The notes beneath the pieces were generated by a model. The model did not search any database. It had not been told where the DNA came from and saw nothing but the letters and a program-made list of their open reading frames with translations. Made by a program: the position numbers and the translations under genes. A stretch of DNA of 47,744 nt from Hyphochytrium catenoides. Taxonomy: Eukaryota > Protista > Hyphochytriomycota. Below, piece after piece: positions 1 to 47,744 of this stretch (its first letter is position 1; each line of letters opens with the position of its first letter). The stretch is taken from positions 1-47,744 of the forward strand of contig FLMG01003682.1 in assembly GCA_900088475.1 (NCBI GenBank), in the 5' to 3' direction.

Positions 1-26
1 AGAGAGAGAGAGAGAGAGAGAGAGAC
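1..26. repeat. (AG)n microsatellite
   Basis: Perfect AG dinucleotide run at the window start. Confidence 0.95.
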
Positions 27-382
27 AGGAAGGAAGAGAAGGATGATAATGAGTAATGGAAAAGGGAGTTCTTATTTGGATTTAGAGCTGCTCAGCATTC
101 AGAGAGAGAGCGAGGACAGAGACAAAGAGAGACAGAGAGAGAGACATTTGAAGGTACTAACAGAGATCAGCGGCTTGTTTAGGAGGAGGGAAAAGCAGAA
201 GAAGAAGAGAAGAGTTGGAGAGCCAGCAGGAGAGACAGAGAGAGAGAGAGAAACCAACCGCTCTTCTCGGATCTCTTACTTCCACTCTCCACTTTCCTTT
301 AACCATAAGGCAGAGCCGCAGCATCTCTTTTCTGCTCTCTCTCGTCGCAGCTCCCGCCGCCGCCGCCACATAAGGGAGGAAG

Positions 383-852
383 ATGGCGCAGCTGGTAGAT
401 ATTATTAGGGATCTCAAGTCCAATGACAATGAGCTGAGGAGAAGAGCTGAGCAACTCTATGAACAGGGAAAGGCAACTCACCCAGAACAGGTTCGGACAG
501 AGATTGACACTCTCTTTTTTTTCCCTCTCTTGTCTTTCCCGCTCCTCTTCTCTCTCCGTGCATTACCTCTCTCCCTGCACGTTTCAACTCGCTTTCTCCT
601 CTCCTCTCTTCTCTTGCTCCCCTCTTTTCCCTCGTCTTGATAATGCTTTTTCCTCTTTGCTCTCTCTCTCTGTTTCTCTTCTCTCTCTCTCTTTGTATCT
701 TTTCTTCTTGAAATTGTCCTTTCCTGTTCTCCCTTTTTCCTCTCTATCTCTGGTTTCCCCCTTATTTTCCGTCCTCTTCCTCGCCTTCTTGCTGCTCCTT
801 ATGATGACACACCCTGTGACTCCATCCTCTGGGCCCCCTTCCCCCTATGCCT

Positions 853-902
<50 letters not shown>

Positions 903-1254
903 CTCTCCCTTCTTCTCTCTCTCTCTCTGGTTTGGCTCCTCCTTTCCTTCCTCTTTCTCTTCTCTCTCTCTCTCTCTCCTGTCCTCTTCTGCTGTCGATG
1001 GTGCGGTCTGCAGGTGGTTGGAGAGCTCTTGCAATTGGTTCTGCAGAGTCCAGATCTCGGTGTCAGAGCTTTCAGCGCCGTCCTCCTGCGCCGATGCATT
1101 GAGAGAAAGGCTGGGGTTTGGGATAAAGTGAGCCCTGGCTTACAAGCAAATGGTTAGCGATCTGACCGCTCTCTACCTTGACCCTGCCAGGGCATTTCTT
1201 CCTATAACAGGATCCGCAGTGCACCTCTCTGGTTCCTTCTCCTTCTCTGTCCTT

Positions 1255-1305
<51 letters not shown>

Positions 1306-4300
1306 TCTCTCTCTCTTTCTCTTTTTCTCTCTTTCTTCTCTGACCCCTTGGGTACCACCCATGCATCGGCCAGAAGCTCTCTCTCTTTCCTGCTTTGCCC
1401 GTCCTCTTGTGCCTAAGTTTCCTCGCCCCTCTCCCTTACTGACCCTCCCTCCGCTCTATCATGCAGTCAAAAATGGTTTACTGCAGGCCGTCCAGTCAGA
1501 GACACACACAGACGTCCGGCGGAAGGTTGCACACGATGTTGCGGAGCTTGCCACAATGGAGGCCGTGATCGGAGAGAATGGAGCAAGTGGATGGCCAGAG
1601 CTACTGCCTGTAGTTGTCTCTCTTTGCCAGCAGAAAGATCCCCAAAAAAGAGAAGCAGGACTGGACCTTTTCCACAAGCTCTCCGACTACGTGCCGGAGA
1701 TCATTCTCCCTCATCAGAAAGATCTTAGAGAGATCTTTGCAGTCGCTTTGGTTGATGAGAATAACCTTGTACAGGTGGGAGAATGGCACAGCGCCTTATA
1801 TCGTCATGTGGTTCTCTCGTTCTCTCATTTTGCTCTCTCTCTCTCCCTCTTCATTCGCACATGTATAGATGTAAACATCTCTTAGCGGCTTAGTACATGC
1901 ACGATGTTCTTTCCCTTTTCATGTGCTCTCGTAGTCGCTCCCTCGACTTTTCTTTACCCTTCTCTGCGCAGCGCTTTGCCAGGAGACCTCTAGTGCTCAT
2001 TGGCTTTTGATGCGTGATGAAGTGACTTGCCTTCTGCTTTCGCATTGTATCTGATGACCTGTCATATAATGTGCCTTAGGTGGCGGCGCTTCGTGCCATT
2101 GTAGCGCTGTTGATTGCGTTGGAAGAAAGAGCCGCTCTAGAGCCCTTCAAGCCTCTCCTTCCTCTTATGCTTAAGGTCAGGTGCCAATCTCTCACCTGCC
2201 CCTTTGGTGACACGTTTCGGCTTTCCTCGGCTGTTTGGTGGCTCTGGCTCTCCGTCCCATTTCCAGGTTTTCCTCTCTTGTCAGCCTCCCAAATTGTCGC
2301 TTCGCCGGTGGTTTGTTGGTTGGGCACCTCTTAGTGACCGCCGGTTGTTTTTCCCTTGTAGGCCATTGAGATATCTCTGCAACATGGTGATGAGCTCGTA
2401 GTCCGAGACGCTTTGGCTGCACTGGTTGATGTGGCTGCTGCGCAGCCAGAGTTCTTACGCCCCTCACTAGGAGAAGTGGGAAGGGCAATGCTCTTCATCG
2501 CTCAGTCCAAAGCCTTGGATGCGGGAACCAGAAAGCTAGGAGCAGAGCTGCTTGTCTCACTGGCGGAGAGCGCTCCCGGTAGGTGAAAAAAAAATGGAGA
2601 AAAGAAAGAGGGAGCTGCACTACTTTCTTATCATTGGAGGACCTGAAGAATGGAGCAGACAGACACCGTGGGCTATTCGAGTCCTCTTTCTAGCTGTTGT
2701 CTCGTCTCCTGGACGGCTTTGTCCCTTGACGGTGGTGCCGTCGCTGGGTGCCCACTTTTTCCTGTCGATTTTGCTCTATTCTAGCGCCTTAAACCGTTAT
2801 CTTCGATTGATCTCCTCACCAGGTATGGTTCGGAAGAGTAAATGGCTGGTCCAGGCAGTGCTTCCTCTTACTATGGAGATATTGTGCACCGTGGAGGAGG
2901 ATCCTCTTTGGGGAGAAAAGGAAAACGAGATGGAAGACTTTGGGGATATCGCGGCGAATGACGAGGGTGAGCGACGAGAAAGAGAGAGATGCTTCAACGC
3001 GTTCCCACGTGCTCAGCCATCGTTCCTTTCTCTTTCGTTTTAGTGGACACCTCTATCTGGACTACAGCGACTCCCTTCTATCTTTAAGATTCTGTAGCTA
3101 TCGGTGTTATTCCCTCCTCTCCCCCCAAATGTGACCATCTTTATGCTAATCTGTGACAGACGGCGAGAATCTACCGGAGTTTGCTGCCGAGGCCATAGAC
3201 CGCATAGGCAAAGCTCTGGGTGGACAGGCTGTGCTGCCTGTTGCCTTCCCTTTGATCACCTCCTACCTCCAAGCAGATGACTGGAAGAGGCGACGAGCCG
3301 CTCTTTACTCTTTGGCGCTTTTGGCAGAAGGCTGTAGAAAGGTTACCTATGCTTCACACCTTCGAGGTCTCGTCCTTTGTTTGCATTGAGTCTCTCTCAG
3401 TGACGGTGCCTCTCTGCTCTCGGTCTGTTGGCCCTTTAATGCTTTCCCTGTCCCTGCCATGTGCAGAGTGTTGATCACGCCTTTGTTGTTAGCGGGGCCG
3501 ATTCTCACACATCCGCTTCCTGCCTCTGGTATCACCCATAACAGGTCATGCTAAAGGATTTGGGCAAGGTGGTTGCAGCATTGGTGCCATTCACACGAGA
3601 CAACAGTCCAAGAGTCCGCTATGCAGCTGTCCTCTGTCTTGGACAGTTCGCCGAGGAGTTTGGAGAGAGGGAAAAGGAGAAGTCAAAGAACTTTCAGGAC
3701 AAGTTCCATGCCCAGGTCGTTCCTGCCCTAATGGGCGCTCTCAGTCCGAACGAGCTTCCAAGGATCCAGGTGAGAGCATGGCCCTTCGTGAACAGAATTA
3801 TTCGGTAGGGAAGGACGTCAGGGTGATCACACATTCTCTCTTCTCTAGGTAATATCAGACTTGCACCTTGTTCTTCTTCTCTTTAAGTCCCTTTGTTAGG
3901 TATAGCCCACCGTTATCTTTTCCTTTTCTCTATCTCGTGTGAAGGGACCTCCGTAGAAGTATATTTACAGCGCTCACGGGAACTGATCATTGACGCCAAA
4001 TGTTTCGCGCACTTCTCTAGTCATTGGCAGCCAGCGGGCTAGTGAACTTTTGTCATGTTGAGCGATGCAGACTTTCGGCCCTGAAGCCTTACGTTGGGCC
4101 GCTACTGCAGTGTCTTTTTGATGCACTTCGACACTCTCCACGACAGGTACGCGGCACGAGCATGGAGAATTAAGTGACGTGTGACAGGCTCGGAGAAAGC
4201 TTTGTGACAGGCTGGGAGAAAGCTTTGCGACATGACCTTTAGCGCGCTGATATGGGTAATGATGGGTTGCAAGGAGTCGTGACGGTGTCAGGCGGTGTAT

Positions 4301-7300
4301 TGAGACAGGGAATAGCTAAAGAATGAGGAGGAGGGGTCGATGGGCGGTGTGACCGGTGTGCATCACCACTCAAGTAGGCTCTCTTTTGATCAGGTGAAGG
4401 AGCAGACGATCACAGCGATTGGCTGTGTGGCCCAAGTGATTGGGGAGGATTTCCAGCACTACTACGACCTCTTCATGCCGTTGGCATCCGAGATTCTACT
4501 GAAAGCGGAAGGCACAGAGAACGCCTTACTGAGGGGGAAAGCGATGGAGGCCGTCGCGCTTGTTGGTAAGTCTTATCACTATGTGGGCAACCTTGAGAGA
4601 TTCCAGCTCTCTCTGTACTCTTCCGTTGGTGCTCGGGTATCGGACGAGCCATCTTACTGACGCTTCCTTATGATCGTCCATTCTTCCGCGTCCTCATCTG
4701 GCGCTTCCTTTCCTCAAGAAGCTCGATTGCTCGTTCCTCTGCTTTGCGGTTCTGGTCTATCGTGGGTTATGCTCCTTACAATAACCCTCTACTTCTCTAG
4801 GGCAATCCGTCGGCAAGGAGCGGTTCCTAGCGGATGCTCAACAGGTGATGGGACTCTTCCTTCGCCTGCAGGACAGCGACGAAGTGTCTGACAAGTTTGG
4901 GACGCTTGGCGAGTACTTGACACAATCATGCACAAGGATCGGAAGGGTAAGAGCCTGTCAAGCACCTCGCGAAAGGCTAGATATCGGGGCACCTCAAGGA
5001 CAGAACACGAAGTCTGCACTTTGAATAGTCCTCGATCAGCTTTAACTCTTGTCCCTGCTATCTCTTCAGATCCTAGGTGCCGACTTTGTGCCTTATCTCC
5101 CGCGGGTCCTCCCTCATGTTCTCAAGCAAGCGCAGTATGAGCCAGAGTTCGTTATCCAGGATGAGGAAGAGGTAAGGGAGACTCCCGTAAAGTATCGCTC
5201 CCTGACGCCTCACTCCCGACACTCTCACTTCCAGTGTTGTCTGGTGCTTATCTCCTCCTTCTGCGCTTGCAAGTTTGAGCAAAGCTCTCCAATAACTGAT
5301 TCACACTCCTGACGCTCCTTTTTACCTTACCTTGTCTTTTGCTGTCTTCACTTATGCGATGCCCTTAGACTGGAGAGATCGAAGGTCTGGACGTGGTGGT
5401 CCTTCAGGTCCGAGGTATGGGCACGCGACGAATGGGTTTGAACACCGCGGCCCTCCAGGAGAAGGCTACAGCTTGTCATATGCTCTATCAGTATGCCTTG
5501 GACCTTGGTGGGCACTTCTTACCGTTCGTTCAGGATACCGCACAGACGCTGGTGCCACTCATAAGATACAGATACATGGAACAGGTGAGCAATCTTTGGA
5601 GGCGGAAGAAAGTAAGCAGCCAAATATGGTAGTATTCAGCTACGTAGAAGCTGGTTAAAACACAGAAGCAGAGATTTTTGCGTGGCTTCTTTCTCCACTC
5701 AGCCTCTCATTTTTGTTTTGATGTTTCCATTGTATAGGTCCGACTCGCCGCTATCTTGGGTCAGCCGCGGCTGCTGGATTGCGCAATCAGCGGGTTGAAG
5801 CAGGAAGAGGTTTCCAGCAGAGTGCAGAACGCCTCCTCTCTACCGCAGGCGCTGCTAGAAGCCCAATTGGAGCCCCTTCTTAAGGCCTTACGAGAGGAAG
5901 AGGAAATGGAATGCCTCTGCGCTGTCTCTGATGCCCTTAGTGAGACCTTCCAGCTTGTCCAAGAGGCAAAGAGAGACGGCCTTCCAATTACTATCCCTCT
6001 CTCTGCCGTACCTCATGTCGTGACGGCCCTGCGAGATGCCATAGGCCAGAGCATTCAACGTAGGAGAGAAAGGGCCGCAAACAATGCTCAGGACCCAGAC
6101 TATGATGAGGAAGCTGCGGATGCAGATGCGGAAGCGGAGGAAATGGAGGATGATTTTCTTACCTCTCTTACAGATGCAGTGGGTTATCTCATGAAGATGC
6201 ACAAGGAAGAGTTCTTCGACACCTTTGCCAAGGTAGAAGGGCGATTGACGATTTGTCTGTCCTTGTCGTGCGACATCTATGGAATCTCATTCTGTCCCCG
6301 TGTCATGACGGAGCTTCTTCTGCCTAACCTCCTGTCGTATACCATAATACCACCGCCTCTACCTCCTGTCATTCGCTGCTCTGATGGCGTCCTTCTGCAA
6401 TATGTTGACGGAAAGAAGTCTGACGTTGCCCTTGTGATGCAGCTCCTTTACCCCTTTGTTGGGCTTTTCTTTAAAGACCGCAAGGATAAAGTGCTGCTGG
6501 AGTTGGCGATCTGCATGATGGACGACGTTATTGAACACTGCGGAGAGAGGTAAGGACTTACAATACGCTGCTGCCTTCTTTCTTTTATAGTTTCCTATCG
6601 CTTGTTGTCTTCCTTTGCTTCTCCTCGTGATGACTGGTAGGACCTTTTGTAAAAGGGCCAATAGTGGGTAGTGCACCCATCCAAAGCCTTAGTTCTGCTT
6701 GAACGTTCTTTACCTCGCTATTGCCTCAAGCAGTCTTGTGGCACGGCGCACCTATCTACGTATTGGCTCTCTAGCTCAGTGTCGTCCTCTTTATTTTGCA
6801 GAGCTCAAGCCTTTCTTCCAGAGTTCCTTCCGGTTCTTGGTGATGCTTTGTCAGATCGCTCTTCTGACAAAGTGCGGAAATCTGCCGCCTATGGAGTGGG
6901 AGTGTGTGCAGACTTTGGAGGTGCAACCTTCGACCCTCATGCTGGCTCATTCCTTTCAGCTTTAGTGGGACTCATTCAAGAGGTAAGTGTAGATTCAAGC
7001 TACACATTGTATAGATGGGAGAAAGGGAAGGCAGTGGGTTGAGAGCAGCAGGACAGGGGTGAAGATAGAAGCCTTCATAAAGGGTCTTCTCCTTCTCCCG
7101 TAACACGTCTCTGATAATATATCAGCGGGTCAATGTTCAGGGACCAGTTAAAGCAGTGATAGTGCCTTTGGGAAAGTTGAACAGGTTGAGAAAGAACTTA
7201 GTCTAAACGTGCAAGTGCCCTCGAGAGGTGATGCCCTGACTGATCAGCGGCTGGGGCCCGCCTTTCTCTCTCACAGATAAGGAAAAACAACGAGGAAGAA

Positions 7301-8077
7301 GAAGATTTTCTGTTGGCTAGAGACACAGCCATCGCTGCGGTATGGAAGATCCTTGTAGCCAGACCGACAGTGTTGGAAGGAGCGGGAGAAGGCCTGTGGC
7401 CTACTCTTCTCTCCTGGCTCCCTCTCCGTCACGATCTCCTTGAGGCACAAGAGCTGCATTCGAGGCTCTTGGACCTAGCAGAACGAGGAGACCCTAGAGT
7501 GATGGGGAAGAACCTGGAGAATCTCTCCAGACTTCTGGCTATCTTTGCCGATATCTTAGGTACGGCTGCCGCTTCTTCGTCTTATAGCTAGCCCTTTTTT
7601 GACGTGTAGCTCTCTTCTCTGTTCTGGCTCGCGGTCTGTCTTACTGTCTTATATCGATTTCTGGCTCACTCTTTCTTCACTGGGCAGCTGGGCCGGAGGG
7701 TGAGGAGGAGGAGGAGGAGGACGAAGAGGAAGGACTCATCACGCCAGAAGATGCACAGCGAATGCTATTGATCCTAGGCAAAATACAGGTATAGAGTCGA
7801 CTGTCCTCTGGCCTTCCGAAGCCTATTAATCCTTTCTTTGGCATTTTCCCTCGCCATAACCCTTTTTTCCTTACATCGCACTTTCTCATCTGGTCCGCAT
7901 CCCACGCTTCTCTTTGTCGCCACCTTACGCTTATTTTTGACCTCTCTGTCCATTGCTCCCTCCACACTCCTACGATCAATGCAGCAACAAGTTGACCCAG
8001 CCATAGTCAATGCAGCTTGGTCAAGCCTGAGCGAGGAGCAGCGACAACAATTTCAGATCGCGCAGCAAGGAGAGTAG
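383..8077 (+). CDS. IPO5: Importin-5 / karyopherin beta-3 (Pse1/Kap121-like HEAT-repeat import receptor), multi-exon
   Basis: GT-AG exons join in frame (e.g. 383-490, 1014-1152, 1467-1774, 2080-2175 ... last exon ends TAG 8075-8077). Family-typical segments: 'RAFSAVLLRR', 'WPELLP', 'AIDRIGKALGG', 'WKRRRAAL', 'PRVRYAA', 'LRGKAMEAVALVG', 'MGLNTAALQEKATAC', 'VRKSAAYGVG', 'WLPL..DLLEA'. Confidence 0.92.
851..978. repeat. (CT)n microsatellite / polypyrimidine tract in IPO5 intron 1 (another at ~1260-1325 in intron 2)
   Basis: Direct reading of CT runs; they explain the spurious Ser/Leu and Arg/Glu ORFs. Confidence 0.9.
4179..4232. repeat. ~23-bp tandem duplication in an IPO5 intron
   Basis: tgtgacaggct(c/g)ggagaaagctt occurs twice, followed by a partial third copy. 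Confidence 0.8.
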
Positions 8078-8594
8078 CGTCGTTAGGAAAGAAAAGAGAT
8101 TTTTGCATAGAAACGGGATGACGGGAGAATAGGTAGGGATGTACATAGGGTTCAGCAGCTATAAATAAGTTAAGGCAGATGGTACATATCGTGCCCACCC
8201 TCTTCGTTCTATGGCAAATGCCCTTTGCCTTTGTTCTCTCTTTGTATGACAACCTTTTTTTGCACGGACTGCCCGTGGTTTTAGAACTGGACGGTTATCT
8301 CCTAATAAGTGCTGAACCACCACCCAGAAGTGTTCCTATTGCCTACCATCGATGCCATTTGCTTGCTCGGAAGGGTTAGAGTCACGTCTGCTATACGTCA
8401 TTCTCTGTCTTAGTATTGTCTTATTTTCCTCGTCCGTCCTCTCCCTTTGTCCATCGCTCTTTGACTCTATCGCCTGCTCTAAACCCTTCACCTCCAATTG
8501 ATCGTCAAGAGGTTCATCCACTCCATGGACGCTAGTTCCAAGTAGAGGTCTTAGGTAAGGAAAGCAATATATTACCATCAGTAGCCCTAGAGAA

Positions 8595-8704
8595 GGTCAG
8601 CACCTACGCGCCGTAGCGTTGCCCACACGCTCTCCCTCTCTACCTATCTCTCGGCGGCTTGGGTCAGCACCTACGCGCCGTAGCGGTTGCCCATCCGCTT
8701 TCCC
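8595..8704. repeat. Two ~43-bp direct repeats downstream of the RPS2 stop
   Basis: ggtcagcacctacgcgccgtagcg(g)ttgccca..cgct.tccc at 8595-8636 and 8662-8704. Confidence 0.9.
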
Positions 8705-8763
8705 AAGTCTCCCTTTTCCGCCAGAGGCCCTCATTCTACCAACAGTCTCTCCCCCTGATAGGC

Positions 8764-9619
8764 TTAGTAAGCCTTAGAGGTCTTCGCAAGGAAGTCAGTA
8801 TGCTCCTGAAGAGGAGACTTCTGGAAGACAGTCTCGGCCCAGAGGTCAGGGCTGAGGTAGCTGTAGGTCTTGGACAGAGCATAGAAGCAAGCCTTCACGA
8901 AGTTGCCCATGGTACGCGTGTGACCCCTAGAAGCAGTGTAGCAGTCCTCAATGCCTGCCATACCCAGAAGCTTCTTGGTGACAGGAGCAGCGACAAGACC
9001 GGTACCACGAGGGGCTGGGATCAGACGCACGCGGACGGAACCGCACTTGCCCGTTACCTTGTTAGGCACGGTGTGAGGGCGGCCGACCATCTTGCCCCAG
9101 TATCCTCTGCGGATAGGGATGGTAGAGATCTTGGCAAGGATGATGGCACCGCGGATAGCGGTAGCAACTTCCTTAGCGCACTTTACACCGAGACCAACGT
9201 GACCGTTGCCGTCTCCGACAGCGACGAATGCCTTGAAGCGGGTACGCTGGCCGGCAGAAGTCTGCTTCTGAACAGGCATGATCTTCATGACCTCATCCTT
9301 AAGGGTGGAGCCCAGGAAGTAGTCCACGATCTGGTACTCCTTGACAGCCATGGAGAAGAGATAGATCTCCTCAAGGCTCTTGATCTTGCCCTCCTTGACG
9401 AGACGGCCAAGCTTGGTCACAGGGACCCACTCCTTCTCATCACCACCCTCACGACGTCCGCGTCCACGTCCGCGTCCACGTCCACGTCCGCGGCCGAAAC
9501 CACCACGCTCACCTAAAACATTCCCAATGGAAGGGCAATCATTAGCCGTGATAAAGAACAACATAAGTCATAAAAGAAAGCCCTTCAATCACTACCTTAC
9601 CTCTAGGTGCGTCAGCCAT
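8764..9619 (-). CDS. RPS2: 40S ribosomal protein S2 (uS5), 2 exons (9619-9601, 9512-8764), 255 aa
   Basis: ATG GCT GAC GCA CCT AGA G|gtaagg...ttttag|GT GAG gives [17 protein letters not shown]; RG-rich N-terminus, '[13 protein letters not shown]', '[17 protein letters not shown]', '[20 protein letters not shown]'. Confidence 0.98.
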
Positions 9620-10984
9620 TGTAGATAATGGGGTTGATAGACAGAGTATCAGGAGGCAAATGGGCAATGGGCAAATCTCAATGTGAAGACTGGTCCGAGC
9701 TTCAGATCCGGGAAAGCTCCGATCGCCGGCACATGGAAGGGATGGCCGTGGCGGCAGGATGGGTGGACCGCTGAGTAGTAACCTAAGTACATATGACTGT
9801 TATGTCGTTGGGTGGGGAGGGCGGACGGATGGTTGAGAGGACAAAAAGAAACCCTCAGTTTCATCAGCTACAGTTAAAATCCCTCTAATCTATCATCATT
9901 ATAATAAATAAATGATGTGAGTACTTTGGTGGCACATCGGGAGAGTTATATTATTATAATTGAAAGCGAACAAGAGGGAGAAGAAGCTACCTACTATTTA
10001 ATAGCAAATGTATGTAGGAGACCATTTCTCCTCCTTCCTCCTCTCTTTTTATCTGCTTTAGCATCATCATCATTAGCAATTTCCTACCTTTTTGACCAGC
10101 CCCCGTTCTTTGATAACCTCTTTGATTCTTCTATCTTGCTGCTGCTCCTCTCTCACTCAAAGGAAGAGTCTCTGTTCTTCTTAATCCCGTCTTTCTCCTT
10201 TGCTCACTGCTTCTTTTCCTCACTAACTACTCCTCTTGTCTCGTTCCATCAAGCCCCCTCCTCCTCCTGCTGCCCTACTACTAGTCTTTTAAAGTAGGCC
10301 TCTGCCTGGTTGTCCCTTGGCGTTCATCTCACCAAGCAACCATTCCTATCATAGTAGTAGTAGACGGTGCGGCGACAAGAAAAAGCTGCGGTCAGCTAAT
10401 AATTATGTAAGGTCTATCTGCTTTCTTCCTCCTCCTCTTTCTCAAGAGACCTACTAGGTAGGAGGGGCGCACCACCTTGGTTGTTTGCTCCTCCCTTTTC
10501 TTTTCTTTCTTATCATCTTCGTCCTCCTCGAGGTAATAACGGAGACGAGGAGGGACTTTGTATTATGACCCTGGTCCGACGACGCTCGTCAACGATCACG
10601 AATCATGATGATGACACCGCTTGGACGAGCGGCAAACTAGCTCAACAGGCTGCTCTTCTCTTCTTCTTCTAGCCTCTTCTCACGTCACCGACTCCAGCTG
10701 CAGCAGCACAATCCTCTTTCTTCTTTGCTTTCTCTCCTCCAGGCTGGGAGGTGGACGACAATAGAAGAAGGAGGAAAAGATAGTACTTCTTCCTCCGCTT
10801 CTTGGCAAGGGTTGTTGATGTCAAGTCATACCAGCTTTGAGTGGATTCTTGTCTAGTAATAGTGGCTCTTGTGGGGCTACTTAAGTACGGAGAACAATGT
10901 TTTTAGCCGCAGTAGTAATATTATTGTCCCCACTGGTCAAGAAACCTTGTGTTTGCTCTATCACCAACTGCTGCCTTGAGCTTG

Positions 10985-10987
<3 letters not shown>

Positions 10988-11020
<33 letters not shown>

Positions 11021-11215
11021 ATCTCTCTCTCTCTCTCTCAAAATCTCTCTCTCTCTCTCTCAAAATCTCTCTCTCTCTCTCAAAATCTCTCTCTCTCTCT
11101 CAAAATCTCTCTCTCTCTCAAAATCTCTCTCTCAAAATCTCTCTTTCAAAATCTCTCTCTCTCTCTCTCTCAAAATCTCTTTCTCAAAATCTCTCTTTCA
11201 AAATCTCTCTCTCTC
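10988..11215. repeat. Compound minisatellite [CAAAA(TC)n]m
   Basis: About ten CAAAA spacers separated by variable-length TC runs. Confidence 0.9.
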
Positions 11216-11674
11216 TCTGTCTCTCACAAACACACTCTCTCTCTCTCGCTCAATCGCTCTCTCTCTCACACACACACTCGCTCTCTCAACTCCCTTTCTC
11301 TGTCTCGCTCTCCCTGTTTTTTTTCCCCTATATCTCTCCTATGTCTCTCTCTCCCATCTCTTCTGATCACTCCATCCCTCGCGCTTTCTGTCTCTCTGTC
11401 TTCCTCTCTCTCCCGCTCACTCTCTCCTCCTTTGGCTGGTCAATTTCCTTCCAGAGCTCTATTGCCCTGCGACTTCCCGTCAGTGTCTCACGCGTCTCTC
11501 TCACTTCTTCCTCTTCAGCTTTATACAGTCGATCAGGAGAAAGAGGAGACCTTCATCAGAGAGAAAGAGATCGACAGAAGAACAAGAAGCTCCCTTTTGA
11601 GGCTGCATTTGTCCCTTCTTCCCTTCTCCGCTTGAGACCATCACGGACCACGGAGTCCGTAGCTCCTCTCCACC

Positions 11675-14094
11675 ATGTATAGAGCGTCAGTGAGGGCGTG
11701 CTTGCCGCTGCACCGGCAGCTGGTGACTCGACAGGCTGCAGGAATCTCTCGTGGTCCTCCTCTGCTGTCTCTTGAAGCTCTATCCTCCTCGAGAACTAAT
11801 GGACATCGGCACATCGGAGCCATGCTCTTCTCTAGCTCCTCCCGACTCGCGGCGCCTCTTTCCTCAGAATCCGACGCACCGCCGGCAGCTACAGAGATGA
11901 CGGCAAACCTAGCTCAGATCTCACAGGACACCACCAGCCTTGTCGAGGCGGCTGCGGCCTCTGCCTCTTCATCTCCACCTGAGTTGACGAACTCTCTTCC
12001 CGATCTCGCGCTGCAACTCTTTGACCTTGTCCACACAACGACAGCGACTCCCTGGTGGCTGTCTCTTGCTATTGGAACTGTCGCTCTTAGAGTTACGCTC
12101 CTGCCTGTCTCGCTGTATGCACTCATCCATAGTAGGAGGCTGCAGGCAATGAAGCCCAAGCTGGAGGTTCTTCAGGCAGAGATCAATCAGAAGATGGCTC
12201 AGATGGCAGATCCTAAGGAGGCAAAAATTTATAGGAGTAAGATGCAGGTAAGAAGAGTTCCAGGACAGTCTTAGAGCCGAAATCTTGAAGAAATTAGACA
12301 GAGACAGAGAGGATTAAGCCGTTTGGCGGACTGTATCCTTTCGTTTGACATTCTTAATGCTCTTACCATTCTCTTGAGCGTTCTCCTGCTCGTGTCTTAC
12401 TCGTGGTAACCTCAGCTCCCTTACTCATCATCTGTCGCTGCCTTGGCTGATCTGTACGCCATCGTCGTAGGACCTTTTCCGTGAGCATAAGACGAATCCT
12501 TTCAAATCCTTCGTGGGCCCAATAGTGCAGGTATGAGACGAGTTGCCGGTCATGGCTATCTGCTCTTTTCATTTCCTCGTCCCTGGTATCCTTTCTCTCT
12601 ATATATATCTCTTTCCACCTTCGAGGGAGGTTGTCCTTATCTTCAGCTTTTACTCTTTGCGCTGGCGTCAGAAAGTTACATCTTTTAGATGCAAAAACTT
12701 GGGACCATCGCCGTCCTAGCCTATAAGTTGCCTATGTATCTTTCGTCTCTTGGTTAACCACTTCGCGCTCTGTCTCTTTCGGATTTCTTTGGTCTGTTCG
12801 TTGGTGTCATCCCTGCATGTTGTCCTCGTTTGACCGTTCTCTTGTCTATCTCTCGGAAAGATGCCAGTATTTATCTCGGTCTTTATGGCTCTGAGGAAAT
12901 CGAGTGAATACTTCCCTGACTTGGCCACACAAGGTGCCCTTTGGTTCCCTGACCTCACTGTCAGCGACCCGTATTATGTTCTGCCCATTATTTCTGCAGC
13001 AAGCATGCTTTTGATCTTTGAGGTAAGGTGCCAAGCAGGAACTCAAACGCCTAACGGTAGGGGACGGCAGGAGGAACATACTGAGACCCACCAAAGGACT
13101 TTGTAGAGAGGCCAAGATAATGTTTGGACAGATGAGGAGGTCCAGCAAGATGTAGCTCATTCTGGTGGGGAGAGAGTGAACTAGCCTTAACATTTGGGCA
13201 AGAGGAGAATGTCAGTGATTGTCTACGGTCGCCCTTGGTGTGGTAAGGGAACTTCAAGCAAAAATGGTTGAGTGCAGTGCTCTGCTAGCAGATAGCATTA
13301 CTGATGGCCATTGTTTCCTTTTGAAGGTTGGAGCTGAGGGACAATCCACGCAACAAATGGGACAGATGAAGAATATAATGAGAGTAATGGCAGTTGCGTC
13401 AGCTCCTCTGACGGCTTGGATGCCAGCGGTAAGCATGCACTCATCCCTCGTCTCTCCTTGTTCCATGTTTGGAAGTCTCTTCCGTTTGGTGGCGGTCTTT
13501 TAATAAATCTCTCTCTCTCCTCTCTGTTTGATTATCGCTCTCAAACAGTCGGTCTTCGTGTACTGGATTACTAGCAATGTCTTTGCTTTGAGCCAGACGG
13601 CTGTATTAAAGATCAAACCAGTGCAGAATTGGCTAGGCGTTCCTGATGCACCCGCCCCTGTAAGTCGTCTCATCTCCCTCTTTGATTATACCCACTCAAA
13701 ATCTGCAAGTTTTCATCCACTCGATTGGCACCAAAGGACTGATCTCTGCTGGCGATGACGTTTGCGTATGACTTCTCTGTAACATATTACGGCTTGAGTG
13801 TTCTCTTTGACTCGGTCATGCTTCATCATGGGATGACTCGGGCTGGCGTGACTTCCATTCTCTTTCCCTTAGCGAGGCCATAAGCATTTGCAAGCCCCTT
13901 GTAGATAGCTGGCTGCTACCGAGGAGGGATTCGTCATCTCTTCTAAGAGCTAATCCAATTACTTCTCAATTTTCCCCTCATAGGCTGGCACTCCTCTGAT
14001 CAAGCCGCAACCGGCGGCTGTACCACAGCCGGAGGTTGTTTCGTACCGTCAGAGACCCCCAAGGTTCAAAAGGAGAGGGGACGGGAACTCCTAA
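11675..14094 (+). CDS. OXA1: Mitochondrial inner-membrane insertase, Oxa1/YidC family; 6 exons (11675-12247, 12471-12530, 12861-13022, 13327-13428, 13549-13659, 13984-14094), ~372 aa
   Basis: All introns GT-AG, phase 0. Arg/Ser-rich presequence-like N-terminus; 'PWWLSLAIGTVALRVTLLP', 'QMPVFISVFMALR', 'GALWFPDLTVSDPYYVLP', 'VFVYWITSNVF'; basic C-terminal tail favours Oxa1 over Cox18. Confidence 0.9.
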
Positions 14095-14148
14095 ATGGCA
14101 ACAACGCTATCTTTGGAAAGCGATCACAGCTATGGCTGTAAGTTTGAG

Positions 14149-15357
14149 CTAAGAATCCCACGAGACTGAATACCTCTCATTTCCCTCCGGGAGGTTCGTG
14201 CCTGTGTCTGCCACAGCAGAGTATGGGGAAAGGTAGTGCTCTATGAGCCTCTCATAGACGGCGAACTTCTTGCGCATAGCATCTCCCTGAATGAGGCGAG
14301 CCAAGAAGAGAAATAAAGAACAAGCACACGGAGTTAGAACATGAGATATAGACATAAAGCGTGCGCAACCTCAAACCTTTGCCTTTGCAGTCTCAGACAT
14401 CCGCTGCAGGGCTTGGACTTTTCTTTCATTCTCTGCTATGAATATCCGGAGTTCGTACTCCCGTCGGGCCTCTTCTTTTTGTAGATGGCTGCGTATAGTC
14501 AGGAGGGCCTGGACAATCTGTAAACAGTGACAACAGCCGGTTGATGGAGGCAAACGGCAGAAATGAAAAGCTTAGTGGGCCACGCAGGTGTGAGAGCTTA
14601 GTGCGTCAGGCACGCAGGTATGAGAGAGCTATAAAGCTCTGTATAGAAAGAGTGTAAGCCAGAGGCATAGGTGCCATCGCCTTTCTTATGGACACTCACA
14701 TCTTCTCCGTTTATCCGGGACCTTGAAAGCTCCTCATTCAAGACCCGCTCACAGTCCTCAGTCAATTGCTGCAGCTCCGGACTTTGGACACTTTGGTGAT
14801 CCCCCTGTGTATAAGCATCTAAGGAGGAGAGTTCTTAAAGCTGGAGGAGGTAATCTCTTACCTCAGGCGAAGTTGATAGGGAGGCACTCTCTGGAGGTGG
14901 CAGAGGTACCTTCATGAGCTCGGTCATCAGCTCTTGAACTTCTGACTCTTCATTGAAGTCTAAGGAAGGAATGATATAAGTAACTACAGCTCATAATAGC
15001 TTCCAGTGTCCTTTCTCCGCATCAATCTTCCCCGTAGCTTTCCTAGTGGTGCAATTGCTTTTCCTTGGAATACCGCCTCTTACCTGCAGACTCTGGAGGC
15101 TCAGTGGCTTCGGGTTTCTTCTTTGTGCTCACAGACCTTAGAGCTTTGTTAGCGTTGGAAACCGTTGTCCGAATGCGTGAGTTCTCTTGTAGCCTCTTAG
15201 AGTTGTTCCAAGCAGGCCGGACCTTTGTCGCGGAAACTGCCGGCCTGTTCTGTCCTCCTGCTTGTGGTGCATTATTGTGAGCAGTAGGAGAGAACGAGTG
15301 GGTTGGCCCAGAAAGCCTAGGTATTCGGCTGCTATGCGGTCTTGTCGAGTTACTCAT
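14149..15357 (-). CDS. Hypothetical protein: low-complexity basic N-terminus, coiled-coil-like C-terminal half, ~5 exons
   Basis: In-frame GT-AG joins: 15357-15084 to 14959.. (DFNEESEVQELMTELMK), then ELQQLTEDCERVLNEELSRSRINGED|IVQALLTIRSHLQKEEARREYELRIFIAENERKVQALQRMSETAKAK|GDAMRKKFAVYERLIEHY...WDS*. One internal junction (~14.81-14.86 kb) is ambiguous. Confidence 0.6.
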
Positions 15358-16298
15358 AATCTCGTCATTTGCTATTTACTGCCCTTCCCTCCGTCTTCTT
15401 TTGTCCTGCCCTTGGCCAGCAGACAGCTTCTCTTCCCGTGTACGTGACATCAAGTAGCGGCATCCACTGTTTAAACTGCTGGGCCTCCTCCAGGTCTGCC
15501 ATCAACAACTAACCGCAATGTAGAGGCGTCTCTTCCTTCGGTGGCAACATGAGCTGTGACCGGGTCGAGGCAGGGAGCAAGGCTCTGCATGCAGTCTTCT
15601 CTATATCGAGCGACGCCTCAAAAATTGCTAGGAGCTTTGTCGACGCGTAAGTGTCGAGCTCATCAACCTCCAGAATTCTGCATGAAAGCTGCTCAACCTA
15701 GAGCGACGATTACTGGATTGTTCTTACTATATTGCCGTTAAAGGCGCTTGTTGAAGGTGGCGGTGCGCGACAAATTCTGGGAGGCCAGGGGTTATTTTGC
15801 TGCTGATAGTCAAGAGAAATCCAATGATCTGTCTCTCTCTCATGCTTCTCGGAATCTATGAAGATTCTTTGTCCCTCTTTAGAGAGACAGGCGAGCCCTT
15901 CTCCCCATCAAATAGACCCTTCTGTAGGTCACGATGCAATGCAACCGCTAAGCTGATTCGATGTTGCTAGCTTCTACTATGATCTCATTCTGTGCTATCC
16001 GTAACGATGGGTAGCCTGAAAGGTTCAAGGTGACTGCACCAACAGGACCCAATCCTCTCTCTTGCGTTTGAAAGAAGATCTAAGACACTTGTACGCAGAT
16101 GGATCTTGATTAACCTGTCTTTGCAGATCTAAAGTGCTTCTTCCATCAAGACTTCAGCCGAGGCTTACTCTCGAATGAATAAATAGTAGAGGCTAACCTG
16201 AGAGGTAAGGGCCCGGCTTCCATCAGCTCTAGCTGGAGGAGGAGGGACAGAAGATGAGCCTGGAAAGACTTGCCACTAATACTAATGATTGCAATTGT

Positions 16299-18418
16299 TC
16301 ACTGGACGCGACAACGGCTTCCTTTCTTGTTACAAAGCCTGAATCCTGCTGGGAAAAGGATTACGATGATCGTCATATTATCCCGACTGCCACGTGTCAA
16401 ACACTCATCCAAAAGCTCCTCGCATATTTCAGGCAGAGACAGCCGATGCTCTGAGACATCAAAAGCTTGAAGTGAGCTTGCCGAAGTGTTGGTGATACTG
16501 TCCTCTCTTGTTCCCCGACGCCCCAAGACCTTTAGGACACCCTCTCTCCCTTCTATAAACTCTGGTCCGGATTGCCACATCCTATTCTTCATCTGTCTCC
16601 TTGGCCTGTGAGTATCATGCCGGATGTGATCCCTCTGCCTCACCTATTAGTCGTGTCCGAATGAAAGCATAGACTTGGTCCGGATTGTACACGTCCCAGA
16701 TGCCATCACAAGCTAAGATAAGGAACTCATCCTTCCGCCTAACCCGAGCTACCATTCGCATGCTTGGCTCGCAAGAAACCTGTGGCGAGGAAAGTGAGAC
16801 AGGTCGAAAAAGTATGGGAAGGAACGAAGAGAAAAGCCTCCGTGACTAGATAACGAGCTGAACCTAGTGGAAACCTTCAATCGCCGGTACCTGCTGTTCT
16901 GCCGCCTTAAGGCTCTTATTTCTCTTAAACCAAAAATCCCCGAAACTTCTGGAAACCTAGAGCGCCGGTTATTGCCTCAGTTTGGAGGCCCCAACACAAG
17001 GAAAAGGAAATGTGAATGGGCACGTACCGCAACTCCACCACCCACTCTTCCTCGTAAAACACTCCCTCCTGCTGAGAGGATTCTAGCCTGTTCCACTGCC
17101 TACAGAACGGCCGAACATTAGATATCTTAGGGGCAGTACTCTGCATTAGGGAGAACGTAGGTAGAGCTCTCATTCAGCGAACAAAACGAGGCCGCATTTA
17201 GCTGGTAGAAGCACGCAAAGATGACCATGAGATAGAAAATATCTTTGTGGAGCAAAGAATGTGGGACGCCAAAGTATCGGAAGTGAGAGTTGGAAGGAGA
17301 GGGCATTGGCAGACAAATACAACTCCACAGACTCTAGGTAGATGAAGAGCCTGATGAACATCAAAAGGACCGGGACAGAATTCCGGGAATGGACAAATGT
17401 GAGTCTAAGGATACTGACATCGGTAGGTTTGTGATCAGTTGTTAGAGCTTCAGCTCTTCCTCCGCGGCAGAGTATGCACCGCGAATCTCCTACGGAGGAT
17501 AGAGGTCAGGACAGTGGGTGAAAATGGCAAACCTACATCAGAGCCGTTTCCCCTAGCAACGCACGTTAGCCAACGCGAAGCCCACCTATATTGGCAGCAT
17601 AAATATGGGTCTTCGAGAGAATAACCACGACCCCGGTCGAGCCCATCTCATCTGCCACATCAGCGATGTCCTCGTTCGCCTTGAGATACTCGTCTGTGTC
17701 GAGGAACCCCTGCTCTATGGCCCTTAAAAGATCTTCAGGCACCTTTACCGGGACGAGGGTACAGCAAGAAAGCCAAGAGGTGAAAGCTAGCCTTGCATAA
17801 AGTTCGAACGCGCAGGTAATACCTTTGCATTCTGGAAGTGCTCACTAGCCTTAATGCGTGTAGCAATAGTCTCAGCTCTGCAGTACCCAAGACCAGAAGA
17901 GGTAGTCAGCAGGTAACAACCTATGTCAAAGATAAGGGAAAAGAGTCTCACACTGCATTGGACACGACTTCGCCCCCGTGACCTGGAGTAGGAGAAGGTT
18001 ACAGACCATCCAAGGGACACCACAGTAATTGAAGGCGACGAGGGTGCAATGACAGTCAGAGAGAGTGATAACCTATATAATGCTGAGGGAAATCTTTACT
18101 TGCCATCAAATATTCCAAAGAGAGACATATTCTTCTTGTCCTGAAAGTCAAGCTGTACCACGTCGGCGTCCTGTTGAGTCATTGAACCATGCGAGATGGG
18201 CGCATTGAGTGAGAGGGCATTGTTGATGGCATCGACGAGATGTCGTATATGATTATGAGTTAGTGGGCAATAGTCCGCGGGAGGCTGGGGCTGGGCAACG
18301 TTCTCACCTCCATATTGGTGCGCCAGCCCTGCATGGAGGAGACCGCCACATGGAGCTTGTCTGCCTTTAACTCTCTCGTCTTCTTTTTTACTATGGGCTC
18401 CTTCAAGAATGACGCCAT
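16299..18418 (-). CDS. PP2C/PPM-family Ser/Thr protein phosphatase (PPM1A/Ptc2-like), ~10 exons
   Basis: Spliced motifs MASFLKEP...SSMQGWRTNMED; FGIFDGHGG; MGSTGVV; AANIGDSRC; TDHKP; VAVSRSFGDF; EFLILACDGIWDV; GSRDNMTIIVI; stop at 16299. Confidence 0.93.
17983..18103 (-). other. GC-AG intron within the PP2C DGHGG motif
   Basis: TTT GAT G|gcaagt ... ctccag|GT CAC GGG GGC restores F-D-G-H-G-G. Confidence 0.88.
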
Positions 18419-18743
18419 AGTAGGTTCAAGGAGGGTCAGCTCTTCATGAGGTAGTGAAGCGCTGTTTAAAGCTCTAGCTGCTACACCCTTGTGACTGAAG
18501 ACATGCTCTTCCAGCTCTTACGAATTGCGGGCTCTGTCGATACATCAAGCCGTCCAGCCAGGCAACCCTACCAGTGACCTATGGTTTGGGAACACCGGTG
18601 GTTCGTAAACAAAGGTTGATAGAGGCCGGCCAAATAGTTGTGTGTCCTCTAGCGCAATTGGCGTGTCCCGCAAGGGTTACTAGCACTTATGGAAGGTATG
18701 CACTGCGGTTGTCCCCTGATGCGTTCCTAGCTTCCGGTCTGTT

Positions 18744-19420
18744 CTACGGCTCCGAATGGTGCTCCACAGCCCCGGCAAGAGACCAAGAAACCAGAGCTTG
18801 GGGCTCATCCCCCGGCTCCCTCAACTTGACATAAATCGGGGTAACGAGTACAGGTGGTAGGTAGTTCCTAGTAGGATCGACCGTGCTGTAGACGTAGAAC
18901 CTCTTCCCATCATCCACCGCCTCCATCAACACCCAACAATGATCATCAAACCTTTCAACTCTATGGAAAGAAACGATCGCGCGGTGATTGCCATGGTAAA
19001 ATACTACCTGTACCTCTGAAATGAAACCAAACAACGAATTTTATGACAAGATTTTCATGGTGCCCTTCCTTTTTGTGGTCAGATCTAACCAGAAATTGTC
19101 AGATAGTGAAAAATAACGGCACAGCGCTGCACTGATTGATTATCAAAGTATAGTAATCCTTTCCTTCGTTCAGAATTTATGCTCCCGTGTATACCTCTTA
19201 CAAAGATGTCACAAGGAATTGATCTAAACACGCAAATTAAACTGTTAAGGAGGCCATTACTGAATGAGGCTGTGAGTTTACTCTTTGAGTGGGTTTGGGG
19301 CTTCTCTGTCTTGGGGCGCCGAGGCCTTTTGTCCCTTTGTCCGCTCTGGTTCCCGCTCTTCGTGCATCGGTTCGCATCATCGCCATCATCATCGCTATCA
19401 GTAGAGCTTCTGACCAGCAA
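18744..19420 (-). CDS. Hypothetical protein (start uncertain): acidic/basic low-complexity stretch followed by a beta-rich globular-looking domain
   Basis: Two ORFs join in phase through intron 19089-19016 (TCT G|gttag...tttcag|AG GTA) giving ...FHYLTISEVQVVFYHGNHRAIVSF...; composition is protein-like. Confidence 0.5.
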
Positions 19421-19937
19421 GCACCAGCAGAACTGGATGATGACGGGGCGGCCTGCTCCATGCAGGAAAAGAGCTCCAACAAAGCAGGCACTTGCCTAGC
19501 TCTCACTGAAGAGTTGGAGGTGATTCTCTACGACATGACCTAGGTCTTCAGGGTTACTGCTTCTCTTTCACTTTACCTTGAAAGTGGCTCCGCCACTCAG
19601 ACCCGGAGTTATCGGGAAGTTCTCAGAGCAGGTACTATGGTCTACGGCTACCTCGTCTGAGTAAGAGCTATGGTTTCAGCACGGCACCTGGGGCCCGAAA
19701 TGGTGCTGCACAAGTCATGTTGTTGCACTCTTACAACAATAGGGCCAGAGTTTACCAAAGGGCAGGGGCTGGAATCGGAGACGATGGCACCTATATCCTG
19801 TGCCACTGAGAACTTCCTAATCTGTGTAGCTTAGTTCAATTCAAAAGCGATGTTGGGGCTGTGATACACTGTGAGGCTTCTTGCCATGCCCTTGCAGAAC
19901 ACTTAGCTTTGTTCCAGAGACTCAGCTAGGTCTTACA

Positions 19938-22900
19938 ATGGTGCTGGGCGAGCAGCTCAAGAAATATATAGACCGCTTCTTGGCGGAGTACGTGGAGGTG
20001 GGTTATGATCTTCGGATTAACCTCTGGAGTTCAGAGAATATTCGATTGGAGGGGGTGAGACTTAGGCAGTCTGTCATCCCCTCATCTCTCCCTTTTGTGC
20101 TCAAAGTCGGCTATATTGGGGAGATCAGTGGGTACATTCCCTTAGCAACGCTAGGCAATACACCAGCTCGCCTAACGTTCGCAGACGTGCTTATCGTTGT
20201 GGGCCCATTAAGTGAGAAGGATCGCAACGAGGCTCACGCTTTCGAAAACTTAGAGAAGGAGAAGCTTCAAAAGCTGGATGAGGATTTGGAAGTCAGACTT
20301 CGCGGCATTCCCCAAGATACCACCGAGACGGCGGGCTACTTTGGTGTCGATGGTTATGTAGGCCGCCTCATAACAAGGGTGATCGACAACCTGCAGATCA
20401 AGATCAAAAACCTGCACATCCGTTTCGAGGGCGAATGCGATGCTGCATGGATGCCGCGTCAGTCTGGCAAGTTTGCTGTTGGTGTTAGCCTTGAGGAGCT
20501 TTACGCTGAGACAACCGGGCCCAGCTGGACGTCTCAAGGTTGGAATCTTGAGACAGCGACTGAGCGAAACGTAGTCTTTAAGCTTATCCAGTTCATAGAT
20601 CTCTCGCTCTATATCGACCCAGGAGGACTTCACCTCATCCACTCAAGTGTGCACAAGAAAATCATAGATGTGACGCTTGCCCGTCTAAAAGTCATGGGAG
20701 AGGCCAACGTGGGGTCTCAGTGGTGGCTAGAAAGCGAAGATGTGCATCGCCATCGCTTCTCGCTGGCGCCTGTCTCTGGCAGCATTAAGCTTACCCTAAA
20801 CACTGCTTCGTCCCAAGCGGAAAATGGCCGCCCTCGTTATGATGCTGTCCTGGAGGTTTCCAGACTTATTCTCTCAGTTGATGAGCAGCAGATAGCCCTC
20901 CTGATGAACCTTGTGGGCGTGGTAGACGAGTATTCGCGCTGGCTAGATAGCATTGATACGGATTACCAAGCTCGCTGTGAGGCCTTTCTCCGTTCGAAGG
21001 TTGAACATGGGCAGGAATACGAAGCGCTTCAGCAGCAATATGCAGAATTGTGGGAGCGCTTCGCCGTAGCCGCGAAGAAGGCGTCCTCTCAGCGCGGTTC
21101 GTTAGACCTTGCAGCAATGAAAAAGAGCCCAGACTATAATGAGATCGCACGACTAGAAAGAGATCTTCCGCTGAAAGCCATTATTCGCCTTAGGAATCAG
21201 GCGTCCTCAAATCTCAACCTTGTGGAATCAGCCTTCAATGCCAATGCTGGACTGCTCTCCGAGATAGGAGACGCGTTTGGGGTCCCACATCCTGAAGTCA
21301 AGATAGTCTACGCGGACGGGAATGTCGGTCTGAAGCTGATGCATGGCACAAAAGACCCAAAGGAGATAGTGGTGCAAAGGTGCATAAGCGGGGGGCAGAG
21401 TGAGGCTTTGGGTCTCGTGAAGCCCGGTTATATTCTTGTCCGTGTCAACGGGATCCCGGTACTAGGCAAGACTATTGAAGAGGTTTACTCCATGATTCAC
21501 GAAGCTTCCTTTCCCCGCGTCCTAACATTCAACCTTCCAGCCCTTCACGCAACCACAAAGATGAACCCGAGCTTGGTGGTTTCTCGCATAAAAATAAGGG
21601 CAGAGAGGTTAGCGCTATGGTTCTGCAATGGCAAGGAGAGAGCCGTGATAGCTTCAATGATGAGCAAAGACTGGGAGACAGTCATTGCGGGCCACGGACC
21701 AGGATTATTTTCCTACGATAACTTCGCTATATCATGTGAGACGTTCTTCGTGGAAGAGAGCTGTCAGGATCCGGGATTGAATCACTGCATAGTATCTTCG
21801 ATAGAAGATCGTCCTCGAGAACAACTGAGCCGTGCTCTAGACATTGCAATCAACCTGATCGACAGGAACCATCCTGACTGCAACGGATCTACGCAGGATC
21901 AATACTCAGAAGACTATTCAGCGCACTTTGGCAGGCTTCAGTTTGTCATTCACGGCGAACGGCTCCGCCTCTTGTTGGATGCCGTAGGAAATTTCATAGA
22001 TATCGGCTTCTATGCGGCAGGGAGGCGGAGTCCTAGCCCACGTCAAACCTCTAGTGCTGAAGATTCACAAGCTCAGGATGCAGTCTCCCCTACCTCTACT
22101 TCCTCTCTTACCGCTCCTCCCCAGATTGACCCAAAGCTGCAAACACACCTCCTCACAGCGAATGTGTCCTTTGAGCATCTGAGACTATGTTTTGCGGAGG
22201 AAACGGACGCTCAGTATGCTCCAGTTCGTGACGTGAAGAAGTCTTTAGGCTACAAGGTAGCCAGCTATCTGGGTCCTGTCCACATGAATATGTTAGACGG
22301 AAGGCGAGTCGGCTCCCATGTGCCAACACTCTTCATTGAGGCCTCTCGCAAAGCCGAAGCCGTTAGAGGGATTATAAAACTTCAGGCACTTTACAGGCGG
22401 CATGTAGCCCGCAGAATCGTTAGAGCGCACCGCGCCCTGGCGTGTAAGAGCAGGCGCTTTGGTTGGCTTTACGTGCGTGATGATAGTCTGACATTTAGGC
22501 GATGGAAGCGATGTTATTGCTTTCTAGTCAAAAAAGTGGAGCGCATCGAGGAAGTAGAAGGAAGAGGGGCAGAAGAAGAGGCAGGGCTGGAACCCACTAC
22601 CCCAAAAGAGTTCTGCCTCTATATCTATTTCGATGGGACCTGCCAACAGCTCTATAGGAGGATTGATCTTCTGAACCTGAAAACAGTGGACCTAGCCCCT
22701 CGATGTCGGGGCCCTAAGGTAACTTCAAGCTTTCCCTGTGGCGAAACGTTCTTGATCGAGACATCCACCAACCGCCTGATGTGTGCCGACGACAGTGTGG
22801 AGGACGTAAACAGCTGGATAGCTAGCATCAAGGATGATCTAAACCTTTCTCTGCCACTCGTCTCTGCGTCCCTTAATCCGACCATCACTCCGGAAAAGGA

Positions 22901-25900
22901 ACATGGACCCAAGGCCCCTCTTTCAGGAGAGAGCTTTGGCGATCTTAGCTCTGTCGTCGAACGCAAAGGCACAGACAATGCGGGACTACTTCCACCCACG
23001 ATACTTCTTCCGGAGGACGAGATTGACGACGATGGTCAGCTCGAAGATGACGAGAAGAGAGAGGGGAGTTGCCCTTTTGGTTATCAGCCGGACTTCCATG
23101 AGTCCTTTGTCAATAAGTTTCTTCGGGGTTCCGAGCTCAGAAAGAGAAGAGCAAGACCCGTTGCCTGGAGCTACTTCGTGTTCGACTCGCTTTCCACATC
23201 TCTAGCCATGAGTCGCGCACCAACTATGGCAGCCTCGGCGTTTTGCATTACAGCTGGAGCCAGTTTACTCGCCGTATGGAGTCCGCAAAGCAAGGTTCCT
23301 CAAGTCTGCTTTGGCAGAGCGCTGCTAGGTAAAGCGAGTTGGAGTAATCGGATATTCTATACACTGCCACTTCCTCGCAACCTGTGAACCTCCAGATTGA
23401 CCTTAAATTCTCTCTGCATGGCTTAGTTACTTACGTTGTCGCAGCATACCATCGAAGTAAATCAGGCTGCATATTCTTCTTCTGACGTTAGTTGCGGTTT
23501 CCTCAGTGTACTGTCTGTGACGGCTCTTTTTTTCCTCGGTGTCTCTACTTCATCTAACCTTGCGGTCTACCCACCTTCTTGTCCTTCCTTCCGCAACAAT
23601 TCACTATCCTGTCCCTATTGATAGGACTTGAGACCGGTCAGGTGTGTGCTATCTATATGGCTGGGCCCATAGTGGAAGACGTCAAAGATAGCTTACATGT
23701 GGAAGTCCGCTATTGCGGAGCTGATGCCATCCCATCGTACCGTTGTGGCTTATCCGAGGGTTTAGAGGTCAATCTATCCCTCAGGGGTTTCACAAACCTT
23801 TTTGGTCTCTTGGACGTAATCGGGGTAGTAGTGAATGAGTTGACCGTAGCTCTGCGAGAGGGGACAATGGACACCGCAGAACCAATCGGTCTTACATCAT
23901 CAACTGCACCATCGGGTGGGCTAGGTCACCTTTCGCTTCCCGATGAACGAGAAGGAGAGGAACAGAGCTCTGCTCTAATAATTGATGCACCAAGAACTTC
24001 TCAGATAGCACAGCCAGAAGAGGAAGGTGGGAATAAGAGCGGTTCACTCTATCACATTTGTCCCTACTAGTCTTCAACTCTGCGTGTCCTCTTTCGTCCT
24101 CCTCCCATTCCCTCTCCCTAGATTCTAGGGGCTGTTGCTTTGGTCTACCTATAGACGGCACTCACCACGTCCTGTAAGCAGCGCAATCTGTTTCTCAGGA
24201 GCAGATGCTGGCGGGGATTAGCAATAGACTCATGGCCACGCCACGGCTAAGTCCAGTGATAAAGGAAGAGGCGAAACGACAGAAAAGAGAAGTGGATGAT
24301 GGGCATCAATATAACGAGAATGATTTCACAACTACGTCAGTCCTAACGACGAAGAAGATTGTCATCCGAATCCAAGCTACAGCGTTCGAGCTCTATGGAG
24401 TGTCTTCGTCCAATATGGCGAAGCTTTCGTTGCCCCTATCTCTTCACTACTCGGCTTATCCGGAGAAGGAAGATCTTACCTTTACACTGGGGCCCCTGGC
24501 CTGTTTTGTCCTAACTAAAGATGTGGCCAGGACCATAACCAAGGTGAAGAGCTTATCTCTATGTTACTCATTGTCTCACTGGACTCCAGGATCAATCGGG
24601 GAGAGAGGGGTAACTGACCCAAACACCTATCGACTAATAACGGAGGAAGACGGTAGAAAGCAGGCTGCGGTTCATTACTTACGACAGCTCAACGTGAAGA
24701 TAGAGTCGCTGAAGGTGGAAGCCGATGGCAATCTGGAGCTTCTGGTAGCGTTGATAAACTCCATGGTCGGAGAGAAAAATGCATATAACTGGGAAGGAAG
24801 AGCAGAGGATTCAAGCCCTTCTTCTCAAGCCAATTCTGAAACAACGGGAGCACATCCTTCTCGGGCTGAAGTCTTCCCTGAGACTGAGGAAGGCACGCGT
24901 TCTCTCGTCGTTACTGCTCAGCATGGCCGACTGTTATCACTTGTAGCTTCTGAGAGAGAAGAGGGAGGAGGACGAAGCCTTATGGCCTCTGGGATGAGTG
25001 AACGTAGTGATAGATCACGGTATCCTCGGAGTGACGAGGAGCTTGAGGGAGAGACAAGGCCCAGACGTGCCAGTCGATGGAAACGCTTCCTTCAAGCCGG
25101 TGGAGATCCTGACGACGCGTCCGAGAATGATTGGGAGCTTCCAATTCCACAGGACGGGATATTTCTTGAGTCACCACCTGTTGACTCTGTACCAGATATC
25201 GTACCGACTCGAAGGAACAGCAGGGCATTGCCAGGGTATCATGGTGCGAGACGGCTAACTAGGGCCAACTCAAAACAAACAGAGCTCGAGAAGAGCGCAC
25301 ATAAGGTAAGAGACCAGAGGATCGAGAGCTATCAGAAGGGTTATGCTAACGGAGAGGGAATCACGCGTTATCAGTGGACGGGCTGGATTGAGTTGCTCTA
25401 CGTATACTCATATCTACACATCCCAAAATTTGAATTGGCGTTGACCTTCAGGACTTGACTTTAGCGCACTAAAGGTAGTTTAGAATCATTCGCTTCCGGA
25501 TTGTGGGAGTAGGTGACATGGATGAAAAAGGGCTAGACCTCCACGAGATAGTAGACTGAGAAGAGACCGAGTTCTTTCTGAGTTCTGTTATAATACTCAC
25601 ACCTTTATATCCAACAGGATAAAAGAGAGAGTGGGCGGATTGAAGTAGGAATGGACGAGCCCAGCGCCCCTGCGGGCCCTGCTACCTGTCCCGGAGCCTT
25701 ACTCTGCTACCAAAGCTTAGTTACCGTTACGGAGCCGGGTCTAGACATCACAATGAATCCCAGAACGATCTATATGCCCTACCTCCTACTCTCGGAAGTG
25801 GACGACAGACTATCTGTTACAGTTGATTTGATGAATATTCAGCTGCTCAAAAGAAGCTTGCAAAGGTGCATTACGCACACAGCTTCGCTTCTACTTAGAC

Positions 25901-28900
25901 CTTCTTGACATTATCCTGTTGACTCATAACGTGGTTGTATATCTGAGTCGCTTCAGTTTCTGCACGGTATGGTCCCTTCTTCATGAAATTGCCGGCCATC
26001 GTGATCCTTTCCACCCTCTCGTATAGCTCAGTGGCTTTCTCTTCACTCCACCTTGATCCGCATAGGTTTGCAATGGACACTTTCATTCCTATTGCCACCG
26101 TCTCTCTATACGAAATAGAGATACAGGCGAACTCTACATCGTTCTTCTCCAACGACCAGGTGCTCTCCTTATCTCTGGGCCTTAGGTAAAGGTATACTGT
26201 TGTCCTACGTTAGCTTTCAGCTTACCGCTGTTACCTCTGCTAGGTCCCAGTACTACAATACGCTGCTTGCGGAGTGGGAGCCTTTCGTAGAGCCTTGGAG
26301 GGTCTCTCTATATGTGGAGAAGGGCATAGTGGATCCTACGCTCATTGTTAACGTCAAGGCATTCGAAAGGTCAGTCCGCCGTCAATAGTTATAAAAACCT
26401 GCTTCTCTTTTACTTGTAAAGCTCCTTGCCTGACACTATCTCTCTGTAAGTTAGCTCTCTTTGACTCTTTGAGCGACACAGAGTACTCAACAATCCGACT
26501 TAACCCTGGATAGTCCTTCTCATTGCGCCAGCCTTTTTCTGTGTTATGGCCTCACTGGTTTCTTGTCCTCCATTAGGCTAAACATCAACATCACATCGGC
26601 CTTGCTGGAGTTATACTATAGCTTCATGAGAGATAGACGGCCGGGCGGTCCGCTCAAGAGGTCGGCAGCAGATGACAACCGATCTTCTTTTATCCTAACA
26701 GGAGAGCAAGGTTCCGGAGGCAGGGTAGCCGTCATAAACGATCTCGGGGTGAGAGCTCTCAGAACTTTGTGGAACTCACGCACTACTGTGAAGCTGCTAG
26801 AGCCGCCTAATATTATACTATATGACTCATGGCTCCTTATCAGATGTGGTCCTAGGATTAACCTGGTTCTCGTTGGGTTGGCTTTGTGCGTGCGTCCATG
26901 TCTTTGAGATAGCGTGCTAGGAAATCGAGTCCTTGTAGCTGTTGACTCTGTTTAGCTATTGATCCCATCTGCCTGGTGGCCCAGTTCTAAGCGTATCCCT
27001 TCGGGACCCACATGTTCTACTAGGTGCCTATCCATCTTGCCAATCTTGGTACTTCCAGGCCCGGAAAGCTTCATATTCAGATTCGGGATGGGTGGACCCT
27101 TCCCAACTTTGTGCGCTTCCATGAATGCAAGATAACCCTCTCTCTTCTACCCTGGCGTCGTTCTTTCAGGACAAGGTAAGTAGTCGGTGTAGGTTATACG
27201 CTGTGTGACCAAGCCGCGGCCTACCAACCGGTTTCACGTCCTGTTACGGCTATTTTATATAAGTTGATACGATCGGCTTCATTCTGTCCGTTTAATGGTT
27301 TCTGGTCCTTACCTAGGCGGCTGGAGGGCGCCGCCACGTCTTTCATCCTAGACTATGAAGGCGCTCTACCGGGTGTTGCTCCAAAGCTTCTGATAAAATG
27401 CGCATTGCAAAAGAAGGAGGCAGCCGTTATCTACCCAATGGTGAGTAGAATTAGGTAGATAGTGACGCAAGGGCGCCTATACTTCACTACACTACTGGCC
27501 CTGTGATAATCTCTCCAACGTGTTCGAGATGGCCCTATCTTTGGCACATCGTCGTTTAGATTCACATCTGCTCTCGCCATGCGTCTGGTATTACCTTTGC
27601 GGTCCATCTCTTCTCATCGTGTTGGGCGAATTTGTATGACAGACCAAACTCGAGGAAGGAGAGGATGTAGGGGGCTCTGAGTACATCCTTGTGGGAGAGA
27701 CAGAGCTTGACCTTGTCTCCAGGTTGAAAGTTTCAGACAGGCCCCTAAAACAGGCAAGGGATTGACTTTGCCTGCTCTCTTATGACGCAACCTCTGTGGA
27801 TGTTAAGCGTGCTACCATTGTCTGGCATGGTTTTACCTTACAAAGGCTTGGCTCCTCGATGATATGCAAAGCCTTAAACTACATGTGATGGCCATACGTT
27901 GGTCTCACACCGTCTTTCTAATCCTCAGTGGATTCGGATCCGTAATGCACAAGGTTTGGACACGGCTGAGCTTATGATCGTGCTGCGATTCAAGCCGGAC
28001 GAAGCCTTTACTGATCAAGTCCAGAGAGGACCTGCAGCAATGCCTGGGAAGTTCTTGAAGTTTGATCCCTTTGCACTCGGGTAGGGAGTCTTTGATTCCT
28101 TGCTTAGTTTCTGTAAAAAGCTACGGCCTTCTGGTTTGCGCTTCTCCTTCTTGTTTGTCTTCCTCGTTTGTCGAGATGGTTCTAGTAAGTTGTTAGCAAT
28201 CTGCCCACGGACAGTGTCACTAACGTATATACGGTCCGAGCTCCAGTTTGCTTTTTGACCCCCATTAACCCTGTTGCATTTCTAGAGATAATTCCCCCAC
28301 ACAACCCTCAATTATGTCATCGTATCATGAAGGGAGGGGCCTCACTGCTGCCAAGGTTCCCCCGATTGCATTGGAAGTGGACATGGGTGGAGGTGCTGCC
28401 CCTTGGGTTCTATTGTGCCCCCTACATAGAGCTGGTCGGTTCGTTTTAAGAGGTGAGGAACTATCAACTATCAGTGTGGGTCTAATCAATGGGTTGCGGT
28501 CAATTGCCAGCTTACAACGTTTTGAGCAGTGGCCCTCCTATTTAACCGTCGCATCGATTGTAAGGCACAGCGCCAAATCCTTACCGTCTTGAAAGCAGCC
28601 TCCTTTCTCGTGTATTTGCAAAAGTATTCTTAACATTGTTCTGTCACTCAAAATCTATGTAGGAGAGGGCAATCTTATAGTCGAGGCTAAGGTGGCTCTT
28701 CGTGATCAGTTCAAGCGCGTAGTCAAGCTCTCTTCTCCCGTCCGAGTAAAAAATTGCACCGCTTATGAGCTGAACATCTGGACTGCACATGTGGAGGAAG
28801 TTGATGCGGAGATCCCAGGGTAAGTATTCATGACGGTTGATGGGAACAGGGGCTCATTGCCGCAAGGGTGTGAGGGAGCTACTCGTGGTGGAAGAGCATA

Positions 28901-31900
28901 TTTCAAAGATAGCAAACATAAATGGAGCAGTTTCAGATCAAGCATGTGCAGATTCGTCGTGGTATTGAGGTGAAGGCAATGAAGTTGGAGGCCTTCACAG
29001 GAACATGGGGGTTAGATAACGATAAAAGGGAAAAGATTTTTTGCTTGAGAATTTTAGTAGTGAAAAACTAACGAGCTCCCTCTCATCTTCGCTCAGTTCT
29101 GGCGTCACTTGTCTTGAGCCAGGCCGGAAACTCTCTGTTCCTCTTCAAAGCCTCCAGGCGACCCCACGTCATTACGTCCGTATGCAGGCTGGGCACGGAC
29201 GACCAGTGAACCTTCTTGAGGTGGAACACTGCGCACCAGGCAACTTCATTCTTTACAGCAAAAGTGCCACATCAAACGATGAGATAGGTAGGTGGATGAG
29301 TTGTGGCGCCTATGAGTTACTAATCCAATCCAGTCCAAATGACTTGAATTCTTATCGGACGTCGAATCCGCCTCGTCCCCTACTTCCTTTTTTGCCTTCA
29401 TCTGCCCTCTATCTTTGTCGTCTTTGCTTGGTGGTAAGATATCTGTTAATTTGCTTTGCTTATGTGGAACTTGCATGCGATACTTTAGGCATGTGTTTCT
29501 TTGTAAGCATCGTGGAGCAAATGCGGCACATATTCCAGGAGCAACAAAACGTCGCCTCTTCCACACCTTCGTCGTCTTCCCTCCGGGGGACAATTACGAC
29601 TCTTTCGGTCTTCCCCTGCCTCACTTTCGAGAACGCCCTCCCAGTTCGCTTGGAGTACAAAGTGGAGTCGGGGAACGGGAAGGAGATAGGCGCAGGCTTT
29701 CTAGGTCCAGGTATGTAAGAGGAAAAGAGAAAGGAGCTAGTAGCCGCCATTAGGGTGGAATTTCTATATGATCAGCAATTGACTTTCTATGGGTCATGCG
29801 CTGAGTTCACACTGGGTCTATCATGTATCGGTCGGTTGGAGCCTTACTTTAGCCTGCTTGACACGGAAGCTTATCAATTTTGCCCTGCTAATAATCTGCT
29901 CTCCGGATCCCGTTTCTGAACACAAGGCGAAGAGCGCGACTTCTACGAGTTTGGACCTCGCTCCAATCTGTTCGTTCGACTTCCTTCCCTGGATACGCAG
30001 TGGTCCGCGCCTTTGAACTTCGCCTCCTTGGTGGCGCCCAAGGTTGGCAGCAGTCTCTGCTCTCAGACGGTGACACAGGCACAAGATCTACAAGAAGGCG
30101 ATGTAGGTGGAAGGCACAGGTTCGTCATGTGTATCTAACCCAATTCCTCAAGAGTCTCTTAAGGCTTTATTTGGGGTGCAGACCACGATTATTATTGCAT
30201 TTATATCCTTTCAGGGCTAATGGGATGGTAGTTATATGGTCTAACACAGGGTCGGATATCATAACCTAACGATCGTCCGGTTAGATTTTTGAGCGCCTGC
30301 CTGCGTGTTATCTCCGAGCATTTTATTGCGTCCGATTTATTCCGCTTACTCTGACTTCAGACATTTACCTGCTATTTCTTGCAGGGACGAGGTGGTCGAG
30401 TTCTACTCGGCTTCTGACAAGATGCAAATCTTCTCTTCCTCACTGAATGACTCGGCGCATATTTTCACTGCACAGTTAGATTTTGCGGTATCTGGTGAGT
30501 GCTCCTCAGACATTTCCGCCTTCTCGTCCCCATTGAGGGCAATTAGCAGTGCTGACGACCCGGACGTTTGCACTCTGGCGGTGGGAAATTGATTCACCAT
30601 CTATCTTCGAGCATTTGATTTACCATATTGTATCTATCTATTCTCTCTAGTAGTTGACCCTGTGCTTCGAGCATTAGTTTTGGTCGCTTAAACGGCAATC
30701 TTTATCCACCTCTGTACGTTGATGTCAGACCATGGAGGGCCACGAGTGGTCATCTTTGCCAATCTCTGGCTCTATAATGAGAGTCATATACCCCAGCTAC
30801 TCTTCAGGTAATGCTATAGTCATTCAGCACGTAGGTGGCTTGCATTAAAGGGAGACCGGCAGCCATCAGCTCCTTGAGTGCGATTCCAAGCGGTTGTCGG
30901 GGGTTTAACCTTTGAGTTGGCGCTTCTAGTCCTCTATTTGCGTTGCTAGACCATCGTGTGGTGCTAAAAGCCACATTGACGGTCCTTGTTGTTCACCCGT
31001 TCGCTGCCCTGTATACAGGTACACTGAAGAACCAGAGTCCAAGATTACCGTCGCACCGCAGATCCTACGTTCTCGACCTGTGCCAACACTAATGCACTGC
31101 CCGACCCAGAAGGTACATACGGTTGAAGGATTTGACATACACCGGGTGGGACGTCACCCGGAAAGAGTCTCAGCTAGCCAGAGGATCCCTGAATGGGCTA
31201 GAGGAATCAGCCACGCGTCTCCCTCCGTTGACTCGTAGTGTCGTAGTTCTAACCGCTTCCTTTTATTGTAGTTCCAGATCGCAACCTATGTTGACTCTCA
31301 GTTATCTCAATGGTCTATCTTCACGCCTGCTACAGCCGTTGGGGTACAAGGCGAAGTATCCTTTCATTCGAAGGATGCAGCTGCGCAAAAGGTCCGCTCG
31401 GACGTTGGAATAGCGGTGTATAGGCCCTCAGGCCGCTTCCACCGGTCAGCACAGGTAAATGAACACCAATATAATGGCAATTTAGAGGGTCGAATTTGAT
31501 GCGCTAAGGAAATCTATCACTTTGGCTATCTTCACTTGCGTTTGGGCACTATGTTTGCCACATGTCTTTGAAACACTGTCAACTTGCCTAACCTCTGTGT
31601 CCACTCCGTGGTGCGATGTTGGCGGTGTGTCCATGATCACGATTTCTACCCTTTACGGACCAGGTGGTCATTACTCCCCGCTACGTGTTCGTGAACAAGC
31701 TATCCTTCACCTTTGAGGTAAGAGTGGTATTGTTGTTAACTACACAACAGTTGCCATGAGGTGGTGGTCCGTTGACTATCACGAAAGGAGTTTTTCAGAG
31801 CTCATGTTTCCTTCTGATCGACCTCTGACGTCGGGCAGTACAGAGTATAAGCTCTCTTACGTTCTTTCTTGTAGGTCCGTGGAGTGTCAAAGGCCAGTCC

Positions 31901-34900
31901 CGCTCGCCTCATTGAGCGAGCAGCCCCCATCACGATTCCACCGGCCAAAGGACAAGAGCCATCCGTGACCCCCTACGACTTCCTTGTGACGTTCCAGCGT
32001 TCAGTCCAGATCAGGCAAAAGCTACCAGGAGCAATGTATGAGAACTTCTTTGCGAAATTCCGGGGTTTGGGGTGAAATTGGAAAGGGAAGCGAGGGGTCC
32101 TGAAGGGGCAAATTGCCTTGAAAGTGAGCCACGAAACGGCCAGAACAATTTCTGACGCTGAGAGACAGATAGCTGTTATACGTTTCCTCTTCTGATCATT
32201 TCTCTATGCGAACCACGGCTTATCCTTCACTATGCACAGGTGGAGTGGTAACTTTGTTCTGGACGAGGAGGGTGAGTTCCCGCTCAGGCTGCGGGTGCAG
32301 AAGCTGGAAGACACTCTCCAGGTAGGTTCAATGGTAGGTGTGGAGACAAGGAAGTTAGCAGGGTCACACTCTACTACCACTTGTGCTCGTTGTGAAATAT
32401 GTTCCTAAAATGCTATTATATGCAGCCTTCGCTGGTCAGGGTGCGGATTACAATTCAGGGAGTTGGTGCATCAGTAGTCGTCACCATCGCGGAGGATGAC
32501 CCTCCTACCTTTCTGGTCAGCAACCAGTCGTCTGTTGATGTTCAATTGAGGCAAGTGGCAGGTTTAGAAGCTTCGGATGTTATTCAACCCAACGCTTCAA
32601 TGGCGTTTGCATGGGACAGACCGTTCGGCGCAAGGTATGCCGTCTTATCATGACCTCCACGCTTAATAAGCCGTTGTTCACCCTATTCCAACCGCGTTCA
32701 TTTTAACACATTGTACTTCATCTGTTAGGGAAGTCGTTGTCCGTCTTCGCTATACTCCTGGGGAGGAAGCCGCAGGACAGCGACCGAAGAAAAATGTCTT
32801 CTATAGTGATAGTCAAAAGGCGAGCTTTGACGAATTGCAGCAGGGACTTCTCCCACTCTCAGTGAGCGGGTGGTTTGGGAGCAAAATTGTTTCTGCGGAG
32901 GTCAGAGCCTTTCTATACACTATGTGCTCTACGTGCCCACTTGAACTTGTAATCTATCTCCTAGGTGGTTGTCCGGGGCCGGACACGGATATTGACCTTC
33001 ACAGAAGGCGCACAGCAATCAAGGGCAAAATACCTCTTGCAGGTCCACGTAATATCCTGCCGCCGATTCTTGCCTTCCCATGAGCCACTGGACGGTTCTG
33101 TCGAAGTTGTCTGCGGCGACCAGGTCAGCATAGATAAGTAGGGGGCGTGAGGTCAAGGCAGGCTTTCTTGTTATCTTTTAATGGTTATCCATCTAGTTCC
33201 CAAATTCCGGTGGCAGACGGCATAGGTTGTTATATGGTAGGGCCGTATTGATGTGCACCGAACCATCGATAAACAGAGAGAGACCTAGGGAGGAAGGGCT
33301 CACACTCTCTAATGATCTAGCATGGGTTTTATGCTGATGTGCCTCTGTTAGCATGCCTCGACACCACAAGTCCGATGTGGTGCAAATGGCCTCTACAGGT
33401 TTGAGACTCAGCTCACTATGAACTTTGGGAATAGACCGTCCGAGGTTACGGTACTGCTAAAAGAGGAACCAGTGGTAAGGTCTATGAGGGTGTCTGCTTA
33501 TACCTCCATTCTTTTACTCTTTGCTTGAGTGCTTCCCCCAAGGTCCACGTAAGGGTTTCTTTTACCTCTATCAAACCTGGCAAGTCAATTATGGAGTACT
33601 GCTCACGCAATTTATTCTCTTAGAAGTCGCAATGCCTGTCATCGCTTCCACTGAGTCAGAGTAATCGGTCCCTTTCTCGTACCTCCAACTATTCCTATGG
33701 CAAGCCAACGGAGCCAAATTGGCCCAAATCTACCGAGGTGCGAGTCTTAAACGCCGTCAAGGTGGTGTCAGAGTTACACACAAAGTGGAAGAGATGGGAG
33801 ATGATCAGGGAACTCTGGCCGCAGTGAGGAAATGGCTGTGGCCAGAACAATACATATGCAACTAAGGACTCTTTTCTTCTTTCTAGCCTGACCACATTAT
33901 CGAGATGCCGGATGTGCTTTCACCTATGGTGTACTCTTCCCCCGCCCAGCTTCCTTCACTAGAAGCCATCAGAACCGTAAGTAACCCTCATCAACTCCAA
34001 GCTCTATCTATTCTTACCTGGTTTACGCTAACACTCCTGCTGACTGGTGTCCTTTCATTGGATATCGATTGGATCGATGTAGCCCAACCTTCACGACAAT
34101 GGATATGAAGAATCGACATCAGTCAATCCTAACCCATGGGACAACCTGATACCTGACCCCGACGCCGACGTGAGTGGACGTCACATCTGAGATTAATACT
34201 ATGATCACTAACATTCATTACGCTTAGCCATTCTCGCATGCGGCGGGACGGGTTTACATTCGGATACCTCGAAAAAGTTGGGAGAATGTCGGGACTGTCT
34301 CCAACGCAGTTACTGATGTCCAAACGTCGTGGTGGAGTTTGACATCCTTCGATTCGGAGACGCAAAGAGAGGTGAGGTAGAGTAATCGGACGTAGAACTA
34401 TAGTATTGAGCAAAGACATGCCTTGCAAGAGGAGAGGAACGTGATACCGAAGTCGAGACATGTTGATGCCTGATACACTTTTGTCTCCTTCTTGCCAGGT
34501 GACGGTAGGGGAAGTTGAGTTGAGCTTCCAGTTTCGTATGGCCTATAAGGAGAAAATGGAGGAGGCTCACGAGGACTTGTGGTTCCGGGCACATCTCCCA
34601 AGCCTCGGCATCTCTATTATCAACAATTTGAAGCAAATGGAGGTCAGTAGCTCCCTTTTGGCTTCCATGAGGAATCTGTTTGCGTGGTACACAATCTTCT
34701 GAAGTTACCACTCGATAGGTGGCCTACTTCATAGTTCAAAGAGCGCATATTCTCTACTGGACTAAGGGGAACTTTAAAGAGCTGGGTCTGTCCGTGGGCA
34801 ATATTCAGCTGGATGACCAGATGGAGAGTAGAGTTGTCCTAGCACCTAAAATCTATGAGACCAAAGTGGGCACCGATGTCCGCTTAAGGGACCGTCTGAA

Positions 34901-36891
34901 AGCCTGCCTGAACTACAAGCATCGACGTCTTCTCCATGTGATAGACAGGAAAAGACTCAATGCTTTCCAGTTCCGTCTTCTTTGGTCCTCATCTCCACTG
35001 TTAACGCACGTGGAGCTCTTTGATATGCTCCTGCAGGACTTTGTTCTCAGTACAGATGAGAGATTCCTCGTTGAGCTAATCACAGTCTTCCAAGGAATAG
35101 GTGGACTCAGAACAGAGCCTGAGTTCCACCATGTTCTGGATCAAAGCGTAGATTACCTCTCGGATGTCAACAGTCAGGTATTGTTACAGTAAACGACTGC
35201 TTGGTTCACGTTTCTCATGCTGTTGGTCTTAGGGGACGACTTTGTATTTGGAGATGATGAACATCGAGCCTATCAGGATTAATATCTCTCTGGATATTCT
35301 TGGAGGAAGGTTAGCCAACAGCTTTTTGCCATTGGTGGTCTGTCTATTGCTTACCTTACCTGGTTCTCCTCTTGATCTGCTTTCTGCCTCTCTTTGATAG
35401 TTGGCTTTACTGTCTTTGATCGTGGCATGTTACAAGCTCCTGGACTGCTCCTAACCATTTTTATGAAGATACGTGAAGACGCTAGGTCCAGCGGGTCGAC
35501 GAATGGCCTCCTACCTTCCCAACTCTTCTATTAAAAAGCTTCGGATGTATTTTCCCTCCATTCTGGTCATACACGCCTACCAGCCGTTTGAAGTCATGTA
35601 CGAGCGTATCTACCGACATTACATGCAACAGGCAGCCATCATCATTCTTAGGGTGAGCGACAAGATCCTCTCCCTCATTTCTCCTGCACTTGGCGCCATT
35701 ATGGCAGCAGCGTCTCCGTGTCTTCCCGCTGAACATCCGACGTCCTGGCTAGGCCATAGCATACTCGTTAATCTTTTGGCTTCTTATCTTGGTTCAGTCT
35801 AGTTCGCTCTCTTCTGTGTTGACCTTCTCTGTCGGGAATTCCATCAGGGTTTGTACACAGTCACCCTCTTCGTCAACCCTTTGCGAATTATTTACCGCCT
35901 GGGTCATGGAATGTTAGAGGTCGTTAGGATGCCGGCGAGAGGTAAGGGGATGAGTTCATCATTCTCACACTCAGCCTCTGATATTTCTTCGCCCTTTTAG
36001 CATACGGGCTCGGCCTAATTTAAGTGTAGTCATGGGTTGTCACTCTTTCTCCGCCTCCACCCAGAATCATTCCCTTCCCTACGACTTATCGCCCTGCACA
36101 ATTTGTAGGTCTGGCCAGTGGCAACCCCGTGGAGCTCCTCACTGGATCGTATTTGGGACTGCGGTCTTTCGTGACGAATTTGATTAGTGCCAGCTATGAG
36201 ACCATCGCCGGGGTCAGCGGCATCCTGGCGCAAGTTGTAGGACAAGCCCTGCGAGACAGGGCAAAGAAGGCGCTCCAAGAAGAGGCATTGGGACTCCAGG
36301 TGCGTTGTTCGTTAAGTTTCATCACTTTGGCCTTTCTTTCTCTGCGTTATGGAGGTTAACCATCTACTTGCAACGTCTACGCCATGTTCTACCTTACTCT
36401 GTTACGCCTTGTCTCACCACCTCGTGTGTACACTCATTTACCCTAAATAGAGCTACATCATGGAGGAAGTGGCGAATCTCGATGCCATTGGAGAGAGAAC
36501 TTCCTCCAGGCAAGCTATTCGACAACCCCGGCGATTTGATGCTGGAGGTATTGGACTGCTGCGGGAGTACGGCCCAGGTCCTTTCCCGAAGGAGCAGCAA
36601 AGATTTATAGATTTACGGGCTGCGGTTACTCTTCAGGTGCGACCAGCATTCTAAGACTTTGCACAATATCTGTGCACCTCGTAAAAAATTTTCTAGTGTT
36701 GAGCCCTCCTGATGCCTTTGGTGGCACACCGATGCCTGTGTACGTTCTCAGCCACATATGTTGGGGAGAGGACCTAACTCGAATTTCCTTAGCGATGGTT
36801 CCGGCGCCGAAGAATCTTAAGAGCCCTACTACGCTCACAGGCTACCCCTGTGGACGACACGCCTGAAAAGAAGTTCTGCATCATTTGCTAG
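19938..36891 (+). CDS. VPS13: VPS13-family bridge-like lipid transfer protein, many exons, with PDZ, IQ, PH and C2-like insertions
   Basis: Chorein-N start 'MVLGEQLKKYIDRFLAEYVE..LRINLWS..LPFVLKVGYIGEI..IP', 'RVIDNLQIKIKNLHIRFE', 'YYNTLLAEWEPFVEPW', VAB-type repeats ('PCLTFENALP', 'PTFLVSNQS..FAWDRP'), 'SLGISII', 'GNIQLDDQM', 'RQPRRF..LLREY'. Exon 1 is 19938-23328; last exon 36793-36891. Not every internal junction was verified. Confidence 0.9.
21294..21533 (+). other. PDZ domain inside VPS13
   Basis: EVKIVYADGNVGLKL...IVVQRCISGGQSEALGLVKPGYILVRVNGIPVLGKTIEEVYSMIHEASFPRVLTF matches the PDZ pattern. Confidence 0.85.
22371..22842 (+). other. IQ motif followed by PH domain inside VPS13
   Basis: IIKLQALYRRHVARR; then GWLYVR..FRRWKRCYCFL...FLIET..CADDSVEDVNSWIASIK (PH terminal Trp helix). 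Confidence 0.8.
27754..27928 (+). other. GC-AG intron in VPS13
   Basis: CTA AAA CAG|gcaagg ... cctcag|TGG ATT CGG. Read-through stops after 3 codons and the nearest GT donor is the wrong phase. Confidence 0.75.
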
Positions 36892-37661
36892 AAGAACTTC
36901 GATGTATCGGGCGACAGATCATCACCTTTTGCAGAGTGCTATTTATTATTAGAAGGAGTTATTAGACTCCAAATAGAAGTTGGACAGGCAAAAGCCTTAG
37001 AATTTATAAAGTCAGTGGATAATGTGAGTGAGAAATTGCACCGGTGTGGGAGGGGTTGTACCTTTACCGATAGTATCTCCCTTGACCATGCCAACGTTTC
37101 TAGTGAGGGCCTAATAGGCGCTTCATTCTCCAGACTCTCCTCTCCGCCAGCCCTCACATCCTTCTTCATCTAGAGCTTTGAGCCTTTGGCTCGTAATGCA
37201 GTATTCCACCTCTTTATCCTCGTATATGAAAGCCTGACCATGTCTCCGGCATTATCAGTGCTACGCCACTAGTTTTTTGCTGAGATTAGGGAGCGGCGAC
37301 AAAGAGACGTTGCTAACCCCATGAATTACACGAGAGCGGATGACACTTCCGGTTGTACTCATCCCATGCTGCACCGCCCTCCACAGTCAAAGGAGCCTCC
37401 ACTTTCCAGTGAGTTTGGAAGTCTCACAACTACTCCAGGCCACTTTCTTGCTCATTCTGGCTTGTGACTTTGGTTGGCGCTTTCTCCATACTTCCTAGCG
37501 CTTCCGTATCATCACCTGTTGATGTCAGCCGAGCAGAGGACGCTGGACCTTTCTTACAGAGACTGCAATCGTTTCGATACAACCTTGGAACTAATGGTAA
37601 AGAAATTTGGAGCTTTAACGACGCTAGACCCTCACGGCCCCATCGTGGTGCTTGGTCAATG

Positions 37662-38322
37662 TCAATTCTCCGATGAGACAACTGATTCTTTTCCTTGTCT
37701 TTTCTTCGAGCTAAAAGATGCCTTGCCCGGTGCCCTTCCCGCGAGATGGTGATCCCACAATGGGCGCTGCCTGAACTCTATGATGGTGATGATGGGCGCT
37801 ACCTGAACTCTATGATGTTTGAGGTGCAGCATTGCTGCTTCTTGTGGCACTTCTTTCCAATAGTAGTAAGTTGGGCAAGCTCTACCCAGAAGTCGCGGGC
37901 AGGTTTCCAGGGACCGTTTATGAGGATGACGTCAAGAGGGGTTCTTTTAGGTCGAGTTCGCAGAGCTTGCTGAGGCCTCTTAGCTGACTCGTTTTGTCAG
38001 TCACCATGGAACGCCATATGAGCCGAACCTAAAGTTATGAATGGTGGTGACAAGTTTGCCTAGCGACAGATGACAGCCATCATGGGCCCTTCTGCTTGTC
38101 AAGAAGTGCGGCGTGAGCTTCCTAGCGCTGCTGAGAGCGTACCATCATACTCTACGAGCTCCATCGATGGACACTTGAGGAAACGATCCCAGCTGCTGTG
38201 CGATGCTCCCTCCGAGGTTTGATGAGCTTTGGATTGCACAGCGCCATCGCGTCCGCCCTGTCCAGATCTTTGGTCTGCTGAATGAATTCGTACACCATTT
38301 CAAAGCGTAGCATGACCCTCTT
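37662..38322 (-). CDS. Possible weak or fragmentary hypothetical coding region
   Basis: Several open frames of 50-60 codons with some splice-like signals; no consistent model or recognisable domain. Confidence 0.2.
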
Positions 38323-38524
38323 CTGTTTCAGAGACAGTATAGATGGGTGGGTCGTCTGGGGTGCTTTGCCATTAATATATATGAGAAGCACAGGGAGATC
38401 TAACCCCACCCACCTAGATGAAAATAGGGAGTGAGAATCAGATGGTGAAGTTGAATTTTTATAAACAACAGTTTCTATCTGAGTCAACTACAACAAGACT
38501 GGGGGTAAATTTTCAAACTGAAAT

Positions 38525-38611
38525 NNNNNNNNNNNNNNNNNNNNNNNNNNNNNNNNNNNNNNNNNNNNNNNNNNNNNNNNNNNNNNNNNNNNNNNNNNNN
38601 NNNNNNNNNNN
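38525..38611. other. Assembly gap
   Basis: Run of N. Confidence 1.
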
Positions 38612-39082
38612 AATCTTAAGCAATCTGAGGACAGTATTCAGCTCTTTGACACTCCCAAAAAGCATTCCCATAGTCTTGCTGTATAACAGGTGCGGCCACC
38701 CTAGAAAGCTCCTCTACTTGGAGATTCTTAGAACCCGTCGCTGCGCGATGGATGGCGCTGAGCGTAAGCGAGCAGTTACATTACGCTGCTTTGCTTCTGC
38801 TGTAAGTTGCTGTGTATTGCTTCTTGCTTGTTCATTCAGTTTGTTCTGCTTTGCTGCTTCTGTTACGTACAGCTGTGCCTTTGGAATGCGGAGCTGTTCT
38901 TTGACTTTTTTGGCCTGTTTTCTATGGTGTTCTTGGATTCTAGGTTTGTCGTAATTGTGTAGGGCTGTAGTTTTACTAAAGCTTTGACGACGGCTTTTGT
39001 TATTAGCCTGAATGTTGTGTTGGTGTTAGTTGGGGGTGGGGAGGTGGGAAGCTTCTCAGCTTCTTGTTTTTGTCGTCTTGCT

Positions 39083-40607
39083 CTATGAAGTTTCTTGTGT
39101 TTCTACTTTGAAGTTCTTGAGGTGCGTGAGCGCAGCGTGGGATTTGGATGTGTCATTTGTAAAGATTCCGCTTCTTCGCTCATCAGGCCCTCCTCTTCCC
39201 CACGGTAGAAGAGTTGGAAAGGTATCTGCGACCACCCTGGCGTTACTATTGACGAACAGATTCGACCTGCGGAAAACGTACGTTTCCTCCATTGTGGAGC
39301 AAGTGGTGTGCGACGTGATGAGAGAACTGCTCGTTTGCTCTCCCTCCGTAATATCGCTGTAACCACTTTGCTCCATTTCATGTATGACTTTCGCAGGTAC
39401 AGGGGCGTTACTGTCCTCTGTCCTGTCAACTATGACACCTGCGCATGTGCCCATATCAGAGGAGCTTTTTAGACCAGCACCCGTAGCGCTTTTTACCTTC
39501 TGGTCTACAAGCTCTCTGAGCGTCTCCGAGTACTACAGCTCCGTAGCGAGGGTTGTTGACAGGACCGCCTTCTCTTTCTTGGCCTTTGAAGAACTGCAAC
39601 GCCGCCGTAACAGCAGGCATTCTTGCTAGGTAGGGTTCCTTTGCCGCAACTTTCTGCTCTGCTGTCATTGCACCTGCGAGGATGACGCGAATGCTTCCCA
39701 CTGCACTTCTTGGTAGCATTGTGGCCATTGGCCCCGATGTGTTGGCTACTACGTAACAGTGAGACTTGAGCACCTGTCCTTCCCCTAATGTACTCGCGTT
39801 AGAACGATTAATAGGCATTGAATAGTTTTTCTTACCGAAGCGAACAGTCGATATGAAGACAGCTGGTGAGACTATAGAAACTAACTCTTCCTCCGTCCGC
39901 GTCAGTGCTGCCAGCTCCCCAGGCCACTCTCCTATGGCTAGGCCGTTGGCAATGGCGAATTTGGGAGGGTCCTTGCTTCTTGAAAGGTGGGCAAAGCAAG
40001 TCCTGCAAATCATAGCCTCTGCCTGGACACTTCCGTCCTCTAAAAGCTTTCTTGAGAAGCCTGCCACACTCAAATTATTATCGCATTGTTGAGTCAGTGT
40101 GGCTTTCCTCTACCTTGCTTCGACAACAGAAAGGGCTTCAGTCGTACGTCATAATCTGACGTATCATACTGTTTCAATAGTTCTTGGGGAAGTTCTTCTG
40201 AGGGCCGCAGCGACTCAAACTTCTGCAAGCAGATTGCAATTGTTACGATTTCGATGTACGTATTATAGTTACAGCCTCACCTCTATCAGACAATCGTTAA
40301 CTACATGTGGTTCACACTCTTCAGATGATCCCGCCAGGCAGAGAGTATCACATACACAACACACGTTGCGTATTATAGCCGGCAAGCTCATTCTCCTAGC
40401 ACACGCACGGATTATACGCTCTTGGTGCTCCTCTGAAGATGCGTCAAACACTAAGTTTCCTGCCCTGAGTGGTTCAAGAGTTTCTTCTTCTACTATATCG
40501 TTCTCCTCAAGATGACGTGCAAAGCCGTCCACAAGACATCTTCTCAAACGTCTCGCATGCTGCCTAGCATCATGGCCCCTAATTGCTTGGAGAGCTCGCT
40601 TCAACAA
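39083..40607 (-). pseudogene. Disrupted N-terminal part of a Helitron-like Rep/helicase gene (DUF6570-like region)
   Basis: 'VCCVCD', 'ICRTC..PPKFAIANGLAIGEWPGELAALTRTEEELVS', 'LKSHC', 'LPRS..IRVILAG', 'AALQFFK..NNPRY', 'FPTLLPWGRGG'. Broken by stops/frameshifts; no HUH Rep core or PIF1 helicase motifs follow. Confidence 0.75.
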
Positions 40608-41559
40608 GGAAAATAATGCAACCTATTGCAAGCAAGAAAGTCCCTCTATCACAGCGCCTTCTTTGATGCCATCGATACTAGCGACAACATCAACAAAATA
40701 TTCGAAGAGGCAAAGCAGCAGCAATGCTACAATCAATCAACGCACAAGCGCACATCAGACGCACATAGAAGACTACCTACAATGCCACCACCATACACGT
40801 CTTCTGGTCAGAGAACCAACACCACAGATGACGACTCGACGTAATCATATCAATTTAGACCAAGAAAAGCAGCGAGACGAAAAAGGAAAAGGCCTCAACA
40901 GAGTCAAGAAGAGAAGTGACCATCACAGTCGTCACAACGAACAATTGCCAGCGCAATGACATCAACGCTGCCTTTTGCAAACCGCGATCCCAACCAGCAC
41001 CGAGGACGCAAAGAGATGACTTGTTCATCACATCCACCTTTCTTCTTTCCTATCTTCCTTCATTTTTTCCTTCTGTCTCTTTTCTTCTCCTCATCATCAT
41101 CATTTGCGTATACTTCCTTTCGAATCCTCGTCTCTATCTTCACTACCTTTCGTTGGTCATTATGGTTTCATCTACATACTAACACTCCCTTTCACTACTA
41201 CTGTTTTAGAAGCGACGGGGCGGAGTTGAAGCTGTTGGCCGAGATACAGAGGAAAGCAGACATCATTGTCTTCATGATAATGTCCTCTTATAGCAAATAA
41301 GATCATTATGACTTGACAATAATGATGATGTTACGGCTGAGGTGGGATTTAATTCTTCCTCGATGCCCACTCTTGTTTAATCCCTTATTTCTCTCTCTCT
41401 CTTCTTCTTTAATCGTAGTTTATTAATCCTCTAGACAAGGCCTCCCCATCAGCTTGCTAACCCTCCCGCCGCGGTTGAGTGCTCTCTTCGTTCCCTCTAC
41501 GATGACATAGGGTTGCCGGAGCAGTCAGAGGAACGCCACGGCCCCTCCAGCTTGCGGGC

Positions 41560-42155
41560 GTCAAGGACTTGCTGCAGCATAAGTTTTGCTCCCGTCTCTG
41601 GAAGCGCGCTCACCTCCGCCTTCTTTCTCTTCCTTCTCTTTCTTCTCGGGCTCGTCTTCGTTCTGTTTCTCTCCCTCACGCTGGAGCATTTTTTGCAGCT
41701 TCTCCCTGTGGGGCACTGCTGCATAAGGCCCAATCATCTGTTCTATTCCGGGCTATGCTTCGTCGTTTTCTTGGCCTTCCTTTTCTTCAAGCCCTTGTGG
41801 TAGTATGTGGTAGCTGTCGAAGAGCTGAAATGGATGTCTTCGGCGACCATGCGATGGTCTGTCGCACAGGTGGCGGGGCTTCCCGTCGCCATAACCGGAG
41901 TTCTCTCTCTTTTATGCTCTGCAGTATCGGACGCTGGATACCGCTGCTCTCGGGAGCCCCTCCACTTGCTCTCTCGCTCTCCCTTCTCCCGCCCCGCTGA
42001 CCTAGCTATCCCGACCGTTCCGCTGCATAACGAAGGGTATTATGTTGCAGCGGCGGGTGTGTGACCGAGTAGTCGATTATACTCTTCCTACTAATTTCTG
42101 ATAATAAAGGGCCACATCTCGTGACAAACAATAGAAGAAGTTTATTGTTAAAAAA
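41560..42155 (+). mobile_element. Truncated CRE-clade (RLE-type) non-LTR retrotransposon, copy A
   Basis: 'RARLRSVSLPHAGAF.AASP', 'FRAMLRRFLGLP', zinc knuckle 'CGSC...DVFGDHAMVC', 'RRHN', 'RPADLAIP', then an abrupt jump to a 3'-UTR-like tail. Confidence 0.8.
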
Positions 42156-42159
42156 CATG

Positions 42160-43135
42160 TGGGGGCGCCTCCCGCGCGCCGTCATAATCGAGTCCTTTCT
42201 CTCCTGTGCTCTGCGGTGTCGGAAGCTGGATTCCGTTGTTCTCGTGAGCCCCTCCACTTGCTGTCTCGTTCCCTTCCTCCCGCCCTGGTGATCTAGCGAT
42301 TCCTGGCTATGGCAACCGCTTCCCAGTCACCGCCTTCGATATCCCTGTTACTCATCCGCTGCAACAAAACTCCCTTCGATATGCGGCGGAGCGATCAGGA
42401 TATCAGATGGCTGTGGTTGAGGACCGTAAACGCCATAAATACTTGGCCGCTTGCAATGCCCACCAGATTGACTTCCTCCCTCTAGTTTGGGAGTCCTTTG
42501 GTGGGGGCTCAGCCACGGTTGCGACCTTTGTCGACACAATTTGTGGTGCTCAGGCTAACCGTACTGTCGCTGTTCGCGCGATGTCCACTTCTTTCGACAC
42601 CGCCTCATCAGGCAAGTCTCGTTGGCCCTGCACGAGGAGGCCGCTAGAATGATTGTATCCAGGTTGGCTCCTTCTGCGCCCTTTCTTGCACTCTCTTCTT
42701 CTTCGTCTTCTCCTCCATCTCTTCTTTTTTCTCACCGTGGTGTTACCACTGCCCCTACTGTTTTAAATTCTCCACCTGCTGTCGCTCCTCCGCCAGAGGA
42801 GAATCAAGGATTTTTTCTCTCGCGCATTATTGGTGAGGACGAGGACTCCGCCGTTTCTTCTCCGTCGGTATTCGAATTCCTGCCGCCACACCCTCCGCCT
42901 ATATCTGAGGATCTTCCCCGCCGGCCGCCTTTGGTGGCCGGGTGAGCTCCATCATGCTCCCTTCCTTCTTTTTCTCCCTTTCTGGCCTTCTACTCGTCTC
43001 TCTTCTTGTTCCTCTTCGCTTTAGTAGTGCATATTTCCTGTCTTCCTTCCTCTTTAAACAGTAGTCGACTAGTTACTCCTTAAATATTTTCTCGTAAATA
43101 AAGGCCTCATCTTCAATAATCAAATAAAAGAGAAA
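42160..43135 (+). mobile_element. Truncated CRE-clade non-LTR retrotransposon, copy B (RLE endonuclease plus 3' tail)
   Basis: 'RHNRV', 'RPGDLAIP', 'AFDIPVTHPLQ', 'EDRKRHKYLAAC..FLPLVWESFGG'; frameshifted; tail similar to copy A. Confidence 0.82.
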
Positions 43136-43182
43136 AATTCGACAGGAAAGCCAATATTCTTCTTCTGCCTTTGTTGGTGTTT

Positions 43183-43650
43183 CTAAGGTAAGCAGCGATA
43201 CTCTCCAGTCCATGGGTTGTGCTGGCAATTAAAATAATCACGAGAAGGGGTTGGGGCCGGCGTTCTCCCAACAATGCCCGTCGTGACGGTTCCCGGGGCC
43301 ACGCCGCCTGCTGTCCGTGGAGTGGGGCGTGGAGTGCCTGTGGTGACCACTCCCGGGGCAGGAGTTCGTTCATTTAATCTTTCCCACCAATTTGGCGTTG
43401 GACGCGGACGGTGATGATGCCTGGCAGGTGTTGGCGCGGGTGTACGCTGCTGTTGTAAGCCCCTCGACTGGAGCAAATGCCGTCGGAGTGATCCTTCACG
43501 TTTATCATCAGTGTACGGCTCAGACCGGGCTTCCACGCTCATCATCCCGACATCATGACCTTCCTCCTCGCTATTTACAACAAAGGAACCGAGGTTGATA
43601 ATGGCGATGGCTGCGACAGCTATGGTCCAGAATCTCATCATCGACACCAT
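43183..43650 (-). CDS. Small secreted Pro/Thr-rich protein with putative propeptide, intronless, 155 aa
   Basis: Hydrophobic signal peptide (MRFWTIAVAAIAIINLGSFVVNS), acidic segment, KR/RR sites, TPAPTP repeats, C-terminal C-x10-C; ORF is intact. Confidence 0.7.
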   Translation of the reverse strand: MVSMMRFWTIAVAAIAIINLGSFVVNSEEEGHDVGMMSVEARSEPYTDDKREGSLRRHLLQSRGLQQQRTPAPTPARHHHRPRPTPNWWERLNERTPAPGVVTTGTPRPTPRTAGGVAPGTVTTGIVGRTPAPTPSRDYFNCQHNPWTGEYRCLP

Positions 43651-43757
43651 TCTTCTTGCTGGATTGACGTTAGTTTTGAACTACGTTGGTGTGCTATTTT
43701 CTTCCGTCTCCTTTGCTTTCGTAGTGGTAGTGTTGAACTATACTCCGCGTTGTTTGC

Positions 43758-43804
43758 NNNNNNNNNNNNNNNNNNNNNNNNNNNNNNNNNNNNNNNNNNN
43801 NNNN
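43758..43804. other. Assembly gap
   Basis: Run of N. Confidence 1.
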
Positions 43805-44067
43805 TCTCTTCTCTGGTGAGACTCCTACAGTCCCAGCGATTAGCCGAAAGACCTGATGATGATGAGCATCATCATGATGGGGTCGGGCGGCAAAAGTTGC
43901 TTCTACCACAGCTGGCAGAGCTAATCTGTGATTGAGGATTGACATCTGAGTTCCTTGTTGAGGGGTGACGTATTTATTAATCTCTCTAAAACATTCTCTT
44001 CGATGATCAGTATCTCTGACTATCGAGTATTCGTCCTCGCTTACCTTGGACTAATAGCTAACCGTAC

Positions 44068-44741
44068 CACTGACGGGAAAATTGTAGTTCTGGACTCTAC
44101 CATCAGCGCCCAAGTACGAGCCCCGCCGGGGTTATTCGTGACCCTGGTTGACCCCTTCTCATAATCGAAAGGAGAGTTGAGGGATGATGATGAGGAGGGG
44201 TTGAGGGATGAGGAGGAGGGGTTGAGGGATGAGGAGGAGGGGCTGAATCAGTAGCGCATCCTGAGAGTATCATCTACCGTAGTACAAGAAAACTAACAAG
44301 AAAAGAAGAAAGAGGTAAAAGACCATAAGGCCTTAGAACTATTATGTTCTAGAAGACTAGTGAAGTGGAAGAAAGAATCAACCTGCACACTCTCTCTTCT
44401 GAGGCGGCAGTCAACTGCTGCGTTCTCAGGGTCGTTCCCATCGAGACATTTTTTTGGCACTGACAGGGAAAGTTGTAGTTCTGGACTCTACCATCAGCGC
44501 CCAAGTACGAGCACCGCCGGGGTTATTCGTGACCCTGGTTGACCCCTTCTCATAATTGAAAGGAGAGTTGAGGGATGATGAGGAGGAGGGGTTGAGGGAT
44601 GAGGAGGAGGGGCTGATCAGCAGCGCATGTACAAGAAAACTAACAAGAAAAAAGAGGTATGTTCTAGAACTAGTGAAGTGGACGAAAGAATCAACCTGCA
44701 CACTTTCTCTTCTGAGGCGGCAGTCAACTGCTGCGTTCTCA
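44068..44741. repeat. Tandem duplication (~44068-44429 and ~44458-44741) with nested 21-bp purine-rich repeat
   Basis: Near-identical blocks 'ttgtagttctggactctaccatcagcgcccaagtacgag...' through '...gcggcagtcaactgctgcgttctcag'; internal repeat gttgagggatgaggaggaggg. Confidence 0.9.
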
Positions 44742-45408
44742 GAAGAGCCTTCTCTCTCCCTCTCGCCTCCTCATAGTTCTACTTCTTTCTCCCTCCAGAT
44801 CGTCGCTCATTGTCTCTCTTACTCTCCCTCTCTTTCTCTTTCTCTCTTCCTTCTCTCCCTCTCTCTTTCTCTCTCTCTGTCTCTTTTTCTGTCTCTCTCT
44901 CTCTCTCCCTCTCTCACACGCCCTCTTTCTATGTCCCTTGCTGCTCAGTGTCTATTCTGCTGGGTTCGCAGCCACCAGTATGGCATCGGGCTATACATCT
45001 CTTGCTTACTTGTTGCTGCTCTCTCCTTACTACCTTTTCTTAACCTTGAGGAAGAAGGCCTAGTAGTAGGGTAGAGAGGACAGCGAGAGGAAAAGAGTGA
45101 AAAGAGCAGCAGGAGGAGGGGAGGAGGGAGGGGAGAAGGGGACAGAGCAAGAGAGAGAGATGTAATAAGAAGGGGATGGGGAAGGGCCGTCGGCTCGCTG
45201 TCTTTCTTTTTGCAATCTTTGAAAGGGACGGGAGACATAATATAATGGGTGCCTTCTCCTCCAAATCTCTGGCACCACTTCTTGTTTGTCTATCCTCTTC
45301 CCTCGTTCTCTCTTTTGCGGTCCTCTACAGCCCTCTACAACTACTTTTGCTGTCCTGTAGAACTACTTTCTTCTGTCCTCTTGTCATCCCGTCTTGCTTC
45401 TTTCTCTT

Positions 45409-45439
<31 letters not shown>

Positions 45440-45868
45440 CTCTCTCTCTCTCATTCTTTCTTTCTCTCTCTCTCTCTCTTTCTCCACTCTCTCCAAAAAA
45501 CATCTTAGGTGGTAATAAGGCATATGGCGTTGCCTGGTGGAGGGCTGTGGTGCGTCATCAATTTACATTAATCGACTACTACCATCAGATGCTCCCATCG
45601 ATTGGTTATTGTCCATCACTTGTCCAGGTTGCTTGTAAGGCCTTTTTGCCACGTTGTCTCTCCACCATACGTTCTCAAACCCTCGTTCTCAAACCCTTTT
45701 CTAGTGGGGTTGTGTCAATTGCATCTCCCAACTTTGCACCATACAAGTGTGCTGGTGTGGGTTTGAGCACAAGAGCCAAACCTTTCGCCGCACAAGCACA
45801 CCTTTCACCCAACTCAGCACCACCTTGAAACGCACACATGAAATGATTCACTGAATTAAAGGAATTAT

Positions 45869-46455
45869 TTCGCTGAGCGTAAGCGAAGGGTCTAGTGGAT
45901 AGGGCATGAGCCCTCGCAATAAATTATCAGAAGCCAAGCACAGAAAAGCAATGCCCAGCAAAGAAAGACAGAGAATAAGCACAAAACACACAAAGAAAGG
46001 GAGAGGGGAGAAAGGGAGAAAGGGAGACTTCAAAAAAAAAGGCAAATGATGTGTGTATGTATGTATGTATGTATGTTCGCTGAGCGTAAAATAAGCGAAG
46101 CGTCTAGTGGATAGGGCATGAGCCCTCCCAAGAAATCATCAAAAGCCAAGCACAGAAAAGCAATGCCTAGCAAAGAAAGACAGAGAATAAGCACAAACAC
46201 ACAAAGAAAGGGAGAGGGGAGAAAGGGAGAAAGGGAGACTTCAAAAGAAAAGGCAAATGATGTGTGTTCGCTGAGCGTAAGCGAAGCGTCTAGTGGATAG
46301 GGCATGAGCCCTCCCAATAACTTATCAAAAGCCAAGCACAGAAAAGCATTGCCTAGCAAAGAAAGATAGAGAATAAGCACAAAACACACAAAGAAAGGGA
46401 GAGGGGAGAAAGGGAGAAAGGGAGACTTCTATAAAAAAAAGGCAAATGATGTGTG
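45869..46455 (+). repeat. Three tandem ~190-207-bp units, each starting with a hairpin and CTAG
   Basis: Units start at 45869, 46076 and 46267 and are highly similar by eye. Confidence 0.95.
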
Positions 46456-46624
46456 TATGTATGTATGTATGTATGTTATGTGTGTGTCCCTCTAAATATA
46501 ACCCTCATCAAAGCCAAGCAGAAAAAAACCGCAGAAAACCCAAAGAAAAAAGACAGCGATTGGTCAGAAACAGTAGTCAAAAAGCTCAAACGAACCCTCA
46601 GACCACAAAGATGGTGCGTATTAT

Positions 46625-47250
46625 TACGAAAACCAAAGGATAGCCCTATTTCCAGTACTCCCAAAACAAACACTCAGCGCTATTCCCCAAGCCTGTAATC
46701 AATTATGAATGGAGCTCTCTCAAAAGAATGACGACAAAATCAGAAGCTTGGAGAACAATATACAAAAGACTCCACTATGTAACGCTTCAACAAAGAATAG
46801 TTCCATACACAGGAATACGAAAAACAAGGGATAGTCTACTTTCTGTGCTGACAAGACTTGGTACTGTACAACAAAGTCAGTGCTATTCCCAAAGCCAGTA
46901 ATCTAGTCGTATTATTAGAGCTCTAAAGAAACGACAAAATTAGGAGCCTGAAGAACAATATACAGAAGAAGCCACTTTGGAGGCTGGTTGGCAGCAATAC
47001 GACAAATAGGAGACACTGTCATCCAGGACAACGAAAGATAACATTCTAGAGCGATATCCCAGTAAAAAGCGAGAGAGAAACAGAGATTTAAAGCACAAAA
47101 CACTCATAGTATAGGAGGAGATGAGCCACAATATACAAAAGAAGCCACTTTGGAGGCTGGTTGGCAGTAATACGACAAATAGGAGACACTGGCATCCAGG
47201 ACAGAGCTGAACAAGGAAGGAAGGAGCATGGCAATACGAAAACGACACAG
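46625..47250 (+). repeat. Degenerate ~170-190-bp tandem repeats
   Basis: Recurrent 'ggatag...gctattccc.aagcc.gtaatc', 'caatataca.aaga..ccact' and the ~60-bp block gaagccactttggaggctggttggcag.aatacgacaaataggagacactg.catccaggaca (twice). Confidence 0.85.
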
Positions 47251-47599
47251 GTAGGCAGAAACAGTAGTGACATAAAACTACCAAAAATTTGACTCGTCAA
47301 AAGCCAGGCGCAGACAAGCAGGGCGTACCAAAGAGAGACGGAAGCAGTGAATACACAAGTAAGGAGCAATAATAGTAGCAGACACCAGCAATCCAACAAC
47401 CATTACCAAGCAAGGTAACAGAAGCAGCAAAAAAACAAGAACACAGTAGCAAGAACAATCAAAGAGCTGGTCACATCAGCAGTGAATGAACAAGCAAGAA
47501 GAAGCAAGGGCAGTAGCAGCCCCAACAAGCCTTATTAACTCCGGAATTAGGTGTCTGAAAATTTACCCCCGACAACAGGTGGTTTGTTGTAGTTGACCC

Positions 47600-47744
47600 G
47601 TTTCGAGACTGCCGCCTTCTGCGCCCTTTCTTGCCGCCTTTCACGCTTCTTCTCCCCCCTCTTCTTCTTCTCCCCTCTTTTCTGCTGCTTCTTCTTCTCC
47701 TCCTGCTCCTGCCGCTGCTCCTGCTCCTGACAGCGCCCTCCCGG
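47600..47744 (+). mobile_element. Start of a third, strongly 5'-truncated CRE-like copy
   Basis: Encodes VSRLPPSAPFLA versus VSRLAPSAPFLA at 42655; 20-bp identity ccttctgcgccctttcttgc. Confidence 0.65.

What the first reader, a model, noticed from the sequence alone, without database searches (positions are those of the whole stretch)
36451..36891. VPS13-family lipid bridge ending in an IQ motif plus CaaX prenylation box instead of a PH domain
Seen: after the conserved RQPRRF..LLREY motif, splicing 36636|36793 (cag|gt ... ccttag|CGA) gives AAVTLQRWFRRRRILRALLRSQATPVDDTPEKKFCIIC*. The IQ-like motif only assembles across this junction, which supports the exon; the alternative acceptor at 36840 gives the same C-terminus. 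Known: canonical VPS13 proteins end in a PH-like domain and dock through adaptors or phosphoinositides; CIIC is the farnesylated terminus of yeast Ras1. Inference: a self-anchoring, prenylated and possibly calmodulin-gated lipid bridge in which a polybasic IQ helix switches between membrane and calmodulin binding. I do not know of a described VPS13 with this terminus.
Basis: partly seen in the sequence, partly recalled or inferred. Interest (0 to 1): 0.82.

Follow-up and report, generated by a model that had tools for sequence, protein, structure and literature searches.

The report
VPS13 lipid bridge ending in CaaX
The last two exons of a giant VPS13-type lipid-transfer gene really do replace the usual C-terminal PH domain with a basic IQ-like helix and a prenylation (CaaX) box. 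The same tail is kept in every water-mould (oomycete) counterpart I could find, so one end of this lipid bridge is probably tied to its membrane by a covalent lipid.

Summary
**Observation: confirmed.**
- Splicing 36636|36793 (GT-AG, phase 0, 156-nt intron) yields a tail that ends in CIIC and a stop codon.
- Eight hand-curated 3' exons (34499-36891) give one 477-aa open frame.
- That frame is colinear with oomycete VPS13-like proteins of 3,263-3,901 aa.

**Conservation.**
- All 54 relatives that reach the C-terminus keep the tail (45 distinct tails). They include Saprolegnia, Aphanomyces, Pythium, Phytophthora, Peronospora, Bremia, Albugo and metagenome fragments.
- Each has the Q-x-W-W-R-R-R-R helix, then a variable linker, then Cys at -4, V/I/L at -2 and X = Q, M, L or V.
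- None of 45 canonical VPS13 controls has Cys at -4.
- In the controls the RxPR motif lies 125-431 aa from the end, which is room for a PH domain. In this family it lies about 70-80 aa from the end.

**Best reading.** This is a lineage-specific VPS13 paralogue in which a prenyl anchor plus a basic helix replaces the PH domain.

**Limits.**
- Prenylation is inferred, not shown.
- The IQ call is below the Pfam threshold (15 bits against a cut-off of 20.3), so calmodulin gating is only a hypothesis.
- No RNA run was listed for this genome.

**Novelty.** The proteins are already in public databases, unannotated for this feature.

The parts
19938..36891 (+). Whole VPS13-like gene, with many short GT-AG introns. 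ATG near 19938, stop at 36889-36891.
   Evidence: tblastn of orthologues P0003 and P0013 is colinear from 19941 to 36636. The 3' model is.
19968..20940 (+). Chorein / VPS13_N region in the 1,168-aa first large exon
   Evidence: Pfam PF12624, E 2e-33, 115.8 bits against a cut-off of 80
32396..32650 (+). Open stretch holding an exon that matches the end of the VPS13 adaptor-binding (VAB) domain
   Evidence: Pfam PF25036, E 2.6e-4, 20.1 bits against a cut-off of 22.6, profile positions 488-568 of 570. Orthologues pass the threshold.
34499..34642 (+). 3' exon 1 of 8
   Evidence: GT-AG borders read. In frame in the joined model. Matched by tblastn to P0013.
34719..35177 (+). 3' exon 2 of 8, holding the conserved IQLDDQ block
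   Evidence: Exhaustive HMMER search: 41-43% identity to oomycete proteins, E 1e-28 to 1e-29
35233..35309 (+). 3' exon 3 of 8
35469..35652 (+). 3' exon 4 of 8
35848..35941 (+). 3' exon 5 of 8, start of the ATG_C-like helices
   Evidence: 82% identity to P0003. The equivalent part of P0003 aligns to human VPS13C residues 3390-3508.
36109..36299 (+). 3' exon 6 of 8, ATG_C-like helices
36451..36636 (+). 3' exon 7 of 8. Carries the RxPRxF...LLxEY motif (36520-36570) and the first half of the IQ-like helix (AAVTLQ, 36619-36636).
36637..36792 (+). Last intron, 156 nt, gtgcga...ccttag, phase 0
   Evidence: The length is typical of the neighbouring introns, which run 55-195 nt.
36793..36840 (+). Second half of the basic IQ-like helix (RWFRRRRILRALLRSQ)
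   Evidence: Aligns to the invariant W-W-R-R-R-R block of the orthologues. The AF2 model of an orthologue has a helix here at pLDDT 65-73.
36841..36876 (+). Variable, Pro/Asp/Glu/Lys-rich linker
   Evidence: Poorly conserved and of variable length in A1
36877..36888 (+). CaaX box, Cys-Ile-Ile-Cys
   Evidence: Cys at -4 in 54 of 54 family members and 0 of 45 controls
36889..36891 (+). TAG stop codon

Best explanation
The window holds the orthologue of a VPS13 paralogue specific to the oomycete lineage. [quoted passage not shown]

It keeps the chorein/VPS13_N end, the repeating groove, the VAB adaptor-binding domain, the ATG_C-like amphipathic helices and the RxPRxF...LLxEY motif. The PH domain that ends canonical VPS13 has been replaced by a tail of about 75 residues:
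- a conserved Trp- and Arg-rich helix with an IQ-like core, [AV]-[AV]-x-x-Q-x-W-[WF]-R-R-R-R;
- a variable flexible linker;
- an invariant CaaX box (CIIC here).

Inferred mechanism: the Cys is farnesylated or geranylgeranylated, depending on X, and then processed like other CaaX proteins. The acceptor end of the bridge would then be held on its membrane by a covalent lipid. The basic/aromatic helix and the ATG_C helices would supply the second membrane signal, and the VAB domain would remain available for adaptors. The helix may also bind a calmodulin-family protein, but that is not needed for this reading.

Shown: the gene model, the homology, the absence of a PH domain and the conservation of the motifs. 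Inferred: prenylation, its role as an anchor, and the target membrane.
For: - **Gene model.** All eight 3' exons have GT-AG borders and compatible phases. They join into a 477-aa frame that ends in CIIC and a stop. The frame is colinear with the orthologues.
- **Orthologues.** An exhaustive HMMER search and two word-indexed searches found 25 full-length oomycete orthologues and about 20 C-terminal fragments.
- **CaaX conservation.** 54 of 54 end C-a-a-X, with 45 distinct tails. Position a2 is always V, I or L, and X is Q, M, L or V. The 20-35 residues before the box are variable.
- **Controls.** 0 of 45 canonical VPS13 have Cys at -4. Their RxPR motif lies 125-431 aa from the end, against about 70-80 aa here.
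- **Pfam.** VPS13_C (PF25037) is recorded for the canonical proteins and for no family member.
- **Alignment to a solved structure.** Human VPS13C aligns only up to residue 3508 of 3777.
- **Structure model.** The AF2 model of an orthologue's last 450 aa has no beta-rich domain after the motif. The W-R block is a helix at pLDDT 65-73.
- **Age.** The family is one clade. The window and a metagenome sequence branch below the crown oomycetes, so the tail is ancient.
- **The box itself.** CIIC is the FTase-modified end of yeast Ras1 (PMC6517510).
Against: - There is no transcript evidence for this genome: no RNA run was listed.
- There is no biochemical evidence of prenylation in any member.
- The basic block lies 31-54 residues upstream of the Cys, behind an often acidic linker. 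It is therefore not a K-Ras-style adjacent polybasic signal.
- In Albugo the tail has no net positive charge.
- One member ends CGVV, an atypical box.
- The AF2 model is poor overall, with a mean pLDDT of 45.
Confidence: 0.72

Rival explanations
1. The prenylated tail is a calmodulin-gated switch. The IQ-like basic helix alternates between binding acidic membrane lipid and binding calmodulin or centrin, and so attaches and releases the acceptor end of the bridge.
For: - The core [LVI]-Q-x-x-x-R is invariant. Pfam IQ is the top-ranked family on the tails (7 of 28, best E 0.003).
- The same proteins carry a second IQ motif closer to consensus (IQxxxRGxxxR, invariant Q/R/G/R) before an internal PH domain.
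- VPS13 proteins bind calmodulin or Cdc31 as a rule (PMC13430412 and PMC5294781).
Against: - All tail hits are below the Pfam cut-off (15.2 bits against 20.3).
- Gly at IQ position 7 is replaced by Arg, and the basic residue at position 11 is not kept.
- The known calmodulin site on VPS13 lies at the N-terminal end, between RBG1 and RBG2, not at the C-terminus.
- No binding test is possible with these tools.
Confidence: 0.2
2. The terminal C-a-a-X is conserved for a reason other than prenylation. Examples are an S-acylated or redox/metal-binding Cys, or a hydrophobic C-terminal peptide recognised by a partner. In that case the tail is a protein-interaction module rather than a lipid anchor.
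For: - X is Q in most tails (26 of 45), and there is a single V. Q is less common among textbook substrates.
- No second lipidation Cys lies nearby: none in the 8 residues before the box.
Against: - The exact position of the Cys at -4 is invariant.
- Position a2 is strictly aliphatic.
- A flexible, variable linker precedes the box.
- X drifts freely among residues accepted by FTase or GGTase-I.

Together these are the signature of CaaX substrates (rules from established knowledge of prenyltransferases).
Confidence: 0.1
3. Gene-model artefact. The true transcript skips or extends past this exon. It might retain the intron, use the acceptor at 36841, or run into downstream exons such as the splice-site-flanked piece at 36953-37026 and a PH domain.
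For: - There are no RNA data.
- A well-flanked, open exon-like piece exists at 36953-37026 and could be joined in frame from a phase-1 donor at 36577 (my own reading).
- The acceptor at 36841 is in frame.
Against: - The 36793 exon is homologous to the orthologues' tails, including W-[WF]-R-R-R-R and CaaX.
- The 36577 donor would delete the invariant GPG..P.E.Q block.
- The downstream open stretches have no Pfam hit.
- tblastn finds no similarity to canonical VPS13 PH tails. The best match in the whole window has E 0.047, and no listed match lies within about 1.7 kb downstream of the stop.
- The region beyond about 38.4 kb is transposon-like: DUF6570, E 9e-16.
Confidence: 0.03

Closest known systems
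Canonical VPS13 (yeast Vps13, human VPS13A/C)
   Same: - VPS13_N/chorein start, middle groove region and VAB domain.
- ATG_C-like helices, which align to VPS13C residues 3390-3508.
- The RxPR(F/Y)...Y motif.
   Different: - Canonical proteins continue for at least 125 aa after the motif into a PH domain and match Pfam VPS13_C.
- Here only about 75 aa follow, there is no VPS13_C match, and the protein ends in an IQ-like helix plus CaaX.
- The profile score gap is very large: above 2,400 bits within the family against 157 bits or less to any other VPS13.
Plant VPS13X (Levine 2022, PMC7613979)
   Same: It is a VPS13 whose C-terminal PH domain is replaced by amphipathic helices.
   Different: - That paper mentions no CaaX box, prenylation or calmodulin anywhere.
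- The plant proteins recovered here, whose subfamily I did not establish, do not end in Cys-a-a-X.
- I did not test whether the oomycete family is related to VPS13X.
Prenylated CaaX proteins with a basic second signal (Ras1 CIIC, K-Ras4B CVIM)
   Same: - Identical or similar C-terminal boxes. CIIC is the box of yeast Ras1, and CVIM occurs in three family members.
- A flexible linker and a net basic tail in most members.
   Different: - The cargo is a lipid-transfer bridge of more than 3,000 aa, not a small GTPase.
- The basic block lies 31-54 residues from the Cys rather than next to it.
Membrane-anchored bridge-like lipid transfer proteins (BLTP1/Csf1/Tweek, BLTP2/Hobbit)
   Same: They are bridge proteins with a built-in membrane anchor rather than adaptor-only docking (established knowledge).
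   Different: - Those anchors are N-terminal transmembrane helices in the ER, the donor end.
- Here the anchor would be a C-terminal isoprenoid at the acceptor end.
VPS13-calmodulin/Cdc31 complexes (PMC13430412, PMC5294781)
   Same: A calmodulin-family protein is a constitutive VPS13 partner, and IQ-like sequences occur in this family.
   Different: The known site is a helical segment over RBG1-2 at the N-terminal end. A C-terminal IQ-like helix beside a lipid anchor has not been described.

Membership tests
VPS13 family of bridge-like lipid transfer proteins | N-terminal chorein / VPS13_N region | tested here: met
   Pfam PF12624, E 2e-33, 115.8 bits against a cut-off of 80, on window 19881-23384
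VPS13 family of bridge-like lipid transfer proteins | VAB (adaptor-binding) domain of repeated beta-sandwiches | tested here: inconclusive
   - Window exon 32396-32650 scores E 2.6e-4, 20.1 bits against a cut-off of 22.6.
- Orthologues P0003 and P0013 pass the threshold (48 and 88 bits).
- The window is colinear with them across this region.
VPS13 family of bridge-like lipid transfer proteins | ATG_C-like amphipathic helices and the RxPR...Y motif after the VAB domain | tested here: met
   - The equivalent part of orthologue P0003 aligns to human VPS13C 3390-3508 and to VPS13A (E 2.6e-5). Window exons 35848-36299 match that part of P0003 at 51-82% identity.
- The motif is shared with 34 canonical controls.
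VPS13 family of bridge-like lipid transfer proteins | C-terminal PH-like domain (canonical members) | tested here: not met
   - Only about 75 aa follow the motif, against at least 125 in the controls.
- Helix and coil only in the AF2 model.
- No PH-like exon downstream.
- Plant VPS13X shows that the family tolerates this loss.
CaaX prenylation substrates (FTase / GGTase-I) | Cys exactly four residues from the C-terminus | tested here: met
   CIIC followed by the stop at 36877-36891. 54 of 54 relatives and 0 of 45 controls.
CaaX prenylation substrates (FTase / GGTase-I) | Aliphatic a1/a2 and an X residue accepted by a prenyltransferase | tested here: met
   - a2 is V, I or L in all 45 distinct tails. 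a1 is mostly V, A, I or L. X is Q, M, L or V, and C in the window.
- CIIC is farnesylated in yeast Ras1 (PMC6517510).
CaaX prenylation substrates (FTase / GGTase-I) | Flexible, accessible linker before the box | tested here: met
   The linker is variable in sequence and length and rich in Pro, Asp and Glu (A1).
CaaX prenylation substrates (FTase / GGTase-I) | Isoprenoid actually attached | not testable with these tools
   Needs metabolic labelling, an in vitro prenylation assay or mass spectrometry.
IQ calmodulin-binding motif (Pfam PF00612) | Match to the IQ profile at the curated threshold | tested here: not met
   Best 15.2 bits against a cut-off of 20.3. 7 of 28 tails match at E of 10 or less, best E 0.003.
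IQ calmodulin-binding motif (Pfam PF00612) | Core [ILV]-Q-x-x-x-[RK] on a helix | tested here: met
   L-Q-R-W-F-R across the 36636|36793 junction. Q and R are nearly invariant in A1. The region is helical in the model.
IQ calmodulin-binding motif (Pfam PF00612) | Binds calmodulin or a relative | not testable with these tools
   Needs a pull-down, ITC or a complex prediction.

The most novel reading that the evidence does not exclude
This would be the first natural bridge-like lipid transfer protein whose acceptor end is covalently lipid-anchored. Its engagement would be switched by Ca2+/calmodulin (or centrin) binding to the adjacent IQ-like basic helix. That would be a K-Ras4B-style farnesyl-electrostatic switch built into a VPS13, conserved since before the oomycete radiation.
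Probability: 0.2. Interest if true: 0.8.

Novelty: new variant of a known kind. Interest (0 to 1): 0.62.

Why it matters
How the far end of a VPS13 bridge engages the acceptor membrane is an open question in the lipid-transfer field. So is how that engagement is regulated. Known VPS13s rely on adaptors, Rab GTPases, PH domains and amphipathic helices.

A family that has exchanged the PH domain for an invariant prenylation box is a natural experiment. It suggests that permanent lipid anchoring of the acceptor end is compatible with bridge function. It also gives a simple, testable handle: a Cys-to-Ser change, or prenyltransferase inhibitors.

The family is present in all sampled oomycetes, which include major plant and fish pathogens and for which transformable species exist. 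It is absent from the plant, fungal and animal VPS13s sampled here.

Tried and rejected
1. **RNA evidence.** The look-up of sequencing runs listed no run, so read laying could not be used.
2. **Pfam on single small exons and on open stretches downstream of the stop.** Nothing useful came back.
3. **A rival exon at 36953-37026.** It has good splice sites and could be joined from a phase-1 donor at 36577. I rejected it because it would delete invariant residues and has no counterpart in any orthologue.
4. **tblastn of 15 canonical VPS13 PH tails against the window.** The best E was 0.047, and nothing lay just downstream of the gene.
5. **AF2 of an orthologue's last 450 aa.** Mean pLDDT was 45, so I used it only for secondary structure and ran no fold search on it.
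6. **Hydrophobic-moment scan of the tails.** There was no consistent strongly amphipathic segment, so it was uninformative.
7. **Literature.** I searched VPS13 with CaaX, prenylat-, farnesyl/geranylgeranyl and oomycete. The results I opened or judged by title or abstract concern other topics or reference lists. No native prenylated VPS13 turned up among them.
8. **Identity of the organism.** Not established. I ran no further search on it.
Full report
**1. What is in the sequence**

The window is intron-rich eukaryotic DNA of about 50% G+C. A very large gene lies on the + strand.
- It begins with an ATG near 19938, inside a 1,168-aa open exon. That exon matches Pfam VPS13_N at E 2e-33.
- In the finding's coordinates, exon 36451-36636 (frame 0) encodes the RQPRRF...LLREY motif and ends ...AAVTLQ before the donor CAG|gtgcga.
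- The acceptor ccttag|CGA opens a last exon at 36793. It reads RWFRRRRILRALLRSQATPVDDTPEKKFCIIC, and the TAG stop is at 36889-36891.
- The intron is 156 nt and phase 0.
- The in-frame alternative acceptor exists, but its exon would start at 36841, not 36840.

**2. Gene model of the 3' end**

Reading the DNA gives eight exons with GT-AG borders and compatible phases:
- 34499-34642
- 34719-35177
- 35233-35309
- 35469-35652
- 35848-35941
- 36109-36299
- 36451-36636
- 36793-36891

Joined, they make a single 477-aa frame that ends in CIIC and a stop. The seven introns between them are 55-195 nt long, so the last intron is ordinary. If that intron were retained, the protein would end ...TLQVRPAF and lose the tail.

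**3. Relatives**

- An exhaustive HMMER search of 1.84 billion proteins with exon 34719-35189 gave six hits. Five are VPS13-like proteins at 39-43% identity.
- A region search with one of them returned 25 full-length proteins of 3,263-3,901 aa. They come from Saprolegnia, Achlya, Aphanomyces, Pythium, Lagenidium, Phytophthora, Plasmopara, Peronospora, Hyaloperonospora, Peronosclerospora, Bremia, Albugo and unnamed metagenome sources.
- tblastn of two of these against the window is colinear from 19941 to 36636.
- Pfam finds VPS13_N and VPS13_VAB in them, and a weak VPS13_M match in P0003.
- Window exons give near-threshold VAB and weak VPS13_M matches.

So this is a true VPS13-family gene with a VAB domain.

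**4. The tail is conserved**

- Every full-length orthologue ends the same way. The order is R-x-P-R-x-F, G-[IV]-G-L-L, Y-G-P-G, an [AV]-[AV]-x-x-Q-x-W-W-R-R-R-R helix, a variable stretch, and then C-a-a-X (and alignment A1).
- The two window exons align to this without difficulty. The intron falls between the Q and the R-W-F of the helix.
- A profile search for short proteins added about 20 C-terminal fragments with the same ending. Named sources include Globisporangium, Aphanomyces invadans, Phytophthora capsici and Nothophytophthora; the rest are ENA and Logan contigs.
- In total, 54 of 54 sequences with the helix have Cys at -4, and 45 of the tails are distinct.
- Position a2 is always V, I or L. 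X is Q (26 tails), M (11), L (7) or V (1).
- The distance from the helix Q to the Cys ranges from 31 to 54 residues.

**5. The tail stands in for the PH domain**

- A profile search with eight full-length members separates the family (above 2,400 bits) from every other VPS13 (157 bits or less).
- The canonical proteins retrieved include fungal, plant and animal VPS13s and a 5,546-aa Phytophthora paralogue with a PX domain. Almost all of them carry Pfam VPS13_C (PF25037). No family member does.
- In the 34 controls where the motif was found, R-x-P-R...Y lies 125-431 residues from the end (typically about 130). In this family it lies about 70-80 residues from the end.
- None of the 45 controls has Cys at -4.
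- phmmer of an orthologue's C-terminal part against PDB sequences aligns it to VPS13C residues 3390-3508 of 3777. That leaves about 270 VPS13C residues unmatched, against 100 in the query.
- An AF2 model of an orthologue's last 450 residues is poor overall (mean pLDDT 45). It shows long helices for the ATG_C-like part, a coil, and a 27-residue helix over the W-R block at pLDDT 65-73. It has no beta domain.
- Downstream of the stop there is no Pfam match and no similarity to canonical PH tails.
- From about 38.4 kb the sequence is a gap of Ns and transposon-like DNA (DUF6570, E 9e-16).

**6. Age and placement**

In a maximum-likelihood tree of the C-terminal ~450 columns, the family is one clade (support 100). 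The window and an intronless metagenome orthologue (P0013) branch below the crown oomycetes, which have support 87. The window's branch is long, so its exact place is unsure. Earlier notes of the scan also call this genome oomycete-like but intron-rich and unidentified. The tail therefore predates the oomycete radiation.

**7. How it probably works**

*Shown.* This is a VPS13 with an intact N-terminal end, groove, VAB domain and ATG_C-like helices. Its PH domain is replaced by a conserved basic helix and an invariant CaaX box.

*Inferred from the established rules of CaaX processing.*
- The Cys is prenylated.
- FTase is expected where X is Q, M or C. CIIC is the farnesylated end of yeast Ras1 (PMC6517510).
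- GGTase-I is expected where X is L, as in the Saprolegniales and Albugo.
- Removal of -aaX and methylation would follow.
- The acceptor end of the bridge would then be tethered covalently. The basic/aromatic helix and the ATG_C helices would act as second signals.
- The target membrane is unknown.

*Odds.* I put the gene model at about 0.95 and prenylation at about 0.75.

**8. The IQ question**

The core L-Q-x-x-x-R is there and is conserved. However, Pfam IQ stays below threshold: 15.2 bits against 20.3, matching 7 of 28 tails. Gly at position 7 is Arg, and the basic residue at position 11 is not kept.

Two facts keep the idea alive:
- The same proteins have a second IQ motif closer to consensus, with invariant Q, R, G and R. 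It sits in front of an internal PH domain (A3). In the window it reads IIKLQALYRRHVARR near 22380.

A calmodulin/membrane switch is possible, at about 0.2, but untested.

**9. Comparison with what is known, and novelty**

- Levine's survey of RBG proteins lists VAB, ATG_C and PH as the conserved VPS13 accessory domains.
- It notes one exception, plant VPS13X, where amphipathic helices replace the PH domain.
- It mentions no prenylation, CaaX or calmodulin.
- Full-text searches combining VPS13 with CaaX, prenylat-, farnesyl/geranylgeranyl and oomycete turned up no description of a natively prenylated VPS13 among the results I examined.
- The proteins are in public databases as "hypothetical protein", "PH domain-containing protein" or "VPS13". 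The sequences are therefore not new, but the feature appears to be undescribed.

I class it as a new variant of a known kind.

**10. Limits**

- No transcript data: no RNA run was listed.
- No biochemical data.
- The organism is not identified.
- The middle of the gene was not modelled exon by exon.
- The structure model is of low confidence.

Noticed in passing
window 22356-22560 (+), inside the first large exon: There is an internal IQ-like motif (IIKLQALYRRHVARR) directly before a PH-like start (GWLYVRDDSLTFRRW). In the orthologue alignment A3 the motif is IQxxxRGxxxR with Q, R, G and R invariant. Some orthologues carry Pfam PH (PF00169). Pfam on window 21174-23003 gave nothing at E of 0.01 or less.
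   Followed up: partly
window 36953-37026 (+): An exon-like open piece lies in the presumed 3' UTR. It has a good acceptor (tattattag|) and donor (|gtgagt). It has no counterpart in any orthologue.
   Followed up: partly
window 39459-40073 (-), with a run of N at about 38523-38612: This ORF matches DUF6570 (E 8.9e-16), a domain I recall from Helitron-type transposon proteins. Transposon-like DNA and an assembly gap follow the VPS13 gene.
   Followed up: partly
window 8767-9564 (-): This is a single-ORF ribosomal protein uS5 gene. Pfam finds Ribosomal_S5 N- and C-terminal domains at E 2e-28 and 3e-26.
   Followed up: no
window 1361-6550 (+): This is an importin-5-like gene in several exons (TPR_IPO5 at E 5e-13, Importin_rep_6 at E 8e-9, and a weak Importin_rep_4 match).
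   Followed up: no
window 11675-12271 (+): There is a weak, sub-threshold match to 60KD_IMP, the Oxa1/YidC-type insertase (E 2.7e-4).
   Followed up: no
P0004 and P0119 (same 22,098-bp Logan contig): These two separately called pieces may belong to one orthologue. If so, the gene is interrupted, as in the window. The C-terminal piece ends in the W-W-R-R-R helix and CSLQ.
   Followed up: no
P0094 / P0095 (Phytophthora ramorum and a Logan contig): This is a different oomycete VPS13 paralogue of about 5,550 aa with a PX domain (PF00787). It has VPS13_C and no CaaX box.
   Followed up: no
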